The position numbers were made by a program, and so were the translations under genes. Under the pieces are notes generated by a model. The model saw only the letters and a list, made by a program, of their open reading frames with translations. It was not told the DNA's origin and ran no database searches. 64,000 bases of DNA from an uncultured Clostridia bacterium (lineage in GTDB: Bacteria > Bacillota > Clostridia > Christensenellales > CAG-138), in NCBI GenBank assembly GCA_934633695.1, contig CAKTYT010000001.1:138643-202642 (forward strand). The letters are read 5' to 3'. This document shows positions 1 through 64,000 of this stretch, piece by piece; the first letter of the stretch is position 1, and each line of letters starts with the position of its first letter.

Positions 1-2052
1 GTCTACATAATTGCCCCTATCGGAATTTACCTGCTGCTTGCGAATGAACGCAGGAATGATAAAGCACGCAAGTATCCGTATGCAAAGACTCCTGCTCAGC
101 TTGCTCCATCGCTCTTCGATACGAAACCGGAACTTCCGAAAAAGACCGATACAAAGCTGCATTATACAAAAAAAGACTGGATCTTCGTCTGTGCATTGAC
201 TCTTGTCTATGGCGTAATTGCCGTGACCAATCTCGGTTCAACAAAAGCTCCTGAGAACCATTGGGTAGGTGAAGTCGGCGATACGATTACATTCACCTTC
301 GATGGAAATGTCCGGATTGGGAAAATCTGGCAGGACAGCGGCATTACCGACAAGGCAACCTATACGCTGACCGATGATTCCGGAACAAGTACATCTTTTG
401 AAGAAAAGTACACGGATATGTATCGTTGGAAGACCGTTGACACAAAGGGTATGGGTTCGAACGGTACGTCAAAAGTTGAACTTCGAGTCACCTCAGGTAA
501 GGTCATTCTCAATGAGATTGCGTTCTTTGATGATGCAGGGAATCTCCTTTCTGTCAGTGTTACCGATGACAGTGCTGCTGCCGCAGTGGATGAACAATCC
601 TTTGTGCCGGAGTATGCAAGCTACATGACGGGCATGTACTTTGACGAACTCTATCATGCGAGAACAGCTTATGAAAATATCAACAAGCTCAGTGTCTATG
701 AGATTTCGCATCCTCCCCTCGGTAAGCTGATAATCTCGGTAGGCATCAGGATTTTTGGCATGAATCCGTTTGGATGGAGAATTATGGGTGCTTTGTTCGG
801 CGTGGCGATGATTCCGCTCATGTATGCATTCGGCAAGCGTATGTTCAAGCGTTCTGAGCTTGCACTCCTTGCAGCCGGCTTGTTTGCATTCGACTTTATG
901 CACTTTACTCAGACAAGGATTGCAACAATCGATGTTTACGGTGTTTTCTTTAACCTGTGCATGACATATTTTATGTACAAGTTTATCAATATGGATCTCG
1001 GAGACAGTCTTAAAGATACGCTTAAACCCCTTGCCCTGTCTGGATTGTTCTTCGGTATCGGCAGTGCAAGCAAGTGGATTTGCATCTATACCGGTGCGGC
1101 TCTTGCGGTCATGTTCTTTGCTAAGATGATTGTGCTTTGGGTTAAGGCGAATAAGATCAACAGGACAAAGTACACTAAGGCCGAGCTTGACGAGCCTGCA
1201 ATTGAAAATGCAAAGAACTATCCGAAGCGGTTTGGCAAAACCTGTTTATGGTGCGTACTTTTCTTCATCATTGTCCCCGTGATAATCTACTGTGCTTCGT
1301 ACAAACCTTACTGGGATGCGGAGTGGAAGGATAGAGCAGTTAACGCAAAGGTGAATGAAATGTACCTTAACGGCGAACTGAAGTATGGAGATGAGGTACC
1401 CGAAAAGGTGCTTTCGGCAACGGAAACTGTCAAGGCGTACCTCAAGGGTGTATGGGATAATCAGACATATATGTTTAATTATCACAGCGGTCTTGATACA
1501 ACTCATCCCTACCAGTCTGCATGGTATGAGTGGCCGCTCAGCAATAGACCGATTTGGTTCTACTCAGGATACAACACTCCCGGTGAAGGTACCTGTGGTA
1601 CGATCTCGTCCTTCGGTAACCCGGCTGTGTGGTGGGTATGCTTCCTCGGGACGCTGACACTTCTGTTCATGTTCCTCAGAGGCAGAATACGATTTAATAA
1701 CGACTTCGCATTCATCTTCATCTGCATGGGTTCTACAATGTTGCCGTGGATGCTTATTTCGAGGTGCGTGTTCATTTATCACTACTTCGCAACGGTTCCG
1801 CTGATCATCCTTGCCAGCGTTTACGTGCTTAAGCATTATGAGGATAAGTACTATTATTGCGTTGAACCCAACGAGTTTATGCTTCCCGCAAAGCACAAGG
1901 GTGTACTCTGCATCAAGTGGGTATGGCTCGGGGCTGCCGTGCTGCTGTTTGGTTTGTTCTATCCTGTCATTTCGGGTGTTCCCGCAAAGACAGCATACAT
2001 AGACGCTTTGCAGTGGCTGCCTACATGGACATTCAGAGGCATATGGCATTAA
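1..2052 (+). CDS. PMT/GT39-type polyprenyl-phosphate-sugar-dependent membrane glycosyltransferase (5' end outside window)
   Basis: Frame 1 is open from nt 1, with no stop before the track's TTG at 196, so the gene continues upstream. It has many TM helices. The loop motif 'YFDELYHARTAYE' and the C-terminal 'THPYQSAWYEWPLSNRPIWFY' look like PMT / PMT_4TMC signatures. Confidence 0.7.
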   Translation, partial: VYIIAPIGIYLLLANERRNDKARKYPYAKTPAQLAPSLFDTKPELPKKTDTKLHYTKKDWIFVCALTLVYGVIAVTNLGSTKAPENHWVGEVGDTITFTFDGNVRIGKIWQDSGITDKATYTLTDDSGTSTSFEEKYTDMYRWKTVDTKGMGSNGTSKVELRVTSGKVILNEIAFFDDAGNLLSVSVTDDSAAAAVDEQSFVPEYASYMTGMYFDELYHARTAYENINKLSVYEISHPPLGKLIISVGIRIFGMNPFGWRIMGALFGVAMIPLMYAFGKRMFKRSELALLAAGLFAFDFMHFTQTRIATIDVYGVFFNLCMTYFMYKFINMDLGDSLKDTLKPLALSGLFFGIGSASKWICIYTGAALAVMFFAKMIVLWVKANKINRTKYTKAELDEPAIENAKNYPKRFGKTCLWCVLFFIIVPVIIYCASYKPYWDAEWKDRAVNAKVNEMYLNGELKYGDEVPEKVLSATETVKAYLKGVWDNQTYMFNYHSGLDTTHPYQSAWYEWPLSNRPIWFYSGYNTPGEGTCGTISSFGNPAVWWVCFLGTLTLLFMFLRGRIRFNNDFAFIFICMGSTMLPWMLISRCVFIYHYFATVPLIILASVYVLKHYEDKYYYCVEPNEFMLPAKHKGVLCIKWVWLGAAVLLFGLFYPVISGVPAKTAYIDALQWLPTWTFRGIWH

Positions 2053-2064
2053 CGGAGGGGCTTT

Positions 2065-2550
2065 ATGGAAACAAATGACAAAAGCATTGGTCGTCCTTCC
2101 GAAGGGAAGAAAAGTTTTATTCAGCTTATAAAGTTTGCGATTGTCGGTGCAAGCAACACTTTGGTCGACTTGGTAATCACTTCAGTGCTGAATGCAATTT
2201 TTACCTGGTACTATGCTGCAAAGGTCATCGGCTATTGCTGCGGGATCGCAAATAGCTATTTGCTCAACAGCCGGTGGACGTTTAAGGAAGAAAGGCGAAA
2301 GGATACTCGGGAGATAGTGAGCTTTATTGCCGTGAATCTCGTCGTCCTGCTGATTTCCCTCGGTCTTATGAGTCTGTTTAAAAACAACCTCAAGCTTGAT
2401 ACCGTTTGGATGGACCTTGGGTTGCCATCGTGGCTCACAAAGATAATTAACGGTGAGCGTGCGTGTATGCTCCTTTCAACCGTTATCTGCCTTATTGTGA
2501 ACTTTGTCGGCAGTAAGCTGTTCGTTTTTAACGGTAAAAAGGAAGAATAA
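2065..2550 (+). CDS. GtrA family membrane protein
   Basis: 161 aa with 4 predicted TM helices. Motifs 'IKFAIVGASNTLVDL' and 'NSRWTF' are typical of GtrA-like proteins. An RBS GGAGG lies upstream. Confidence 0.8.
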   Translation: METNDKSIGRPSEGKKSFIQLIKFAIVGASNTLVDLVITSVLNAIFTWYYAAKVIGYCCGIANSYLLNSRWTFKEERRKDTREIVSFIAVNLVVLLISLGLMSLFKNNLKLDTVWMDLGLPSWLTKIINGERACMLLSTVICLIVNFVGSKLFVFNGKKEE

Positions 2551-2557
2551 AATGATT

Positions 2558-2602
2558 TTTGCCGGGGGGAGTCTTATGGGCTTCTTCCGGCAAACTTTTT
2601 TT
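2558..2602 (+). terminator. intrinsic terminator after gtrA-like gene
   Basis: Stem TTTGCCGG (2558-2565) pairs with CCGGCAAA (2587-2594), followed by a T-tract at 2596-2602. Confidence 0.6.
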
Positions 2603-2620
2603 GTCAACACGGAGGTTTAA

Positions 2621-4153
2621 ATGCTCGCAAAAATACAGAGTTACGGACTAATGGGACTTGCAGGCTATCCGGTTACAATTGAGGTTGATATTGGATACGG
2701 ACAGGCAAAGTATGAGACGGTGGGCTTGCCGGATAATGCCGTCAAGGAATCCAGGGAAAGGGTACGCTCAGCGATAATAAATTCCGGGTTCGAATTCCCG
2801 TGCGTCCATACCGTTGTCAACCTTGCTCCTGCAGACATCAAAAAAGAAGGTTCTGTTTATGATTTGCCGATTGCAATAGGCATCCTTGCGGCAAACGGCG
2901 ACATAAAACAGGAGACGGTCGGAAATTGGCTGATTATGGGTGAGCTCGCTCTTGACGGAACTGTCCGCGGAATAACCGGCGTGCTGCCCATGATAATCGA
3001 TGCCTGCTCAAGGGGCTATAATTCAGTCATCCTTCCGAAAGAAAATGCGGCAGAAGCAATGTATATAAAAGATATAACGGTCATCCCGGTTGAAAGTTTG
3101 TCGGATGCCGTGCTGTTTTTGCGTGGGTTCAGCAATATAGAACCTCAGCCGTATGTGGAATGGCAGCAGATCGTTCATGAGTATGATAATGACTTTGCAA
3201 TGATAAAAGGTCAGCAGTCAGCTAAACGTGCTGCCGAGGTTGCCGTCGCAGGAAACCACAATATTCTTATGATAGGAACTCCCGGTTCGGGTAAGACGAT
3301 GCTTGCAAGGAGCATACCATCAATTTTACCGTCACTTTCAAACGCCGAGGCTCTTGAAATAACCAAAATTCATTCCGTCGCAGGTATTTTGAGGGGGCGA
3401 ATGGGCATCGTAACAGAGCGTCCGTTCAGAACGCCGCACCACTCGGCCTCGATACCATCGCTCATAGGTGGGGGTCCAAAGGCTTTGCCCGGAGAAATCA
3501 GTCTGGCTCATTACGGAGTGTTGTTTCTTGATGAATTGCCGGAATTTCCGAAACCCGTGCTCGAGGCCTTGAGACAACCTCTTGAAGACGGCTTTGTTTC
3601 GGTAACGAGGACAGCTGCAAAGGCGGAATATCCTTCGGATTTCATGCTAGTTGCAGCAATGAATCCGTGTCCGTGCGGAAATTTCGGCTCAAGGAAGCAG
3701 CAGTGTCGGTGTTCAAAGTTTCAAGTTGAGAGGTACAGAAACAAAATCAGCGGACCGCTGCTTGATAGAATAGACATTCATGTTGAAATGACTGAAGTGG
3801 GCTATGATGACTTGACCGGTAAGCAAGCCGGAGAACCATCTGCATTGATAAGGCAGCGAGTTGAAGCCGCACGGGCGATCCAGAGAGAACGCTTTAAAGA
3901 TGATGGGATTTTCTTTAATGCACAGATGAATTCGAAGCAGATAAAGAAATATTGCTGTCTTGGCTCCGATGCTGAAGAACTTATGAAGCTGTCATTTGCG
4001 AGACTCAACCTATCCGCAAGAGCTTATGACAGGATAATAAAAGTCGCAAGAACAATTGCAGATTTGGCAGGGCAGGAAAATATAACAAAAGCTTGCGTTG
4101 CAGAAGCACTGCAATACCGTTCTCTTGATAGTAAGTATTGGGGGAAAGAATGA
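2621..4153 (+). CDS. comM: YifB/ComM family Mg-chelatase-like AAA+ ATPase
   Basis: 510 aa. N-terminal Lon-like domain, Walker A 'GTPGSGKT', and a Cys cluster 'NPCPCGNFGSRKQQCRC'. Confidence 0.9.
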   Translation: MLAKIQSYGLMGLAGYPVTIEVDIGYGQAKYETVGLPDNAVKESRERVRSAIINSGFEFPCVHTVVNLAPADIKKEGSVYDLPIAIGILAANGDIKQETVGNWLIMGELALDGTVRGITGVLPMIIDACSRGYNSVILPKENAAEAMYIKDITVIPVESLSDAVLFLRGFSNIEPQPYVEWQQIVHEYDNDFAMIKGQQSAKRAAEVAVAGNHNILMIGTPGSGKTMLARSIPSILPSLSNAEALEITKIHSVAGILRGRMGIVTERPFRTPHHSASIPSLIGGGPKALPGEISLAHYGVLFLDELPEFPKPVLEALRQPLEDGFVSVTRTAAKAEYPSDFMLVAAMNPCPCGNFGSRKQQCRCSKFQVERYRNKISGPLLDRIDIHVEMTEVGYDDLTGKQAGEPSALIRQRVEAARAIQRERFKDDGIFFNAQMNSKQIKKYCCLGSDAEELMKLSFARLNLSARAYDRIIKVARTIADLAGQENITKACVAEALQYRSLDSKYWGKE

Positions 4154-5274
4154 ATTTGACAACAGCGGATAAATTATTTGTATGGCTCAGCCAGTGCTTT
4201 GAATGCAGCCCTAAACAGGCGATGGATCTTGTTGAAGCAAACGATGGAATTGAACAGTTGCACAAAAACGTATCTTTGGGCAAAATTGTCTCAAATAGGG
4301 AACTTTCAAAGGACAAATATGCTCTTCTTACAAACAACTCGCCAATTCCTCTGATTGAGGACTATATTGAGTTGTTAAACAGGAACGGAGTGTTTCCGCT
4401 GACGATAGCAAATGATTTGTATCCGAATTTACTGCGAGAAATCTATGATCCGCCTTTGGTTTTGTACTGTCGTGGAAATTACGAATCTCTGAATGAGAGC
4501 TTTCTCTTTTCAGTCATAGGCTCAAGGCATTGCACGGAATATGGAGAACAAATGACGAAATATTTTTCGTCTCAGCTCGCACAGGGCGGAATGACCGTCG
4601 TTTCAGGACTTGCTTACGGCTGTGATGCCTATGCTTCAAGGGCCGCTCTCGATTCAGCAAATTCAGCTCTGCCAACTGTCGCTGTACTTGGTCAAGGAGT
4701 ATGTGTGCGAAAAAATGATTCTACAGCAAAACTTATGGACGAAATTGTTCAACGGGGGCTTGTCATAAGCGAAATGCTCCCCTTTTCAAAAGCAACGAGG
4801 TATTCATATCCGATGCGAAACAGAATAATCAGTGGAATGAGCAACGGATTGCTCGTGGTCGAGGCGGGCAGCAAGAGCGGGACCATGATAACTGCCAATG
4901 CAGCCGTTGACCAAAACAGGATGGTCTTTGCCGTCCCGGGAAGGTTAACTGATATGATGAGTACGGGAACGAACAATCTCCTTCAAATGGGAATGGCTCA
5001 ACCGGTATACGGACCCGAAGACATTTTCGAATACTATCGCATGAACTTTCATGGAGTAAGTCTTAAAGAAAACATAGAAGATGCTGAGAAAATGCGACAG
5101 AAAATGACAACTGAGCAAAAGTTGGTGTACGATTTGCTCATTCATGGGGAAAAATCTTTTGACAGTTTATGCGAACTGTCCGGCTGGTCGGTAGAAAAAC
5201 TGAATTTATGCTTGACAGAAATGGAATTTTCGGGTTTAATAAAACAGTTGCCGGGGAGAGTCTATTCTGTATGA
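4150..5274 (+). CDS. dprA: DNA processing protein DprA (Smf)
   Basis: ATG at 4150 overlaps the comM stop (ATGA). The Rossmann-like DprA core shows 'VIGSRHCTEYG' and 'VVSGLAYGCDAYA...GTMITAN'. Confidence 0.9.
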   Translation: MNLTTADKLFVWLSQCFECSPKQAMDLVEANDGIEQLHKNVSLGKIVSNRELSKDKYALLTNNSPIPLIEDYIELLNRNGVFPLTIANDLYPNLLREIYDPPLVLYCRGNYESLNESFLFSVIGSRHCTEYGEQMTKYFSSQLAQGGMTVVSGLAYGCDAYASRAALDSANSALPTVAVLGQGVCVRKNDSTAKLMDEIVQRGLVISEMLPFSKATRYSYPMRNRIISGMSNGLLVVEAGSKSGTMITANAAVDQNRMVFAVPGRLTDMMSTGTNNLLQMGMAQPVYGPEDIFEYYRMNFHGVSLKENIEDAEKMRQKMTTEQKLVYDLLIHGEKSFDSLCELSGWSVEKLNLCLTEMEFSGLIKQLPGRVYSV

Positions 5275-5426
5275 CGAATAGGCTTTGTGTTGGTATTTAG
5301 AGTTAACGGCATTGCTCTTAAGCCGAGAGCAGGAAGAACTCTGCCGGGCTTTGAGTTGTATAAATGTAGTGAATGCAGCAATGAAAGTCAACTGCTTCAC
5401 AATTTTTAACGAAATGAGGTTTTGCT

Positions 5427-7529
5427 ATGGCAGCAGATACTTTGGTTATTGTTGAGTCGCCATCAAAAGCGAAAACTATAGAGAAATATCTCGGTTCAAA
5501 ATATAAAGTCATTGCATCGAACGGCCACGTGAGAGATCTTCCCAAGAGTCAGCTCGGTGTCGATGTCGAAAATAATTACCAACCGAAATATATAACGCTG
5601 CGAGGCCGAGGTGAGGTCATTGAAAAGATACGCAAAGAGGCTAAGAGTGCCAAACGGGTTCTTCTTGCGACTGACCCTGACCGTGAAGGCGAGGCTATTT
5701 CTTGGCACCTTGCACATATGCTTAAAATGGATGAGAATCAGCCATGCAGAGTGGTGTTTAATGAAATAACAAAAAACGTTATAAAAAAATCAATAGAGCA
5801 CCCGAGGGTGATCGACAAAGAGCTGGTAGATTCTCAACAGGCAAGGCGTGTTCTTGACAGGCTTGTCGGTTACAAAATCAGTCCGTGGCTTTGGGCAAAG
5901 GTGCGTCGCGGTCTTTCGGCAGGCAGGGTTCAGTCGGTAACGACGAAAATCGTCTGCGACAGGGAACGTGAGATAAACGACTTTATTCCCAAAGAGTATT
6001 GGACCATTGCCGTTAAGCTCCTCCATGGAAAAAAACATTTTGAGGCGAAGTTCTATGGCTATGATGGTAAAAAAATGGAGCTTTCGTGTGAGGAAGAAGC
6101 AAAGAAGGTCGTTGCCCTATGCAGTAATGCAGGCTACACCGTTAAAGACATTAAAGTCGCAAAAAAAACACGTCACGCTCCTGCACCGTACACAACGAGC
6201 AGCATGCTTCAGGATGCATCCAACAGAGCGAGCTTGCCGTCAAAGAGGACGATGCTTTTTGCCCAGCAGCTCTACGAGGGTGTTGAATTGCCGGGAAAGG
6301 GCAATGTTGGCCTTATAACCTATATGCGTACGGATTCCGTACGTATTTCTGACGACGCTCAGAAGGCAGCCCGAGATTATTTAATCGAGAGATTTGGTGC
6401 TGAGTATGTTCCGGATAAGCCCAATGTTTATAAGGGTCGCAATGGTGCACAGGATGCACACGAGGCGATTCGTCCGACGAATGTTGAACTTACTCCGGAT
6501 ATGCTTAAGCCGTCTCTTGAATCGGGTCAGTATAAACTCTACAAGCTGATTTACGAACGCTTTCTTGCCAGTCAGATGAGTGATGCCGTGTTTGAATCGA
6601 CTTCCGTTGCTATTGACACGGACGGAAGCGAGATTTGCACGTTTAAAGCAAACGGTTCTGTTAAGTTGTTTGACGGCTTCACGGCGGTATATGCAATGGG
6701 TGCGGACGATGAAGATAAAAAAAGCGTTACACTGCCTTCAATGACAGTGGGCGATACACCGAAGTTTGAAAGCATAACTCCGAAGCAGAACTTCACGGAA
6801 CCGCCGGCAAGATACACTGAGGCGTCGCTTGTCAAGACACTTGAAGAACTCGGTATCGGTCGTCCGAGTACCTATTCTCCGACTATCTCTACTATTATCG
6901 ACAGGGGGTACGTCACTAAGGAAAAGAAACAGCTCGTTCCGACGGAGCTGGGATTCATTGTTACAAAACTAATGGAGGATAACTTTAAAGATATTGTCGA
7001 TATCAAATTTACCGCTGATATGGAATCAAAGCTTGACCGGGTTGAGGAAGGCAAGGTTCAGTGGCAGACGGTTATCGATGGATTTTACAGTCACTTCAAA
7101 GATGATCTTGAAAGGGCGTTCGAGGAAGCGGAGAAAATCAAGGTCGAAGACGAGGTTTCCGATGTGCCGTGCGATAAGTGCGGTGCAATGATGGTTTACA
7201 AGATGGGCAGATACGGGAAGTTTCTTGCCTGCCCGAATTATCCCGAATGCAAAAATGCAAAGCCTATAATTGAGCGAATAGGCGTCAAATGCCCTAAGTG
7301 CGGTGCAGACATCATCAAACGTAAGGGTAAAAAGAAGATTTTTTACGGTTGTGAGCGTTACCCCGATTGCGATTTTATTTCGTGGGATATGCCTGTAGAC
7401 ATGAAATGCCCCAAATGTGGCAAACAGCTCGTCAGAAAAATTGGAGCTAACGGTTCGTATGTCGTTTGCCCCGATAAGGCAGGCTGCGGCTACGTTATGA
7501 GGAAGCCTGAAAAAGAAACTGAAGAATAA
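5427..7529 (+). CDS. topA: DNA topoisomerase I
   Basis: 700 aa. TOPRIM start 'LVIVESPSKAKTIEKYLG', and C-terminal Zn-ribbon repeats (CDKCG...CPNYPEC, CPKCG...CERYPDC, CPKCG). Confidence 0.95.
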   Translation: MAADTLVIVESPSKAKTIEKYLGSKYKVIASNGHVRDLPKSQLGVDVENNYQPKYITLRGRGEVIEKIRKEAKSAKRVLLATDPDREGEAISWHLAHMLKMDENQPCRVVFNEITKNVIKKSIEHPRVIDKELVDSQQARRVLDRLVGYKISPWLWAKVRRGLSAGRVQSVTTKIVCDREREINDFIPKEYWTIAVKLLHGKKHFEAKFYGYDGKKMELSCEEEAKKVVALCSNAGYTVKDIKVAKKTRHAPAPYTTSSMLQDASNRASLPSKRTMLFAQQLYEGVELPGKGNVGLITYMRTDSVRISDDAQKAARDYLIERFGAEYVPDKPNVYKGRNGAQDAHEAIRPTNVELTPDMLKPSLESGQYKLYKLIYERFLASQMSDAVFESTSVAIDTDGSEICTFKANGSVKLFDGFTAVYAMGADDEDKKSVTLPSMTVGDTPKFESITPKQNFTEPPARYTEASLVKTLEELGIGRPSTYSPTISTIIDRGYVTKEKKQLVPTELGFIVTKLMEDNFKDIVDIKFTADMESKLDRVEEGKVQWQTVIDGFYSHFKDDLERAFEEAEKIKVEDEVSDVPCDKCGAMMVYKMGRYGKFLACPNYPECKNAKPIIERIGVKCPKCGADIIKRKGKKKIFYGCERYPDCDFISWDMPVDMKCPKCGKQLVRKIGANGSYVVCPDKAGCGYVMRKPEKETEE

Positions 7530-7543
7530 CGAAAGGAATCGGC

Positions 7544-8845
7544 ATGGTAAAAGTTAATGTTATCGGAGCAGGGCTGGCGGGCTGCGAGTGTGCAATGGTG
7601 CTTGCAGAGTCCGGAATTGATGTTAATTTGTATGACATGAAACCCTCAGAAAAGTCACCTGCACACAGGTCTGACAATTTCTGCGAGCTTGTTTGCTCAA
7701 ATTCGTTCCGTGCCGATAAGCTTGACAATGCCGTTGGGCTGCTGAAGCAGGAGTTGCGGCAGCTTGGCTCACTGATTATGAAGTGTGCCGATGAAAACAG
7801 AGTACCGGCAGGCGGTGCATTGGCAGTTGATAGGGAAAAGTTTTCAAAAGCGGTGACGGATGCGATAAGGTCAAACAAACACATCGAAATAATAAGTGAG
7901 CGTGTCGATTCAATTCCCGATGGACCGTGTGTCATTGCAACCGGTCCGCTTACAGATGGGGAGCTTCTGAGATCGATTGAGTCCATGCTCGGCGATAGTT
8001 TGCATTTTTTTGATGCGGCAGCACCGATAGTCACTGCGGAATCTCTCGACATGAGCAAAATTTTCTCAGCCTCAAGGTACAATAGGGGCAATGATTATCT
8101 TAATTGTCCAATGACGAGACTTGAATATTTTAAGTTTATTCGTGCATTGACGGAAGCAGAGACTGCTACGCTGCATGAATTTGAAAGACTTAACGTATTT
8201 GAAGGCTGCATGCCTGTTGAGGTTATGGCAAAACGCGGCGATTTAACACTTGCTTACGGTCCGATGAAACCGGTTGGACTTGAAGGCTGCAAAGCAGGCG
8301 ACGGCAAAAAGCCATTCGCCGTCGTCCAGCTTCGAAAAGAAAATGAAGAGGGAACATTGTTCAACATCGTCGGATTCCAGACTAACCTGAGGTTCGGTGA
8401 ACAGAAACGCGTATTCGGGTTAATCCCCGGTCTTGAAAATGCAGAGTATATGCGTTATGGTGTTATGCACAGAAATTCTTTCCTGCAATCGCCTAAACAT
8501 CTCACGCCGTTTTATTCGCTGAGGACAAGAAAGGATCTTTTTTTTGCAGGGCAGATCACGGGTGTTGAAGGATATGTTGAGAGTGCGGCGAGCGGTTACG
8601 TTGCCGGACTTAACATGAGCAGATTTTTAAGAGGTCAGGAACCGTTGGATTTCACGAGAAAGACTGCGATAGGTTCGCTTGCACACTATGTGAGTGGGTA
8701 CAACGGTGGTGCTTTCCAACCGATGAACGTTTGTTTCGGTATAATGGAAATGTTGCCTGAGGCACCAAAGGAAAAGTTTAAGCGTTTCCTTGCCATTTCC
8801 CAAAGAGCATTGGATACGCTTGAGCAAATAAAAAAAGAAATTTAA
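7544..8845 (+). CDS. trmFO: methylenetetrahydrofolate--tRNA-(uracil-5-)-methyltransferase TrmFO
   Basis: 433 aa. FAD-binding 'VIGAGLAGCECA' and 'CSNSFR'. The position after topA matches the Bacillus arrangement. Confidence 0.95.
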   Translation: MVKVNVIGAGLAGCECAMVLAESGIDVNLYDMKPSEKSPAHRSDNFCELVCSNSFRADKLDNAVGLLKQELRQLGSLIMKCADENRVPAGGALAVDREKFSKAVTDAIRSNKHIEIISERVDSIPDGPCVIATGPLTDGELLRSIESMLGDSLHFFDAAAPIVTAESLDMSKIFSASRYNRGNDYLNCPMTRLEYFKFIRALTEAETATLHEFERLNVFEGCMPVEVMAKRGDLTLAYGPMKPVGLEGCKAGDGKKPFAVVQLRKENEEGTLFNIVGFQTNLRFGEQKRVFGLIPGLENAEYMRYGVMHRNSFLQSPKHLTPFYSLRTRKDLFFAGQITGVEGYVESAASGYVAGLNMSRFLRGQEPLDFTRKTAIGSLAHYVSGYNGGAFQPMNVCFGIMEMLPEAPKEKFKRFLAISQRALDTLEQIKKEI

Positions 8846-8876
8846 TGATTGAGAAATAGAAAAAGGAGTTACTCGT

Positions 8877-9410
8877 ATGGAAATCAGAGGAACTACTATA
8901 TTGGGTATCAGAAAGAACGGCGAATGTGCAATTGCAGGCGACGGTCAGGTGACACTCGGAGAAACTACGATAATGAAACATACTGCAAAGAAAGTTCGCA
9001 GGATATTTGATGATAAAGTTGTTATAGGGTTTGCAGGTGCTGTTGCAGATGCATTCACGCTCAGCGACAGGTTTGAGGCAAAGCTCACAAAGCATGGAGG
9101 GAGCCTTCGCCGTGCGGCAATTGATCTCGCACAGGATTGGAGAAACGATAAAGTCATGCGTAAGCTAGAGGCACTGCTCATTTGTGCAGATAAAGATGAC
9201 TTACTGATTGTTTCTGGTACGGGAGAAGTTATTGTACCTGACGATGGCATTGCTGCGATCGGCAGCGGCGGCATGTATGCTCTTGCGGCGGCACGGGCAT
9301 TGAATGCGAACACTGAGCTTCCGGCCAAGGAGATTGCCGAGAAGAGTTTGCTCATAGCATCGGAAATTTGTGTTTATACCAACTCACATATTACCGTTGA
9401 AGAGGTCTGA
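8877..9410 (+). CDS. hslV: ATP-dependent protease subunit HslV
   Basis: 177 aa. The N-terminus '[11 protein letters not shown]' carries the Thr nucleophile context. The gene is followed by hslU. Confidence 0.95.
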
Positions 9411-9458
9411 GCGGACTGCAAATACATTGAATGAAGTTTGTGAAGGAATGGAATAATA

Positions 9459-10868
9459 ATGCTTACACCAAAACAAATTGTTGATTCTTTAGATAAATAC
9501 ATTGTAGGACAGGGCGATGCAAAGCGTACCGTTGCGATTGCCTTGCGTAATCGCTATAGACGCAGCAGACTTCCTGAAGAAATGCGTGAGGAGATTATAC
9601 CTAAAAACATAATTATGGTTGGTCCTACCGGCGTCGGAAAGACAGAAATTGCGAGGCGGCTTGCAAAGCTCGTGGATGCACCGTTCGTAAAGGTTGAAGC
9701 AACCAAGTTTACGGAAGTAGGTTATGTCGGCAGGGACGTTGATTCAATGGTTCGTGACCTCGTGGAAGTATCAATTCGTCTTGTAAAGCAACGTTGGCAG
9801 GATAAGGTTCGCGTTGCGGCAGATGCAGCGGCAGAGAAGAAGATAATCGACATTCTGTGCGGAGAAAAAACGCAAACGAAGAATGATAACAATCCGTTTG
9901 CCGATTGGGGCGAAGGACTTAAAAAGCTTTTTGGTTCTGCAAATGGTGCGGAGGAAACAAAGGAAGTTGCCGTTGCCGATGCAGAGCAGGCAAAGACTTA
10001 CAGCGACAAGCGTGCAAGGATTGCCGAGGAATTGAGAGCGGGTCAGCATGAGAATGATATTATTGAAATCAATGTGACAGAGTCAGGTCAGGGTAGCGAT
10101 TCTCTCATTGCAATGGGTATTGACGTCAATCTCAACGAGGTTTTCGGCGGTGCTTTGCCAAAAAAGACCAAGTGCCGCAAAGTCACCGTTGCCGAAGCGA
10201 GAAGGATCCTATCTTCTGAGGAAGCGGAGAAGCTTATCGATATGGATGAGGTTACCCGTGAGGCAATTGATAAAGCTGAGCAGGATGGCATTATCTTTAT
10301 CGATGAAATTGACAAAATTGCTGCGGGCAACGGCGGAAATGGTCCCGACGTTTCACGGGAAGGAGTTCAGAGAGATATTCTTCCAATTGTCGAAGGCAGC
10401 ACAGTGAGTACGAAATATGGACCCGTCCGCACAAATTATATGCTATTTATTGCGGCAGGAGCTTTCCATGTTTCAAGGGTGAGCGACCTTATCCCTGAGC
10501 TTCAGGGTCGTTTCCCCGTTCGGGTGGACCTGGATGCACTCACGATGGAGGATTACGAGCGTATTTTGATGAAACCGCAGAATGCAATTACTAAACAGTA
10601 TGCGGCTTTGCTTGAGACGGATAATATCAGAATCCATTTTGAGCCGGAAGCAATTAAGGCTATTGCCGCGGCGGCCTACGCTGCCAATGAAAACAGTGAA
10701 AACATCGGTGCAAGACGATTGCATACGATTGTTGAAAACCTGCTGGAAGACATTTCTTTCAATGCGACGGGTGAACATCCAATGATTGATGTTGCCATAG
10801 ACGAAAAGTATGTACGAGAACATATTTCGCATTGCGGTGAGGATGATCTGGGGAGGTATATCATCTAA
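9459..10868 (+). CDS. hslU: ATP-dependent protease ATPase subunit HslU
   Basis: 469 aa. '[17 protein letters not shown]', Walker A '[15 protein letters not shown]', and '[10 protein letters not shown]'. Confidence 0.95.
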
Positions 10869-10919
10869 CACCATGAAATTTCTCTGGAGGTAATATAACC
10901 AAAAGGAGGAAGCAAGCTG

Positions 10920-11942
10920 ATGCGTACTGAAAAAAAACACCACCTGCTTGTAATCACAATTGTGTTTACACTCGTTGTGTGCATTGCAATGCAATGTTTC
11001 ACTATGGGCTGTTCAAGCACACAGACTGGAAGGAAGGACGGAAACGTTACACCGGATACCACGAGCGAATTAAATTCTGCCGGGGTAGAAGTGCATAATT
11101 CCCAAACCGTTGAAACGCAAATGACCATAACAATGGAGCCGACACCCGCTCCGACAGCAACCTCGGAGATTAAGTTAAGCCCCATGCCAACAGAGACGGT
11201 TCCCGTTGACACACCGATACCAATACCGGTGAGTTCGATGCCGTATGCCCCTGCAACGTATCCGCCGATGACGGAAATGGATTATGTTCCAGGTTATACG
11301 ACGGAACAGTATGTTAATGTTCGTGCAGAGCCATCAACTGACGCAGATATTTTGCGTATTGTTAAGCTTGGCACAGCCGTTTACATCACAGGAAGGAACG
11401 ATGATTGGTTCAAGGTTGAAATTGATGGAGTTGAAGGGTATATCGCAAGACCCTATGTTATGTCAGGGCAGTATGAAACTCCGACTCCGACCCCTGCACC
11501 TACACCGAGGCCCACACCGAAGCCTACACCTTCTTCAATGTACACCGTTCAACCGGGGCAGTTCAGTGAATACGATATTAAACTTGTTGCCGCTCTGATC
11601 CATGCAGAGGGTCCGGGCAGTACGAAGGTCGGCTATCGTGCAATTGCAAGCATAATCTTAAATAGAGTTATGAATGGTTCAGGGTGGTTTCCGAACGATG
11701 TTTCGGGTGTGCTTTTTCAAAAAGGTCAATTTGGCTACAGCCGAGCATACCTCGAGTCTTTAAATCCAAACAGTGTTGCCCTTGCCGCTGCAAGATATGT
11801 TTTTCAGACGCACGGATCGACTTTGCCTAAAAAAGTGTTGTTTTACAGAGCCTCTTATCTTGGCAGGAACTGGACGGATTACACGAAATACTACGCAACA
11901 ATTGAGGGCAACTGTTACTTCTATGGAATAAAATACTATTGA
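10920..11942 (+). CDS. lipoprotein with SH3 domain and SleB-type cell-wall hydrolase domain
   Basis: Signal peptide with a lipobox 'FTMGC'. Pro/Thr-rich linkers, an SH3-like stretch 'VNVRAEPSTDADIL...GYI', and a C-terminal 'LVAALIHAEGPG...ASIILNRV' (Hydrolase_2-like). Confidence 0.7.
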   Translation: MRTEKKHHLLVITIVFTLVVCIAMQCFTMGCSSTQTGRKDGNVTPDTTSELNSAGVEVHNSQTVETQMTITMEPTPAPTATSEIKLSPMPTETVPVDTPIPIPVSSMPYAPATYPPMTEMDYVPGYTTEQYVNVRAEPSTDADILRIVKLGTAVYITGRNDDWFKVEIDGVEGYIARPYVMSGQYETPTPTPAPTPRPTPKPTPSSMYTVQPGQFSEYDIKLVAALIHAEGPGSTKVGYRAIASIILNRVMNGSGWFPNDVSGVLFQKGQFGYSRAYLESLNPNSVALAAARYVFQTHGSTLPKKVLFYRASYLGRNWTDYTKYYATIEGNCYFYGIKYY

Positions 11943-11965
11943 TATAAACCTTAAGGCTAAGAAAC

Positions 11966-12006
11966 AATAATACCACAGTTCAATTTGAAAGGTGGTATTA
12001 TTTTTT
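11966..12006 (+). terminator. intrinsic terminator-like hairpin abutting the next start codon
   Basis: AATAATACCAC (11966-11976) pairs with GTGGTATTATT (11992-12002), followed by a T-run up to 12006. ATG follows at 12007. Confidence 0.55.
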
Positions 12007-14388
12007 ATGAAGGCAATTATAATGGCAGGCGGAGAGGGAAAGCGACTCCGTCCGATTACCTGTACCATGCCGAAGCCCATGGTACCCGTTTTAAATCGTC
12101 CGATTTTAGAATACACGATGGAGCTTTTGAAAAAACATGGCATAACCGATGCCGTTTACACCCTTCACTATATGGGAGAAACAATACGGAATTACGTTGG
12201 CGATGGCAGCAGATGGGGACTTAAATGCAGCTTTGCTGAATCTGACAAACCACTTGGTACCGCAGGCAGTGTAAGGCAGGCTGTTGAAGATGCACCTGAA
12301 CGTATTATCGTTCTCAGTGGCGATGGAATAACCGATATTGACCTCACCGAGCTTATTGACGAGCATGAAAAAAGCGGTGCACCCGTTACAATTGCACTAA
12401 AAATGGTCAAGAATCCGGGTGAATATGGAATTGCGGTACTCGATAAGAAGAGTGACATAGAACGCTTTATAGAAAAACCCGATAAGAGCGAAGTTTTCAG
12501 CGACCTTGCAAACACAGGCATATACATCATCGAACCGGAAGTTGTTGAAATGATCCCAAAGGATAAGGAATTCGATTTTTCCAAAGATCTATTTCCAATG
12601 GTGATGGAGAAAAAAATGCGGATTCACGGCTGTCGTGTGAATGGCTACTGGTGTGATGTTGGAGACATTGCAGAGCTGCGTCGGGCACAGGCAGATATGC
12701 TCAACGGAAAATGCAAGTTTTATACTTCCGCAATGAATTATGCAGGTATCTTTGTTGAAGCAAATGCTCAAATTTCGAATTCAGCAACGCTCATTCCGCC
12801 GTGCTATATAGGCAGTGGCGTTCAAATAGCAGACAAAGTAATAATTGAGCCTTACTCAGTTATTGGCAGTAATGCTATCATTGAATCGGGTACAACCGTA
12901 AAACGCTCAATTATTTTTGAAAATGCAGTAATAAGGAGCAATGCAGAGCTCCGCGGAACGGTTGTGTGTGAAAACGCTCATGTTGACAGTCGGGCATCGC
13001 TTTATGAGGGCAGCACTATCGGTGCCGGCACACATATCGGTACGGGTGTGACCGTTCGGCCCGGAGTCGGGATCTGGCCCGACAAGGAGATTGAAGGCGG
13101 CTTTAATTGCGAAGATAATTTTGTATGGGGAAACAGCGTGAGGAGAGTCGAATTTGAAGACAGCAGCATACGCGGGTATGCAGATATACAGCTGACCCCT
13201 GAGGCGGCACTGAGGCTGGGTGCAGCATTTGCGAGCAGATTAACTTTGCCTGCGAGAGCGGCAGTTTGCTGCGATGGGAGTCAGGTTTCGGTTGTTCTAA
13301 AGCATTCGGTTATTTCCGGTATCGCCTCTCAGGGTGTTGATGTAGTTGCGGTAAATACGATGAGCCGCTCGGCGTTTGGTTTTACAATTGACCAGTCAGG
13401 ATGTGAAGGCGGAATTTATGTTGAAGGCGGTTCGGGCAGAGAAACAGCTTTGATCGTCTTTGATAAAACTGGAATTGAAGCTCCGAAAGAACTAATGAGG
13501 TCGATAAAAGCAAGCTTCATTTTCGGAGAACAAAAGCCCTCTACTGCGGCGGAGCTCGGAGTTATCAGTCAGTCAAACGGTATGGAGGACGTCTACGAGA
13601 CCCATCTGACTCAGCAGGTAGATGCGGAGCTGCTGCGAAATGCGAGGAAAATCCTAAGACTCGATACGGATGAGCAGACCTTTCGAATTGTTTCACGAGT
13701 TGTTTTAAGACTCGGGTGGAAGGTGGAACGTGCCTATGGTCAAAGAATTGCCCCCGTACTTTACGAAGATGAGATTGCGATAACAAAATTCAAAAACGGT
13801 ATGCTTGCTGCCAGTGTTGACGGCATGGTGGCTGATGAAAGGAAAATCATGGCTGTTATTGCTGCAAATGCAATTGATAATGGCGAAATGAGCAAGTTTG
13901 CTCTGCCGGTATCGTTTGCCGAAGAATACAGGGAAGAACTCAAACGACGTGGTGCAGAACTTATTTTTTCGGCTGAACAGGAAGGAAAAATCAAACGTGC
14001 CGCAATGGATAACAATGCGTATTATCCTCCGCTATACGAGGAAGAGGCAATGATACTGAAGCTGTGTGAACTCTTTGCCAAAGGCAAGCTCGCCGGGTAT
14101 ATTGAGCAAATGCCGGTTCTTTATAGCGTCGAAAGAAGTATTCAAGCCGGAGGAAGAGACGTCGGCAGGATATTGAGACGGTTTGTAGATGGTGAGAATC
14201 AAGCAGATAAGGAACTTATTGATGGTGTAAAGTTGAAATTTGACACCGGATGGGTTATCGTAAAGCCGGGAAGGGGAAAGACTTCATCTTTCAGGATCGT
14301 TGCAGGAAGCAGCAGTGAAGAGTATGCTCGCGAACTTTGTGATATTTATACCGAAAAGCTCAAAAACATAAATGACAGCAATGAGTGA
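12007..14388 (+). CDS. sugar-phosphate nucleotidyltransferase fused to LbH and a PGM/PMM-like C-terminal region
   Basis: 'MKAIIMAGGEGKRLRPIT' is the NTP_transferase signature. It is followed by hexapeptide repeats and then a phosphohexomutase-like region. Start chosen at ATG 12007 rather than the track's GTG at 11992. Confidence 0.7.
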   Translation: MKAIIMAGGEGKRLRPITCTMPKPMVPVLNRPILEYTMELLKKHGITDAVYTLHYMGETIRNYVGDGSRWGLKCSFAESDKPLGTAGSVRQAVEDAPERIIVLSGDGITDIDLTELIDEHEKSGAPVTIALKMVKNPGEYGIAVLDKKSDIERFIEKPDKSEVFSDLANTGIYIIEPEVVEMIPKDKEFDFSKDLFPMVMEKKMRIHGCRVNGYWCDVGDIAELRRAQADMLNGKCKFYTSAMNYAGIFVEANAQISNSATLIPPCYIGSGVQIADKVIIEPYSVIGSNAIIESGTTVKRSIIFENAVIRSNAELRGTVVCENAHVDSRASLYEGSTIGAGTHIGTGVTVRPGVGIWPDKEIEGGFNCEDNFVWGNSVRRVEFEDSSIRGYADIQLTPEAALRLGAAFASRLTLPARAAVCCDGSQVSVVLKHSVISGIASQGVDVVAVNTMSRSAFGFTIDQSGCEGGIYVEGGSGRETALIVFDKTGIEAPKELMRSIKASFIFGEQKPSTAAELGVISQSNGMEDVYETHLTQQVDAELLRNARKILRLDTDEQTFRIVSRVVLRLGWKVERAYGQRIAPVLYEDEIAITKFKNGMLAASVDGMVADERKIMAVIAANAIDNGEMSKFALPVSFAEEYREELKRRGAELIFSAEQEGKIKRAAMDNNAYYPPLYEEEAMILKLCELFAKGKLAGYIEQMPVLYSVERSIQAGGRDVGRILRRFVDGENQADKELIDGVKLKFDTGWVIVKPGRGKTSSFRIVAGSSSEEYARELCDIYTEKLKNINDSNE

Positions 14389-14433
14389 TTCGCTTACGCA
14401 TTAGGTCTTTTTCAAGAAAGATGCATGGGGGAC

Positions 14434-14461
14434 TTGATTATTTTTCTGTACCTGATATAAT
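14434..14461 (+). promoter_or_regulatory. sigmaA-type promoter of trmL
   Basis: TTGATT (14434-14439), a 16-nt spacer, then TGaTATAAT (-10 at 14456-14461). ATG lies only 7 nt downstream. Confidence 0.5.
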
Positions 14462-14467
14462 AGAACC

Positions 14468-14929
14468 ATGTTTAACATTGTTCTTGTACAACCCGAAATT
14501 CCACAGAACACGGGTAATATTTCGAGAACTTGTGCGGTGACGGGGTGTAGGCTTCACCTCGTTCATCCGCTCGGGTTTTCAATTGATGACCGGTATCTCA
14601 AGCGTGCAGGGCTTGATTACTGGAATGAACTTGAAATTTATCATTATGATAGCTTCGAAGAAGTGGAACAGAAAAATCCCGATGCAAAATTTTGGCTGCT
14701 TTCCACGCATGCGGAGGCGAGCTTTGCCGATGCAAAATTTTCGCCGGGTGATTTTCTTGTCTTCGGAAAAGAAACGGCAGGGCTTGGTCCTGAATTGCTC
14801 ACAAGGAGAAAGCAGGACTGCATACGGATACCCATGCGTGAAAATCTCAGGTCACTCAATCTTTCAAACTCTGTTGCAATAGTTGTTTATGAAGGATTGA
14901 GGCAGAACGGCTTTGCCGGGCTTGTGTGA
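14468..14929 (+). CDS. trmL: tRNA (cytidine/uridine(34)-2'-O)-methyltransferase TrmL (SpoU family)
   Basis: 153 aa. 'IVLVQPEIPQNTGNISRTC' and C-terminal 'LNLSNSVAIVVYE'. Confidence 0.85.
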   Translation: MFNIVLVQPEIPQNTGNISRTCAVTGCRLHLVHPLGFSIDDRYLKRAGLDYWNELEIYHYDSFEEVEQKNPDAKFWLLSTHAEASFADAKFSPGDFLVFGKETAGLGPELLTRRKQDCIRIPMRENLRSLNLSNSVAIVVYEGLRQNGFAGLV

Positions 14930-14938
14930 GGAGGGAAA

Positions 14939-15586
14939 ATGAATACTTGTGAAAGAATCCTTGAAAATGGTGTTATTGCAATTGCGAGGGGAATTTACGG
15001 AGAATCGCTTATAAAAAGCGTTGAAGCGATTAAACGGGCAGGTGTGCGTGCCGTTGAGGTGACTGTCGAACAGAATGCCGATGATGATCAAACATATGAA
15101 GCGATAAGACTGCTAAGTAAGTACTTTTCGGATGAAATGGCTATAGGCGTAGGCACGGTTTTGACGACTAAGCAGCTTCAAAATGCATTCGATGCGGGAG
15201 CAAGGTACGTTGTCTCTCCGAATACTGATGAAGACATAATAAAAAAGACGAAGAAACTCGGACTTATCTCAATCCCCGGTGCAATGACCCCGTCTGAGAT
15301 TGTCAATGCCCACCGCTGCGGTGCTGATATTGTTAAAGTTTTTCCGGCGGGGATACTTGGAGCGGAATATTTTAAGGCCTTGACAGCCCCACTGACTCAT
15401 ATAAGGCTCGCAGCTGTTGCCGGAATAACGCCGGAAAACATAATCTCTTTTAAAAAGGCCGGTGCCGCTGCATTCGGAATAAGCTCCGCTATTTTCAATA
15501 AAAAACTGATAGCAAGCGGTGATTATGCCGAGATAGAACTGACAGCAAGGGTATTTGTACAGTTGACAGGCGAAAATATATGCTGA
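14939..15586 (+). CDS. eda: KDPG/KHG aldolase (Eda family)
   Basis: 215 aa TIM-barrel aldolase. Motifs 'VRAVEVT', 'GVGTVLT' and 'IVKVFPA'. Confidence 0.8.
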   Translation: MNTCERILENGVIAIARGIYGESLIKSVEAIKRAGVRAVEVTVEQNADDDQTYEAIRLLSKYFSDEMAIGVGTVLTTKQLQNAFDAGARYVVSPNTDEDIIKKTKKLGLISIPGAMTPSEIVNAHRCGADIVKVFPAGILGAEYFKALTAPLTHIRLAAVAGITPENIISFKKAGAAAFGISSAIFNKKLIASGDYAEIELTARVFVQLTGENIC

Positions 15587-15602
15587 GTGCTGAAAAAAGT
15601 GC

Positions 15603-15631
15603 TTGACAATTTGAGAAAAGGGTGCTAGAAT
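15603..15631 (+). promoter_or_regulatory. sigmaA promoter of rplU operon
   Basis: TTGACA (15603-15608), a 17-nt spacer, then TGcTAGAAT (-10 at 15626-15631). Confidence 0.65.
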
Positions 15632-15724
15632 AAGTAATTGAGCCGCACCGAAACGGTTGAAGTTTGCGTTTAAGAATTTTACGCAGCACCGCAAGGGCGA
15701 GACTGGTCAGAGGAGGAAACTTAG
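15632..15724 (+). promoter_or_regulatory. probable ribosomal protein L21 leader RNA
   Basis: A roughly 90-nt structured 5' UTR (GCGUUUAAGAAUUUUACGCAGCACCGCAAGGGCGAGAC...) sits directly upstream of rplU-prp-rpmA, where Firmicutes carry the L21 leader. No covariance model was run. Confidence 0.45.
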
Positions 15725-16030
15725 ATGTACGCAATTATCGTAACCGGTGGTAAGCAGTATAAGGTTGAAGTTGGCAGCGAAATCATGGTCGAGAAGCTCG
15801 ACGCAGAAGTCGGTGCAAACGTTAACTTTGATGTGCTTATGATGGCAGACGGCGAAACCGTTAAGATCGGCACTCCCGTTGTCAAGGGCATTTGTGCAAA
15901 CGCAGAGGTGCTTGAGCATGGCAAGGGCAAGAAGGTAATCGTTTTTAAGTATAAACCTAAAAAGGATTATCGCAAAAAGCAAGGCCATCGTCAGCCCTAC
16001 ACAAAGGTCAAGATCCTTTCAATCGGCTGA
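15725..16030 (+). CDS. rplU: 50S ribosomal protein L21
   Basis: '[17 protein letters not shown]...' is the canonical L21 N-terminus. Confidence 0.97.
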
Positions 16031-16041
16031 GAGGTAATTAT

Positions 16042-16371
16042 ATGACCGTAATAACCGTCTTTTTCAAAAATAAAAAGCCTGTTGGCTTTGAGGCGGCAGG
16101 GCATATAGGCTATGCTGGAGCCGGTGAGGATATCGTTTGTGCGGCTGTTTCAGCCGTAACGCAGACTGCTGTTCTCGGCATCACGGATCTTGTCGGTTGT
16201 TCCGCTGCATTTGAAGTCGAAGACGGTAGGCTCTTCTTTATGATTGAAAAGTCCGTTAAGGACAATATGCTTTCAAAGGCAGAGCTGATACTTGGAACGA
16301 TGCTCTTGGGCTTGCGTTCCATTCAAGAAGAATATTGTGATTATCTCAAACTGATAGAGAGGGAGGTTTAA
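16042..16371 (+). CDS. prp: ribosomal-processing cysteine protease Prp
   Basis: 109 aa lying between rplU and rpmA. Motif '[18 protein letters not shown]'. Confidence 0.9.
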
Positions 16372-16372
16372 T

Positions 16373-16663
16373 ATGTTCAGGATTAATCTGCAGCTTTTTG
16401 CACATAAAAAGGGCGTTGGTAGCTCCCGTAACGGTCGTGAAAGCGAGTCAAAGAGGCTCGGACCGAAGCGTGCGGACGGTCAGTTCGTTCTTGCGGGCAA
16501 CATCCTTGTCAGGCAGCGTGGCACCCATTTCCATCCCGGTAACAATGTTGGTATCGGTAAGGATGATACCCTGTTCGCAAAGGTTGACGGCATCCTTCGT
16601 TTTGAAACGAAGCATGGCGGCCGCAAGTGTGTAAGTGTTTATCCCGAGGAAATTGCCGGCTAA
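16373..16663 (+). CDS. rpmA: 50S ribosomal protein L27 (with Prp-cleaved N-terminal extension)
   Basis: '[30 protein letters not shown]'. Confidence 0.97.
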
Positions 16664-16717
16664 GCAATCTTGAATGGTGTGGACTTTTGATTCATGCCGA
16701 ATGACTACTAAGTGTGG

Positions 16718-16748
16718 ACCGCAGTCTTTTGGCTGCGGTTTTCTTTTG
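16718..16748 (+). terminator. intrinsic terminator after rpmA
   Basis: ACCGCAG (16718-16724) pairs with CTGCGGT (16733-16739), followed by TTTCTTTTG. Confidence 0.75.
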
Positions 16749-16753
16749 TTGAT

Positions 16754-17629
16754 ATGCAATACAAAATTATTGATGAAACCCTAATCGTCGAAAACTTCGG
16801 TGGATTTGACCTTGAAAAGAGCTGCAACTGCGGACAGGCATTCAGATGGACGGGCGGTGTTCGTGATGAAAGAGTTGTTTTTACGGGTGTTTTAAGGTCG
16901 CACGCTGTTAAAGTGACACAGGACAGAAATACACTGTCAGTTTTTCCATGCAGATCCGGTGAAGAAAATATGTTCATTGATTATTTTGATCTGAACAGGG
17001 ATTATTCGGTTATTGAACAGCTTATACTGAATGATGAAAAGCTTCGCGTATGCCTTCCCGATGCATCGGGGATAAGAGTGTTTAATCAGGAACCGTTTGA
17101 GGCACTGATTTCATTCATCATTTCTGCGAACAATAACATCAAACGCATATCAGGTATTGTGGAGAGGCTGTGCAGTCTTTGCGGCGAACCGCTGGAGCTT
17201 GACGGGACGGTGCTTTTTTCATTTCCGACGGCAGAAAGGCTCAGCAGCGTCAGCGAAGATGAGCTTAAGGCCATAGGTACGGGATATAGAGCACCGTACA
17301 TTCTCGATACAGCAAGGCGTATTGCAGACGGCTATGAGCTTGAGAAACTTCGAACGGTGGGGCTTGCGGAAGCAAGAAAACAAATGATGTCTTTTATGGG
17401 AGTTGGACCTAAGGTTGCAGACTGCGTGCTCCTGTTTTCATTGGGTCATACCGATGCATTCCCGATTGATGTCTGGATTGGAAGAGCAATGAAGGAACTG
17501 TATTTTGAGAGTGAGCAACCCTCAAAAAAGGAGCTTGAGTCTGTCGTTTCATCTATGGGAAGGTATTCGGGGATCATCCAGCAATACATATTTTATCATG
17601 CACGAAAGATTAAGCTCGGAAAGCAGTGA
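16754..17629 (+). CDS. ogg: 8-oxoguanine DNA glycosylase/AP lyase (Ogg, HhH-GPD)
   Basis: HhH-GPD motif 'FMGVGPKVADCVLLF...FPIDVW'. Start moved to ATG 16754 because the track's upstream extension overlaps the rpmA terminator. Confidence 0.8.
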   Translation: MQYKIIDETLIVENFGGFDLEKSCNCGQAFRWTGGVRDERVVFTGVLRSHAVKVTQDRNTLSVFPCRSGEENMFIDYFDLNRDYSVIEQLILNDEKLRVCLPDASGIRVFNQEPFEALISFIISANNNIKRISGIVERLCSLCGEPLELDGTVLFSFPTAERLSSVSEDELKAIGTGYRAPYILDTARRIADGYELEKLRTVGLAEARKQMMSFMGVGPKVADCVLLFSLGHTDAFPIDVWIGRAMKELYFESEQPSKKELESVVSSMGRYSGIIQQYIFYHARKIKLGKQ

Positions 17630-17633
17630 GCTT

Positions 17634-18380
17634 TTAACTGAACGTATCAACTTTTGTGCCGAAAATGAGCTTAATTGTTTCTTTCAGTGCATCAAATCTG
17701 CCTTGACTGAGGTCATATATTGTGAGGTTCGACGGTGAAAGCCCAACTATTAATCCGATGATGCCATCATCACCGTTATGGTCGCACTCTATTCGGAGGC
17801 AATTCCCGTCTGTAACAGTACAGCTTCCGTCAGGTTGAAGGATAATATCAAGGTGGACGTTTCCGTTAGACCTTATGCTGCAATACGTTGAGAGCAGGCC
17901 GATAAGTTCAAGACATTCAGCATGAAGGATTCTTTCCTCGGCTGCGATGTCAACATGAACACGCCATAGCTCAATCGTCTCCTGCATACGAAAATGAAGG
18001 TAGCCCTCGACATTCAGCTCGGTATTCTCATCAAAGTATGAGCGAATTTCATCAGCTGCTTTTGATATGTCAATGTATTGTGCGGATGACTTCAATGCTG
18101 AAGGCAGTATTCTCCTCTTGTCAGCGATATCGAATGGGAGACGGTCAACGAGCGAAGCCATCTCAAAATGACGAAGGTCAAGGAGAATGAGCTCCGCAAC
18201 GGCTTCGCACAAGCCCCTGACCTGTTCCTCAGAGTTCGTATGGATGGCAGCACGGAAGGTTTTATCATCGGATTCCACAGTCACCTCAAGGCTCTGTCCG
18301 TTGAGTCTTTTTTTTAAAAGCAGGGGAAGCTCTTTTACATAATCATATGTTATGATTGAAAAAATCGACATAGCGTTCAT
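17634..18380 (-). CDS. YtxC-like sporulation protein (tentative)
   Basis: 248 aa. The 'NVEGYLHFRMQE' segment resembles the YtxC-family core. It neighbours thrS as in Bacillus, but is divergent here. Assignment is from memory only. Confidence 0.45.
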   Translation of the reverse strand: MNAMSIFSIITYDYVKELPLLLKKRLNGQSLEVTVESDDKTFRAAIHTNSEEQVRGLCEAVAELILLDLRHFEMASLVDRLPFDIADKRRILPSALKSSAQYIDISKAADEIRSYFDENTELNVEGYLHFRMQETIELWRVHVDIAAEERILHAECLELIGLLSTYCSIRSNGNVHLDIILQPDGSCTVTDGNCLRIECDHNGDDGIIGLIVGLSPSNLTIYDLSQGRFDALKETIKLIFGTKVDTFS

Positions 18381-18471
18381 AATTCCTTACTGATAATTCA
18401 AAACCGCAGCTGCTCTTTGCAGGAGCAAATCAATCTTCACTGTATTATGTGCAAAAAACAGAAAAAGGTGC

Positions 18472-18500
18472 TTGACAATTTATTCTAACTGCAATATAAT
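18472..18500 (+). promoter_or_regulatory. sigmaA promoter of thrS leader
   Basis: TTGACA (18472-18477), a 17-nt spacer, then TATAAT (18495-18500). Confidence 0.8.
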
Positions 18501-18506
18501 AAGATT

Positions 18507-18740
18507 AATCGGTCGATTGACAGGGACAGTAGCTTTTGCGTAAGCAGGAGAAGAGAGGGCGTGCCGTGGCTGTAAGCCGCCCGGATGCAGCAAAGAGTGA
18601 AGACCGGCCCTTTAGACCGCACGCACAGCGTGGCAGGAGTGCCTTACAACTCATTGAGGGGCGAACTTGTTTCGCAATCAAGGTGGAACCGCGGTAAATG
18701 CCGTCCTTGGACTTTTGTTCAGGGACGGTTTAATTTTTTT
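18507..18740 (+). promoter_or_regulatory. T-box riboswitch leader (threonine)
   Basis: AGAGAGGG stem-I element. A candidate ACC specifier sits at 18603-18605 in 'GAAGACCGG'. The conserved T-box 'AAUCAAGGUGGAACCGCGG' is at 18676-18694. The terminator pairs CCGTCCTTG (18701-18709) with CAGGGACGG (18720-18728), followed by a T-tract. Confidence 0.85.
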
Positions 18741-18762
18741 AAATTGTTTAAAGGAGATAAAA

Positions 18763-20673
18763 ATGATCAACATTACTTTTCCCGATGGCTCCGTTCGTCA
18801 GTTTGATGACGGCGTAAATGCGTACGATATTGCTCAAAGCATAAGCCCGCGTCTTCGCAAGGCAACCATGGCAGCAGAGCTCGATGGTGAGCTTTTTGAT
18901 GCACGCCTGCCCATTCACGGCGACCATGAACTTAAACTTCTCACGTTTGCCGACGAGGGAGGACGCTGGACGTATCGCCATACCGGCTCACATATCCTTG
19001 CTCAGGCCGTGAAGAGGCTTTGGCCGGAGGTCAAGCTTGCAATTGGACCTGCGATTGATAATGGCTTTTACTATGATTTTGATACGGAAATTCCTTTCAG
19101 TCCCGAAGATTTCCCGAAAATCGAAAAGGAAATTGCAAAAATCGTTTCCGAAAATCTTCCACTTGAAAGGTTTGAGCTTCCCCGTGAAGAGGCTATCAAC
19201 TTCATGAAGGAACAGGGCGAGCCCTACAAGGTTGAACTGATAGAAGATCTTCCGACTGATTCCGTCATCAGCTTCTACCGTCAAGGAGACTTCGTTGATC
19301 TTTGTGCAGGTCCTCATCTTGAAACGACTGGCAAGTGCAAAAATATTAAGCTCATGAGCGTTGCGGGTGCTTATTGGCGCGGCAACGAAAAAAATAAGAT
19401 GCTCAAACGTATTTATGCGACTGCATTTGAAAAAAAGGCAGATCTGGATGAATACATTCATATGCTTGAAGAAGCAAAGAAGCGTGACCACAGGAAAATC
19501 GGCAGAGAACTCGGCCTTTTCACCATTATGGAGGAGGGTCCCGGTTTCCCGTTCTTCCTCCCCAAGGGAATGGTCCTTAAAAACAACCTTATTGAGTATT
19601 GGCGTGAAGTTCATAAGCGTTACGGATACGTTGAAATTTCAACTCCTATAATGCTTAATAGAAGCCTCTGGGAAAGAAGCGGTCACTGGGATCACTATAA
19701 AAACAATATGTATACTACCGTAATTGACGAGACGGACTTTGCAATTAAGCCAATGAATTGTCCTGGTGGAATGCTGGTATATCAGACGGAAATGCGTTCT
19801 TACAGGGATTTGCCCCTCAGAATGGGAGAACTCGGCCTTGTACACCGCCATGAACTCTCAGGAGCCCTTCACGGCTTGTTCCGCGTACGCTGTTTCACAC
19901 AGGATGATGCACATATTTTCATGACGTGGGATCAGATGAAGGATGAAATCAAGAATGTCGTTCGCCTCTTTGACGAAGTTTATTCAACCTTCGGTCTTTC
20001 ATACACGATAGAGCTTTCGACGATGCCTGAAGATCATATCGGCGATGTGAAGGATTGGGACTTTGCGACTGAAACGCTTAAAGCTGCTATTACCGAACTT
20101 GGCAAAGAGTTTGTTATCAATGAGGGCGACGGAGCATTCTACGGTCCAAAGCTCGACTTCCACCTTGCAGATTGCCTCGGCAGGACGTGGCAGTGCGGTA
20201 CAATTCAGCTCGATATGCAGCTGCCTGAACGTTTCGAACTTGAGTACACCGGTGCCGATGGTGCGAAACACCGCCCGGTCATGATCCACAGGGTCGTGTT
20301 CGGTTCAATCGAGCGTTTTATCGGCGTTATTACCGAACATTTTGCAGGTGCTTTCCCGACTTGGCTCGCTCCCGTGCAGGTGAAGATCATGGCAATGACC
20401 GACCGTACAAAAGGAGAAGTGCTTGAGATGGCAGAAAAACTCGAAAACTGCGGTATACGTGTCGAAACGGATCTTCGCAACGAGAAGATCGGTTTCAAAA
20501 TTCGAGAAGCACAGATGCAGAAGATTCCATATATGCTCATTGTCGGCGATAAAGAAGTTGAAAACGGCGTCGTTGCAGTTCGCAGCAGAAAGGGCGGCGA
20601 CCTCGGCACAACAAAACTTGATGAGTTCATTGACAAAGTGTTGGAAGAAGTTAAGACAAAAGCAAAGGACTGA
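18763..20673 (+). CDS. thrS: threonine--tRNA ligase
   Basis: 'MINITFPDGSVRQF' (TGS domain) and class II core motifs. RBS AAAGGAG lies before ATG 18763. The track's longer ORF runs through the T-box terminator. Confidence 0.97.
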   Translation: MINITFPDGSVRQFDDGVNAYDIAQSISPRLRKATMAAELDGELFDARLPIHGDHELKLLTFADEGGRWTYRHTGSHILAQAVKRLWPEVKLAIGPAIDNGFYYDFDTEIPFSPEDFPKIEKEIAKIVSENLPLERFELPREEAINFMKEQGEPYKVELIEDLPTDSVISFYRQGDFVDLCAGPHLETTGKCKNIKLMSVAGAYWRGNEKNKMLKRIYATAFEKKADLDEYIHMLEEAKKRDHRKIGRELGLFTIMEEGPGFPFFLPKGMVLKNNLIEYWREVHKRYGYVEISTPIMLNRSLWERSGHWDHYKNNMYTTVIDETDFAIKPMNCPGGMLVYQTEMRSYRDLPLRMGELGLVHRHELSGALHGLFRVRCFTQDDAHIFMTWDQMKDEIKNVVRLFDEVYSTFGLSYTIELSTMPEDHIGDVKDWDFATETLKAAITELGKEFVINEGDGAFYGPKLDFHLADCLGRTWQCGTIQLDMQLPERFELEYTGADGAKHRPVMIHRVVFGSIERFIGVITEHFAGAFPTWLAPVQVKIMAMTDRTKGEVLEMAEKLENCGIRVETDLRNEKIGFKIREAQMQKIPYMLIVGDKEVENGVVAVRSRKGGDLGTTKLDEFIDKVLEEVKTKAKD

Positions 20674-20692
20674 TAATTCTTTAAATCAAACA

Positions 20693-20722
20693 TCCGCTCT
20701 CGTTTTCACGGGAGCGGTTTTT
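20693..20722 (+). terminator. intrinsic terminator after thrS
   Basis: CCGCTC (20694-20699) pairs with GAGCGG (20712-20717), followed by TTTTTA. Confidence 0.7.
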
Positions 20723-20780
20723 ATATCAGATGTCCTTGAATGGTAAATATTATCTATTAACTAGAGGTGCTTTTGGGGTA

Positions 20781-20809
20781 TTGACGTATGAAACAGCTTC
20801 TGCTAAAAT
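20781..20809 (+). promoter_or_regulatory. sigmaA promoter of hyd maturation operon leader
   Basis: TTGACG (20781-20786), a 17-nt spacer, then TGcTAAAAT (-10 at 20804-20809). Confidence 0.55.
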
Positions 20810-20866
20810 AAAGGTGCACCTGACAAAAAGGTCTGTTGTCCTGACTGAAAGGAGCTTTCGCTTATA

Positions 20867-20929
20867 ATGTGTTTAGCTGCACCTTTTGGTTTGGTGCAGC
20901 TATTTTTTGTGAAAGGATATTGGAAATGA
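20867..20929 (+). CDS. candidate 20-codon leader ORF (MCLAAPFGLVQLFFVKGYWK)
   Basis: ATG at 20867 is preceded by AAAGGAG (20848-20854; 12-nt spacing, rather long). The ORF spans the leader terminator, and its TGA overlaps the regulator ATG (AAATGA at 20924-20929). Speculative. Confidence 0.2.
   Translation: MCLAAPFGLVQLFFVKGYWK
20875..20908 (+). terminator. leader (attenuator-type) intrinsic terminator upstream of hyd operon
   Basis: AGCTGCACC (20875-20883) pairs with GGTGCAGCT (20893-20901) across a 9-nt loop, followed by A+TTTTTT (20902-20908). It ends 18 nt before the first operon ATG. Confidence 0.65.
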
Positions 20930-21183
20930 AGACAAGAGTTGCCGTAATGGCCATTATCGTAGAAGATGGTGACGCTGTCGAAAAGCTGAATGCAGTTCTC
21001 CACAATTACGGGGAATACATCATCGGCAGAATGGGCATTCCTTACCGTGCGAGGGGAATTAATATCGTATCCATTGCGATAGATGCACCGCAGGATGAAA
21101 TTTCATCGCTTGCGGGTAAACTCGGAAACATTCATGGTATCAGCGTTAAAACTGCATACTCCAACATTAAGGATGAGAATTGA
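20926..21183 (+). CDS. TM1266-family iron-only hydrogenase system regulator
   Basis: 85 aa starting 'MKTRVAVMAIIVEDGDAVEKLNAVLHNYGEYIIGRMGIPY'. It lies directly upstream of hydE and overlaps it. Confidence 0.75.
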   Translation: MKTRVAVMAIIVEDGDAVEKLNAVLHNYGEYIIGRMGIPYRARGINIVSIAIDAPQDEISSLAGKLGNIHGISVKTAYSNIKDEN

Positions 21184-22222
21184 AGCTGTTTCTCTAATTG
21201 ATAAACTCGCACAACAACACAGTCTCGAGAAAGATGAGTACCTCTTTCTGCTTAAAAACGCCGGCAGAGAGGAGCAAGCTCATGCAGCGAGACTTGCTGA
21301 CAGAATACGAAGGGAAATCTACGGCACTGAGGTTTTTATAAGAGGACTTATAGAGGTCGGAAACATTTGCAGAAACGACTGCTATTATTGCGGAATAAGG
21401 GCATCCAATGGCAAATGTGTTCGTTACACGCTTAGCGATGATCAGATTCTTTCCTGCTGCATGGAGGGATATGGTATAGGCTTTAGAAGCTTTGTCTTAC
21501 AGGGCGGTGAGGGGACATTGTCGGTTGAACGAGTGGAACGTATTGTATCGGGAATACGAAAAGGCTTTCCCGATTGTGCAATAACGCTTTCCCTCGGGGA
21601 ATATGAACATGATGAATACGAGACGTTCTATAAGGCAGGTGCTGATCGGTATCTGCTCAGACATGAAACGGCGGACGAAAGACACTACAATTTGCTTCAT
21701 CCAAGCAAGATGTCTTTTGAACACCGTATGAAGTGCATTGAATCGCTTCGTAGCGTAGGGTTTGCTGTCGGCATCGGCTTCATGGTAGGTTCACCCTTCC
21801 AAACGTATGAAAACATTGCGTCCGACCTCAAATTCATTGAGAAATTTTCGCCGGAAATGTGCGGAATCGGGCCGTTCATTCCGCAAAAAGACACGCCGTT
21901 TGGCAGTTTTCGTGCAGGCTCTGCCGAATTGACATGTTATTTGCTGTCTTTGATAAGGCTTATTAAACCCAACATTCTGCTTCCTGCGACAACGGCATTA
22001 GGTTCTATTGAGGCGGATGGAAGACTCAGGGGAATACTTGCAGGTGCAAATGTTGTTATGCCAAATCTGTCTCCGTTCGAAGTGAGAGACAAATACAACT
22101 TATATGACAACAAACTTTCGACGGGTTCTGAATCCGCACAGAACCTTGAGAAGTTGAAAAAAAGCTTCGGTACAATAGGCTTTACGGTTGCACAATCGCG
22201 GGGCGACATAAAAAATATCTGA
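21173..22222 (+). CDS. hydE: [FeFe] hydrogenase H-cluster radical SAM maturase HydE
   Basis: Radical SAM motif 'CRNDCYYCG' in a BioB-like fold. Start ATG 21173 overlaps the upstream gene by 11 nt. Confidence 0.9.
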   Translation: MRIEAVSLIDKLAQQHSLEKDEYLFLLKNAGREEQAHAARLADRIRREIYGTEVFIRGLIEVGNICRNDCYYCGIRASNGKCVRYTLSDDQILSCCMEGYGIGFRSFVLQGGEGTLSVERVERIVSGIRKGFPDCAITLSLGEYEHDEYETFYKAGADRYLLRHETADERHYNLLHPSKMSFEHRMKCIESLRSVGFAVGIGFMVGSPFQTYENIASDLKFIEKFSPEMCGIGPFIPQKDTPFGSFRAGSAELTCYLLSLIRLIKPNILLPATTALGSIEADGRLRGILAGANVVMPNLSPFEVRDKYNLYDNKLSTGSESAQNLEKLKKSFGTIGFTVAQSRGDIKNI

Positions 22223-22260
22223 CGGAAAGAGCTGATTCTGACCGATAAGAAAGGAAAAAT

Positions 22261-23715
22261 ATGGCTATTTACAATCCAAAATCATTAAGAGCAGAGGATT
22301 TCATCAATCATGAAGAGATTCTCGAAACCATCAAGTACGCAAAAGCAAACAAAAATAATATTGAACTGATCGATGCCATCCTTGAAAAAGCGAGGCCGCA
22401 ACGTTCCGCTGACGGAAAATCCGTACATTGTTCGGGTTTAACGCATAGGGAAGCATCGGTGCTGCTGGCATGCGATATCCCGGAAAAAATCGAGGAAATG
22501 TTCAGGCTTGCAAATGAGATAAAGCTGTCATTCTACGGCAACCGTATAGTTATGTTTGCTCCTCTCTACCTTTCCAACTACTGTGTCAATGGCTGCGTTT
22601 ACTGTCCGTACCACCTGAAAAATAAACACATCGCAAGGAAAAAACTCACACAGCAGGAAATTAGGGATGAAGTAATTGCTCTCCAGGACATGGGCCACAA
22701 ACGCCTTGCGATCGAGGCGGGGGAGGATCCGGTGCACAACCCGATAGAGTACATTCTTGAGTGCATCAAGACGATTTATTCTGTTCACCATAAGAATGGC
22801 GATATCCGCAGAGTGAACGTTAATATAGCTGCAACGACAGTCGAGAACTATCGTAAACTCAAGGATGCCGGAATAGGGACATATATTCTCTTTCAGGAGA
22901 CTTACAATAAGGAAAGCTACCTTGAGCTTCACCCAACGGGACCTAAGCATGACTATGATTACCACACTGAGGCGATGGATCGAGCAATGCAAGGCGGAAT
23001 TGATGATGTCGGACTGGGTGTACTGTTCGGGCTTGAAGGCTATGACTATGAATTTGCAGGGCTTTTAATGCACGCAGAACACCTTGAAGCCGTTCACGGT
23101 GTCGGTCCGCATACAATAAGCGTTCCGAGAATCAAACATGCCGATGATATTGATCCGAATGTGTTCGACAACTCACTTTCAGACGATATGTTTAAAAGAA
23201 TTATTGCCTGCATAAGGATCGCAGTTCCCTATACCGGTATGATTATTTCAACAAGAGAAAGCGAATCCGTGAGGGGTGAGGTGCTTGATTTGGGTATTTC
23301 TCAGATAAGTGGTGCATCAAGGACATCCGTCGGCGGTTACACCGAGGAAGAACGCCCTCACGATTCGGAACAGTTCGACGTTTCTGATATGCGTACATTG
23401 GATGAGGTCGTTGAATGGCTGATGGAGCTTGATCACATTCCCTCGTTCTGCACGGCATGTTACCGGGAGGGAAGAACTGGTGACAGATTCATGAGTCTTT
23501 GCAAAAATGGGCAAATACTTAACTGCTGTCATCCCAACGCACTTATGACGCTCGCAGAATATCTTGTTGATTATGCGAGTTCGAAGACGAAAAAAACCGG
23601 TTTTGCTCTTATCGAACGCGAGCTTGAAAAGATTCCAAACGAAAAGGTGAAACGCATTGCTGCGGAGAACATCGAAAAGATCAAGTCCTCGGATAAGAGA
23701 GATTTCAGATTTTAA
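22261..23715 (+). CDS. hydG: [FeFe] hydrogenase H-cluster radical SAM maturase HydG
   Basis: 484 aa, ThiH-like. 'CVNGCVYCPY' and a C-terminal Cys cluster 'FCTACYREGRTGDRFM'. Confidence 0.92.
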   Translation: MAIYNPKSLRAEDFINHEEILETIKYAKANKNNIELIDAILEKARPQRSADGKSVHCSGLTHREASVLLACDIPEKIEEMFRLANEIKLSFYGNRIVMFAPLYLSNYCVNGCVYCPYHLKNKHIARKKLTQQEIRDEVIALQDMGHKRLAIEAGEDPVHNPIEYILECIKTIYSVHHKNGDIRRVNVNIAATTVENYRKLKDAGIGTYILFQETYNKESYLELHPTGPKHDYDYHTEAMDRAMQGGIDDVGLGVLFGLEGYDYEFAGLLMHAEHLEAVHGVGPHTISVPRIKHADDIDPNVFDNSLSDDMFKRIIACIRIAVPYTGMIISTRESESVRGEVLDLGISQISGASRTSVGGYTEEERPHDSEQFDVSDMRTLDEVVEWLMELDHIPSFCTACYREGRTGDRFMSLCKNGQILNCCHPNALMTLAEYLVDYASSKTKKTGFALIERELEKIPNEKVKRIAAENIEKIKSSDKRDFRF

Positions 23716-23725
23716 CGGAGGGGCT

Positions 23726-24907
23726 ATGGATTTGAATTCAACAGTCAATGCCCAGAGATTGCACATAGGCTTTTTCGGCAGTGTCAACAGCGGAAAGTCA
23801 AGCCTTGTCAACGCATTGACGGGGCAGAAGCTCTCCATTGTATCCGATACGGAGGGAACGACCACCGACCCGGTGCAGAAAGCAATGGAACTGCTCCCAA
23901 TAGGTCCGGTTGTGATAATCGATACTCCGGGTCTTAATGACGGAACGGAGCTTGGCAGACTTCGAATTGAACGGACAATGCAAGTGTTGAGAAAAACCGA
24001 TGTCGCAGTTATTGTCACGGATTCTTCCAAACCGAATGGGGAAGTTGCAGACTTCATTGAAAAAGTCAGGATGAAAGGCATTCCGTTTGTTCTTGTAAGA
24101 AATAAATGCGACCTTACAGATGACTGTCTTGAAGAAAACGGGATGCTGTGCGTTAGTGCAAAGACCGGAAAAAATATTGACGAGCTAAAACAACATATCA
24201 TCAAAAGTGTACCTGCGGCGGGGGGTGAAAGAAAAATCGTTTCGGATTTGCTGGAAAAAGGTGATACGGTTATTCTCGTTACTCCGATAGACGAGGCAGC
24301 TCCGAAGGGGCGGCTGATACTTCCCCAGCAGCAGACAATACGGGACATACTAGACGCAGGAGGTATCTGTTTAACTGTTCAGCCGGACGAACTTGCCGCA
24401 TCGCTCAAGCTGTTGAATGAGCCTCCGAAGATGGTCATTTGCGACTCCCAGGTGTTTGGGTTTGTAGACTCTGTCGTACCAAGAGACATTGCTTTAACAT
24501 CGTTCTCGATCCTGTTTGCGAGGTACAGGGGGAATTTTGAACAGCTTATTAGAGGAGTTAATGCCATTGATGACCTTGAGGACGGAGATACGGTGCTTAT
24601 AAGCGAAGGCTGTACTCACCATCGCCAGTGCGGAGACATCGGTACGGTAAAACTGCCGGGTTGGCTTAAAAAATACACAGGCAAAAAGCTAAATTTTCGA
24701 TTCACCTCCGGCGGCGAATTTCCGGAAGATCTTTCGGAAATTGATCTGGTCGTCCATTGCGGAGGATGTATGCTCAATGCAAACGAGCTTATGGGAAGAC
24801 TTGAAAATTGTGAAGCACAGGGCGTTAAAGTTACAAATTATGGCATTGCTATTGCGAAAATGCACGGTATTCTAAAGAGGTCACTTTCGGTTTTCAAAAT
24901 TAATTAA
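23726..24907 (+). CDS. hydF: [FeFe] hydrogenase H-cluster maturation GTPase HydF
   Basis: G1 motif 'GSVNSGKSSLVNAL', 'DTPGL' and 'NKCD'. C-terminal cluster ligands 'EGCTHHRQC' and 'HCGGC'. RBS GGAGGGG lies before ATG 23726. Confidence 0.9.
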   Translation: MDLNSTVNAQRLHIGFFGSVNSGKSSLVNALTGQKLSIVSDTEGTTTDPVQKAMELLPIGPVVIIDTPGLNDGTELGRLRIERTMQVLRKTDVAVIVTDSSKPNGEVADFIEKVRMKGIPFVLVRNKCDLTDDCLEENGMLCVSAKTGKNIDELKQHIIKSVPAAGGERKIVSDLLEKGDTVILVTPIDEAAPKGRLILPQQQTIRDILDAGGICLTVQPDELAASLKLLNEPPKMVICDSQVFGFVDSVVPRDIALTSFSILFARYRGNFEQLIRGVNAIDDLEDGDTVLISEGCTHHRQCGDIGTVKLPGWLKKYTGKKLNFRFTSGGEFPEDLSEIDLVVHCGGCMLNANELMGRLENCEAQGVKVTNYGIAIAKMHGILKRSLSVFKIN

Positions 24908-24915
24908 AAACAAAA

Positions 24916-24950
24916 CAGGAGGCAGGACGAGTTCTTGCCTCTTGTTTTGT
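24916..24950. terminator. bidirectional intrinsic terminator between hydF and ireB
   Basis: A 12-bp stem, CAGGAGGCAGGA (24916-24927) pairing with TTCTTGCCTCTTG (24932-24944), with T-rich 3' and A-rich 5' flanks. Confidence 0.7.
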
Positions 24951-24999
24951 ATGCGGTTTGCACGAAAACTCGTCAAAATCTATGCGAAACAGTGCTTAA

Positions 25000-25284
25000 T
25001 CAAATGATGTCGCCGTTGTCGTAGCGGTCAATATAAGTACTGACAAGTTCTTCCATCAATTCGTATCTTTCAAGTGTACGGATGAGGTAACGAGCGTTGT
25101 TAAAGCTTGTTATATAAGTCGGATCTCCGGAAATAAGATAACCAACGATCTGACTCACAGGGTCATAGCCCTTTTCTCTCATGGAAGCATATACGCTCAT
25201 CAGAACTTCGTGAGCACTCATTGTGCCGTTTGGTTTTTTAAATTTAATCGTGCTGCCAATGTCATCAATAGCTTTTTTATCCAT
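25000..25284 (-). CDS. ireB: IreB family regulatory phosphoprotein (UPF0297)
   Basis: 94 aa. 'EKGYDPVSQIVGYLISGDPTYITSFNNAR' is the family core. Confidence 0.85.
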   Translation of the reverse strand: MDKKAIDDIGSTIKFKKPNGTMSAHEVLMSVYASMREKGYDPVSQIVGYLISGDPTYITSFNNARYLIRTLERYELMEELVSTYIDRYDNGDII

Positions 25285-25317
25285 ATTGAGCTTACCTCCG
25301 TAAATTACTATAGGTAT

Positions 25318-25346
25318 ATTATAGCATGGTTTCGCAAAAATGCCAA
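25318..25346 (-). promoter_or_regulatory. sigmaA promoter of ireB
   Basis: On the minus strand: TTGGCA (25346-25341), a 17-nt spacer, then TATAAT (25323-25318). Confidence 0.5.
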
Positions 25347-25420
25347 TAGCAAAATACCCCCAAATTCACTCAAATCATGTCGAAAGTGGGGCATTTTAAG
25401 GATTTTTTTCGGTTTTTGGC

Positions 25421-25564
25421 TCAAAAAACTTTTTTCATCGAGCGAAATACATGCTTCGTATCACGCTTCATACGTTTGGGAATGTCGGGGTAAACCGTAC
25501 AAACCGCTGCCGCCGCAGCTGCCATACCGATAGCAATACCGGAAACGAAACCGATAACTTTCAT
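25421..25564 (-). CDS. small hydrophobic protein (47 aa), function unknown
   Basis: A strong RBS (GGAGG plus 8 nt) precedes ATG 25564. The sequence 'MKVIGFVSGIAIGMAAAAAAV...' forms a single TM helix followed by a basic tail. Confidence 0.35.
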   Translation of the reverse strand: MKVIGFVSGIAIGMAAAAAAVCTVYPDIPKRMKRDTKHVFRSMKKVF

Positions 25565-25692
25565 AAAAAAACCTCCAGAGAATATGTTTTTGCCCGATAC
25601 ACACGACCGTGCATTGATTCTGAGAATAGTTTGAACCGAAAGTGCGGTAATCATGCTACGGTAAAAGTTGGTTTTTTATTTGAAGAGTTCTG

Positions 25693-25721
25693 TTGAAAAG
25701 AAAAAAGAATCGGGGTATAAT
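25693..25721 (+). promoter_or_regulatory. sigmaA promoter of nitroreductase gene
   Basis: TTGAAA (25693-25698), a 17-nt spacer, then TATAAT (25716-25721). Confidence 0.55.
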
Positions 25722-25777
25722 TGAAAAGAGAAGGGCTTTTAAAGCAGCTTTTTCAAATTTTTTTGGAGGAAACAAGC

Positions 25778-26329
25778 ATGAATACCGTAATTCAAACTAT
25801 GATAGACCGCCGTAGCATCAGGGCGTACACTGACGAAAAGTTGACAGCAGACGAGATTGCAACGCTTAAGATTGCTGCCCTCTCGGCTCCGACGGCAATG
25901 AATCGGCAGACACAGAAGTTTGCTTTCGTCACTGACGCAAAACTCATAGACAAGGTCGAAAAAAGGGTCTATGAGTCAATCGTCAAGGCAGGTGAAAATG
26001 AACTTGCAGAGCGAATCAAATCGAGAAACGGCAAAATTCTTTACGATACTCCACTTCTCGTTGTCGTAACTGCAAAACCTGGACATTTTGCTCCGGTAGA
26101 CGCCGGTATTGCAGTTGAAAACATTGCACTTGCCGCAAAGAGCATGGGACTTGATTCGGTTATCCTCGGTATGCCTGCGAGGGCTTTTGAGGGTGAAGGT
26201 TCGCAGGAGCTTTATTCCGATCTCCGCATACCGGATGACTACAAATTCATGATTGCAATTGCAGTCGGTCATCCTGCAATGGACAAAGACCCTCATGAGT
26301 TCGACATGACGAATTGCATCGATATTTAA
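25778..26329 (+). CDS. nitroreductase family protein
   Basis: 'MIDRRSIRAYTDEKL' N-terminal signature. RBS GGAGGA lies before ATG 25778. Confidence 0.85.
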   Translation: MNTVIQTMIDRRSIRAYTDEKLTADEIATLKIAALSAPTAMNRQTQKFAFVTDAKLIDKVEKRVYESIVKAGENELAERIKSRNGKILYDTPLLVVVTAKPGHFAPVDAGIAVENIALAAKSMGLDSVILGMPARAFEGEGSQELYSDLRIPDDYKFMIAIAVGHPAMDKDPHEFDMTNCIDI

Positions 26330-26335
26330 TCGCAT

Positions 26336-27376
26336 ATGGAAAAGAAAAAGGTAAGTTTGAAGGGCGTTGAAATAGGTGCAGGTTCGTGCGTCACGATCCA
26401 GTCAATGACAAATACGGACACGCGAGACGTTGAGGCTACAGTCAATCAGATCCTTGAACTTGAAAAAGCGGGCTGTGAAATAGTCCGCTCCTCTGTCTAT
26501 GACGCTGACTGTGTTGAAGCACTGAAACGCATTATCCCATCAATTCATATTCCACTCGTAGCAGATGTTCACTTTGACCACCGCCTTGCAATCGGTGCGA
26601 TTGAGTCGGGGGTTGCAAAGGTACGAATCAACCCCGGCAACATTGGTTCAGAATTAAAAGTGCGTGAACTTGCCGCTTGTGCAAAAGCGAACAATGTGCC
26701 AATACGCATAGGTGTGAACGGAGGTTCACTTGAAAAAGAAATATTGAGAGAGTACGGTGTCACCGCAAAAGCAATGGTGATGAGTGCCGTTAAACATGCT
26801 CAAATGCTTGAAAAAGTAGATTTTGAAGATATTGTGATCTCACTTAAAGCTTCTGACGTTAAAACAACGGTTGAAGCGTACAGATTAGCAAACAAAATGC
26901 TGCCGTATCCGCTCCACCTCGGTGTGACCGAGGCGGGGATGGGCGATGATGCTCTTGTAAAATCCGCTGTCGGAATAGGGAGCTTGCTGCTCGACGGCAT
27001 CGGAGACACAATAAGGGTTTCAATGACAGGCGGTGTCGTTCAGGAAGTTTATGCGGCAAAGAAAATTCTTAAGGCAGTCGGCATAAGGAATTTTGGTCCG
27101 ACTGTGATCTCGTGTCCGACTTGCGGAAGAACGAGGGTCGAACTCCCGAAGATAGTTGAAAAGGTCAAGGCTGCCTTGCCTACGAACGGAAAATCTATCA
27201 AGGTTGCCGTTATGGGCTGTGCGGTCAATGGTCCGGGAGAGGCAAGCGAGGCCGATATAGGTATTGCTTTCGGGAGCAATAATGCAGCCGTATTCAGAGC
27301 GGGAAAAATTGCGTACACGGACAAGCTGCCGGAGGTAATCGACAGGTTTATCGACGACTGCCTGAAACTTGTTTAA
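26336..27376 (+). CDS. ispG: 4-hydroxy-3-methylbut-2-en-1-yl diphosphate synthase (IspG/GcpE)
   Basis: 'VTIQSMTNTDTRDV', 'VRINPGNIG', and cluster ligands 'SCPTCGRT...GCAVNGPGE'. Confidence 0.95.
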   Translation: MEKKKVSLKGVEIGAGSCVTIQSMTNTDTRDVEATVNQILELEKAGCEIVRSSVYDADCVEALKRIIPSIHIPLVADVHFDHRLAIGAIESGVAKVRINPGNIGSELKVRELAACAKANNVPIRIGVNGGSLEKEILREYGVTAKAMVMSAVKHAQMLEKVDFEDIVISLKASDVKTTVEAYRLANKMLPYPLHLGVTEAGMGDDALVKSAVGIGSLLLDGIGDTIRVSMTGGVVQEVYAAKKILKAVGIRNFGPTVISCPTCGRTRVELPKIVEKVKAALPTNGKSIKVAVMGCAVNGPGEASEADIGIAFGSNNAAVFRAGKIAYTDKLPEVIDRFIDDCLKLV

Positions 27377-27395
27377 TGCAAATAGGAGAAGCGTA

Positions 27396-30300
27396 ATGGA
27401 AAACGAACGCAAAAATAAATTGGCAGCTCAGTACGTAAACGACGGAACGATATGCATCTTGCAAGCCGTCCGGAGCAGGAGTTCGGGTACCGTTCGAGTA
27501 AGGATAAGAGCCTCGCGTCTGCTGCTGCCAATGGAAATGGAGCAGATAAGCAGTGAAATTGAAGAAATGCTTATTATGGAAAAGGTTGAGTGCAGTTACG
27601 ATTTCTCCGATGTTTTTGAAGCGGCGGACGGAACAGAGGGCGAAAACGAGCTCCTGCTCAGGGATTTATGGTGCGAGGTCGCTCCTCAGCTCGCCCCGAT
27701 TTTATTGAGAAGCAGGGTTGAACGTATCGGCACTGAGTATATGGTTAGTGTGCCGAAAAGATATCACCTTGCCGTTTCGGTTCAGGCGGTTTCCGACTTC
27801 CGCTCAATGCTTGCCGAAAAATATGATTGGCATACCGCTATCCATGTCATTGCAGATGAAACGCTTCAGGATGATTCGGATACTGTCTTTCCGGTCGTTC
27901 AGCGTGACTGGGGAAAACATCCGACGGTTGCAGCAAAACAACATAAGAAGAAGGAAAAGAAGGCTCTTCCGCAGCAGGACATTATTTACGGGAAGGAAAT
28001 TCTCAAAGTTGATGTCATGAAAATGTGCGATTTGACTGACACTTCCGGCAGGGTAATGGTTAAGGGAACGATTATCGATATTGAGTTCTTTACCTCAAAA
28101 CGCGGCAACGTTATTATAACCATTCTGCTCACGGATAAGACGAATACCGTTCCAGTGAAGCTGTTTCCTGATGAAAGCGTGAAGGCAAGGACGGTTTCTC
28201 TTCTTGAAAAAGCAAAGAGTGAAAGTTGTGCTTTGCTCGTACGCGGACATTACAAATTTGACACGTTCAAAAGTGAATACTGCGTTTTTGCCAATGACAT
28301 AAACAGATATCCGGTTGAACTTAGAATGGACAAGTCAGAGCAAAAGCGTGTCGAGCTGCATTTGCATACTCAGATGTCTGCTATGGATGCAACGGTAAAA
28401 GTCGGCGAGGTTATTGCCCTTGCCGCGAAGTGGGGCCATAAGGCGATTGCAATTACAGACCACGGAGTTGTACACTCTTTCCCGGAAGCGAGGAAGGCTG
28501 CCAAGAAAAACAATATAAAAGTCATATTCGGCTGCGAAGGCTATTTGCTCCCGGATTGCAAATTAATCCCTGCCGAAGGGAATTTCTGTGCAGTCAACCT
28601 GACTTATATCGGTAAGGGGGAACATGGACGGGTATTTGAACTTGCGGCAAGGAGGTTTTCTGCAAATGGAGAAATGCTTGACAGCTTCTATACCCCGGTC
28701 AACCCTTCAGTACCGATAACTCATGCAGTGAGTGAACTCACCGGACTTCACCAAGAAGAAATCGATAGTGCACCATCGCTTAACGAGGCATGCGATGAAC
28801 TGACAAAATTTATAGGGAATGACGTAATAACTTCTCACGATGTGAATAAGCTGCTTCTTCTCAGGACTCTTCTAGGCAGCTCATTCTTAATGAGCAGTGA
28901 GTGCCTCTCAACAAGAATGCTCATGCATTACCTGAGGCGTGATTTGAAAAAAGAGCAGCTTGAGGAGCCTGAACTTAATGCAAAAAACGGTGCCGAATGG
29001 GTTGCGGAACAGGCGGTGAGCTTTATAAGGATGTGCAGGGAGCTGGGCGTGGAAACACTCCCGATTATCGATTATACTGTTGAAAATCCGGAAAAACGCA
29101 GGACCAACCACATCATCTTACTTGCTGCGACACAGCCGGGGTTGAAGAATCTGTATAAATTGATATCATATTCTAACCTTGACCACTTCTATAAGACTCC
29201 GAGAATACCGAGAAGTCTTTTAAATCTGCATCGTGAAGGAATAATTCTCGGTACAGCTTGTGAAGCGGGCGAACTCTTTCGTGCAATGATCAGCGGTGAG
29301 TCGGAAGAAAAGCTGGAAGAAATCGCTTCGTGGTACGATTTTCTTGAGATTCAGCCGATAGGAAACAATGAATTTCTCATCCGAGAAGGTCTTGCGAAAG
29401 ATAATGAGGACCTGAGAAATTTGAACAGAAGAATCGTCAATATCGCAGATAAGCTCGGAAAGCCGATAGTTGCAACGGGTGACGTACACTTTATTGACCC
29501 CGAGGATTCGATTTTCCGTGCAATCCTCATGAGCAGTATGGGTTTTAAGGATGCAAACCGTCAACCGCCGCTTTATTTTCGGACGACTGAGGACATGCTC
29601 GAGGAATTTTCTTACCTTGGAAGAGAAAAAGCTTTTGAAGCCGTTGTGGAGAATTCAAATAAAATTGCAGACATGTGTGAACAGCTCCGCCCGTTCCTGG
29701 ACGACAAACAGACCTATTCACCGGAGCTTCCCGGTGCCGCGGAGGAGCTTAAAGGGCTTGCAGTCAGTAAGGCACATGAGCTGTACGGCGAAGTCCTTCC
29801 CGAAATTGTGCAGGCAAGACTTGATAAAGAGCTTAAATCGATAATCGGAAACGGATATTCCTCGCTCTACATGGTCGCACAAAAACTGGTTTCAAAGTCC
29901 CTGTCCGATGGGTATCTTGTAGGGTCGAGGGGTTCGGTAGGTTCATCGTTTGTTGCTTACCTTTCGGGTATAACAGAAGTTAATTCACTCTCAGCTCATT
30001 ACCGCTGCCCGAATTGCAAATACAGCGAATTTCCCGAAATTGACGGAGACTCACGCTGCGGTATGGACCTTCCGCCGAAAAAATGTCCGATTTGCGGAAC
30101 AGAGCTCAAGCGTGACGGCTATGAGATACCCTTTGAGACCTTTCTCGGCTTTAAAGGTGATAAGACTCCCGACATTGACTTAAACTTTTCAGGAGAGTAT
30201 CAGCCGGTTGCTCATAAGTTTACTGAAGTCATGTTCGGCGAGGGTCATGCATTCAGAGCGGGGACAATCACCGCTGTTCAAGATAAAAACGTTTACGGCT

Positions 30301-31589
30301 TTGTTCAGCACTACTGTGAGGAAAATGAGCTTAATGTGTCCGAGGCTGAAAAGACAAGGCTTGTTCAGGGCTGTGTGGGGACCAGGAAAACGACCGGACA
30401 GCATCCGGGCGGTATCGTTATAGTGCCGGAAGACTTGGAAATTTTCGATTTTTGTCCCGTTCAGCACCCTGCGGAGAAGGTTGGTGCAGACAGCATAACA
30501 ACGCATTTCGACTTTCATGCACTTGACGATAAGCTTGTTAAATTAGACATACTCGGGCATGACGATCCTACGTCGCTCAGAATGCTTCAGGATATAACGG
30601 GGATAGACCCTAAAACAATACCGCTTCAAGATGAAGATACGATGTCGATTTTCAAAACCGATAAGATCCTGGGAATCTCTCTGAGCGGCCTCGGCTGCGA
30701 TGTCGGCAGCATCGGCATACCGGAGTTCGGTACGGGGTTTGTAAGGGGAATGCTTATGGATACAAGGCCAACCACAATGGAGGAGCTTGTCAGAATCGCC
30801 GGCCTTTCGCACGGCACGGATGTGTGGCTCAACAATGCACAGGATCTTGTACGCAATGGAACTGCAAGCCTGTTGGAGGTTATCTGTACGAGAGATGATA
30901 TTATGAACTACCTAATTGCCCATGGCGGAGAGCCGTCACTCTCATTTAAAACAATGGAGAGCGTTCGAAAGGGCAGGGGATTGACGGAGGAGATGGAAGC
31001 GGCAATGCATAAGAACAATGTCCCTCAGTGGTACATTGACAGCTGCAAAAAAATCAAGTATATGTTCCCAAGGGCACATGCGGCGGCTTATGTAATGATG
31101 AGTTTCCGCATTGCATACTTCAAAGTTCACTATCCTCTGGAATTCTATTCGGTTTATTTTACCGTACGTGCCGATAAATTCGATATAGAGCTGAGTTCGG
31201 GCGGTGCGGATGCTGTTTTGAGGAAAATCAAAGAGATCAGCGGCAGCAAAGAAAAACTCGAGCAAAAGGAAACAGATCAGATTACGATACTTGAAGTTGT
31301 TTATGAGATGAATCTGAGAGGAATCGAACTTCTGCCAATTGACATTTACAAGTCGAAAGCAACAAAGTTTGTGGTCGAGGAGGGAAAGATCCGCCCGCCG
31401 TTTAACGCAATTGCCGGTCTCGGAGACAATGCCGCAAGGTGCATTGAAAACGGTGCGAAGGGAGGAACTTTCATCTCAAGAGAAGATTTTATAAAGAAAA
31501 CTAAGGCGAATTCAGCTGTAATGGAGACTCTTTCGCGTCTCGGCTGCCTTGATTCCCTGCCTGAAAGGAATCAGGTGTCAATGTTTTAG
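27396..31589 (+). CDS. polC: DNA polymerase III alpha subunit, PolC type
   Basis: The PHP domain ('RVELHLHTQMS', 'ITDHG') is split by an exonuclease-like insert. Also present are the Zn module 'CPNCKYSEF...CPICG' and the polymerase motif 'PDIDLNFSGEYQ'. RBS AGGAGA lies before ATG 27396. Confidence 0.97.
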   Translation: MENERKNKLAAQYVNDGTICILQAVRSRSSGTVRVRIRASRLLLPMEMEQISSEIEEMLIMEKVECSYDFSDVFEAADGTEGENELLLRDLWCEVAPQLAPILLRSRVERIGTEYMVSVPKRYHLAVSVQAVSDFRSMLAEKYDWHTAIHVIADETLQDDSDTVFPVVQRDWGKHPTVAAKQHKKKEKKALPQQDIIYGKEILKVDVMKMCDLTDTSGRVMVKGTIIDIEFFTSKRGNVIITILLTDKTNTVPVKLFPDESVKARTVSLLEKAKSESCALLVRGHYKFDTFKSEYCVFANDINRYPVELRMDKSEQKRVELHLHTQMSAMDATVKVGEVIALAAKWGHKAIAITDHGVVHSFPEARKAAKKNNIKVIFGCEGYLLPDCKLIPAEGNFCAVNLTYIGKGEHGRVFELAARRFSANGEMLDSFYTPVNPSVPITHAVSELTGLHQEEIDSAPSLNEACDELTKFIGNDVITSHDVNKLLLLRTLLGSSFLMSSECLSTRMLMHYLRRDLKKEQLEEPELNAKNGAEWVAEQAVSFIRMCRELGVETLPIIDYTVENPEKRRTNHIILLAATQPGLKNLYKLISYSNLDHFYKTPRIPRSLLNLHREGIILGTACEAGELFRAMISGESEEKLEEIASWYDFLEIQPIGNNEFLIREGLAKDNEDLRNLNRRIVNIADKLGKPIVATGDVHFIDPEDSIFRAILMSSMGFKDANRQPPLYFRTTEDMLEEFSYLGREKAFEAVVENSNKIADMCEQLRPFLDDKQTYSPELPGAAEELKGLAVSKAHELYGEVLPEIVQARLDKELKSIIGNGYSSLYMVAQKLVSKSLSDGYLVGSRGSVGSSFVAYLSGITEVNSLSAHYRCPNCKYSEFPEIDGDSRCGMDLPPKKCPICGTELKRDGYEIPFETFLGFKGDKTPDIDLNFSGEYQPVAHKFTEVMFGEGHAFRAGTITAVQDKNVYGFVQHYCEENELNVSEAEKTRLVQGCVGTRKTTGQHPGGIVIVPEDLEIFDFCPVQHPAEKVGADSITTHFDFHALDDKLVKLDILGHDDPTSLRMLQDITGIDPKTIPLQDEDTMSIFKTDKILGISLSGLGCDVGSIGIPEFGTGFVRGMLMDTRPTTMEELVRIAGLSHGTDVWLNNAQDLVRNGTASLLEVICTRDDIMNYLIAHGGEPSLSFKTMESVRKGRGLTEEMEAAMHKNNVPQWYIDSCKKIKYMFPRAHAAAYVMMSFRIAYFKVHYPLEFYSVYFTVRADKFDIELSSGGADAVLRKIKEISGSKEKLEQKETDQITILEVVYEMNLRGIELLPIDIYKSKATKFVVEEGKIRPPFNAIAGLGDNAARCIENGAKGGTFISREDFIKKTKANSAVMETLSRLGCLDSLPERNQVSMF

Positions 31590-31642
31590 TGAAACTCGGG
31601 CATAATAATGCCTGAAAGTGCCATCTTTTTTGAAAAAAGCTA

Positions 31643-31671
31643 TTGCACTTATGAACAAATCATGTTATAAT
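31643..31671 (+). promoter_or_regulatory. sigmaA promoter of rimP-nusA-infB operon
   Basis: TTGCAC (31643-31648), a 17-nt spacer, then TGtTATAAT (-10 at 31666-31671). Confidence 0.6.
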
Positions 31672-31709
31672 CATGATGATTGGATGGCATTATAATCCAA
31701 GGCTTTGAA

Positions 31710-31737
31710 GAGTGGGCAAGACCCGCTCTTTAATTTT
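31710..31737 (+). promoter_or_regulatory. leader hairpin plus U-rich tract (possible attenuator) upstream of rimP
   Basis: GAGTGGG (31710-31716) pairs with CCCGCTC (31722-31728), followed by TTTAATTTT. Confidence 0.35.
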
Positions 31738-31765
31738 GAAAAAGCTTTTTGCGGAGGATACAGTA

Positions 31766-32218
31766 TTGAAGATTGCCGATAAGGTTTTTCCCATCGTTGA
31801 ACCGACGGTCGCAGGCATGGGCTATGAATTGTATGAGGTAGAGTTCCAAAAGGAATACGATAACTGGGTTTTGACACTTTATATTGACGGACCCAATGGA
31901 ATTTCTTTGGACGATTGCGAAGCGGTCAGCCGTGCAGTTGACCCCGTCCTCGATGAAGCGGACCCGATTGAACAGCCGTACTACCTTTCCGTCAGCTCAA
32001 TAGGTCTTGACAGGCCGATAAAGACGGATAAAGATTTTTCAAGAAACATCGGCAATAAAATAGATATCAAGCTTTATGCCCCGATAAATAAGAAAAAAGA
32101 ACTTGTCGGCAGGCTCGTCTCATTTGACCCGGAAAGTTTTACAGTCTCGGTTGACGAAATTGAGATGAAAATCGAACGAAAAAAAGCGGCACTTGTAAGA
32201 CCGCACATAGATTTTTGA
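31766..32218 (+). CDS. rimP: ribosome maturation factor RimP
   Basis: TTG at 31766 lies 8 nt after GGAGG (31753-31757). 'VAGMGYELYEVEF' is the RimP core. The track's GTG at 31712 lies inside the leader hairpin. Confidence 0.8.
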   Translation: MKIADKVFPIVEPTVAGMGYELYEVEFQKEYDNWVLTLYIDGPNGISLDDCEAVSRAVDPVLDEADPIEQPYYLSVSSIGLDRPIKTDKDFSRNIGNKIDIKLYAPINKKKELVGRLVSFDPESFTVSVDEIEMKIERKKAALVRPHIDF

Positions 32219-32242
32219 TTCACGGTATGAAAGGATAGAATA

Positions 32243-33400
32243 ATGAACCAGGAAGTTATTTCGGCCATTAAGGCAATATGCAAAGAGAGAAACCTCTCCA
32301 TTGATGTCCTCGCAGATGCAATTGAGAACGCAATGGTAAGTGCATATAAAAAGAATTACAATATCAACTGCAACGTCAGAACTTCATTTGACAGGGAAAC
32401 AGGCAAAACTCAGATTTGGGTTTCGAAGAATGTTGTTGACGAAGTTTATGATGATAAAACTGAAATTTCACTTGATGAAGCGAAGAAAATTAATCCCTTC
32501 TTTGAAGTCGGCGATGTAGTTGAGGTCGAGGCATTTGCAAAAGATTTTGGCAGAATTGCTGCTCAGACTGCGAAGCAGGTTGTAATGCAGAGAATCAGAG
32601 AAGCAGAACAGGGTGCGATTTTTAGTGAGTATGCGGATAAAGAGAACGAGGTACTCACGGCCATTGTACAAAGAGTTGAAAAGAACGGCGTGTACGTTGA
32701 GCTTGGAAAGACTGATGGCATCATTCCGTTCAATGAGGTTATTAACGGGGAGGTTTATTCGCCAAATACCAGACTTAAGGTCTATGTTCTTAAGGTTCAG
32801 CGTGATTCAAAGGGTCCTCAGATCATTGTTTCGAGAACGCATCCAGGTCTTGTAAAGAGACTGTTCGAACTTGAAATTCCTGAAATTCATAGTGGTGTTG
32901 TCCAAATAAAGTCAATAGCGAGAGAAGCGGGTCAGAGGACAAAAATTGCAGTTGCAAGCACAGATCCGCAGGTCGATGCGGTCGGTGCCTGTGTCGGTCA
33001 GCGTGGAGTCAGGGTTGAACGCATTGTTGGCGAGCTGCATAATGAGAAGATGGATATTATTGAGTGGGATTCCGATGTCGCCGTTTATATTGCAAAGGCA
33101 TTGGGTCCGGCAAGGGTGCTGATGGTCTATGTCAATGCCGAAGAACAGGCGGCGAAGGTCATAGTTCCCGATAGTCAGCTATCGCTTGCAATCGGGAAAG
33201 AGGGTCAGAATGCGAGACTTGCAGCAAAACTTACCGGGTGGAAAATCGACATCAAGAGTCAGTCGCAGGCTGAATCCGATATGGAAATCGATTACAACGG
33301 CGATATGGACGGATTGATGAACTCTGATAGCCGATCTGCCGAAGACGAAAATTTTGCGGGTGAACAGGTTGAAGAGCTTGAATTCATTGAAGAAGATTGA
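32243..33400 (+). CDS. nusA: transcription termination/antitermination factor NusA
   Basis: 385 aa with S1 and KH domains. Motifs 'AAQTAKQVVMQRIREAE' and 'LAIGKEGQNARLAAKLTGWKIDI'. Confidence 0.97.
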   Translation: MNQEVISAIKAICKERNLSIDVLADAIENAMVSAYKKNYNINCNVRTSFDRETGKTQIWVSKNVVDEVYDDKTEISLDEAKKINPFFEVGDVVEVEAFAKDFGRIAAQTAKQVVMQRIREAEQGAIFSEYADKENEVLTAIVQRVEKNGVYVELGKTDGIIPFNEVINGEVYSPNTRLKVYVLKVQRDSKGPQIIVSRTHPGLVKRLFELEIPEIHSGVVQIKSIAREAGQRTKIAVASTDPQVDAVGACVGQRGVRVERIVGELHNEKMDIIEWDSDVAVYIAKALGPARVLMVYVNAEEQAAKVIVPDSQLSLAIGKEGQNARLAAKLTGWKIDIKSQSQAESDMEIDYNGDMDGLMNSDSRSAEDENFAGEQVEELEFIEED

Positions 33401-33434
33401 TTTTCAAACTTTTATGAAAGAGGAGGTCCTCTGA

Positions 33435-33734
33435 GTGCAGAAAAAAATACCGATGAGGATGTGTGTAGGCTGTCGGGAAATGAAGCCGAAGAGAGAGCTC
33501 GTGCGTGTCGTTTGCAGCAGAGCAGATGACGAATCAATGCCGCCGATAATCAGCGTAGACTTTACGGGCAAGGTTGCCGGCAGGGGTGCGTATGTGTGCC
33601 CCAGCAAAAAATGCCTTGAACGTGCCGTAAAGAGCAGAGCTCTTGACAGAGCATTTTCAACGAAGATCAGTGATGAAGTGCTTGATGTGCTGAAGTCTGC
33701 CGTTGACGAGGCAGAGAAATGCACGGAGGAATGA
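33435..33734 (+). CDS. ylxR: YlxR/RnpM family (DUF448) RNA-binding protein
   Basis: 'PMRMCVGCREMKPKRELVRVV' and 'GRGAYVC'. Confidence 0.85.
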   Translation: MQKKIPMRMCVGCREMKPKRELVRVVCSRADDESMPPIISVDFTGKVAGRGAYVCPSKKCLERAVKSRALDRAFSTKISDEVLDVLKSAVDEAEKCTEE

Positions 33735-33740
33735 AAATAA

Positions 33741-34031
33741 ATGGATGATTCTTCTGCAAAGAAAAATTGTCTCGGCTTTGCAATGAAGGCAGGAAAGGTT
33801 GTTTCGGGCGACTTTGCAGTCGAAAAAGCGGTCAAATCGTTTAAAGCAAAATGCATTGTCATCGACACAGCCGCTTCCGACAATACTAAGAAGCGTTGGC
33901 AAGATGCTTGCAAGCCTAGGGAAATACCGATTGTTGAGTTGACGGAAATGGGCAGAGCAATCGGCAGGGATGCAAAAATGGTCGCAGCCGTTTTGGATGC
34001 AGGTTTTGCATCGAGACTTATCAAAAAGTGA
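33741..34031 (+). CDS. ylxQ: L7Ae/YlxQ family RNA-binding protein
   Basis: 96 aa lying between ylxR and infB. Motif '[12 protein letters not shown]'. Confidence 0.8.
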
Positions 34032-34089
34032 TTTTAAAATAGAATTGGGCAGGAGCTTTCAAGCTCCCTTCGCTCGGAAAGGAACGCAT

Positions 34090-37000
34090 ATGAATGTTAA
34101 TAAATCTGATTTGTTGAAGAGTGCAAAACAGGCAGAAAGTTCGGCAAGAGAATTGCTTGACAAGGTTGCATCTCTTAATACCGAGGTTGGGGCAAGTTTG
34201 CAGGGAGCAAAAAGGCTTGAGAGCAAGGTTATCGCCAAGGAGCGTGAAGAAGCAGAGGCGAGAGAACGACTCAGGCAGGAAGAAAAACGCAGACAGTTTT
34301 TCGATTCCGAAGAACAGCACGGTGTATTCGTAAGCGACAGAGATATGCCGGGATCGGACGACAAACCTGCTGAAACGGTTCAAACTCGTGTGCATGATGC
34401 TGTTGAAGCACCGTCAGAAGAAAAAGAGACGGCGATCAAGCCGACAAAGGAAGAATCGGAGAAAGTAAAAACGACGGAGAAGCAAGCAGAAAAGCCGGTT
34501 ACGGAGGAAAAAGATTCGGAAAAAAAGGTGGAAACAGCTTTGCTGAGTCGCAAGGAAGAAGGATCCGAGAAACGGATCGAAGCAGAAGAAATTCCTGTGA
34601 ATGAAAATGTCAGCGAAGACACAGAAAACCGAGAACAGGGTAGTAAAAGTGTTGCTGACGAAAACGGTGCCGAACAGCACGAACAGGAAAGCAAACAACA
34701 AACCAATAGTGACACTGAGGAAATGGCTGAAAACGTGATTCAGGAAAAGAACGACAGACAAAACAGCACCGGCAGACAGCCGGGCGGCGACAGACAGAAT
34801 AGGTCGGACAGGACCGACAGGAGGGTACGAGATGACCGACGCACGGGTCGTGACAACCGTGACGGAAGAGAGCAGGGTCGCGTTACCGATACCCGCAGTC
34901 AGGACAGAACGAGAACCGCATCGGGACCCGATGGCATCAGGAATGATACCAGAAGCGAAAACAGAATCGACAGACCTAGACGCGACCAGCGGACAGGCGA
35001 CGGTGCGAGGAGCTACAACAGTGGTACCCGCACCACGGGTTTTGACAGGACAAACGACCGTGGCGACAGACCCGCATATTCACGTACCGGAGAGAGGCGT
35101 GACAATAGGGATGGACAGGAACGCAGATCCTTTGACCGCAGCAGACCTATGGGCGACAGATCGGCAAGAAGCACGGATTATGCAGGCAAGGACAAAGATA
35201 AGGATGAGAAGGATGTACGCAGCAGAGGGAATCAGCAGCGCAGCAGCCAGGCAAAGCGTCCATCGACATCAGTCGCTTCCATAATTCCCCAGCCGACAAG
35301 GGATCGCAGTGCAGAACAGAAGAGCAGCTATGTTAAGACTTTTGATACTGAAAAGAAGGCAAAAAACAAAAAAACGATCATGAAAGAGACTGCCCCCTCC
35401 TCAAGGAATTGGGAAGATGATGGTCAGGGTTTCGGAAGTAAGAAGCGTAAAACTCAGAAGCAGCAGGAGCAGCATAAACCTGAACCCGTTGTTATCGATA
35501 AAGCCGTGATTACGACTGATACCATAACGGTTCGCAGTTTCTCTGAAAAGATCGGCAAACCCGCAGCTGAAATCATTAAAAAGCTTTTTATGATGGGCAT
35601 CGTTGCGAATATCAACCAGGATATCGATTTTGATACTTGTGAGCTTATTGCTATGGATTATGGTATTGAACTCGAGCATCAGGTTGCCAAGTCCTTTGAA
35701 GAGGTCATGGAGGAAGGTGCGGGCGAGACAGATTCAGAAGAGAATCTCATCACGCGTCCTCCTGTTGTAACTATTATGGGTCATGTTGACCATGGTAAAA
35801 CGTCACTGCTCGATGCAATCAGAAACAGTGCCGTAACCGCAACTGAAGCGGGCGGTATCACTCAGCATATCGGTGCGTACACCGTAAGCTGCAATGGCAG
35901 GTCAATAACATTTATCGACACCCCGGGTCACGAAGCATTTACTTCGATGCGTGCAAGAGGTGCCCAGGTTACCGACGTTGTTATTCTTGTTGTTGCTGCG
36001 GATGATGGCATTATGCCTCAGACGGTTGAAGCGATCAACCATTCCAAAGCGGCGGGTGTGCCGATTATAGTTGCAATCAATAAAATTGATAAGCCTGAGG
36101 CTAACCCGGACAGGGTCAAGCAGCAGTTAACTGAGCATGGTCTTGTCTGCGAAGATTGGGGAGGAGATACGATTTGCGTCCCCGTTTCTGCAAAGAAGCA
36201 GCAGAATCTTGATACACTTCTCGAAATGGTACTCCTTCAGGCAGATGTGCTTGAACTTCGTGCAAACCCCAACAGGGAAGCAAGGGGTACAATTATTGAG
36301 GCACAGCTTGACAGAGGCCGCGGTCCTGTTGCAACGGTTCTCGTGCAGAATGGCACGCTCAAGATTGGCGATCCAATCGTTGCAGGCGTTGCGTACGGCA
36401 GAGTTCGTGCAATGATCGACGATAAAGGAAGAACCGTCAAGGCGGCAGGTCCCAGTCAGCCCGTTGAAGTATTGGGCTTCAATGAGGTTCCTTCTGCGGG
36501 AGACATCATGTACGTTGCAGATGTTTCGAAGAAAGTTGCCGAGGAACGCAGAAACAAGATCAAAGCAGAGCAGCTCAAGAGCATGTCAAAGGTAAGTCTT
36601 GAGGATTTGTTCTCACACATTGCAGATGGTGAAATCAAGACCCTTAATATTGTCATTAAGGCAGACGTTCACGGCTCAGTCGAGGCTGTTCGTCAGGCAC
36701 TTGAAAAACTTTCAAATGATGAAGTTCGTGTTAAGTGCATACACGGCGGCGTCGGTGCAATAAACGAATCGGACATCATGTTCGCTTCTGCGTCAAATGC
36801 AATTGTAATTGGCTTCAACGTTCGCCCTGACGGTGGTGCAAGATCGCTTGCCGAGCAGGAAAAGGTCGATGTACGTACATATCGTATCATCTACCAGGCT
36901 ATTGAGGATGTTGAAAACGCTATGAAGGGTCTGTTTAAGCCCGTATATAAGGAAGTCCATTTGGGCAACATAAGCGTAAGAAATACCTTTAAAGTCAGCG

Positions 37001-37242
37001 GTGTCGGCGTGATTGCAGGTGCCTATGTGCAGGAGGGTAAGGTTCAACGCAATGCACTCGTTAGGGTCGTCCGTGACGGCGTAGTTATTCACGAGGGTCA
37101 GATTGCATCACTCCGCAGGTTTAAGGATGATGTTAAGGAAGTTGCTTCGGGCTACGAGTGCGGTATCGGAATTGAAAACTTCAATGATATCCATGAGGGC
37201 GACGTGATCGAAGCCTATATGATGGAAGAGGTTAAACGCTGA
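34090..37242 (+). CDS. infB: translation initiation factor IF-2
   Basis: G domain '[14 protein letters not shown]', 'DTPGHEAF' and 'NKID'. Start chosen at ATG 34090 after the ylxQ stop. The N-terminal region is long and highly charged. Confidence 0.97.
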
Positions 37243-37273
37243 GCATAGGTCGGCACCTCACGAAAGGAACAAA

Positions 37274-37651
37274 ATGGCATCCGTAAGATATGACAGAATA
37301 AACGAAGAACTGAAAAAGGCATTGTCAGAAATCGTTAGGGAAATGATGGATCCGCGAATTTCCCCGATGACGACCATTATGCTTGTGGAAGCAACAAATG
37401 ATTTGAAGCTTGCAAAAGTAAGGGTCAGTGTTTATGATAAGGATGACAATGCTAGAAAGGAAACGGTTGCACAGCTCAATCGTGCAGAAGGGTTTATCGC
37501 AAGAGAACTAGGTCGGAGAGTTGATATAAGAAGGATTCCGACCCTTAAGTTCACCCTTGATGATTCGATTGAATATGCCGTTCATATTTCAGAGATAATC
37601 AATAAGCTCCAGAGTGAGCGTAAGAAGGATACCGATGATGAAAGAGCATGA
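37274..37651 (+). CDS. rbfA: ribosome-binding factor A
   Basis: 'RINEELKKALSEIV' and 'IPTLKFTLDDS'. Confidence 0.95.
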   Translation: MASVRYDRINEELKKALSEIVREMMDPRISPMTTIMLVEATNDLKLAKVRVSVYDKDDNARKETVAQLNRAEGFIARELGRRVDIRRIPTLKFTLDDSIEYAVHISEIINKLQSERKKDTDDERA

Positions 37652-38624
37652 CCGTGAATTTGATAAGATCATTAAATTCATAGAAGATGGGCAGCGATTT
37701 ACGGTGCTGACGCATATTTCGCCGGATGGAGATACATTGGGCAGTGCTTTGGCAATGTATTTGCTGCTGACAAAGATGGGGAAGGGCGTACAGATAGTAT
37801 GCTCTAACCCAGTGCCGAAAATCTATTCGTTTCTCCCGAATGCGGATAAAGTCATTTTCCCGGAAAGTGCGGAAAGGTACGAATGGGCGATTACGATCGA
37901 TTGTGCCGACAAGCCTCGCTGCGGTAGAGCAGTTCAGCTGTTGGATTCAGCAGAGAGCACTGCTTCGATCGATCACCACTTTACAAATCCGAACTTTGCG
38001 GACAATAATCTTGTGATTGCAGATGCTTCGGCAACGGCAGAGATTATGCACGAGATTTTTTGTCGAATGGACATGCCGTTTGACGAGGAGGCCATGAAGT
38101 GCCTGTATACGGGGATCGTGACAGATACGGGGAACTTGACCTACAGCAATACGACTCCCAATGCTATTCGCATTATTGCTGATTTCCTTGAACGCGGGCT
38201 TGATATTTCGGATCTGAACAGAAGAATTTACAGGACGATTCCGTACAACAAGGCGAGGCTCCAGGGGTACGTGACATCCAGAATTCATCTCGAAGCAGAT
38301 GGAAAAATCGGCATTGCTGTGCTGACGCAGGCTGAACTGCACGGCTTTGATGCAACAAATGAGGACTGTGAAGGTATAGTAGATTGCGTAAGGGATATCG
38401 ATTGCGTCATGATCGCAGCTTTTATACGTGAAGGTTCGGACGGATCGTACAAAGTCAGTCTCCGCAGCAAACAGATTGGAGATGTTGCAAGGCTCGCAAA
38501 TAAATACGGCGGGGGCGGACATGCCCGTGCAGCCGGATTTACGGCGTATGAACCCTTGTCAACGGTCATAGCGAATGTTATTGATTCAGCGATGGCAGAG
38601 TTGTCGGAAAGTGAATGTTTTTGA
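37635..38624 (+). CDS. nrnA: DHH family phosphoesterase (NrnA-like oligoribonuclease/pAp phosphatase)
   Basis: 'HISPDGDTLGS', 'IDHH' and the DHHA1 motif 'GGGGHARAAG'. Confidence 0.8.
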   Translation: MMKEHDREFDKIIKFIEDGQRFTVLTHISPDGDTLGSALAMYLLLTKMGKGVQIVCSNPVPKIYSFLPNADKVIFPESAERYEWAITIDCADKPRCGRAVQLLDSAESTASIDHHFTNPNFADNNLVIADASATAEIMHEIFCRMDMPFDEEAMKCLYTGIVTDTGNLTYSNTTPNAIRIIADFLERGLDISDLNRRIYRTIPYNKARLQGYVTSRIHLEADGKIGIAVLTQAELHGFDATNEDCEGIVDCVRDIDCVMIAAFIREGSDGSYKVSLRSKQIGDVARLANKYGGGGHARAAGFTAYEPLSTVIANVIDSAMAELSESECF

Positions 38625-38666
38625 TGATTTTAACCACGGAAAGCTCTATTGGAAAGAATTCGAATA

Positions 38667-39590
38667 ATGTTTTTTGAAGGAATTGTTAATGTACTTAAAC
38701 CGCCGGGAATGACGTCCAGCGATGTTGTGGTCGATATCCGTAAAATCTTCGGGGAGAAGCGGGTTGGCCACACCGGAACACTGGACCCGGCGGCAGCTGG
38801 CGTTTTGCCTATCTGTGTAGGTAGGGCAACACGCCTTTTTGATTATCTCGTAGATAAAGACAAGGAGTACCTTGCCGAGCTTAGGTTCGGAGTCACAACA
38901 ACAACGGAAGATGCTTACGGCGAGGTAATAAAGACGAGCGACAAAATCGTTACGCCGGATGAGCTGAAGGCTGTGTTGCCGGAGTTCATCGGCGAAATTG
39001 AGCAAATACCGCCGATCTACTCTTCGTTAAGTGTCAACGGTGTGAAAATGTATAAGCTTGCAAGGAGGGGTGAAGTGACCGCTCCGCTTGTTGAACGTAA
39101 AAGAACAGTCAACATATTCTCAATTGAATATGTTGACATGCTTGCGGAGAACAGCTTCCTCATAAGGGTACGCTGCTCAAAAGGTACTTATATCAGAACC
39201 CTTTGCCACGATATAGGAGATAGGCTGAATTGTTCGGCGTACATGCCGTTTCTTCTCAGGACGGCTTCGGGAAAATTTGATCTTGCCTCGAGCTTTACCA
39301 TAGCCGAGCTTCGTCAGATCAAAGAGAATGGGTCGCTTGAAAGCACACTTGTGCCGATGGACATGGCTGTGGAGCACATCCGGGAACTAAGATTGAATGA
39401 TCTCTCCAACAGGAGGAAAAGACTTCTGATTAACGGAGCACCTATACCATATGAGGGAGAAATCGAGTACGGCGAAGTGAGAAGGTTGTATGTCGATGAT
39501 GAATTCATCGGTCTCGGGATGCGTGGAGAAGACGGACTTCATGTGACGGTATGGCTTGGAAAGGACGGGATGCAGGCAGATGGCAGATGA
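38667..39590 (+). CDS. truB: tRNA pseudouridine(55) synthase TruB
   Basis: 'GIVNVLKPPGMTSSDVV' and the catalytic 'GHTGTLDPAAAGVLPI'. Confidence 0.95.
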   Translation: MFFEGIVNVLKPPGMTSSDVVVDIRKIFGEKRVGHTGTLDPAAAGVLPICVGRATRLFDYLVDKDKEYLAELRFGVTTTTEDAYGEVIKTSDKIVTPDELKAVLPEFIGEIEQIPPIYSSLSVNGVKMYKLARRGEVTAPLVERKRTVNIFSIEYVDMLAENSFLIRVRCSKGTYIRTLCHDIGDRLNCSAYMPFLLRTASGKFDLASSFTIAELRQIKENGSLESTLVPMDMAVEHIRELRLNDLSNRRKRLLINGAPIPYEGEIEYGEVRRLYVDDEFIGLGMRGEDGLHVTVWLGKDGMQADGR

Positions 39591-40467
39591 AAAGAAAACA
39601 GTCGTTGCACTCGGTATGTTTGACGGAGTGCATGTCGGACATAAGAAGCTTCTTGATACGGCGGTGCTTATTGCAGAAGCAAGGCAGATGACTCCAGTGG
39701 TCTATACTTTCAATAACCATCCGCAGCAGAGCATGGGTGTCAAAGTGGCGAGGATTTGTTCTAATGAAATGCGCGAGAAATACATGGTCAATCTCGGCAT
39801 TCAGCACGTCAACTCTGTCGAATTTAATGACCGCATAAGGCTCAGCTCACCTCAGGAATTTGTTGACAAGCTGATTGAAACTGCCAATCCGGGCGTTGTT
39901 GTTGCAGGCTTCAATTATACATTTGGAAGAAAAAAAGCTGGCAACTCCGAATTACTCCAGAAACTCTGTGCTAAGCAAGGGGTTGACACAGCGATAATAC
40001 CTCCGGTCCTTATCGGAAAACAACCTGTTTCGAGTACAAGGATTCGCGAAATGATTCAAAAAGGCGACGTAAAGAATGTGCAGAACCTTCTCGGAAGAGT
40101 TTATTCATTGACGGGTATAGTTTGCGAAAACAGGAGAATCGGTCGTACAATAGGTTTTCCGACTGCGAATATTGAGGCGGATTATTCAATGGTCATACCT
40201 GCCAACGGCGTTTACATTTCGCTTGCGGGAATTGGCGGAACGGTATACCCTGCTGTTACAAATGTAGGGTCTAACCCAACTGTTGGCGGAATAAAAACGA
40301 CAATCGAGACTCATATTCTCGATTTTGATGAGGACGTTTACGGAAAAACAATGACTGTGCATTTCATTAAAAGGATTCGTCCGGACAAAAAATTCAGCAG
40401 CATTGAAGAGTTAAAGGTCCAGATCGCTCAGGATGTCAGGACAGCAGGACAATACTTCGGTAAATAA
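39580..40467 (+). CDS. ribF: bifunctional riboflavin kinase / FAD synthetase
   Basis: 'ALGMFDGVHVGHKKLL' and 'GFPTANI'. The gene overlaps truB by 11 nt. Confidence 0.95.
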   Translation: MADEKKTVVALGMFDGVHVGHKKLLDTAVLIAEARQMTPVVYTFNNHPQQSMGVKVARICSNEMREKYMVNLGIQHVNSVEFNDRIRLSSPQEFVDKLIETANPGVVVAGFNYTFGRKKAGNSELLQKLCAKQGVDTAIIPPVLIGKQPVSSTRIREMIQKGDVKNVQNLLGRVYSLTGIVCENRRIGRTIGFPTANIEADYSMVIPANGVYISLAGIGGTVYPAVTNVGSNPTVGGIKTTIETHILDFDEDVYGKTMTVHFIKRIRPDKKFSSIEELKVQIAQDVRTAGQYFGK

Positions 40468-40488
40468 CCGAATGAGAAAGGGCAGATT

Positions 40489-41193
40489 ATGATTTTAAGC
40501 ATTGTGGCGGCATCATTCTTATGCATGACGGTTGGATACCTCATTGGCGGAATTATGACTGCAGTGAAAATCGCAAAGAAAAAGCAGGTCGATATCCGTA
40601 AATGCGGAAGCGGAAATGCAGGTTCAACGAATGTGCTTCGAACCTTCGGTTGGAAATGGGGACTTATTTGCTTGACAACAGATGTTGCAAAAGGTGCTGT
40701 TGCGGTTTTATTTGGTTATGCCGTTGGTAAAATTGGTGCAGACTTGGGCTTTTTTTCTGAGCGTTTCGTCAAGTTGATTGAATGTTGTTCTCTCCTCGGT
40801 GCGGTTTTGGGACATCTTTTCCCGCTTTTTTACAATTTCAGAGGGGGAAAATGTGTTGCAGTCGGAATGGGAGGACTGCTTGCTCTCGCTCCTATGGAGC
40901 TGCTCATTGCTTTGGTACTTGCAGTGATCTTGATTATCATAACAAAAACCGTCTCGGTTGGTTCGGTGACAGGTGCGGTTATTGCTGCTGTGCTGATAGT
41001 TGTCCGTAACTGGGGAGATATTCCGCTCATGATAGTGGCATCTGCGATTGCAGCTGTCATTGTTATAACCCATATCCCAAATATCCAGAGAATTTTACAG
41101 GGGCGTGAACGAAAGCTGGAAAACATCGAATGGGAAAGAAACCATGATGTCGATATTTTCCCCGGTGGCAAGAAGGGTAACCCGAACACTTAA
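40489..41193 (+). CDS. plsY: glycerol-3-phosphate acyltransferase PlsY
   Basis: 'GSGNAGSTNVLRTFG' and 'HLFPLFYNFRGGK'. Confidence 0.9.
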   Translation: MILSIVAASFLCMTVGYLIGGIMTAVKIAKKKQVDIRKCGSGNAGSTNVLRTFGWKWGLICLTTDVAKGAVAVLFGYAVGKIGADLGFFSERFVKLIECCSLLGAVLGHLFPLFYNFRGGKCVAVGMGGLLALAPMELLIALVLAVILIIITKTVSVGSVTGAVIAAVLIVVRNWGDIPLMIVASAIAAVIVITHIPNIQRILQGRERKLENIEWERNHDVDIFPGGKKGNPNT

Positions 41194-41250
41194 TGAATTA
41201 ACTGCGGAACCTCCACAAATCATATATAACTAAAAGCTACACGAAACATA

Positions 41251-41279
41251 TTGAACCTCTTGACAAAACGTGCTATAAT
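41251..41279 (+). promoter_or_regulatory. sigmaA promoter of PHP-helicase-topoisomerase B operon
   Basis: TTGAAC (41251-41256), a 17-nt spacer, then TGcTATAAT (-10 at 41274-41279). Confidence 0.6.
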
Positions 41280-41306
41280 CGATAGTCCGAGGGAAGGAGG
41301 AGCAAT

Positions 41307-42122
41307 ATGTTTCTGTTTGATTATCACGTACATACAAGTTGTTCATTTGATTCTATGTGTCTGCCTGCCGAACAGGTTTTTTCGGCGTCAAAAAGGGGCA
41401 TAAGCGAACTTTGCTTCACCGACCACATCGATTTTGACACGCCTGAGGGTATGGGACATAAATCTGCGGACCTTTCGGAACTGCGAAGTATGGTCGGCGA
41501 ACTTTATCCGACATACAATGGCATGAAATTGAAAATCGGTGCTGAAATCAGCTTGGGAAACGCGAAAGTTGCAGATGACGTAAATGAGTACGTCGCCCGT
41601 TTTAAACCCGATTTTATTATTGCCTCGATACATCGCATTGACGGTTTGCCCGTTTACAAGCCTGAGTTTTATTCGAATAGAACAAAACATGATGCATATT
41701 TCGCATACCTTAATGCAATTTACAATGGAATATGCAGCAACGATGAATTTGACGTCATAGGTCATTATGATTTTATAACGAAATATGCACCTTATGCAGA
41801 CAGGTCAATGCACCTCGGAGAAGACGAACGCATCGACGAAACGATAAAAAAGATTTTCAGGCTGTTGATAAGCAGGGGACAGGGTATCGAAATAAACTCT
41901 TCTGCGTGGTGGAATGAGGCTTGTACGGGTGACGACATAATTAAATTATACACAACACTCGGAGGAGAATTTGTGACGATTGGTTCGGATGCTCATGTTT
42001 CTGAAAACGTAGGCAATAGGCTCGATGAGGCATTGGAACAGGCGTATAGGTGCGGAGTTAAATATGTTGCAACGTATTCGGAACGGAAACCGGAGTTCCA
42101 CAAAGTTGAGAGACTTATGTGA
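41307..42122 (+). CDS. HisJ-family PHP-domain histidinol-phosphatase-like protein
   Basis: 271 aa. 'DYHVHTSCSFDS', 'FTDHIDF' and 'GSDAH' are PHP metal-ligand motifs. A strong RBS GGAGGAG is present. Confidence 0.8.
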   Translation: MFLFDYHVHTSCSFDSMCLPAEQVFSASKRGISELCFTDHIDFDTPEGMGHKSADLSELRSMVGELYPTYNGMKLKIGAEISLGNAKVADDVNEYVARFKPDFIIASIHRIDGLPVYKPEFYSNRTKHDAYFAYLNAIYNGICSNDEFDVIGHYDFITKYAPYADRSMHLGEDERIDETIKKIFRLLISRGQGIEINSSAWWNEACTGDDIIKLYTTLGGEFVTIGSDAHVSENVGNRLDEALEQAYRCGVKYVATYSERKPEFHKVERLM

Positions 42123-45100
42123 GGAGATTTATTTTGGAAGACTTTTCTGAACAAAAGAAATATTCTGATTCAGCAGATTCTGAAGTGCTTACTGTTCAGG
42201 ATGCTCTTGACAGATGTATTGACTATATAGGCAAGGTGGATTTTGATGTTATCTCATCGATAATCAAACTGCCAAAAAGGAAGGTCATGCTCTCTTTGAA
42301 AGGGTCCGTTTATTTTGACCCGGAGAAAAGTGAATTTGTCACGTCAGAAGAGTACTTGTCAGGAAAAGTATACAAAAAACTCTGCATCGTTAAGAAAGCT
42401 GCCGAGCAGGGAAATATTCCGGATGGGGTCGATTATAATGACAATATCGATGCATTAACGCTCATTATGCCCAAACGCATTGAGGCAAAGCAGATAAAGG
42501 CTAGTATAGGCAGTCCATGGATACCGCCCTATGTATATCGTGATTTCATTGTCGCATTGATTGGCATAAAATCAAATTCGGGGAAAATAGGTCTGCGTGT
42601 CGAATACATAAAAAAAGCAAACCACTACATTATTTACGGCAAAAAGAATTTTATGGGATTTACAAGGGCGAGAATGACTTACGGTACAGAAAGAATGAAT
42701 GCCTTTGAAATCATTGAACGACTGCTAAATTCGAGGGAAATTGCCGTCTATGATTCGGCTCTCAGTGAAAGTGGGCAGCCTACAAGGAAAATTAATCGTG
42801 CCGAGACTCTTGCGGCTCAGGAAAAAGCAAAACAGATAAGCGAGTTATTCCATTTCTGGCTTTTTAAAGATGAGCCGCGACGGACTGAACTGTTGAATTT
42901 TTATAACGAAAATTTCTGTGCTTTAGTTCCGCGGCGATTTGATGGAAGCCGAATGCTGCTGCCAGGGAAAAATACTGATATAAGTCTGCAAAAACACCAG
43001 CTCGATGCAATAAAACGTATTGTTCATTCAAAAAACATTCTGCTTGCACATCAGGTAGGTGCAGGTAAGACTTATGTTATGGCTGCTGCGGCCATGGAAC
43101 TGCGAAGATTGAAAATCTCAAGGAGAAACTTATTCGTTGTTCCGAATAATATTCTTGAGCAATGGTACAACGAATTTCAGCATCTCTATCCGGATGCGGC
43201 TTTGATGCTCGTTCAGCCCAAAAACTTTACGCCGTCAACAAGAAACAAAACTTTAAGAGAAATCATGCAACATGATTACGATGCGATAATCATGGGTTAT
43301 GGCAGCTTCTCATTGATTCCTCTATCAAATGAGGAGCGGGAGAAAGAGCTTAATGCCATTTTGAACGATATTTCTAACGTTATGACGGATGTTGTCTACA
43401 ATGATGCCTATGTTGTGCTGAATCGATTCGCTTCAAGGGTCGAAAACAGACTCCACAAGATTTGGGAGAGTGAGGAAAAGATGCAGCCGGATACAATTTT
43501 CTTCGACCAGCTCGGCATTGACACACTCTTTATAGATGAGGCACATAACTTCAAAAATATAAGCATTGAAACAAAGCATGGAGCTTTGCCCGGACTGAAT
43601 ACAAAGGGATCAAAGCGGTGCGACGATCTCATGGCAAAGGTTAGGTTTATCCAAAGAACTCATGGTGGGAGAGGTGCAGTATTTGCAACCGGTACTCCGA
43701 TAACAAACTCAGTCTCTGACCTCTATACACTACAACGTTACCTTGACTATGAGCACCTTGAGGAGCTTAATCTGTTAGAATTCGACAATTGGGTTAAAAT
43801 GTTCTCTGAAGTTACGGAAGAGTTTGAAGTTGAGGCAAATGGAATTGGATACAGGCTGCGTTCAAGATTGAGTAAGTATTATAACCTACCCGAACTTTCC
43901 TTGTTGATTTCGAACATCGCTGATTTATATTATACATCGAACGATGACAAAAAACTGCCACAGCATGTTGAAGTCGTGAATTGCACGGTTTCGGCCAGCC
44001 CGGCTCTAAGAGCGTATATTGAAACTCTTGCCGACCGTGCCGAACTTGTCAAATCCGGTATCGTGCCGAGAACAGTTGACAATATGCTGAAAATTACAAC
44101 TGATGGAAGAAAAGCCGCACTAGATATGCGTCTTGTGGATCCCGAGCTGCCCGATGATGAAGATTCAAAGCTGAATCGATGTGTACGCAATGTGTTTGAA
44201 ATTTGGAACGGGAACAGCAAACTTACCCAGTTGATCTTCCTTGACCAGAGTACACCAAAGGAAGGGTTCAATCTCTATGATGACATAAAAAATAAGCTCG
44301 TCGTACTCGGTGTTCCGCAGGAGGAAATTGCCTTCGTACACGATGCAGTAAATGATAATATGCGAGTTGCACTCTTCAACAAAGTCCGTAAGGGAAAGAT
44401 TCGCATTCTCATTGGTTCGACCTTCAAGCTGGGTATCGGTGCGAACGTGCAAAACAACCTCTATGCCGTTCACCATCTCGACATTCCGTGGCGTCCGAGT
44501 GATGTTATACAGCGTGAAGGCCGAATGCTGAGACAGGGAAATAAAAACGATGATGTCAGGATTTATCGTTATATAACTCAAGGCAGCTTTGATGCGTATT
44601 CGTGGCAGCTGCTGGAGAATAAGCAGAGGTTCATTTCGCAGATTGTAAATGGAAATTATCCGGCAAGAAGCGGTGACGAGGTTGATGAAGTCGTTCTAAC
44701 GTATAGTGAAGTAAAATCACTTGCTGTCGGCAATCCGCTCATAAAGCGAAGGATAGAGGTAGAAACACGGCTTCAGCGTTCCCTTATGCTGAAAGCCAAG
44801 CATGATAAAAACAGAGTTGCTGCCGGGGAGGAACTTCTCAAATTTCCTGCGAAGCGAATGGAACTTGAGCGGCTCAAAGAAATCTTCGCTGAAGATGCAC
44901 AGCTTGTTCTCGATAGTACACCACAGTCATTCCGGATGCAGCTTATGGATGAGATATTTACAAAGAGACGCGATGCAGGCGAAAGATTAACCGAACTTTT
45001 GGCTGAGTACGCATTCATCCGTGAAGACAAACTGATTGGAAAATATCGGGGACTTGATGTATACCTTGCCAACGATGCGGCGGGGGCGAGAAGAATTTTC

Positions 45101-45346
45101 ATGCTCAAAGGCAGAGGAAACTATCAGTCGGAACTCAGTACGAGTGCAATAGGCATAATCTCGAGAATGGATAATGTTATTAATGGAATAAAGCAGCGTT
45201 ATGAAAATTCGGTTGAAAAACTCGAGGGGCTTGCACTAGATGAGCAGGAACTTATCGCAAGAAGAGATACACCATCGCCGCTTGAGGGAGAAATTGCAGA
45301 ACTTCGTGCCGAACTCAGGAAGGTAAACCGAGAACTCGGCATGTGA
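42119..45346 (+). CDS. SNF2/DEAH-type SF2 helicase (helicase module of methylase-helicase 'polyvalent' proteins, without methylase)
   Basis: Motif I 'AHQVGAGKTYV', II 'FIDEAHNFKN', III 'ATGTPITNS' and VI 'QREGRMLRQGN'. An N-terminal 'EEYLSGKVYKKL' region and a coiled-coil C-terminus are also present. The GTG start overlaps the upstream stop. Confidence 0.8.
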   Translation: MRRFILEDFSEQKKYSDSADSEVLTVQDALDRCIDYIGKVDFDVISSIIKLPKRKVMLSLKGSVYFDPEKSEFVTSEEYLSGKVYKKLCIVKKAAEQGNIPDGVDYNDNIDALTLIMPKRIEAKQIKASIGSPWIPPYVYRDFIVALIGIKSNSGKIGLRVEYIKKANHYIIYGKKNFMGFTRARMTYGTERMNAFEIIERLLNSREIAVYDSALSESGQPTRKINRAETLAAQEKAKQISELFHFWLFKDEPRRTELLNFYNENFCALVPRRFDGSRMLLPGKNTDISLQKHQLDAIKRIVHSKNILLAHQVGAGKTYVMAAAAMELRRLKISRRNLFVVPNNILEQWYNEFQHLYPDAALMLVQPKNFTPSTRNKTLREIMQHDYDAIIMGYGSFSLIPLSNEEREKELNAILNDISNVMTDVVYNDAYVVLNRFASRVENRLHKIWESEEKMQPDTIFFDQLGIDTLFIDEAHNFKNISIETKHGALPGLNTKGSKRCDDLMAKVRFIQRTHGGRGAVFATGTPITNSVSDLYTLQRYLDYEHLEELNLLEFDNWVKMFSEVTEEFEVEANGIGYRLRSRLSKYYNLPELSLLISNIADLYYTSNDDKKLPQHVEVVNCTVSASPALRAYIETLADRAELVKSGIVPRTVDNMLKITTDGRKAALDMRLVDPELPDDEDSKLNRCVRNVFEIWNGNSKLTQLIFLDQSTPKEGFNLYDDIKNKLVVLGVPQEEIAFVHDAVNDNMRVALFNKVRKGKIRILIGSTFKLGIGANVQNNLYAVHHLDIPWRPSDVIQREGRMLRQGNKNDDVRIYRYITQGSFDAYSWQLLENKQRFISQIVNGNYPARSGDEVDEVVLTYSEVKSLAVGNPLIKRRIEVETRLQRSLMLKAKHDKNRVAAGEELLKFPAKRMELERLKEIFAEDAQLVLDSTPQSFRMQLMDEIFTKRRDAGERLTELLAEYAFIREDKLIGKYRGLDVYLANDAAGARRIFMLKGRGNYQSELSTSAIGIISRMDNVINGIKQRYENSVEKLEGLALDEQELIARRDTPSPLEGEIAELRAELRKVNRELGM

Positions 45347-45368
45347 GCGTTCATTGAAAGGGAAATGT

Positions 45369-47342
45369 ATGGAAAAACACAACTATTCTGTTGACGATAT
45401 TAGGGTTATGGAAGGGTTGGAGGCCGTTCGCGTCCGACCGGGAATGTATATCGGCAGCACAGGCTCAAGAGGTCTTCATCATATGCTGTGGGAGATCGTT
45501 GATAACGCTGTCGATGAGGCGGCAAATGGCTTTGCAACGGAAGTTGCCGTTACACTTAATAAAGATAATTCGGTCATTGTCGAAGACAATGGAAGGGGTA
45601 TACCGGTCGGTATTCACGAAAAGCTTCATGTTTCAGGCGTTGAGGTAGTTTATACCCAGCTCCATGCAGGCGGAAAATTCGATAATGAGTCATACGGCTT
45701 TTCCGGTGGACTTCATGGCGTCGGTGCATCGGTAGTTAATGCATTGTCCGAATACGTCGAAGTCGAGGTTGCAACAGCGGGCAGGCTCTATAAAATCAGA
45801 TTTCACAGCTTTGAGGATGAGCAGGGCAACATGCACTCAGGTATACCGGAAGCTCCGCTCGCCGAAGTCGGAAGGACGAGACGGCAGGGGACGAGAGTAA
45901 CATTTTTACCCGACGCAAGAGTTTTCGAGACAGTCGATATGAATCACGAAATTGTCTTGAAACGGCTGCGTGAACTTGCGTACCTCAATAAGGGTATAAT
46001 GTTCAGGTTTACAGATAATCGAAGGAAGGATGAGTCAAAGTATAGTGAGTTCAAATATGACGGCGGTATAATTGATTTCGTATCGTACCTTAACGCCGAT
46101 AAAACTGTTCTTTACAAGGAGCCAATTTTCTTCAAAGGAATAAAGAAAAGCGAAAAAAATAATATTGTTGTTGAAATTGCAATGCAGCACAATGATGGTT
46201 ATGCTGAAAGTGTGTTCTCTTATGTAAACAATATTCCAACAACGGAGGGTGGAACGCACGAAACTGGTTTCAAGTCTGCATTGACAAAGGTCATGAACGA
46301 TTACTGCCGCAAAATAGGTGTATTAAAGGACAAAGATAATTCGCTGTCAGGTGAGGACTTTCGAGAGGGACTTACCGCTGTAATTTCATTAAAAATGAGT
46401 TCGATTCAGTTCGAAGGTCAGACGAAAACGAAGCTTGGCAATACTGAAGCCAGAACGGCGGTTGAAAGTGTTGTCATTGATGAATTGACGCCCATTCTTG
46501 AGGATCTTAAAAACGCTGAACTTGCGGCAATGATGGCAGATAAGGCGATGAAGGCTGCTAAGGCACGCGAGGCGGCAAGAAAAGCCAAGAGTATGGCAAG
46601 GGAGAAATCAAAGCTCGAAAATGCTCCTCTCGTCGGTAAACTTTCGAGTTGTACCGGCAGGAATCCGGAGTTAAATGAGCTCTTCATTGTTGAAGGTGAT
46701 TCGGCAGGCGGCAGTGCAAAACAGGGGCGTGACAGAAGGTTTCAGGCAATTCTTCCGCTTAGAGGCAAGCCTCTCAATGTAGAAAAACGCAGGATTGAGC
46801 AAGTTCTTGAAAATGAAGAATGCAGGTCGATAATTACTGCTCTGGGAACGGGGATAGGCGAGGATTTTGAACTCAAAAACCTCAAGTACCATAAGGTTGT
46901 GATTCTTTCTGATGCAGACCAAGACGGTGCACATATAAGAGCACTGCTGTTGACGTTCTTTTATCGTTATACAAGAGAGCTTATAACAAATGGAAACATT
47001 TATATGGGCATGCCTCCGCTCTATAAAGTTCAAAAGGGAGCCGACGTTCGCTATGCTTACGATGATGAGGAGCTTGCGAGACTGACAAAGGGATTAAAGG
47101 GCTATACTTTACAGCGTTACAAGGGACTCGGCGAGATGAATCCGGAGCAGTTGTGGGAAACTACGCTCAACCCTGAAAACCGTTCGCTTGTTCAGGTCAC
47201 AATTGACGATGCGGCGTACGTTGAGCACCTCGTTACGCTCCTAATGGGTGATAAGGTCGCCCCAAGAAAAGAATATATAACTGAATTTGCGAATTTCAAT
47301 AAAGTTGATTCGTTTGAGGATAAAGTCAAAATTGATTCATAA
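45369..47342 (+). CDS. type IIA DNA topoisomerase subunit B (GyrB/ParE family; paralog not resolved)
   Basis: GHKL motifs 'WEIVDNAVDEA' and 'GLHGVGASVVNA'. TOPRIM motifs 'EGDSAGGSAKQGRDRRFQAILPLRGK' and 'DADQDGAHI'. Also 'QRYKGLGEMNPEQLWETT'. Confidence 0.9.
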   Translation: MEKHNYSVDDIRVMEGLEAVRVRPGMYIGSTGSRGLHHMLWEIVDNAVDEAANGFATEVAVTLNKDNSVIVEDNGRGIPVGIHEKLHVSGVEVVYTQLHAGGKFDNESYGFSGGLHGVGASVVNALSEYVEVEVATAGRLYKIRFHSFEDEQGNMHSGIPEAPLAEVGRTRRQGTRVTFLPDARVFETVDMNHEIVLKRLRELAYLNKGIMFRFTDNRRKDESKYSEFKYDGGIIDFVSYLNADKTVLYKEPIFFKGIKKSEKNNIVVEIAMQHNDGYAESVFSYVNNIPTTEGGTHETGFKSALTKVMNDYCRKIGVLKDKDNSLSGEDFREGLTAVISLKMSSIQFEGQTKTKLGNTEARTAVESVVIDELTPILEDLKNAELAAMMADKAMKAAKAREAARKAKSMAREKSKLENAPLVGKLSSCTGRNPELNELFIVEGDSAGGSAKQGRDRRFQAILPLRGKPLNVEKRRIEQVLENEECRSIITALGTGIGEDFELKNLKYHKVVILSDADQDGAHIRALLLTFFYRYTRELITNGNIYMGMPPLYKVQKGADVRYAYDDEELARLTKGLKGYTLQRYKGLGEMNPEQLWETTLNPENRSLVQVTIDDAAYVEHLVTLLMGDKVAPRKEYITEFANFNKVDSFEDKVKIDS

Positions 47343-47344
47343 GG

Positions 47345-47382
47345 AAAGCTGCCATATCGATAGTTGATGTGGCAGCTTTTTT
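47345..47382 (+). terminator. intrinsic terminator after topoisomerase B gene
   Basis: AAAGCTGCCA (47345-47354) pairs with TGGCAGCTTT (47370-47379), running into TTTTTT. Confidence 0.85.
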
Positions 47383-47695
47383 ATCATAACAAACAATCTG
47401 AAATGGATAGATTGTGCGTTATGCGCGGGTTTAAAGTTTGATACATATTTCTCCATAATGTATTAGCAATTATTGTTTAAACCAGGCAGAACATCGACGG
47501 CTCTCGTTACATTGCCATAATGCCCACTTTCTTGAGAACAACTGAATTTCACAGAAAGCATCGGATGAATAGCAGTTCAGTGAACAATGCAGCTGATTCT
47601 CCGCAATATGCAGTCATATCATCAACGGTCAAAAAATTGCTTTTATTTAGCATTCTTTCGTGCATAACTTTGCTCTCGAATACTGGGAAATTATT

Positions 47696-48922
47696 TTAAA
47701 CCACCTGGAAGATGTAAAACTTCAAATAGTCTGTTTCGGGCACGTTCCAAAGGATGGGGTGATCAGGAGATTGTTGACGTGCTTCGATTTGCCTGAGTTG
47801 AACGGCTGCATCCTCTGCGGCTTCACGGAGCATTTTGCGGAACAGTTCGTCCGTCATAAAGTGCGAGCAGGAGCATGTCGCAAGGTATCCGCCTCGCGGC
47901 AGCAGTTTCATTGCCTTTGCGTTAATTGCCTTGTAGCCGTTAAATGCACTGTGGACAGTGTCACGACTTTTAGTAAAGGCAGGGGGGTCGAGGATAATCA
48001 AGTCAAATTCACATTTTTTCTTCTGTTCCATTTCGGTGAGCAAATCAAAGACATCCGCACAGACAAAATCCATAACGCCGTCAAGCTGGTTCATAACAGC
48101 ATTTGCCTTTGTAAGTGCAACTGCGTCCTGTGAAATATCGACAGCGGTAACGTGCTTTGCTCCGGCTTTTGCTGCATTGAGTGCAAAAGCACCTGTATGA
48201 GTAAAGCAGTCGAGTACATTTTTTCCTTTTGCAACCCTGGCAACGGCGAGACGGTTGTATTTTTGATCGAGAAAGAAACCGGTTTTTTGTCCATCAACTA
48301 TGTCAACATTATAGATAATATCATTCTCTTTAATAATCAGCTTACCATTTTCGATTACTGTCAGGTCATTAATAAGAAAAAAGCCTTTATGCGGTGTCAA
48401 GCCCTCCTTTAGGCGTATTTGTGCATCGCTGCGTTCCATTATTGCACGGATTTGAATCCCGTATTCTTTAAATACTTCAACGAAGAGCGGCAGCAGACGA
48501 TTTTTCATCCGTTCAATGCCGAGTGAAAGAATTTGAACGACAAGAACATCACCAAATTTATCGACAGTGAGGCCGGGAAAGCTGTCAGCTTCGCCAAAAA
48601 TGATTCGGCAGCATTCAAAGTCGTCTCCCATAACAGTCAAACGATAATCGATTGCATAGCGAATGCGTCTGCGATAGAAGTCATCATCAAATTTGTCATT
48701 TGCGTTCCGCGAAATAAGTCGGATGCGTATTTTGGAATTATCGTTTATAAAGCCTGTACCGATAAATTTTCTTTTTTTGTTATAAACACTGATAAGATCG
48801 CCGTTTTCGTAATCACCTTCACAGCTGATGACTTGTTCGCTGTACACCCAAGGGTGACCGCTACGGCAGGCACGCTCTGCTTTTTCACTGATGAATGCTT
48901 TACTTGTGTTTGATTGAAGCAT
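47696..48922 (-). CDS. rlmI: class I SAM-dependent rRNA m5C methyltransferase (RlmI/YwbD-like, PUA domain)
   Basis: 'GHPWVYSEQV' (PUA N-terminus) and the SAM motif 'VLDCFTHTGAFAL...ILDPPAF'. Confidence 0.85.
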   Translation of the reverse strand: MLQSNTSKAFISEKAERACRSGHPWVYSEQVISCEGDYENGDLISVYNKKRKFIGTGFINDNSKIRIRLISRNANDKFDDDFYRRRIRYAIDYRLTVMGDDFECCRIIFGEADSFPGLTVDKFGDVLVVQILSLGIERMKNRLLPLFVEVFKEYGIQIRAIMERSDAQIRLKEGLTPHKGFFLINDLTVIENGKLIIKENDIIYNVDIVDGQKTGFFLDQKYNRLAVARVAKGKNVLDCFTHTGAFALNAAKAGAKHVTAVDISQDAVALTKANAVMNQLDGVMDFVCADVFDLLTEMEQKKKCEFDLIILDPPAFTKSRDTVHSAFNGYKAINAKAMKLLPRGGYLATCSCSHFMTDELFRKMLREAAEDAAVQLRQIEARQQSPDHPILWNVPETDYLKFYIFQVV

Positions 48923-48951
48923 GTTTTTCCTCCGTTATTTGTTCGGTGAAG

Positions 48952-48980
48952 ACTATAACACAAAACCCCGCTCATTTCAA
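48952..48980 (-). promoter_or_regulatory. candidate sigmaA promoter of rlmI
   Basis: On the minus strand: TTGAAA (48980-48975), a 17-nt spacer, then TATAGT (48957-48952). It overlaps the upstream terminator. Confidence 0.4.
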
Positions 48981-48986
48981 GCAGGG
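48957..48986 (-). terminator. intrinsic terminator after tandem-OB gene
   Basis: Minus-strand RNA CCCUGCU...AGCGGGG (48986-48980 pairing with 48972-48966), followed by UUUUGUGUU. Confidence 0.55.
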
Positions 48987-49003
48987 AATGGAAGAAAAAG
49001 AGA

Positions 49004-49627
49004 TTAATCGACTTGTTCCGGTGTTTCGATAGTTGAGCAGCTGACTTCGTATGCTGTTCGTATTTCAGTAGACCCATCTTCAAGCAGTTTTTTGTATTCC
49101 CTGCTTTGAAGTCTTCCTGTCAGATTAAGCTTTTCACCGACATTAAGGCAGCTGAGGAAACGTGCGTTCCGTCCCCATGCAATGCAAGGGAGATAATCGG
49201 ACTTTCCATAACGTCGGTTGACTGCAAGCAAAACATCGGCAATTTCACGAGAGAAAGGAGTTGTTCTGTAAACTACCGGTTTACAGATAAAACCCGAAAG
49301 CTCGCATTCATTGCAGTCTCCACCGTACTGCTCATCGGAAACCGGTAAAAACTCACGGGCGAAAACAGTTATAATCAGCTTGCTTCCCGCTTCAGTAGTC
49401 TTGTTGTATGAGCGAATTTGTCCAGCAATGCTGAAAATTGAATCTTCCGAAATTGTTATTCCGTTGAGAAGCCTTTCACCGACGGTCACGGGAACGATAT
49501 CCATTGTACCGCTGAGGCGTTCGACAGCGATTTTCAATTTATAAAAGGCTTCGCCGTAGAGAGTATGACTGTATTCAGCATCGGACACGGCACGACCGCA
49601 TATGTAAATAGCGTTGTTTGAATCCAT
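49004..49627 (-). CDS. tandem OB-fold single-stranded-DNA-binding-like protein
   Basis: Two SSB-like halves. The first is 'NAIYICGRAV...DIVPVTV...IAGQIRSY'. The second is 'CELSGFICKPV...SDYLPCIAWGRNARF...LTGRLQSREY'. There is no acidic C-terminal tip. Confidence 0.5.
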   Translation of the reverse strand: MDSNNAIYICGRAVSDAEYSHTLYGEAFYKLKIAVERLSGTMDIVPVTVGERLLNGITISEDSIFSIAGQIRSYNKTTEAGSKLIITVFAREFLPVSDEQYGGDCNECELSGFICKPVVYRTTPFSREIADVLLAVNRRYGKSDYLPCIAWGRNARFLSCLNVGEKLNLTGRLQSREYKKLLEDGSTEIRTAYEVSCSTIETPEQVD

Positions 49628-49710
49628 GGTAGTCCTCCGGTTAGCAATATAAGCCTGTCAAGGCTGCAATAAATACTATTCCCGAAATCAAAGAATAGAA
49701 TCTACGGCAA

Positions 49711-49737
49711 CAAAAAAAGCCGGGAAAGCCACCCGGC
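49711..49737 (-). terminator. intrinsic terminator after DUF4956 gene
   Basis: Minus-strand GCCGGG (49737-49732) pairs with CCCGGC (49724-49719), followed by U7 (49718-49712). Confidence 0.8.
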
Positions 49738-49749
49738 AGGATAATCGAC

Positions 49750-50433
49750 TCAGATATCGGATTTCAGTGTCTCAGGTTTCGCACAGGAAACCTCGAGATT
49801 TCCGTTGTAAATGCGGAGCTCATCAATGAATTCCTTTTCCTTAATACCTCTCTTGAGAGTGATGGAATAGTGAAGATTGAAAAGACTGCCCATATTCGTA
49901 GTCTTGATTTTGAGAAGCTCAACCCTTGAGGTGTATTTTTTAAACACTGCTTCAAAGACATCCTCATAGTTTAGACCTTCAGGAATAACTATCTTGAGAT
50001 CGCGAACGAGCGGACCTGCGGAGCCGAAGTTCATACTGGTGAGCAGGAACATGACAAGACAAATTATAATGGTAAGTATAACAGAAATGCCAATGAACCC
50101 TACGCCGTTAGCGAGGCCGATCGTCATAGCCAGGAAAACAAATGTAATGTCTCTTCCCGATGCGGGAACGGAACGGAAACGAACAAGACTAAAGGCACCT
50201 GCTATTGCGATTGCAGTACCAAGTTCCCCATTGACAAGAACGATGACGGTCTGGACAATCACAGGGAGTATTGCAAGAGTAAATGTAAAGCTCTTCGTGT
50301 AATTATTCTTGTATGTATTGCACAGTGCAATGATCACGCCTAGAACGAGCGAAACGGCGATGCAAATAAGATACCCTGAAAGGGTCATTGTATCGGTCGC
50401 ATTAAAAATGCTTGAAAAAACATCAAACTGCAT
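49750..50433 (-). CDS. DUF4956 domain membrane protein
   Basis: 227 aa. N-terminal TM helices, the motif 'FSLVRFRSVPASGRDITFVFLAMTIGLANG', and a soluble C-terminal domain. It starts 14 nt after the VTC gene stop. Confidence 0.7.
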   Translation of the reverse strand: MQFDVFSSIFNATDTMTLSGYLICIAVSLVLGVIIALCNTYKNNYTKSFTFTLAILPVIVQTVIVLVNGELGTAIAIAGAFSLVRFRSVPASGRDITFVFLAMTIGLANGVGFIGISVILTIIICLVMFLLTSMNFGSAGPLVRDLKIVIPEGLNYEDVFEAVFKKYTSRVELLKIKTTNMGSLFNLHYSITLKRGIKEKEFIDELRIYNGNLEVSCAKPETLKSDI

Positions 50434-50447
50434 AATTCCTCCAAAAA

Positions 50448-51200
50448 TTAAAAATCAATATTTTTCACTGCATCTGGAACGGCAACAAAGCTGTTCCCTT
50501 CATTAAGATGCTTTCTGAGTTCAATGCCATAGGCAGTGCCGTACTTTGAGAACGAAGAGGGATAAATTTTATTCTCGTCGAGCAGCCTTGAAAGCCATAG
50601 CGGCATGGCAAATGCTGTTTTAACTTCAAGGACATACTTGTCCCTGTCAAGGAGCGGCAAGCCGTAACTGCCATTGCGCAAGTCAAAATCGCAAGTTCTG
50701 TACCTTAAATTTCTGTCGATCGTCAATCTGAGGTTGTCATCTTCACGGTCAAACAGGGCAATTCGTTCGCAAAACATGCAAAAAGACGGAGCCAGACCTT
50801 TGTAAAACTTAAAGGCGTATTTTACTTCCTTGCCGATTTGGTTATCAGGGAGAGACTTGTCCCCATTCATGATATCGAATGCCTCTTTATACGTCATATC
50901 GATTCGGCGTTTATAAACAATGCCCTTATATTTCTTCTTCAGTTCGTAAAAAGCTTCACTATCGTCTCCAGGAGTGTTATAACATCGCAAACGAAGCTTT
51001 TCCTTGTACACGGGTTTGGAAACCGAGTGTCTCACAAGACGGCTGTCGGGAGTATCGAAGTAGACACTGCAAATTGTGCTCTCTCCGAACTCATCGTTAC
51101 GCATATGCTTCATCAGTATGTCGATAATATTGACATACTGCTCGTGAGTTATAACGTATTTTTTTTCGACGCGAGTGAAGATGTTCTTGCTGCGAGCCAT
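50448..51200 (-). CDS. VTC-domain (polyphosphate polymerase-like, triphosphate-tunnel) protein
   Basis: 'RVEKKYVITHEQY...SVYFDTPDSRL...KEKLRLRCY...ELKKKYKGIVYKRR' matches the VTC/CYTH-like tunnel pattern. Confidence 0.75.
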   Translation of the reverse strand: MARSKNIFTRVEKKYVITHEQYVNIIDILMKHMRNDEFGESTICSVYFDTPDSRLVRHSVSKPVYKEKLRLRCYNTPGDDSEAFYELKKKYKGIVYKRRIDMTYKEAFDIMNGDKSLPDNQIGKEVKYAFKFYKGLAPSFCMFCERIALFDREDDNLRLTIDRNLRYRTCDFDLRNGSYGLPLLDRDKYVLEVKTAFAMPLWLSRLLDENKIYPSSFSKYGTAYGIELRKHLNEGNSFVAVPDAVKNIDF

Positions 51201-51229
51201 AGAACCTCCTCCTGCAATAAACCGAGGGT

Positions 51230-51238
51230 ATTATACCA
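51230..51238 (-). promoter_or_regulatory. extended -10 element upstream of VTC-DUF4956 operon
   Basis: Minus-strand TGgTATAAT (51238-51230). The -35 is weak. RBS GGAGGAGG lies before ATG 51200. Confidence 0.35.
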
Positions 51239-51319
51239 CAAACTCTTCGCATTAAAAAGCCTAAATCGGGGAAAATGAGGCAAAAAAATCTTATACTTTC
51301 GTGAAACAAAAGGCAAACA

Positions 51320-52261
51320 TCAAATAAATTGTTTGATGTAGTCAGCAAGATTTTGATACATTATTTTCCGAATATCCGTTTCAGAAAGCCCCATGCATGT
51401 AAGCCCTTCTGCAATACGCAGGAATCCGCAGCTGTCCTCAAGACCATCAATGTATCGGTTCATTCCGTCAAAGTCGGAACCGAGAGCACAGCATTGAACT
51501 CCACCGATATTAATAACGTGCTCAATATGTTTAAGAACATCGGTCAGCTCGGCGGTGCGTTTGTCTGTCAGCTGCTTATAATAGAAGTTGACCCCGATAA
51601 CGCCGCCCTGCTTTGAAATTTCACGAATGTGTTCGTCCTGCATACATCGTGGATGCCGGCATATGCTGCGTGCATTTGTGTGTGAAGAGAAAACAGGTCT
51701 GGTTGCGATTTCGAGCACATCATCAATCCCGGCATCGTTGAGATGGGCAAGGTCAACAGCCATGCCAATGCTGCACATTTCACGAACGATGGATTTACCT
51801 TTGTCGGAAAGTCCGCGTTTGGATTTTTTTGTTGAAGGATAGGCGAGAGAATTAACATCATTCCATGTCAATGTCATTGCACGAACTCCGAGTTTATACA
51901 GCATACGGAGGTTCGCAAGCGAACCTTCGATTGCTTCACCTCCTTCAACAGTCAGAATGGTACCAATTTTATCCTCAGCGGGGTCAAAATCCGCCGTAAA
52001 CGGAACGAGTTCCGGATTGCGTTCGAGCATACGATAATACGAGTCGATCATATTGAGACACTGACTGAGTGGATTCTGGCTCAACAGCATATCAATCCAT
52101 GCTGCGAAAAACTGCAATTTAACACCGCCTTTACGCATTGCAGGGAGACTTATCGCCTGACGTGAGTCGGGAGCCGCAATATCAAAATTGTCATAAGTCA
52201 TGCGATAAAGAAAGTCGCAGTGTGCATCAGCAACGGGAATCGTTTTTTTTGTTGTTTCCAT
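51320..52261 (-). CDS. membrane dipeptidase (peptidase family M19)
   Basis: 'VADAHCDFLYRM', 'VDLAHLN', and a C-terminal 'GSDFDG'. Start chosen at ATG 52261. Confidence 0.85.
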   Translation of the reverse strand: METTKKTIPVADAHCDFLYRMTYDNFDIAAPDSRQAISLPAMRKGGVKLQFFAAWIDMLLSQNPLSQCLNMIDSYYRMLERNPELVPFTADFDPAEDKIGTILTVEGGEAIEGSLANLRMLYKLGVRAMTLTWNDVNSLAYPSTKKSKRGLSDKGKSIVREMCSIGMAVDLAHLNDAGIDDVLEIATRPVFSSHTNARSICRHPRCMQDEHIREISKQGGVIGVNFYYKQLTDKRTAELTDVLKHIEHVINIGGVQCCALGSDFDGMNRYIDGLEDSCGFLRIAEGLTCMGLSETDIRKIMYQNLADYIKQFI

Positions 52262-52348
52262 GTCGATAGTCCTTTCAAAAGTCACAAATTCATGCCATAC
52301 TGACGTAATATGCAGCCATGGCAAAATATGTGACGACAGGATAGCAGG

Positions 52349-54565
52349 TCATTTGAGCTTAACTTTTTTCAGCCGCAAAGCGTTTGTAAGTACAGTTACA
52401 GAACTCAAGCTCATTGCAAGTGCCGCAAGCATGGGGTTCATCAGCGGTCCTCCGAATGCATGCAGGACGCCTGCTGCAACTGGGATGCCGAGGCAGTTGT
52501 ATGCAAACGCCCAGAAGAGGTTTTCCTTAATTATTTTGAGTGTTGTTCTCGATAAGGCAATAGCGTCATCAAGAGACGAAAGCTCTCCTTTCTTTAAGAC
52601 AATGTCAGCACTTGCAATTGCGACATCTGTTCCAGTTCCGATTGCAATGCCTATATCTGCAGCGGCAAGGGCGGCAGCATCATTTATTCCATCTCCGACC
52701 ATTGCGACGATCCCCTTTTCACGAAGTTTGTTGGTAAAGGAGTTTTTGTCTTCGGGGAGGCAGGAGCTTTTAACGTTTTCAATACCTACGGCGTCTGCAA
52801 CACTGCGTGCGGTTTTTTCGTTGTCTCCCGTGACAAGCCAGACATCGATACCCATTGCTTTGAGCCTTGAAATTGCTTCGGGAGAATCCGATTTTACTTC
52901 ATCAGCAACTCCGATGACACCGAGATATTTTCCGTCTCTCGCAAGGAGCAGTGGCGTTGAACCAACTTTTGTTACGGAATCAACATCTGATTCATTGATT
53001 GCAATGCCATTTTCAACAAACAAACGTTCATTGCCGACGAGCAGCGTGCTCTCACCGATTTTTGCCTCACCGCCTTTTCCTACGAGTGCAGTAAATGTGT
53101 CCGGAGCAGCAAATGAAATGTTGTTTGCCATTGCATAATCGATAACAGCATGTGCAAGGGGATGTTCCGATGAAGCTTCTGCACAAGCAAACAAGCTGAT
53201 AAACTCATCCTTCGTTATGCCTGAGGGGCGAACGTTGACAACAGCAGGTTTTCCGCTCGTGATGGTGCCTGTTTTATCAAGAATAATTGAGCGAATTTTG
53301 CAGGTCTGCTCAAGTGCTTCTCCATTTTTTATGAATATGCCCATGGAAGCACCGCGACCCATGCCGACCATGATCGCTGTAGGCGTGGCAAGCCCCAACG
53401 CACAGGGGCAGGCAATTACAAGAACGGAGACGAGAATCTTGACTGCTACACCGAAGGATTCACCTGCAATGAGCCATATAATTGCACTGAGGATGGCAAT
53501 CGCCGTGACAGTCGGCACGAATATGCCGCTTATTTTGTCAGCAAGCCTTGCAATGGGAGCTTTACTGCCCTGAGCCTGCTCGACCATGCGAATCATTCCG
53601 GCAAGAACAGTATCATCGCCGACTCGTTCGGATTTATAGACAAAACTTCCGCTCAGGTTAACACTGCCGCCTACAACTTTGTCTCCGATGGATTTATCAA
53701 CGGGAATGCTTTCACCGCTGAGCATGGATTCATCAATGCTGGTGGCACCTTCCGAAATTGTTCCGTCAACGGGAATACATTCCCCTGGAAGAACGCGGAT
53801 AAGCTCGCCGACTACCAATTCGTCAACGTTTACGGATGATTCCGTTCCGTCCTTTGCAATGACTCTTGCAGTGTCAGGTGTAAGCCCGATAAGTGCAGCA
53901 ACAGCATCGCCTGTTTTTGCTTTTGCACGCTGTTCGAGATATTTGCCGAGCATGACGAGCGTTACAATGACACCGGCCGATTCAAAATACAAGCCATCAT
54001 GAATCATTTCGTGATGACCTTTGAATATCAGGACTGTTGAATAAAGAGAGTAGGCAAGGGATGCAATGGTACCTAGTGCAATTAAAGAATCCATATTGGG
54101 ATGAAATCCGATAATTGCTTTTACTCCGCGGTAATAAAACGCTCTTCCCGCAAAAAGAACAGGCACGAGGAGAACGATTTGGGCGAGTGTAAAGGCCTTT
54201 GCCGGCATCAAAAACTTCGGTATCGGAAGACCAACCATATGCCCCATGGACAAGTAGAAGAGAGGAATTGCAAATATGAGTGCGAGAATAAGATCATTTT
54301 TACGTCTCCTCATATCCTTCTTGCGGCGTTCAGCTTCGATTGCAGATTGTTTTTTTATGCTCTGAACGTCAGCAATCGTGAAGCCTACTTTTTGAACCGC
54401 AGCGTAAATAGCTTCAGACAGATCATCCTTACTGCGGACAGTCAGTCTTTCAGTTGACAGGTTGACACTTGCCGCTTCAACGCCCGAAATACGTTTGACA
54501 GCTCTTTCAACAGAGGCGGAGCATGCTGCACAGCTCATTCCGCCGATAGAAAACTCCTTTATCAT
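52349..54565 (-). CDS. copA: copper-translocating P1B-type ATPase
   Basis: HMA domain '[12 protein letters not shown]', TM '[10 protein letters not shown]', phosphorylation site 'DKTGTIT', and '[12 protein letters not shown]'. Confidence 0.93.
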
Positions 54566-54602
54566 TTAACGTAATCCTTTCTGGTGAAATTATCATACTC
54601 GC

Positions 54603-54631
54603 ATTCTACAATAAAATCCATCGTTTGGCAA
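54603..54631 (-). promoter_or_regulatory. candidate sigmaA promoter of copA
   Basis: On the minus strand: TTGCCA (54631-54626), a 17-nt spacer, then TAGAAT (54608-54603). Confidence 0.45.
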
Positions 54632-54738
54632 TGATCGATTTGATAATACGGGTATGCATTTGTATGTTTGTACAACGTATAGTATCGGCTTACTGTGAAC
54701 AGTGCATACAGGGAACGACCTTGGCATATTATTCGAAC

Positions 54739-55041
54739 ATGAAGAGAGTGTTATCGGAAAGAAAATTAAATGAAACCCGCGAAAACGAAAAAACAAGCGG
54801 AATAAAGGCGACTGTGCTTGCCTCATCTCAACCGATCATCAGGATTTGGGGGAATAACGCAGCTGAGGTTGAAAATTATACCGGAGTGCTTGAAATTGCA
54901 CCGTGTAAGGTCAGACTTTACACCAGAATCGGTATTTTGTGCATTTACGGAGAAAACCTCATTGTCGAACTTGCCGATTCAGAAACTTTTGTCTGCCGTG
55001 GCAAAATCTTTTCTGCGGGATATGAAGAAAGAAAACAGTAA
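54739..55041 (+). CDS. yqfC: sporulation protein YqfC (YabP/YqfC family)
   Basis: 'PIIRIWGNNAAEVENYTGVLEIAPCKVRL...IYGENLIVELAD...GKI' fits the family. The start is uncertain because the RBS is weak. Confidence 0.7.
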   Translation: MKRVLSERKLNETRENEKTSGIKATVLASSQPIIRIWGNNAAEVENYTGVLEIAPCKVRLYTRIGILCIYGENLIVELADSETFVCRGKIFSAGYEERKQ

Positions 55042-55060
55042 TTAAGGCGGGAAAAAGTAT

Positions 55061-56221
55061 ATGCGTCTATGGAAATTTTTTAAAGGCTATGTTAAAATAA
55101 GGGTGAAATGTCCTCGCCCTGAAAAAACTGTCAACGTCTTTGTTGAAAACGGGGTGTCACTCCACGATGTCAGACATGTCTCAAAAAATGAAATGACAGC
55201 GGTTGTCAGCCATGGAGGATTGCATTCGGCGGTGAATACTGCAGATGAGAACGGGTGGCACGTGGATGTTGTGGACGAGCAGGGTCTGCCTGTGATAATG
55301 AAAGTCCTTTTGCATAGACCTATGCTGGTCGTGACGATCTTGGTCGGCTTTGCAGCAATACTTTTCCTTTCGGGACGAATACTCAGGTACGATATCGAGG
55401 GGATTGACTGCGTGTACGAAGAAGAGATAATCGGAATTCTTAATTCATCCGGCGGACAGCTTTACGGAAAAGCATCGAATATCGATTTACATGGGATTAG
55501 TAAACGATTGGTTGATGAAATTGATGAAGTCAGCTTTGCCGACGTAAGACGCGATGGGGTAGTGCTTAAGGTTATCGTTCACGAGAACGGACGGAAAATG
55601 AATGCCAACGAAGAGGACGGACCTGCTGACATCTTTGCTGAAAAGGAATGCATAATTGAAAAAATCGTTGCAACAAGGGGAAAGGCCATCGCAAAACCGG
55701 GGCAGGCGGTCAAAGCAGGTGCTTTGCTGATAACAGGGGACATAACCCCCGAAAATTTTCCCGAGAAAATTCTTGTCAGAGCAAGCGGGGAAGTAACGGC
55801 GAGGGTCATATATCGATTAGTCGTAAGGGTCGATTCGCTCGGAGAGAAGCTCATCAGGAGCGGAAGGGAATGCAAGTACGCAGCAATCGATTTGTTCGGA
55901 AAAGAAATAGGCTCCGCTGTGGAATTTCAGAACTATGAATTCGAATTGTCAGAAAAACACATACTTTTGATGGCAGGTGTTCCCATACGGGTAAGTGGAG
56001 GAACGGCGTATGAGCTGGTGACCGCGGAAGCTGAGCTGACAGAAAATGAACAAAAGGAAAGGTCAATGGAGGCTCTTGAAAGCAGACTGCTGTCTTCAGT
56101 TCCGGATGATGCGAGAATAATCAGCAAGGCTGTAAACTTTGTTAGGGAGCAGGATGGGTCGCTTACGGCAGCAATGATAATTGAAACAATAGAAAAGATT
56201 GGAGTTACGAAACCAAGATGA
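55061..56221 (+). CDS. yqfD: sporulation protein YqfD
   Basis: 386 aa. 'FKGYVKIRVKCPRPEKTVNVFVENGVSLHDV' and a central TM helix. It follows yqfC as in Bacillus. Confidence 0.8.
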   Translation: MRLWKFFKGYVKIRVKCPRPEKTVNVFVENGVSLHDVRHVSKNEMTAVVSHGGLHSAVNTADENGWHVDVVDEQGLPVIMKVLLHRPMLVVTILVGFAAILFLSGRILRYDIEGIDCVYEEEIIGILNSSGGQLYGKASNIDLHGISKRLVDEIDEVSFADVRRDGVVLKVIVHENGRKMNANEEDGPADIFAEKECIIEKIVATRGKAIAKPGQAVKAGALLITGDITPENFPEKILVRASGEVTARVIYRLVVRVDSLGEKLIRSGRECKYAAIDLFGKEIGSAVEFQNYEFELSEKHILLMAGVPIRVSGGTAYELVTAEAELTENEQKERSMEALESRLLSSVPDDARIISKAVNFVREQDGSLTAAMIIETIEKIGVTKPR

Positions 56222-57258
56222 ACGATATCAATACAAACCCCAAAATAAACAGTGATGAGCTTGTAAGAGCAGAAGTCCCGATCATTGCGATGGATGAAGT
56301 TATAAGGTTGTTTGGCGTTTTTGATGAAAATATAAAGGTAATCGAAAAGGAAACCGGAACGAGTATCAAAGCGGAGGATGAAAACATTATTGTCACCGGT
56401 TCGCAAGCGGCCGTGGAAGTTGCGGTAAATGTCATTGAAAAATTAATTGCACTCATTCGCAAGGGTGAAAACATTGACAGAGGGAGAATTATTTATGCTA
56501 TCGATCTTGCAGGTGAAGGTAATGCTGATCTAATACTTGACCTTGCGGATGACGTCATTGCTTTCACAAACAGGGGCAAACAAATAAAGTGTAAAACGAT
56601 AGGACAAAAGAAATACGTTAATGCATTGAAACATCATACTGTTGTCTTCGGAGTTGGACCAGCGGGAACGGGAAAAACCTATCTTGCAGTTGCAATGGCA
56701 GTATTAGCATTTAAAAACAAAGAAGTTTCAAGGATTATTCTTACAAGACCTGCCGTTGAAGCGGGGGAGAAACTCGGGTTTCTGCCCGGGGATCTTCAAA
56801 ATAAGGTTGATCCTTACTTAAGACCTCTGTACGATGCTCTCTATGATTTTCTTGGTGCGGAAAATTTCAGACAGCTTTCTGAAAAAGGTGCGATTGAGGT
56901 TGCTCCGCTTGCATACATGAGAGGAAGGACATTAAATGATGCATATATCATTCTGGATGAAGCACAGAACTGCACTGTAGAACAGATGAAAATGTTCCTG
57001 ACAAGGTTCGGAGAGGGTTCAAGGGTCGTAGTAACGGGCGATATAACTCAGATTGATCTCCCGATTGATAAACGCAGCGGACTGATTCACGCACTTAACG
57101 TGCTTCGTGACGTTGAAGGCATTAGTATGGTAAAATTGACAGCAAGGGACGTTGTTCGACATGAAATGGTCCAACGCATAGTACTCGCATACGAAAAGGC
57201 AGCGGAGACTGCACAAAGGCGGAGTTACGAGTCGGAAAAAAGAAAAGACGATAAATAA
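56218..57258 (+). CDS. phoH: PhoH family ATPase (YbeZ-like, N-terminal KH)
   Basis: Walker A 'GPAGTGKTYLAVA' and 'ILDEAQN'. ATGA overlap with yqfD. Confidence 0.92.
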   Translation: MNDINTNPKINSDELVRAEVPIIAMDEVIRLFGVFDENIKVIEKETGTSIKAEDENIIVTGSQAAVEVAVNVIEKLIALIRKGENIDRGRIIYAIDLAGEGNADLILDLADDVIAFTNRGKQIKCKTIGQKKYVNALKHHTVVFGVGPAGTGKTYLAVAMAVLAFKNKEVSRIILTRPAVEAGEKLGFLPGDLQNKVDPYLRPLYDALYDFLGAENFRQLSEKGAIEVAPLAYMRGRTLNDAYIILDEAQNCTVEQMKMFLTRFGEGSRVVVTGDITQIDLPIDKRSGLIHALNVLRDVEGISMVKLTARDVVRHEMVQRIVLAYEKAAETAQRRSYESEKRKDDK

Positions 57259-57284
57259 ATCTGTTTTAAAGAGGGGGGAAAATT

Positions 57285-58745
57285 TTGCACGTAAAAAAAC
57301 AAAGGCTTACAAAAAAACAGTTAAATGCTCCGCTTGTCGCAGCATTGTTTGCGATCTGTGCGGTGCTTGTGTGCATTGCTGCATGCATAAAACTGTCAAT
57401 CGCAAGTACGGAAGTGTGGCAAACGAAATATGTTATAATAATTTGCTCACTTGCTGCGGCATCAATCTGTATTGTCGCTTTGTTTGGCTTGTTTATATTT
57501 TTTACCGACAGAGATTTTTTGAAAAAGCCAAAAGGCGTGTTTATACTCATTTCAATAATTTTGATTTCAGTTGCACTGAGCACGCTGATGAGCTTTGCTT
57601 CGCCGTTCTTTTCGGCGATGCTCTTTTCGGTAATTCTTATCGGAGTACTCGTAAAAAAGGAGCTCGCATACCCTTCAGCTGTTCTTATGGCGGTCGTAGT
57701 GGGCATAGTGACGGCGGATCCTGCATCGGAAGCGAGCGGTTATGTATGCCTGTGTACTTCAACGACTGCAATTGTAGGCGGAATCACATCTGCGTTGATG
57801 CTGAACTTGAAAAAAGGAAGGCTTACTCCTTCACTTGCCGGTTTAGCCGGGGGAGTGGTATCTGCATTGAGTTTTTGCATTGTACAAGCCCTTTGCGGAG
57901 TGAAGCTTGCGGAGCCGATTGTGCCGATGCTGTGGCTGATTGGCGGAGGTTCGTTGTGCGGAGTTGTCGCAACGGGAATACTGCCGCTGCTTGAGGTCGC
58001 ATTTGATATAGCGACTGATGCAAGGCTTAACGAACTTATGAACAACAATAATCCGCTTATAAAGCGACTGATGGTCGAGGCTCCGGGAACATACCACCAT
58101 TCGATGCTCGTTGCGGCACTCGCTGAAGCGGCGGCCGAGCAGATTGGGGCTAATTCACTGCTCTGCAAAACGGCAGGCTATTATCATGATGTCGGAAAAC
58201 TGCGAAGCCCTATGCACTTTAAAGAAAATCAAAGAGATTTTAATATTCATGATACACTCGATCCGTACGAAAGTGCTCAGCGGATTATAGCACACAGACG
58301 GGACGGCGTAACATTGCTGACAAAGAACAACATTCCAAGTGATGTCATAAAAATTGCTTCAGAACACCACGGCAATTCGACGGTATTGTTTTTTTACAAT
58401 GAAGCACTTAAAAGAGCTGTCGGAGGCGAAAAAGTTGACGAGGCAGAGTTTAAGTACAATGCTTCCAAGCCCTCCACAAAGGAGAGTGCGATCGTCATGC
58501 TGGCGGACTGCTGTGAAGCGACTGTTCGTTCGATAAGGCAGCCGACTGTTGAGAGTATAGAGTCAAAAGTACATGATGTTATCAGCAACCTTTGGCTGAA
58601 ACGGGACGGACAGCTGAGCGAAAGTCCGTTGACTGCAAAAGATATTACGTTGATCGAAAAGAGTTTTGTTAAAACACTTTCCGCACAATATCATGAGAGG
58701 GTAGAATATCCTACGATGGAGGAGGTTGAAAATGCAAAGAAATGA
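57285..58745 (+). CDS. 7TM-HD (HDIG) membrane phosphohydrolase, PgpH/YqfF-like but lacking the long extracellular N-domain
   Basis: About 7 TM helices followed by the HD domain 'TYHHSMLVAALAE...YYHDVGK...HHG'. At 486 aa it is shorter than the roughly 700 aa I recall for YqfF/PgpH. Confidence 0.8.
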   Translation: MHVKKQRLTKKQLNAPLVAALFAICAVLVCIAACIKLSIASTEVWQTKYVIIICSLAAASICIVALFGLFIFFTDRDFLKKPKGVFILISIILISVALSTLMSFASPFFSAMLFSVILIGVLVKKELAYPSAVLMAVVVGIVTADPASEASGYVCLCTSTTAIVGGITSALMLNLKKGRLTPSLAGLAGGVVSALSFCIVQALCGVKLAEPIVPMLWLIGGGSLCGVVATGILPLLEVAFDIATDARLNELMNNNNPLIKRLMVEAPGTYHHSMLVAALAEAAAEQIGANSLLCKTAGYYHDVGKLRSPMHFKENQRDFNIHDTLDPYESAQRIIAHRRDGVTLLTKNNIPSDVIKIASEHHGNSTVLFFYNEALKRAVGGEKVDEAEFKYNASKPSTKESAIVMLADCCEATVRSIRQPTVESIESKVHDVISNLWLKRDGQLSESPLTAKDITLIEKSFVKTLSAQYHERVEYPTMEEVENAKK

Positions 58746-59235
58746 TGCAAGCGAAAAAAGCTCGCTTAGAATCAGTATGATTGAAATTGAGGCAAGCGGG
58801 GAACAGATAAAAGCAGTTGAAACGGCTGTTAAAGCAGCACTAGCCGCTGAAAATGCAGAGGATAAGCTTGTGTCGGTCGTTCTTACGACAGATGAGATTA
58901 TCCGCGAGTACAACAGAGAGTATCGTTCGGTCGATAGATCGACAGATGTATTGAGCTTTCCGACAGACGAAGGAGAAGATCTAATTGCACCACCTGACGG
59001 ATTCATTGGAGACATAATGATTTCAATTCCTCGTGCTGAAGAACAGGGGAAAGCACTTGGTCATTCGACGGAGAGGGAAATAATGTTTTTGGCGGTTCAC
59101 GGTGTCCTTCATCTGTTGGGATACGATCATATGACGCCTGAAGATGAAGCGGTCATGCTGCCGAAACAGAGAGATATAATTTCATTGATTGAGGGAAAAA
59201 CAAGAAGAGCACATGATGACGAAGGAAAGAATTGA
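58732..59235 (+). CDS. ybeY: rRNA maturation RNase YbeY
   Basis: 'TDVLSFP' and the Zn motif 'HGVLHLLGYDH'. RBS GGAGGAGG lies before ATG 58732. Confidence 0.9.
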   Translation: MQRNDASEKSSLRISMIEIEASGEQIKAVETAVKAALAAENAEDKLVSVVLTTDEIIREYNREYRSVDRSTDVLSFPTDEGEDLIAPPDGFIGDIMISIPRAEEQGKALGHSTEREIMFLAVHGVLHLLGYDHMTPEDEAVMLPKQRDIISLIEGKTRRAHDDEGKN

Positions 59236-59623
59236 GCAACTTGTCGATGCAGCACTTGAAGCAAAAGCCGGGGCATATGTTCCATATTCGGGTTTTCATG
59301 TCGGTGCAGCACTTTTGACAGCCTCAGGAAAAGTTTATACCGGATGCAACATCGAGAATGCAGGCTATACGCCGACGGTATGTGCCGAGAGGACTGCTGT
59401 TTTTAAGGCGGTATCAGAGGGAGAGACCTATTTTTTAATGATTGCGGTAGCTTCGGACAGCGAAAAGATTACGTTTCCATGCGGAGTATGCAGGCAGGTC
59501 CTTGCTGAATTCTGCACGAATGATATGCTGATTGCGTGTGCCGACAGGAATGGAAACTATGAACTGTTTTCGCTGCATCAGCTTTTGCCTATGGCATTTA
59601 CAAAGGAGGACTTAAAAAAATAA
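59213..59623 (+). CDS. cdd: cytidine deaminase
   Basis: 'CAERTAVFKA' and 'PCGVCRQVLAEF' are the Zn ligands. Confidence 0.92.
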   Translation: MMTKERIEQLVDAALEAKAGAYVPYSGFHVGAALLTASGKVYTGCNIENAGYTPTVCAERTAVFKAVSEGETYFLMIAVASDSEKITFPCGVCRQVLAEFCTNDMLIACADRNGNYELFSLHQLLPMAFTKEDLKK

Positions 59624-59624
59624 A

Positions 59625-60524
59625 ATGGGTTATAAATCTGGGTTTGTAACGATAATCGGTTCGCCGAATGTCGGTAAGTCAACATTGATGAATTACATGG
59701 TCGGTCAGAAGGTCAGCATAGTTTCCGACAGGGCACAGACGACACGCAACAAGATCATGGGCGTTGTTTCAAGAAAGAACTATCAGATAATTTTCATTGA
59801 TACACCCGGTGTTACTGCACCAAAGAACCGTTTGGGAGAGTATATGCTCAAGGTTGCGTACGATGCGGTCAATGAGGTTGAAGCTGTACTCCTCATGATA
59901 GATGCCTCAAAGGGAATAAGGGAGAAGGATGAATTGCTTCTCGAACATCTCGGGGAAAAAATCAAGAGTACACCGGTAATTGCTGCGATAAACAAGACAG
60001 ATCTCGTCAGCCTCGGCGACATAGATGAAATAACAGAACGACTTGAAAAGGAAAAATGGATACAGCATATCGTTCCGATAAGTGCTGCAAGCGGTAGAAA
60101 TGTCGACAAGCTTGAAAAAACGCTTTTCGAATATCTTGTCGAGGGTCCGCAGTATTTCCCCGATGATATGGTTACGGATCAGCCGATGTGGTCTATCTGT
60201 GCTGAAATGATAAGGGAAAATGCACTTAAACTTCTCAGGGATGAAATTCCGCACGGTATTGGTGTCGGGATAGAAAAAATTGCACTTCGCAAAGATGGCA
60301 TTCACGACGTGCTTGCAACGATCTATTGTGAGAGGGAATCGCACAAAGGCATTATTATCGGCAGGGGCGGGAGCATGCTTAAGCGTATAGGCTCGGATGC
60401 ACGAAGAGACATTGAGTGGCTTTTTGGCACGAAAGTAAATCTTCAGCTGTGGATAAAGGTTCGTCCCGATTGGCGTAACAGTGCCGCCGCCCTGCGTGAG
60501 TTCGGGTTTGATCCAAATTTTTAA
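59625..60524 (+). CDS. era: GTPase Era
   Basis: 'GSPNVGKSTLMN', 'DTPG', 'NKTD', and a C-terminal KH domain. Confidence 0.97.
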   Translation: MGYKSGFVTIIGSPNVGKSTLMNYMVGQKVSIVSDRAQTTRNKIMGVVSRKNYQIIFIDTPGVTAPKNRLGEYMLKVAYDAVNEVEAVLLMIDASKGIREKDELLLEHLGEKIKSTPVIAAINKTDLVSLGDIDEITERLEKEKWIQHIVPISAASGRNVDKLEKTLFEYLVEGPQYFPDDMVTDQPMWSICAEMIRENALKLLRDEIPHGIGVGIEKIALRKDGIHDVLATIYCERESHKGIIIGRGGSMLKRIGSDARRDIEWLFGTKVNLQLWIKVRPDWRNSAAALREFGFDPNF

Positions 60525-60661
60525 ATTTCTGTTGTCGGATCGTCCTGTATTATTCTTTTTTCTTTTTGCTTATATGCGAGGTAGTCGTGAATGGATCCGG
60601 TTTTTGAAAACTGCTCCCATAGCTCGGTTTGGTTTTTTTTGCCGAAAGTATCTCTGTTCAT
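60521..60661 (-). CDS. YqzL-like small protein (46 aa), below the ORF-track length cutoff
   Basis: On the minus strand, GGAGG lies 6 nt before ATG 60661. The sequence is 'MNRDTFGKKNQTELWEQFSKTGSIHDYLAYKQKEKRIIQDDPTTEI'. The 'W..FSKTG.I..YL.YK' core and the era-recO position fit YqzL. Its stop overlaps the era stop. Confidence 0.55.
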   Translation of the reverse strand: MNRDTFGKKNQTELWEQFSKTGSIHDYLAYKQKEKRIIQDDPTTEI

Positions 60662-60733
60662 GTTTTCCTCCGATAATAGTGGCTTGGAAATAGCTTTCCC
60701 CGGTATCGTACGAAAGAAACGGAAATAAATGGT

Positions 60734-61450
60734 ATGTCTTTTGAAACATTGAACGGTATTGTACTAAGATACGTACACTACAAGGAAAACGATAGAATTC
60801 TTTCCGTATTGACAAGGGAAAGAGGTCTCATTTCGTTAAATGCTCGCGGCTGTATGCGAATAAAGAGCAGGCTTGCCCATGTTTGCGATGTTATGTGCAT
60901 GGCAGAGTTTGTCGTTTATAAACGTTCGTCGATCGACTACATTTCAAATGCTTCACTAACTGACAGTTTCTATCCAATACGGGAGGACTACAATGCCTTT
61001 GTTGCTGCGATGAAGGTACTCGAGCTGACCGAAGCAGCAGCTCCATTAAATGAACCATGGGAGGAACTTTTTCTGCTCTGCTGTCATACTCTCACTTTTA
61101 TTGCTTACTCGCAGGCCAATTCTGAGGATTTGGAGTTGTGCTTTCTAGCTAAACTGTTGAAAATTTCCGGGTATGAACCTACACTGACACAGTGTGTTAA
61201 ATGCGGAAAGGATTTGCGTCAGCAAAAAGAAATAAGGTTTTCGGAAGCGGCAGGGGGGTCGGTTTGTGAGCGTTGCGGAGAGAAATGGAAGATGTTCTCT
61301 GCATTGTCTCTTGAGGCATTCAGGCGAATGCTTAAACTCCCGATCGGTGAAATGAATAAAGTTGTTTTGCCGCAAAATGCACGAGAGGAACTTGCGAGCC
61401 TTCTGCACACATATGCGGAAGCGGTTTTTGAGAGAAAACTTATAAAGTAA
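60734..61450 (+). CDS. recO: DNA repair protein RecO
   Basis: 238 aa. N-terminal OB 'GIVLRYVHYKENDRILSVLT' and the Zn motif 'CVKCG...CERCG'. Confidence 0.9.
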   Translation: MSFETLNGIVLRYVHYKENDRILSVLTRERGLISLNARGCMRIKSRLAHVCDVMCMAEFVVYKRSSIDYISNASLTDSFYPIREDYNAFVAAMKVLELTEAAAPLNEPWEELFLLCCHTLTFIAYSQANSEDLELCFLAKLLKISGYEPTLTQCVKCGKDLRQQKEIRFSEAAGGSVCERCGEKWKMFSALSLEAFRRMLKLPIGEMNKVVLPQNAREELASLLHTYAEAVFERKLIK

Positions 61451-61479
61451 ATATATTTCGATTTTTGTGCAAAAAGGGG

Positions 61480-61508
61480 TTGCATTTTTCATAGAATAGT
61501 GGTAGAAT
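61480..61508 (+). promoter_or_regulatory. sigmaA promoter of tRNA-Asn
   Basis: TTGCAT (61480-61485), a 17-nt spacer, then TAGAAT (61503-61508). Confidence 0.55.
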
Positions 61509-61536
61509 AACCATCGTTCCAAGGAACGAGAGATAT

Positions 61537-61612
61537 TCCTCCTTAGCTCAGTCGGTAGAGCATGCGGCTGTTAACCGCAGTGTCGTTGGTTCGAGTCCAA
61601 CAGGGGGAGCCA
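61537..61612 (+). tRNA. tRNA-Asn (anticodon GUU), CCA encoded
   Basis: The cloverleaf was folded by hand. Acceptor stem TCCTCCT/AGGGGGA, D stem GCTC/GAGC, anticodon stem TGCGG/CCGCA with loop CTGTTAA, and T stem GTTGG/CCAAC with loop TTCGAGT. Length 76 nt. Confidence 0.95.
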
Positions 61613-61642
61613 AAAAGAACCGTTTGTGACGGTTCTTTTTTT
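61613..61642. terminator. bidirectional intrinsic terminator (tRNA-Asn / SDR gene)
   Basis: AAAGAACCG (61614-61622) pairs with CGGTTCTTT (61630-61638). A-rich 5' and T-rich 3' flanks. Confidence 0.8.
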
Positions 61643-61683
61643 GTACTGCACCGGACAAATGCAGTACAAACTTTTATTTCTGA

Positions 61684-62466
61684 TTATGAATACATCTTCC
61701 CTACAATCCAATTGCTCAACCTTGTCGGAAGAACTTTACCCAGGAAACAGCAGGCTTTGTATTTTATACCGACTGACGACAATGGTTTTGGCGATTTGCG
61801 AGTGGAAATTCTATACATCGCCTTTGCAATTGCGATTGGAGGCATACCGTTCTGCTCGTCACGTTCCATTGAAGCAACTGATTTTTTTAGAGAAGAATAG
61901 CTTTCTTCACCTGCCTCGAGCTTTTCTCTTGCGGCGGTGAAGCCTGTACGTATATCTCCGGGCAGAACAGCAGCTACTTTGATTCCAGTATCTCTGACTT
62001 CATTTGCGGTTGCAAGTACAAGGGAATTGAGAGCTGCCTTCGAGGCGGAATAGTACGCTTGAAAGGGAATGGAAAGCATCCCTGCAACGGAACTCGTTAC
62101 AATTATGTGACCGCCGTGCTGCCTACGCATTATCGGCAGGACATGTCTCATTACGTTCATGTTTCCGAAGAAGTTAACATCAAATTGCTTTTTTGCAAGC
62201 TCGATGTCTGTGAATTCAACAGCACCGGATATGCCGAATCCGGCATTGCAGATAAGTACATCAATGCTGTTTTCCCTATCAGCAATAGTTTTTATTGCAC
62301 TTGCGATGTCTCCTTCGTTTGTAATATCGCATGACATACTCACGATTTGTCTGTCGTGGCAGGGAGTCCGGCTCAAGCAATACACTTTATCGCCTCTCGA
62401 TCGAAAAAGTTGAGCGGCAGCGAGACCGATACCGTTTGACGCTCCCGTGATAACTACAATACGCAT
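61684..62466 (-). CDS. classical short-chain dehydrogenase/reductase (SDR)
   Basis: 'VVITGASNGIG', 'NAG', and the catalytic 'SS...YSASK'. Confidence 0.85.
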   Translation of the reverse strand: MRIVVITGASNGIGLAAAQLFRSRGDKVYCLSRTPCHDRQIVSMSCDITNEGDIASAIKTIADRENSIDVLICNAGFGISGAVEFTDIELAKKQFDVNFFGNMNVMRHVLPIMRRQHGGHIIVTSSVAGMLSIPFQAYYSASKAALNSLVLATANEVRDTGIKVAAVLPGDIRTGFTAAREKLEAGEESYSSLKKSVASMERDEQNGMPPIAIAKAMYRISTRKSPKPLSSVGIKYKACCFLGKVLPTRLSNWIVGKMYS

Positions 62467-62543
62467 ATTGTTATTCTCCTAAGTAATGGTAAATAAAATT
62501 TTGCGTGACAAGCACAGAAAAGGCTCGCCACGCAGAAAGCAAA

Positions 62544-63710
62544 TCAGTTATTAAGAACTCTGTAAATAATATCAAGAGCTTCATCAAGCAGCTCGGTTGT
62601 CTGATTGGCCATGTAACTCGTCCTTATCAAGCTTTCTCCCGGGGGCGTTGCAGGGGGGACGACGGGGTTGACATAGACACCTGCTTCAAACAGTTCCTGA
62701 ACCTTAGCAAATGTACGCATCTCGTCGTAGGTATAAATAGGAATGATGGGTGTGATGCTGTCAATAATTTTTATGTTCCTCTCCTTAAGCCCTGCACGCA
62801 TATGTGCGGCGAGAGAGAGGAGATGTTCAACAAGCTCCGGTTGCTCGCGGAGAATGTGGAGTGCTTCAATTGCGGTTGCACAATTTGCAGGCGGAATTGA
62901 TGCACAGAAAATGAACGGACGTGAGCTATGGCGGACGAAGTCGACTACTCGGCTGTCGGCAGCCATGTAACCGCCCAATGAAGCCAGGGACTTACTGAAA
63001 GTACCCATGATAATGTCGACCTTGTCGGTCAGACCGAAGTATTCTGCGGTACCTTTACCGCATTTGCCGAGAACACCGAGTCCGTGTGCATCGTCAACCA
63101 TTACTCTGGCTTTGTATTTTTCAGCCAAAGCGACAATTTCAGGGAGCTTGCAAATGTCGCCGCCCATGCTGAACACACCATCGGTAACGATGAGCTTGCC
63201 CGCATCGATTGGGACGCTTGCAAGTGCGGTTTCAAGGTGTTCCATATCCGAATGATTGAAACGTATTGTTTTTGCATAGCTCAATTTACAGCCATCGTAT
63301 ATGCTGGCATGATTTTCTTTGTCGCAGAAAATGTAGTCGCCTCTGCCGCAGATCGCACTGATAATACCAAGGTTGCTCTGAAAACCCGTTGAGAAAGTCA
63401 TAACTGCTTCTTTGCCGAGAAATGCCGCAAGCTCGGTTTCCAACTGAACATGTAAATCGAGTGTTCCGTTCAAAAAACGTGAACCAGAACAACCCGAGCC
63501 GTACTTTTCAATGGCACGGATACCTGCTTCGATAACTCTCGGGTGACTGGTTAGCCCAAGGTAGTTATTGGATCCGAGCATGATTCTTCGTTTGCCCTCC
63601 ATAATAACTTCGGGAGCTTGACGTGATTCCAATTCGTGAAAATAGGGATACACACCCGCTGCACGGGCCTTATCGACTATGTCCACATGACACTTTTCAA
63701 ATAATTCCAT
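62544..63710 (-). CDS. PLP-dependent alpha-oxoamine synthase, serine-palmitoyltransferase-like
   Basis: 'VYPYFHELES', 'GSNNYLGL', 'GSGCSGSRFLNGT', 'DDAHGLG', and the PLP lysine in 'GTFSKSLAS'. Start chosen at ATG 63710 with a GGAG RBS. Confidence 0.85.
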   Translation of the reverse strand: MELFEKCHVDIVDKARAAGVYPYFHELESRQAPEVIMEGKRRIMLGSNNYLGLTSHPRVIEAGIRAIEKYGSGCSGSRFLNGTLDLHVQLETELAAFLGKEAVMTFSTGFQSNLGIISAICGRGDYIFCDKENHASIYDGCKLSYAKTIRFNHSDMEHLETALASVPIDAGKLIVTDGVFSMGGDICKLPEIVALAEKYKARVMVDDAHGLGVLGKCGKGTAEYFGLTDKVDIIMGTFSKSLASLGGYMAADSRVVDFVRHSSRPFIFCASIPPANCATAIEALHILREQPELVEHLLSLAAHMRAGLKERNIKIIDSITPIIPIYTYDEMRTFAKVQELFEAGVYVNPVVPPATPPGESLIRTSYMANQTTELLDEALDIIYRVLNN

Positions 63711-63792
63711 ATAAAATCTCCGATAAAAAGACAGAACCAAATCCCGAACCGAATAAAAAAAGCTCCGAACAAGGTCCGTATATAATAGTGAT

Positions 63793-63821
63793 ATGATACC
63801 GATTTTTTCCTCATTTGTCAA
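63793..63821 (-). promoter_or_regulatory. sigmaA promoter of SPT-like/SDR operon
   Basis: On the minus strand: TTGACA (63821-63816), a 17-nt spacer, then TATCAT (63798-63793). Confidence 0.55.
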
Positions 63822-64000
63822 GGGTTTAAAGCAGGAAAAGTGCGAAAAAAGAACTTTTTATTAAAAGAAACCGGGCACACATGTATTAAGGATGTCAAAA
63901 GGGGATGGTGGGTGAAGCTTTGTGCCCGGTTGAAAAATGCGGTAGGTTTCCTCAACCCTCGACACTATTTTAACAAACAAATTTTGCAAGTCAACCCCTT

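What the first reader, a model, noticed from the sequence alone, without database searches (positions are those of the whole stretch)
28570..29090. PolC keeps the proofreading-domain fold but appears to have lost all DEDDh catalytic residues
The insert that splits the PHP domain is clearly homologous to the Firmicute PolC 3'-5' exonuclease. Shared blocks include 'FELAA', 'VNPSVPI..ELTGL....SAP' and 'FIGNDVITSH'.

The catalytic positions, however, are substituted:
- Exo I canonical 'FDVETTG' reads 'VNLTYIG' (D->N at 28596-28598, E->T at 28602-28604).
- Exo II 'AHNASFD' reads 'SHDVNKL' (28833-28853), so the Asp is replaced by Leu.
- Where Exo III 'H-x4-D' is expected, I find 'NAKNGAEWVAEQA' with neither His nor Asp.

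The polymerase Asp motif ('PDIDLNF') and the PHP metal ligands ('HLHT', 'TDHG') look intact, so the gene is not a pseudogene. This predicts a replicative polymerase with no intrinsic DEDDh proofreading. Proofreading would then have to come from a trans-acting DnaQ-like exonuclease, from the PHP domain, or be relaxed.
Basis: partly seen in the sequence, partly recalled or inferred. Interest (0 to 1): 0.6.

Follow-up and report, generated by a model that had tools for sequence, protein, structure and literature searches.

The report
Replicative PolC with a dead proofreading domain
The main DNA-copying enzyme (PolC) of this gut-type Clostridia bacterium, and of about 95 related protein clusters, keeps the folded shell of its built-in proofreading nuclease but has lost every catalytic residue, so error correction most likely falls to a second, older nuclease site (PHP) that is fully intact in the same protein.

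Summary
The ORF at 27369-31589 (+) is a full-length, orthologous PolC; its likely true start is the ATG at 27396. It scores 1504 bits on the NCBIfam PolC equivalog model (cut-off 873) and lies in the usual ispG-polC-rimP-nusA-infB context.

The roughly 180-aa insert in the PHP domain (nt 28560-29102) is confidently predicted to have a DnaQ/DEDDh fold (pLDDT 96). The five catalytic positions read N410, T412, L495, L536 and G541 instead of D, E, D, H, D.

This is not a single-genome oddity. Ninety-five of the 120 closest protein clusters also lack the pentad; the few that carry names are Christensenellaceae or Clostridia MAGs. All 102 exo-active PolCs I compared keep it.

In the dead clade the insert evolves about twice as fast as in active PolCs (29% vs 60% pairwise identity). 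It still changes far more slowly than silent sites and keeps its length.

All nine PHP metal ligands (HHDHEHCDH) are invariant. B. subtilis-type PolC has N at the eighth position.

Best explanation: a retained pseudo-exonuclease, with PHP as the likely proofreader. That last step is inferred, not shown.

PolCs that lack the Exo insert altogether were already reported in Clostridia. A retained but dead insert appears not to have been described. I rate it a new variant of a known kind, of moderate interest.

The parts
27396..31589 (+). polC gene (PolC-type DNA polymerase III alpha). The ORF finder extends it to TTG 27369; the likely start is ATG 27396, giving 1397 aa.
   Evidence: ORF. (NF001688 PolC equivalog, 1504 bits against a cut-off of 873). 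(public gene call P0121 is identical from M10). (AGGAG upstream of the ATG).
28341..28559 (+). N-terminal part of the PHP domain (aa 325-397), carrying ligands H331, H333, D340, H365 and E390.
   Evidence: Pfam PHP, aa 329-396. (these ligands are invariant in 113 aligned sequences).
28560..29102 (+). DnaQ/DEDDh-fold insert (aa 398-578) with no catalytic residues: a pseudo-exonuclease domain.
   Evidence: AlphaFold pLDDT 96.1, pTM 0.91. (Foldseek: 9qpc_A Exo domain, TMq 0.73, E 3.6e-9, then DEDDh nucleases). (Pfam RNase_T only 25.5 bits, aa 418-493)..
28590..28613 (+). Exo I remnant AVNLTYIG. The catalytic Asp is N410 (28596-28598) and the catalytic Glu is T412 (28602-28604).
   Evidence: In E. 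faecium PolC, mutating the equivalent D431A+E433A gives the Exo-null enzyme (PMC12592400).
28833..28853 (+). Exo II remnant SHDVNKL. The catalytic Asp is L495 (28851-28853).
   Evidence: In the dead clade this column is L/M/Y/V/I/A in 97 of 97 sequences.
28974..29015 (+). Exo III remnant (LNAKNGAEWVAEQA). MAFFT places the His at L536 and the Asp at G541. The segment has no His or Asp and is 10-13 residues shorter than in active PolC.
   Evidence: The profile alignment stops at aa 532.
29103..29648 (+). C-terminal part of the PHP domain (aa 579-760), carrying ligands H581, C631, D705 and H707. This completes the motif HHDHEHCDH.
   Evidence: (the PHP part of the model matches G. kaustophilus PolC 3f2b/3f2c at rmsd 4.2-4.3 A).
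30168..30188 (+). Polymerase catalytic motif PDIDLNF (D935, D937).
   Evidence: DD in 121 of 121 sequences. (DNA_pol3_alpha, 181 bits).
30540..30557 (+). KLDILG, the expected position of the third polymerase aspartate. The assignment rests on my own knowledge of homology to E. coli Pol III alpha and was not tested here.
   Evidence: The column is nearly invariant.
26336..27376 (+). ispG (GcpE), the conserved upstream neighbour of polC.
   Evidence: GcpE lies directly upstream of polC in all relatives examined.
31712..33400 (+). rimP and nusA, the conserved downstream neighbours, followed by ylxR, L7Ae and infB.

Best explanation
This is the orthologous, essential-type replicative PolC of a Christensenellaceae-like Clostridia lineage.

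Its DnaQ-type proofreading domain has become a pseudo-enzyme. The fold and the insertion into the PHP domain are kept. All five DEDDh metal- and substrate-activating residues are replaced by residues that cannot bind Mg2+, and the surrounding substrate-binding motifs (ETTG, HNAxFD, DTL, HxAxxD) are eroded. The domain therefore cannot carry out two-metal 3'-5' exonucleolysis. This follows from the residues shown here and from established DEDDh chemistry.

The loss happened once or twice near the base of a large clade and has been stable since (shown).

It was probably tolerated because clostridial PolC carries a second, ancestral nuclease site: the trinuclear-metal PHP site, whose nine ligands are all intact here. 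I infer that PHP now supplies PolC's proofreading, as it does in M. tuberculosis DnaE1 and Thermus Pol III alpha.

I also infer that the dead insert is kept for a structural role. It sits in the PHP loop that, in DnaE1, lines the single-strand path into the PHP active site.

Confidence differs by step: about 0.93 that the insert is catalytically dead and retained lineage-wide, and about 0.5 that PHP is the working proofreader. The figure given for the whole statement is a compromise between the two.
For: - Identity and orthology: the NCBIfam PolC equivalog scores 1504 bits against a cut-off of 873. Synteny is conserved as ispG-polC-rimP-nusA-infB in the window, in an 88%-identical relative, and in 50-53%-identical dead-exo relatives on 2.44-Mb and 1.6-Mb contigs.
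- Dead site: the five positions read N, T, L, L, G by MAFFT and by an independent profile. No column in the insert is His in 50% or more of the dead clade. Only one column is acidic in 60% or more, and it is not a catalytic position.
- Fold kept: pLDDT 96.1, with DEDDh nucleases as top structural matches.
- Lineage-wide: 95 of the 120 nearest clusters lack the pentad, including clusters with 5171, 2537 and 492 member sequences. All 102 exo-active PolCs keep it.
- Relaxed but not neutral: insert pairwise identity is 0.29 in the dead clade against 0.60 in active PolCs, while every other domain is equally conserved in the two groups. Against an 88%-identical orthologue, insert dN is 0.155 against 0.025 in the polymerase core, with silent sites saturated (pS 0.64-0.82). 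Insert length is kept, with a median of 175 aa against 185.
- PHP intact: HHDHEHCDH is present in 95 of 96 dead-exo sequences, and all nine ligands are invariant in a 113-sequence alignment. Bacilli PolCs, including B. subtilis, have N at ligand 8. That is the change reported to leave G. kaustophilus PolC PHP without exonuclease activity (PMC5636811).
- Redundancy: Clostridia usually carry three 'active' proofreaders, namely PolC PHP, PolC DnaQ and DnaE1 PHP (PMC12926913).
- Location: the DnaQ domain is inserted in the loop next to the PHP active site (PMC5636811).
- No other DnaQ-like domain is present in the 64-kb window.
Against: - PHP exonuclease activity has never been demonstrated for any PolC, as far as the papers I could search show.
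- Exo-active clostridial PolCs have the same 9/9 PHP motif. An intact PHP is therefore the ancestral state and not a specific compensation.
- The conserved PHP metal site could serve other roles. A structural role (PMC3666897) and a pyrophosphatase role (PMC4822814) have both been proposed; I saw only the titles and abstracts of these two papers.
- The rest of the genome could not be searched, so a trans-acting DnaQ homologue or a dominant role for DnaE1 is not excluded.
- The AlphaFold model of PHP plus insert superposes poorly as a whole on the E. faecium cryo-EM structure (TMq 0.59, rmsd 14.5 A). The geometry of the insert relative to the PHP site is therefore unknown.
Confidence: 0.6

Rival explanations
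1. A separately encoded DnaQ-like exonuclease supplies proofreading in trans. It would dock on PolC as epsilon does on E. coli Pol III alpha, possibly on the retained dead domain.
For: Bacterial proteomes carry on average more than three stand-alone DnaQ homologues (PMC12926913). In B. subtilis the PolC exonuclease can act in trans for DnaE3 (same paper). Retention of a folded, selected insert would fit a docking platform.
Against: No DnaQ-like domain lies in the 64-kb window. None lies next to polC in five related loci. No PolC-epsilon partnership is known.
Confidence: 0.18
2. PolC in this clade does not proofread at all. Fidelity is relaxed or is rescued downstream, by mismatch repair or by DnaE1 with its own PHP doing much of the synthesis.
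For: Timinskas et al. raised the possibility that DnaE1 is the main replicase in PolC+DnaE1 bacteria. They noted that PolCs lacking the integral exonuclease occur only in clostridial genomes (PMC3919608). An Exo-null E. faecium PolC polymerises robustly in vitro (PMC12592400).
Against: The nine PHP ligands are invariant across a clade that diverged to about 50% identity, which argues that the site is used. The polymerase core is under very strong constraint (dN 0.025), as expected of a working replicase. No mutation-rate data are available.
Confidence: 0.15
3. This is a diverged extra copy, and a canonical polC with an active exonuclease sits elsewhere in the genome.
For: Some bacteria carry two PolCs (Table 1 of PMC3919608). 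I could not scan the whole genome.
Against: This copy occupies the ancestral polC locus. It passes the equivalog cut-off by a wide margin. The non-insert domains are as conserved as in exo-active PolCs. None of the 25 exo-active proteins in the top-120 list shares a longest-contig length with a dead-exo protein; this is only a weak check.
Confidence: 0.03
4. The catalytic residues are present but shifted, so the apparent loss is an alignment artefact.
For: The C-terminal third of the insert carries an indel and cannot be aligned by profile.
Against: Exo I and Exo II align unambiguously by two methods. Loss of the first Asp and Glu alone gives an Exo-null enzyme. The Exo III segment contains no His or Asp. 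The dead clade has no conserved His and no conserved acidic residue at any candidate site.
Confidence: 0.02

Closest known systems
Canonical Firmicute PolC (B. subtilis, S. aureus, E. faecium 9QPC, G. kaustophilus 3F2B)
   Same: Same family and same domain order: NTD, OB, PHP split by a DnaQ-fold insert, palm/thumb/fingers, HhH. It also shares the polymerase aspartates, a C-terminal QxxxF-type tail and the genomic neighbourhood.
   Different: In the canonical enzymes the insert is an active DEDDh proofreader, and in Bacilli the PHP site is degraded (D->N at ligand 8). Here the pattern is reversed: the insert is dead and PHP is 9/9.
PolC variants that lack the Exo insertion altogether (6% of PolCs, only in Clostridia and Negativicutes; Timinskas et al. 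2014, PMC3919608)
   Same: Both are PolCs without DnaQ-type proofreading in the PolC+DnaE1 type of Firmicute. The likely evolutionary logic, redundancy with PHP proofreaders, is the same.
   Different: Those were reported as having no insertion. Here a roughly 175-180-aa folded insert is kept and is under purifying selection. Whether some of the 2014 'Exo-less' cases were undetected dead inserts cannot be told from the paper. In most relatives here Pfam RNase_T is not detected.
PHP-proofreading C-family replicases (M. tuberculosis DnaE1, Thermus Pol III alpha)
   Same: All nine PHP metal ligands are present, and there is no active DEDD nuclease in the polypeptide.
   Different: Those are DnaE1-type enzymes with a simple loop where PolC carries the DnaQ-fold insert. 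Their PHP exonuclease activity is shown experimentally; here it is only inferred.
Polymerases with vestigial 3'-5' exonuclease domains (many Pol I orthologues, actinobacterial PolA2/APEX, PolB2)
   Same: A DnaQ-like fold is retained with a disrupted active site, and the pattern is lineage-specific (PMC12926913).
   Different: Those are repair or accessory polymerases of families A and B. [quoted passage not shown] This case is the opposite.

Membership tests
PolC-type DNA polymerase III alpha (NCBIfam NF001688 / TIGR01405) | Full-length match above the curated equivalog cut-off | tested here: met
   1504 bits against 873, and 1374 bits against 1043.
PolC-type DNA polymerase III alpha | Domain order OB - PHP (split by an insert) - Pol3 core - fingers - HhH | tested here: met
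   Pfam domains in that order. Alignment to 9qpc over aa 194-1406.
PolC-type DNA polymerase III alpha | Polymerase catalytic aspartates (PDIDLNF) | tested here: met
   D935 and D937 are present; DD in 121 of 121 sequences.
PolC-type DNA polymerase III alpha | Integral active DEDDh proofreading exonuclease | tested here: not met
   The positions read N410, T412, L495, L536 and G541. The protein is still an orthologous PolC by every other criterion, so I file it as a PolC variant.
PolC-type DNA polymerase III alpha | Orthologous genomic position (...ispG/proS-polC-rimP-nusA-infB) | tested here: met
DnaQ-like / DEDDh 3'-5' exonuclease superfamily | RNase H-like DnaQ fold | tested here: met
   AlphaFold pLDDT 96.1. 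Foldseek probability 1.00 to the PolC Exo domain, DinG, 3'hExo, TREX1/2 and epsilon.
DnaQ-like / DEDDh 3'-5' exonuclease superfamily | Four acidic residues plus His/Tyr that bind two metals | tested here: not met
   None of the five is present, and there is no conserved substitute in the clade. The insert is a structural homologue, not a functional member.
PHP-type proofreading exonuclease (as in Mtb DnaE1) | Nine metal ligands HHDHEH[C/H]DH | tested here: met
   H331, H333, D340, H365, E390, H581, C631, D705 and H707. All nine are invariant in 113 sequences.
PHP-type proofreading exonuclease (as in Mtb DnaE1) | Measured 3'-5' exonuclease activity on mismatched primer ends | not testable with these tools
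   This needs a biochemical assay.
PolC + DnaE1 replication system of Clostridia | A DnaE1 with an intact PHP site encoded in the same genome | not testable with these tools
   There is no dnaE in the 64-kb window. Whole genomes cannot be scanned here.

The most novel reading that the evidence does not exclude
A large, abundant clade of gut and rumen Clostridia replicates with a PolC that has switched its proofreader back from the acquired DnaQ domain to the ancestral PHP nuclease. The dead DnaQ fold is kept as a structural module next to the PHP site, for example to guide the primer 3' end. This would be the first natural PolC in which PHP is the only possible intrinsic proofreader.
Probability: 0.45. 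Interest if true: 0.65.

Novelty: new variant of a known kind. Interest (0 to 1): 0.5.

Why it matters
PolC is the textbook example of a replicase with a built-in DEDDh proofreader, and it is an antibiotic target.

Whether the intact PHP site of clostridial PolC is a working nuclease is an open question, because the active DnaQ domain masks it in every studied enzyme. This clade is a natural exonuclease-null background. A single purified protein, with and without PHP-ligand mutations, would answer the question.

The case also contradicts a recent generalisation that, in Pol III alpha subunits, only the PHP site becomes inactivated and never the DnaQ site.

It shows how redundancy among three proofreaders can be resolved differently in different Firmicute lineages. 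Bacilli lost PHP; this clade lost DnaQ.

It may also bear on mutation rates in Christensenellaceae-like gut bacteria.

Tried and rejected
- Representative-library search with the insert alone. It returned only weak generic DnaQ-family hits (best 71 bits, 871 hits at E <= 1e-3), all to the N-terminal half. It was useless as a census of dead-exo PolCs.
- Genome-collection scan with the PolC protein. The scan was still useful as a panel of 79 PolCs, which included 77 exo-active sequences such as B. subtilis.
- Cluster look-up for organism names. It gave almost no names. Taxonomy therefore rests on a few labels (Christensenellaceae bacterium, Clostridia bacterium, Candidatus Pelethousia), and these are loose. 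One MAG labelled Christensenellales (L010) has an active exonuclease.
- Single versus multiple loss. A neighbour-joining tree of the non-insert columns puts a 23-member exo-active group among the dead groups, on internal branches of only 0.005-0.01. In 100 bootstraps the dead set was monophyletic 42 times and needed two changes 58 times. The question is unresolved.
- dN/dS proper could not be computed, because silent sites are saturated against the closest available orthologue. Only dN ratios are reported.
- The supplementary tables of the 2026 polymerase survey were truncated in the library, so the Christensenella minuta entry could not be read.
- The stand-alone PHP protein at 41307-42122 was considered as a trans nuclease. 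It was rejected because it is a HisJ-family histidinol phosphatase.
Full report
**What is there.** The finding lies inside one long ORF, 27369-31589 on the + strand (1406 aa). The more likely start is the ATG at 27396. It is preceded by AGGAG and matches the public gene call of 1397 aa, P0121, which is identical from M10. Residue numbers below follow the 1406-aa ORF.

The protein is a PolC-type DNA polymerase III alpha subunit. It scores 1504 bits on the NCBIfam equivalog NF001688 (cut-off 873) and 1374 bits on TIGR01405. Pfam finds PHP (two pieces), DNA_pol3_alpha, the finger domain and HHH_6. It aligns over aa 194-1406 to the E. faecium PolC cryo-EM structure 9QPC.

The flanking genes are ispG upstream and rimP, nusA, ylxR, L7Ae, infB, rbfA, nrnA, truB and ribF downstream. 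The rest of the window is ordinary chromosome: dprA, topA, trmFO, hslU, ogg, thrS, hydE/G/F, a GyrB/ParE-like protein and yqfD.

**Checking the observation.** I aligned the protein with its 120 best database homologues. I then added 79 PolCs extracted from reference genomes, including B. subtilis.

| DEDDh position | Residue in exo-active PolCs | Residue here |
|---|---|---|
| Exo I Asp | D | N410 |
| Exo I Glu | E | T412 |
| Exo II Asp | D | L495 |
| Exo III His | H | L536 |
| Exo III Asp | D | G541 |

The five columns read D, E, D, H, D in all 102 exo-active sequences.

An HMM built only from active inserts gives the same placement for Exo I (fdiettG against VNLTYIG) and Exo II (ahnasfd against SHDVNKL). 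Its alignment stops at aa 532, before Exo III. That segment is 10-13 residues shorter than in active enzymes and contains neither His nor Asp.

The equivalent D431A+E433A double mutant is the standard Exo-null form of E. faecium PolC, and it still polymerises (PMC12592400). The first two substitutions alone would therefore abolish the activity.

**Is the fold kept?** Yes. AlphaFold2 on aa 398-578, with a 113-sequence alignment, gives mean pLDDT 96.1 and pTM 0.91. Foldseek against the PDB returns the Exo domain of PolC 9qpc_A first (TMq 0.73, rmsd 3.4 A). DinG, 3'hExo, ERI, TREX1/2, T. maritima PolC Exo and E. coli epsilon follow, all at probability 1.00.

**Is it lineage-wide?** Yes. Ninety-five of the 120 nearest 90%-identity clusters, down to about 50% full-length identity, lack the pentad. 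The 25 that keep it are the more distant ones, such as Acetivibrio. The dead-exo clusters include very populous ones with 5171, 2537, 492, 419 and 377 member sequences. The few names attached are Christensenellaceae bacterium, Clostridia bacterium and Candidatus Pelethousia. The exact window protein is encoded on 14 contigs read from several assemblies.

In the dead clade the catalytic columns have drifted:
- first Asp: A/S/E/G/D/T
- Glu: T/V/N/A
- second Asp: L/M/Y/V/I/A, in 97 of 97 sequences
- His and last Asp columns: almost random

No column of the insert is His in half or more of the sequences. Only one column is acidic in 60% or more, namely D525 in a YLRRDLK motif, and it is not a catalytic position. 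No replacement active site has evolved.

A neighbour-joining tree of the non-insert columns groups all dead sequences with one exo-active group of 23, on a clear branch (0.075). The order inside that group rests on branches of only 0.005-0.01. Bootstrapping gave a monophyletic dead set in 42 of 100 replicates. There were one or two losses; I cannot say which.

**What selection says.** Pairwise identity by domain is the same in the dead and active groups for every domain except the insert:

| Domain | Dead clade | Exo-active PolCs |
|---|---|---|
| PHP-N | 0.71 | 0.74 |
| PHP-C | 0.64 | 0.65 |
| Palm/thumb | 0.76 | 0.74 |
| Fingers | 0.75 | 0.70 |
| Insert | 0.29 | 0.60 |

(All.)

Against the 88%-identical orthologue (L081), non-synonymous divergence is 0.155 in the insert, 0.157 in the N-terminal domain and 0.006-0.028 in the PHP and polymerase parts. 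Silent sites are saturated, with pS 0.64-0.82.

The insert has therefore lost the catalytic level of constraint. It is still far from neutral, keeps its length (median 175 aa against 185) and keeps its hydrophobic core positions. That is the signature of a retained structural pseudo-enzyme.

**Not a spare copy.** The gene sits in the ancestral polC position in four places:
- the window itself
- an 88%-identical relative
- a 53%-identical dead-exo relative on a 2.44-Mb contig
- a 50%-identical dead-exo relative on a 1.6-Mb contig, where the upstream half of the neighbourhood is conserved

In the two large contigs the upstream neighbourhood reads pyrH-frr-uppS-(cdsA)-dxr-rseP-ispG-polC. I could not scan a whole genome, so a second polC is unlikely rather than excluded.

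**Where could proofreading come from?** All nine PHP metal ligands are present: H331, H333, D340, H365, E390, H581, C631, D705 and H707, giving HHDHEHCDH. They are invariant in the 113-sequence alignment.

B. subtilis and other Bacilli PolCs read HHDHEHCNH. This is the single change that Baños-Mateos et al. cite for G. kaustophilus PolC, which lacks PHP exonuclease activity. The full nine-residue site is an active proofreader in M. tuberculosis DnaE1 and Thermus Pol III alpha (PMC5636811). The same paper notes that the PolC DnaQ domain is inserted in the loop that, in DnaE1, lines a groove continuous with the PHP active site.

The 2026 survey of bacterial polymerases reports that Clostridia usually have three 'active' proofreaders: PolC PHP, PolC DnaQ and DnaE1 PHP (PMC12926913).

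The simplest reading is that this redundancy allowed the DnaQ site to decay in this lineage, just as the PHP site decayed in Bacilli, and that PHP now does the job.

This last step is inference. Exo-active clostridial PolCs have the same intact PHP site. No PolC PHP has been shown to be a nuclease in the papers I could search. Other roles for PHP have been proposed.

A trans-acting DnaQ homologue is the main rival. None is encoded in the 64-kb window or beside polC in the relatives examined. The genome at large was out of reach.

**Relation to what is known.** Timinskas et al. (2014) found that 6% of PolCs 'lack the Exo insertion', exclusively in Clostridia and Negativicutes, which pair PolC with DnaE1 (PMC3919608). 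PolC without DnaQ proofreading is therefore known in principle.

I did not find any description of a PolC that keeps a folded insert with a dead site (three full-text searches). [quoted passage not shown] This clade is a counter-example. I therefore rate it a new variant of a known kind.

**An unexplained detail.** A second AlphaFold model, covering PHP-N, the insert and PHP-C (aa 322-770), is very confident (pLDDT 96.2, pTM 0.92). It matches 9qpc over 480 columns (E 4e-42), but with TMq 0.59 and rmsd 14.5 A. The PHP-only crystal structures fit at 4.2-4.3 A, and the insert alone fits at 3.4 A. Either the insert docks differently on PHP in the model, or the superposition followed one domain only. 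Without a control model of an active PolC, and without coordinates to inspect, this is only a lead.

**Verdict.** The most likely mechanism is PHP proofreading with a retained structural pseudo-exonuclease, at moderate confidence. Interest is moderate. The finding turns the open question of whether the PolC PHP site is a real proofreader into a one-protein experiment.

Noticed in passing
window 27369-27398: The ORF finder starts polC at TTG 27369, overlapping the end of ispG (27376). An ATG at 27396 with an AGGAG ten bases upstream matches the public gene call (1397 aa) and is the more likely start.
   Followed up: yes
window 28332-29678 (model m2bbb1887fd18): The confident AlphaFold model of PHP plus the dead insert fits the E. 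faecium PolC cryo-EM structure poorly as a whole (TMq 0.59, rmsd 14.5 A), although each domain fits well alone. The insert may dock differently on PHP, or this may be an artefact of the truncated construct.
   Followed up: partly
window 28929-28949 (aa 521-527, YLRRDLK): This is the best-conserved motif in the C-terminal half of the dead insert across the clade; D525 is acidic in 82% of sequences. Exo-active PolCs have L.r.l.p.lknhkL at the same place. It may mark a contact surface retained or gained after the loss of catalysis.
   Followed up: no
P0084-P0114, L003-L005 (closest exo-active PolCs): The nearest exo-active relatives form a group of 23 sequences. Most are 1300-1374 aa and match only about 86-90% of the query. 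They appear to lack part of the N-terminal domain that the dead-exo PolCs keep.
   Followed up: no
window 41307-42122 (+): A stand-alone 271-aa PHP-domain protein lies downstream of plsY and is conserved at the same place in relatives (L081, L084). It scores as a HisJ-family histidinol phosphatase (TIGR01856, 120 bits against a cut-off of 90), so it is not a candidate proofreader.
   Followed up: yes
window 42119-47342 (+): A 1075-aa SNF2/ResIII-type helicase is followed directly by a 662-aa GyrB/ParE-type topoisomerase subunit. No GyrA/ParC partner was seen among the ORFs I annotated.
   Followed up: no
window 62544-63821 (-): A BioF/Kbl-family PLP acyltransferase has as its best NCBIfam match the Bacteroidetes-type serine palmitoyltransferase (528 bits, below the 640 cut-off). 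It is a possible sphingolipid-synthesis gene in a Clostridia genome.
   Followed up: no
window 1-64000: GC skew is positive in almost every 4-kb bin, and most genes are on the + strand. This is consistent with the whole window lying on one leading-strand replichore. The window also holds [FeFe]-hydrogenase maturases hydE/G/F (21083-24907) and sporulation genes (a weak SleB-like match, yqfD).
   Followed up: no

Follow-up and report, generated by a model that had tools for sequence, protein, structure and literature searches.

The window analysed here, a 64,000-nucleotide stretch of DNA, carries a large helicase gene with phage-type features among housekeeping genes, which raises the question of what such a gene does in this setting. 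The original prediction had offered three answers: a domesticated helicase, a decayed mobile-element remnant, or one part of a nucleic-acid module formed with the neighbouring PHP and topoisomerase B genes. The first of these proved the best fit, and the evidence is taken in turn below. The promoter, the three genes and the terminator all lie on the plus strand.

The helicase ORF spans 42119..45346 and counts 1075 codons from a GTG; residue numbers given here are counted from this GTG 42119. All four SF2 motif strings that had been predicted were found in its translation, AHQVGAGKTYV at residues 310-320, FIDEAHNFKN at 471-480, ATGTPITNS at 523-531 and QREGRMLRQGN at 798-808, and EEYLSGKVYKKL, IGSPWIPPYVY and AVGNPLIKRRIEVE are also present. 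The GTG had been read as overlapping the stop codon of the PHP gene (ATGTGA), with translational coupling of the two genes. The ORF from the GTG is real, but the overlap and the coupling were not confirmed, and the likelier start is the in-frame TTG at 42134, giving a gene at 42134..45346 and a product of 1070 aa. This TTG sits 7 nt past a perfect Shine-Dalgarno GAGGAG (42121..42126), the ortholog P0001 (93% identity) begins at the equivalent position, gene callers also place the start there on same-species contigs, and an identical 1070-aa product with the TTG start is recorded in NCBI, ENA and Logan. Taken together, these observations imply a tight PHP-helicase gap of 11 nt without any overlap of the genes; the PHP stop codon TGA (42120-42122) shares nucleotides with the Shine-Dalgarno of the helicase. 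Hence, the coupling is a weak point of the original prediction, since its start codon is probably wrong.

The N-terminal module (residues 21-285, 42179..42973) consists of a winged-helix-like start and an alpha/beta domain (Pfam WH_1 and DUF8437), and its AF2 domain model has a pLDDT of 88.5. The module had no PDB match with E<0.4; in BFVD its matches were giant proteins of phages, with TMq 0.6-0.74 and E as low as 9e-18, and by structure search it is common only to phage methylase-helicase giants. The first ATPase lobe (residues 288-531, 42980..43711; Pfam SNF2-rel_dom and ResIII) holds Walker A GAGKT (43058-43072), DEAH (43535-43546) and motif III TGTP, while the second (residues 700-850, 44216..44668; Pfam Helicase_C) holds motif VI QREGRMLR (44510-44533). 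Both lobes have invariant columns, and every ATPase motif is invariant across 40 sequences. With the whole helicase model, Foldseek returned the Snf2, ISWI, Chd1 and INO80 motors at the top (E about 1e-15). The two RecA-like lobes, the Walker A, DExH, III and VI motifs and the SNF2-type fold thus place the protein in the SWI2/SNF2 (SF2) group. The C-terminal region (residues 862-1075, 44702..45343) is formed, according to the AF2 secondary structure, of two long helical hairpins around a small beta domain; its profile gave only coiled-coil noise against the PDB and no known relatives beyond the helicase's own family.

These flanks had been thought typical of DarB-like methyltransferase-helicase giants, and both sequence and structure searches bear this out. 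PHROG 10089 ('DarB-like antirestriction') aligned helicase residues 21-1073 with profile positions 2105-3208 of 4647 (E=2.9e-243), a match that spans both flanks, including the whole N-terminal module and nearly all of the C-terminal region. At E<1e-30 the helicase is matched by 7239 clusters, the best of them mostly proteins of 2000-3500 aa in which the module aligns with residues ~21-1075 at 37-41% identity. Just ~15-20 residues stand before the helicase module, and no methyltransferase domain was found by Pfam or NCBIfam. Polyvalent proteins carry an LPD36-adenine methyltransferase-SWI2/SNF2 'dyad' (Iyer et al. 2017, PMC5512222). To this dyad and to DarB of phage P1 the window helicase is homologous throughout its module, including the WH/DUF8437 and C-terminal helical flanks, and it has the same SNF2 motifs, but it lacks LPD36 and the fused N-terminal EcoKI/TaqI-like N6-adenine methyltransferase (Pfam, NCBIfam) and has 1070 aa as against 2000-4900 aa. 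Moreover, DarB and the polyvalent proteins are encoded by phages or conjugative elements, whereas the window helicase lies in a chromosomal core-gene setting, with core-gene flanks and native composition and no sign of a phage, plasmid or conjugative element encoding it. In summary, the gene product is a stand-alone DarB-type helicase, homologous over its full length to the polyvalent methylase-helicase module and without a methyltransferase, and the methylation-coupled anti-restriction of DarB and the polyvalent proteins cannot be its mechanism.

We then placed the protein in an NJ tree of 241 helicase modules (top-scoring matches only, midpoint-rooted without an outgroup), nearly all helicase relatives coming from MAGs. 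The clade with the window helicase holds 114 proteins, 112 of them of at most 1320 aa, whereas all but one of the 127 proteins in the other clade exceed 1320 aa; the split between stand-alone and giant forms was recovered in 60/60 NJ bootstraps on a 74-taxon subsample. Among the best 80 matches from 2.9 M viral contigs, 76 lay in ORFs of ~1700-4900 aa and none was a window-type protein. Phage, plasmid and viral-contig collections held no close relatives of the helicase, identity reaching at most 39-42% (no more than 39% for phage and plasmid records). The window helicase therefore belongs to a cellular stand-alone clade, well supported and separate from that of the DarB/polyvalent proteins, and not to the mobile-element clade.

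This bears directly on the possibility that a phage or conjugative element once left a polyvalent methylase-helicase gene here, of which a decaying remnant is now seen. Its close homologues with a functional annotation are mobile-element proteins only, and its GC content of 0.429 lies 1.4 sd under the window mean (0.453+-0.017). However, codon choice is within range and composition is native, the ORF is full-length with invariant motifs, and the 64 kb contain no mobile-element genes. Measured against the ortholog of 93% identity, dS is saturated, dN amounts to 0.043 and all three protein regions are conserved; the corresponding dN values are 0.047 for ribF, 0.030 for topoisomerase B and 0.125 for PHP. 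Together with synteny in about ten species-level genomes and the separate clade, this makes a remnant scarcely credible, and that part of the original prediction is refuted: the motifs are intact, selection is strongly purifying, the composition is native and the synteny is conserved. In the Christensenellaceae-like lineage, the helicase gene has passed down vertically, has a fixed place among core genes and is subject to strong purifying selection.

A housekeeping motor of another kind would be a RapA/HepA-like SNF2 ATPase, coupled to transcription and recycling RNA polymerase or displacing it. Such a role would suit the SNF2 type of the motor and the place of its gene, in a housekeeping operon shortly after the nusA-infB cluster, and RapA, itself a housekeeping SNF2 ATPase of bacteria that shares the motor fold, was matched by fold at rank 45. 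This likeness concerns the generic SNF2 core: there is no RapA-specific domain, no RapA family match in Pfam, NCBIfam or PDB sequence searches, and the flanking domains are of DarB type, so that a RapA-like role is very improbable. Among defence helicases, DISARM DrmD, BREX BrxH, Zorya ZorD and Dpd DpdE gave weak motor-lobe matches of 20-63 bits, where the cut-offs lie at 500-1500 bits, with ZorD at fold rank 36. The best in PADLOC-DB 2.0, DrmD (54.8 bits) and BrxH (47.5 bits), covered about 100 residues only, and the window has neither a full-length match to a known anti-phage system of that database nor the partner genes. The helicase is thus neither RapA nor part of any known defence system.

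The upstream neighbour (41307..42122) is, as predicted, a HisJ-type PHP gene. It encodes a phosphoesterase of 271 aa with a complete set of metal ligands (HxH, E, H, H, DxH), scores 7e-19 with Pfam PHP and 120.6 bits with TIGR01856 (cut-off 90.2), has homologues named 'histidinol-phosphatase HisJ family protein', and had no match in PADLOC-DB 2.0. Its score with the equivalog model PRK05588 is 157.9, under the cut-off of 321, so that family membership holds and substrate specificity is not thereby fixed. Downstream, the expected topoisomerase B-subunit gene (45369..47342) starts at ATG 45369, 22 nt past the helicase stop. It encodes a GyrB/ParE-type type IIA subunit of 657 aa (PRK05644 891.7 bits, cut-off 740) that stays below the cut-offs of the equivalogs gyrB (869; 882.4) and parE_Gpos (821.8; 899.95), and no A-subunit gene adjoins it or occurs in the 64-kb window. 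The single promoter and single terminator predicted around the three genes were both recovered, by promoter scan and hairpin folding. The sigma-70-type promoter (41251..41279, TTGAAC-17-TATAAT with a TG extended -10, 10/12 match) lies in the plsY-PHP gap and is the sole extended -10 match on the plus strand within an intergenic gap; the intrinsic terminator (47344..47382) is a 17-bp hairpin followed by UUUUUU (-24.5 kcal/mol, z = -7.8). The terminator was not picked up by the consensus scan. The PHP, helicase and GyrB/ParE-type genes are most probably co-transcribed from this promoter to this terminator. Upstream lie infB, rbfA, a DHH protein gene, truB, ribF and plsY, and downstream genes for an RlmI-like RNA methyltransferase, an SSB-like protein, DUF4956 and VTC; this annotation agrees with the predicted housekeeping setting, with no DNA methyltransferase, integrase, relaxase or phage gene nearby.

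In the gene-neighbourhood comparison, about ten Christensenellaceae-like genomes had the trio as one conserved block (loci L001-L004, L006, L007, L009, L020 and L084/85, and partially L005 and L018). The infB-to-plsY block precedes it in six loci. In L006, L007 and L009 the trio is intact where both outer flanks differ, a mild argument for a functional operon rather than synteny that is simply inherited. The three products might form one nucleic-acid module, in which the translocase would, for instance, expose DNA ends or create torsional stress for the topoisomerase and a PHP nuclease or phosphatase to process. Besides the block, with an upstream flank that differs in three genomes and a downstream flank that differs in several, the single promoter and terminator and the gaps of 11 and 22 nt fit such a module, as does PHP-helicase adjacency in two loci (L010, L017) of the ~62% sister subclade. 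However, PHP is missing from the other eight of the ten loci in that subclade, topoisomerase B is adjacent in 0/10, and among the ~40% relatives neither a PHP of window type nor topoisomerase B stands beside the helicase (PHP in 0/60 loci). The evolutionary rate of PHP is also three times that of the helicase (dN 0.125 vs 0.043; 40-47% vs 64-72% identity), and the two further cases of a helicase locus close to a type IIA topoisomerase gene (L058, L061) are about chance level (expected ~1.5, our estimate). Furthermore, PHP is an ordinary member of the HisJ family, and its homologues at 41% identity in other Clostridia adjoin leuS, yqeC and prs; as these contexts are unrelated, the PHP link is lineage-specific, and the topoisomerase B link is limited to one subclade. 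Hence, block conservation stands from the predicted module, while the patchy distribution in relatives leaves it weakly supported and, in our view, improbable.

The comparisons establish what the helicase is, the family and clade to which it belongs, and that it is intact, under selection and syntenic in relatives; its transcription unit, translocase activity and cellular role are inferred. The reading that we favour, at about an even chance, is that of a domesticated stand-alone SNF2-type dsDNA translocase acting solo on the cell's own DNA, with PHP and topoisomerase B as operon neighbours, not obligate partners. The Snf2-like two-lobe motor is predicted to track along duplex DNA, the winged-helix/DUF8437 module would position it, and the C-terminal helical region probably serves oligomerisation or partner binding. 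In doing so, the motor may displace or remodel DNA-bound proteins or alter local DNA twist. On this reading the protein would derive from a conflict-system helicase. It belongs to a conserved cellular offshoot of a family whose other members are the helicase halves of giant phage and plasmid anti-restriction proteins, and its gene lies in a core operon of a gut Clostridia bacterium.

In cells, the family occurs chiefly in an operon that also encodes a MoxR AAA+ ATPase and a zincin-VWA protein (DUF2201). This tight arrangement (type C) characterises most of the stand-alone clade, the sister branch at ~40% identity, with MoxR and zincin-VWA genes downstream in 55/57 informative loci. Type C helicases share ~40% identity with the window helicase over residues ~25-1075 and an identical domain order, but they have a ~100-aa charged N-terminal tail, translational coupling to the MoxR and VWA genes and variable, defence-gene-rich flanks, none of which apply to the window gene; tblastn with the MoxR and VWA proteins found nothing within the 64-kb window. 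The tail is also absent from polyvalent proteins.

The type C pattern raises the prospect of a solo anti-mobile-element factor, a defence or surveillance version of the helicase-MoxR-VWA system that happens to sit in a core operon. In its favour are the sister-branch neighbours and flanks (139 proteins), with WYL (8), GmrSD (3), retron RT (2), AriA (3), PDC-S08 (4), McrBC and AbiEii-like genes and one type C locus adjoining an integrase fragment, as well as the weak core similarity to DrmD, BrxH, ZorD and DpdE. On the other hand, the window subclade keeps a stable position in about ten genomes with housekeeping or metabolic flanks and no PADLOC system match, it has lost the tail and the MoxR/VWA neighbours, and the length of its stem branch (0.28) is suggestive of a change in function. 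We consider this alternative somewhat unlikely, and the domesticated translocase the better account.

MoxR-vWA-centred ternary conflict systems have been described with VMAP, iSTAND, FtsH or a beta-propeller as third component (Kaur et al. 2020, PMC7159879). Type C resembles them in having a MoxR ATPase, a vWA protein with a fused peptidase-like domain and one component more, which here is a DarB-type helicase, unlike any in the described systems; the likeness concerns the type C relatives alone, as the window has no MoxR or vWA gene. More speculatively, and rather doubtfully, the stand-alone clade could represent an undescribed MoxR-vWA-centred conflict system in Clostridia of the gut, where a DarB-type SNF2 translocase would engage DNA under the gating of MoxR and zincin-VWA. 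The window gene would then be a descendant without regulators and tail, recruited into a core operon next to a GyrB/ParE gene so as to serve constitutively in chromosome maintenance or DNA surveillance, and, if so, would mark a defence-to-housekeeping transition of a phage-type helicase. The type C operon itself was found in Oscillospiraceae, Lachnospiraceae, Acutalibacteraceae and some Christensenellaceae.

The gene at 42119..45346 (+), which lies in a core operon, is intact, under selection and inherited vertically, and its product is a stand-alone SNF2 ATPase of the DarB type that has no methyltransferase. The frame of 1075 codons was confirmed by the ORF list and by the translation, which contains the four SF2 motif strings and three flank strings quoted in the original prediction. 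The upstream gene (41307..42122) encodes a PHP-domain protein of the HisJ family (TIGR01856, 120.6 bits against a cut-off of 90.2) that keeps every PHP metal ligand, and the downstream gene, for a type IIA topoisomerase B subunit, begins with an ATG at 45369, 22 nt past the helicase stop. The proposed promoter (41251-41279, TTGAAC-17-TATAAT with a TG extension) and terminator (47344-47382, a hairpin of -24.5 kcal/mol at z = -7.8, then a run of U) were also recovered, and we infer that the helicase is co-transcribed with the PHP and topoisomerase genes. The GTG start proposed to overlap the PHP stop had to be given up in favour of an in-frame TTG at 42134. Since a perfect GAGGAG (42121-42126) precedes this TTG by 7 nt, the 93%-identical ortholog begins in the same place, gene calls for same-species contigs use this start as well and the resulting 1070-aa product is recorded verbatim in NCBI, ENA and Logan, translation probably begins 11 nt past the PHP stop, with the ribosome-binding site over that stop codon.

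The operon lies in a housekeeping context, as predicted, with core genes on both sides. Its upstream neighbours are comM, topA, trmFO, hslU, thrS, polC, infB, rbfA, a DHH phosphoesterase gene, truB, ribF and plsY, and downstream lie genes for an RlmI-like RNA methyltransferase, an SSB-like protein, a DUF4956 protein and a VTC protein. The surroundings of the operon were free of DNA methyltransferase, integrase, relaxase and phage genes, in agreement with the first reading, and the 64-kb window holds no MoxR, VWA or SPFH homologue. A search of the window for structured RNAs (Rfam, tRNA scan) gave a tRNA-Asn at 61537 as the sole match. The topoisomerase B protein (45369-47342) scored 869 against the gyrB cut-off of 882.4 and 821.8 against the Gram-positive parE cut-off of 899.95; its gene has no adjoining A-subunit gene, and from the window it is not assignable to GyrB or to ParE.

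The local Pfam copy saw the generic motor alone (SNF2-rel_dom, ResIII and Helicase_C), and family identity was settled by a PHROG match, in which residues 21-1073 (counted from 42119) align with positions 2105-3208 of the 4647 in phrog_10089, 'DarB-like antirestriction' (E = 2.9e-243). An exhaustive HMMER search returned 7239 clusters at E < 1e-30, the best of which are for the most part 2000-3500 aa long and align through their C-terminal halves to residues ~21-1075 of the query at 37-41% identity; among phage and plasmid records the highest identity was 39%. The polyvalent proteins, giant methylase-helicase proteins of phages and conjugative elements, contain an LPD36-adenine methyltransferase-SWI2/SNF2 dyad with P1 DarB as the archetype (Iyer et al. 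2017, PMC5512222). Whereas the methyltransferase is fused in that dyad, the window helicase is the DarB-type helicase module without the methylase.

The full-length AlphaFold model (pLDDT 78, pTM 0.75) matches the motors of Snf2, ISWI, Chd1, INO80, Mot1 and CSB, with ZorD at rank 36, and by analogy with SNF2 enzymes its activity would be dsDNA translocation and remodelling. RapA also appears among these fold matches, although only at rank 45, and neither RapA/HepA nor another named housekeeping helicase gave a family-level match in NCBIfam, Pfam or PDB; a RapA-like role is thus very improbable, and the claim of an unusual type holds against RapA/HepA identity. Modelled separately, the N-terminal 267 residues (pLDDT 88.5) found no PDB counterpart in Foldseek (best E 0.44, with a faint winged-helix resemblance), and a known DNA-binding or methyltransferase TRD fold was rejected for this flank because no PDB match reached E < 0.4. 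Stretches of giant phage 'methylase/helicase' proteins superpose on the same model, with E down to 9e-18 and TMq of 0.6-0.74. The profile of the C-terminal 226 residues gave only coiled-coil noise against PDB, and the newer Pfam entries found on homologues (WH_1, DUF8437 and Helicase_dom) bear names without functional information. The flanks had been described as typical of methyltransferase-helicase giants, which was correct in view of the full-span phrog_10089 match and the structural match to phage giants.

The ATPase motifs of the helicase are all invariant across 40 homologues. With synonymous sites saturated even for the 93% pair, which leaves dN and an upper bound but no dN/dS value, the helicase dN against this ortholog was 0.043, compared with 0.047 for ribF, 0.054 for the DHH protein, 0.030 for topoisomerase B, 0.120 for plsY and 0.125 for PHP. 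Each part of the helicase is conserved (dN of 0.052 for the N-terminal part, 0.032 for the motor and 0.061 for the C-terminal part). Its GC content (0.429 against 0.453+-0.017 for the window), GC3 and synonymous-codon likelihood were all inside the window range, for which reason recent horizontal transfer was rejected. The invariant motifs, the dN and the native composition also rule against a decayed mobile-element remnant, a possibility raised at first and to which we now attach almost no credence.

In a tree built by neighbour joining from 241 cropped helicase modules (top-scoring matches only, midpoint-rooted, most genomes being MAGs), one clade holds all of the stand-alone proteins (112/114 members <=1320 aa), and the other consists of 127 members, all but one of them >1320 aa. 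This split was recovered in 60/60 bootstraps of a 74-taxon subsample, as was the monophyly of the window's 29-member subclade, whose stem is long (0.28). Among the 80 best matches in IMG/VR, 76 fall within ORFs of roughly 1700-4900 aa; the helicase with MoxR and VWA genes occurs on one contig (L117), and the window type on none. Hence, on the strength of the tree split, the bootstraps and the IMG/VR size distribution, the stand-alone proteins are a cellular lineage apart from the mobile-element lineage.

A one-genome-per-species scan gave 20 loci with 62-72% identity and a further 60 with ~40%. The trio of PHP, helicase and topoisomerase B genes is present in the homologous loci L001-L004, L006, L007, L009 and L020 and in the 93% relative (L084/L085), and is partly kept in L005 and L018; its carriers are Christensenellaceae-like or 'Clostridia' MAGs. 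Six trio loci have the infB-to-plsY block upstream, and in L006, L007 and L009 the trio persists despite differing outer flanks. In the ~62% subclade, an SPFH/Band_7_1 protein directly follows the helicase in nine loci, in place of the trio arrangement, the upstream PHP gene is kept in two loci only, and the flanks are metabolic. In other Clostridia, the PHP homologues (41% identity) have leuS, yqeC and prs as neighbours and no helicase gene. Because of these two differing contexts, the trio is a lineage-specific arrangement: its conservation in relatives held for the Christensenellaceae-like loci, but not for the ~62% subclade or the PHP genes of other Clostridia. The SPFH/Band_7_1 partner is 457-476 aa long (L008, L010-L014, L016, L017 and L019; e.g. 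L014:11260-12681 and L091:11314-12687).

In the ~40% relatives (1150-1190 aa), a MoxR-like AAA+ ATPase directly follows the helicase in 55/57 informative loci, usually with a 4-nt overlap, and a third gene encodes a DUF2201_N/DUF2201 VWA protein of ~430 aa. This three-gene operon, here called type C, occurs among L021-L080 (e.g. L023:7701-13499; also L081:10001-15967), with Walker A of the 371-aa MoxR-like ATPase and HExxH of the VWA protein each intact in 45/45. The type C helicases have an extra charged N-terminal tail of ~100 aa, rich in lysine and glutamate, bordered by the short motifs QLSLFDxL and LPLDWEN (proteins P0103-P0120, P0122, P0125 and others) and absent from the window subclade and the polyvalent proteins. 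MoxR or VWA may dock on this tail. A methyltransferase leftover was rejected, as the tail profile had no match in the giant (>1320 aa) polyvalent proteins; its only two matches were both stand-alone-sized proteins.

The type C setting is defence-island-like, and its 139 flank proteins include WYL regulators (8), GmrSD (3), retron reverse transcriptases (2), AriA-like (3) and PDC-S08 (4) proteins, McrBC, AbiEii-like and Fic proteins and resolvases. None of the type C helicase, MoxR and VWA proteins matches a known defence system in PADLOC. A known system was rejected overall: PADLOC gave weak matches to the motor lobes, a weak mad8 match for MoxR and none for PHP, VWA or SPFH, and the helicase matches to DrmD, BrxH, ZorD and DpdE in NCBIfam and PADLOC were weak, partial and far under the cut-offs. 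That the window helicase keeps a solo defence role is possible, if doubtful. The stable position, the long stem branch and the loss of both tail and partners suggest a shift in its lineage, out of a conflict-system setting and into a stable role in the cell. We give an even chance to the reading as a whole, namely a DarB-type SNF2 ATPase with putative co-transcription, presumed translocation or remodelling activity and such a shift.

A genuine PHP-helicase-topoisomerase module seems unlikely; the trio persists in its own lineage, yet the proximity of other helicases to type IIA topoisomerase genes is about chance level, with two further cases (L061 and L058) in 60 loci and ~1.5 expected by our own estimate. 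In L061, a 90-aa phage-type integrase fragment (L061:7176-7451, -) is directly upstream of the type C operon, which suggests that this operon can sit on an integrated island, and a topoisomerase B gene 79% identical to the window's is 3.9 kb away. Positional orthology between the window and L061 was rejected because the fragment gives the look of an island insertion and the frequency, with L058, matches chance. In L058, a Faecousia MAG locus, the gene for a divergent ParE-like subunit, 30% identical to that of the window, clusters with genes for a calcineurin-like phosphoesterase and a ParC-like subunit (L058:6324-11395, -), 2-7 kb from a MoxR-less stand-alone helicase.

To our knowledge, discussion of DarB-type helicase modules has been confined to the giant invasion proteins, of phages and conjugative elements, that contain them and in which the fused methyltransferase is thought to be their working partner. 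Here the module forms a methylase-free, conserved and strongly selected cellular gene family, which in one lineage precedes a type IIA topoisomerase subunit gene within a core operon and in most others is coupled to a MoxR/VWA chaperone pair. In the literature searched, including Iyer 2017, Kaur 2020 and the 2026 BREX survey, we found no description of the cellular stand-alone clade or its MoxR/VWA operon, and no mention of DUF2201. The comparative genomics is solid and the biology that it points to is suggestive: the stand-alone form may offer a simpler handle on what the DarB-type motor does on DNA, helicase-MoxR-VWA is a candidate new three-gene system, and mobile-element weaponry and host genes may have been exchanged, in either direction. 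The family is abundant in gut Clostridia metagenomes, where hundreds to thousands of sequences fall into single 90% clusters, and databases name its members either 'DEAD/DEAH box helicase family protein' or, in error, 'N12 class adenine-specific DNA methylase'. The latter is the JGI name of P0091, a 1063-aa stand-alone homologue without a methyltransferase domain, and was probably carried over from fused phage/plasmid proteins.

Other observations concern the neighbouring genes. The SSB-like protein (49004-49627, -; 207 aa) has its SSB domain confined to residues 105-198, after an N-terminus of ~100 aa without an assigned domain; in L001, L003 and L085 its synteny with the RlmI-like methyltransferase and topoisomerase B is kept, and in L061 it adjoins topoisomerase B. 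The neighbouring DUF4956 and VTC-domain genes (49750-51200, -), possibly related to polyphosphate, are kept as a pair in L001, L003 and L085. A 206-codon antisense ORF across the infB start (33404-34024, -) scores worst in the window for codon choice (-1.28; mean -1.09) and is almost certainly not a gene.
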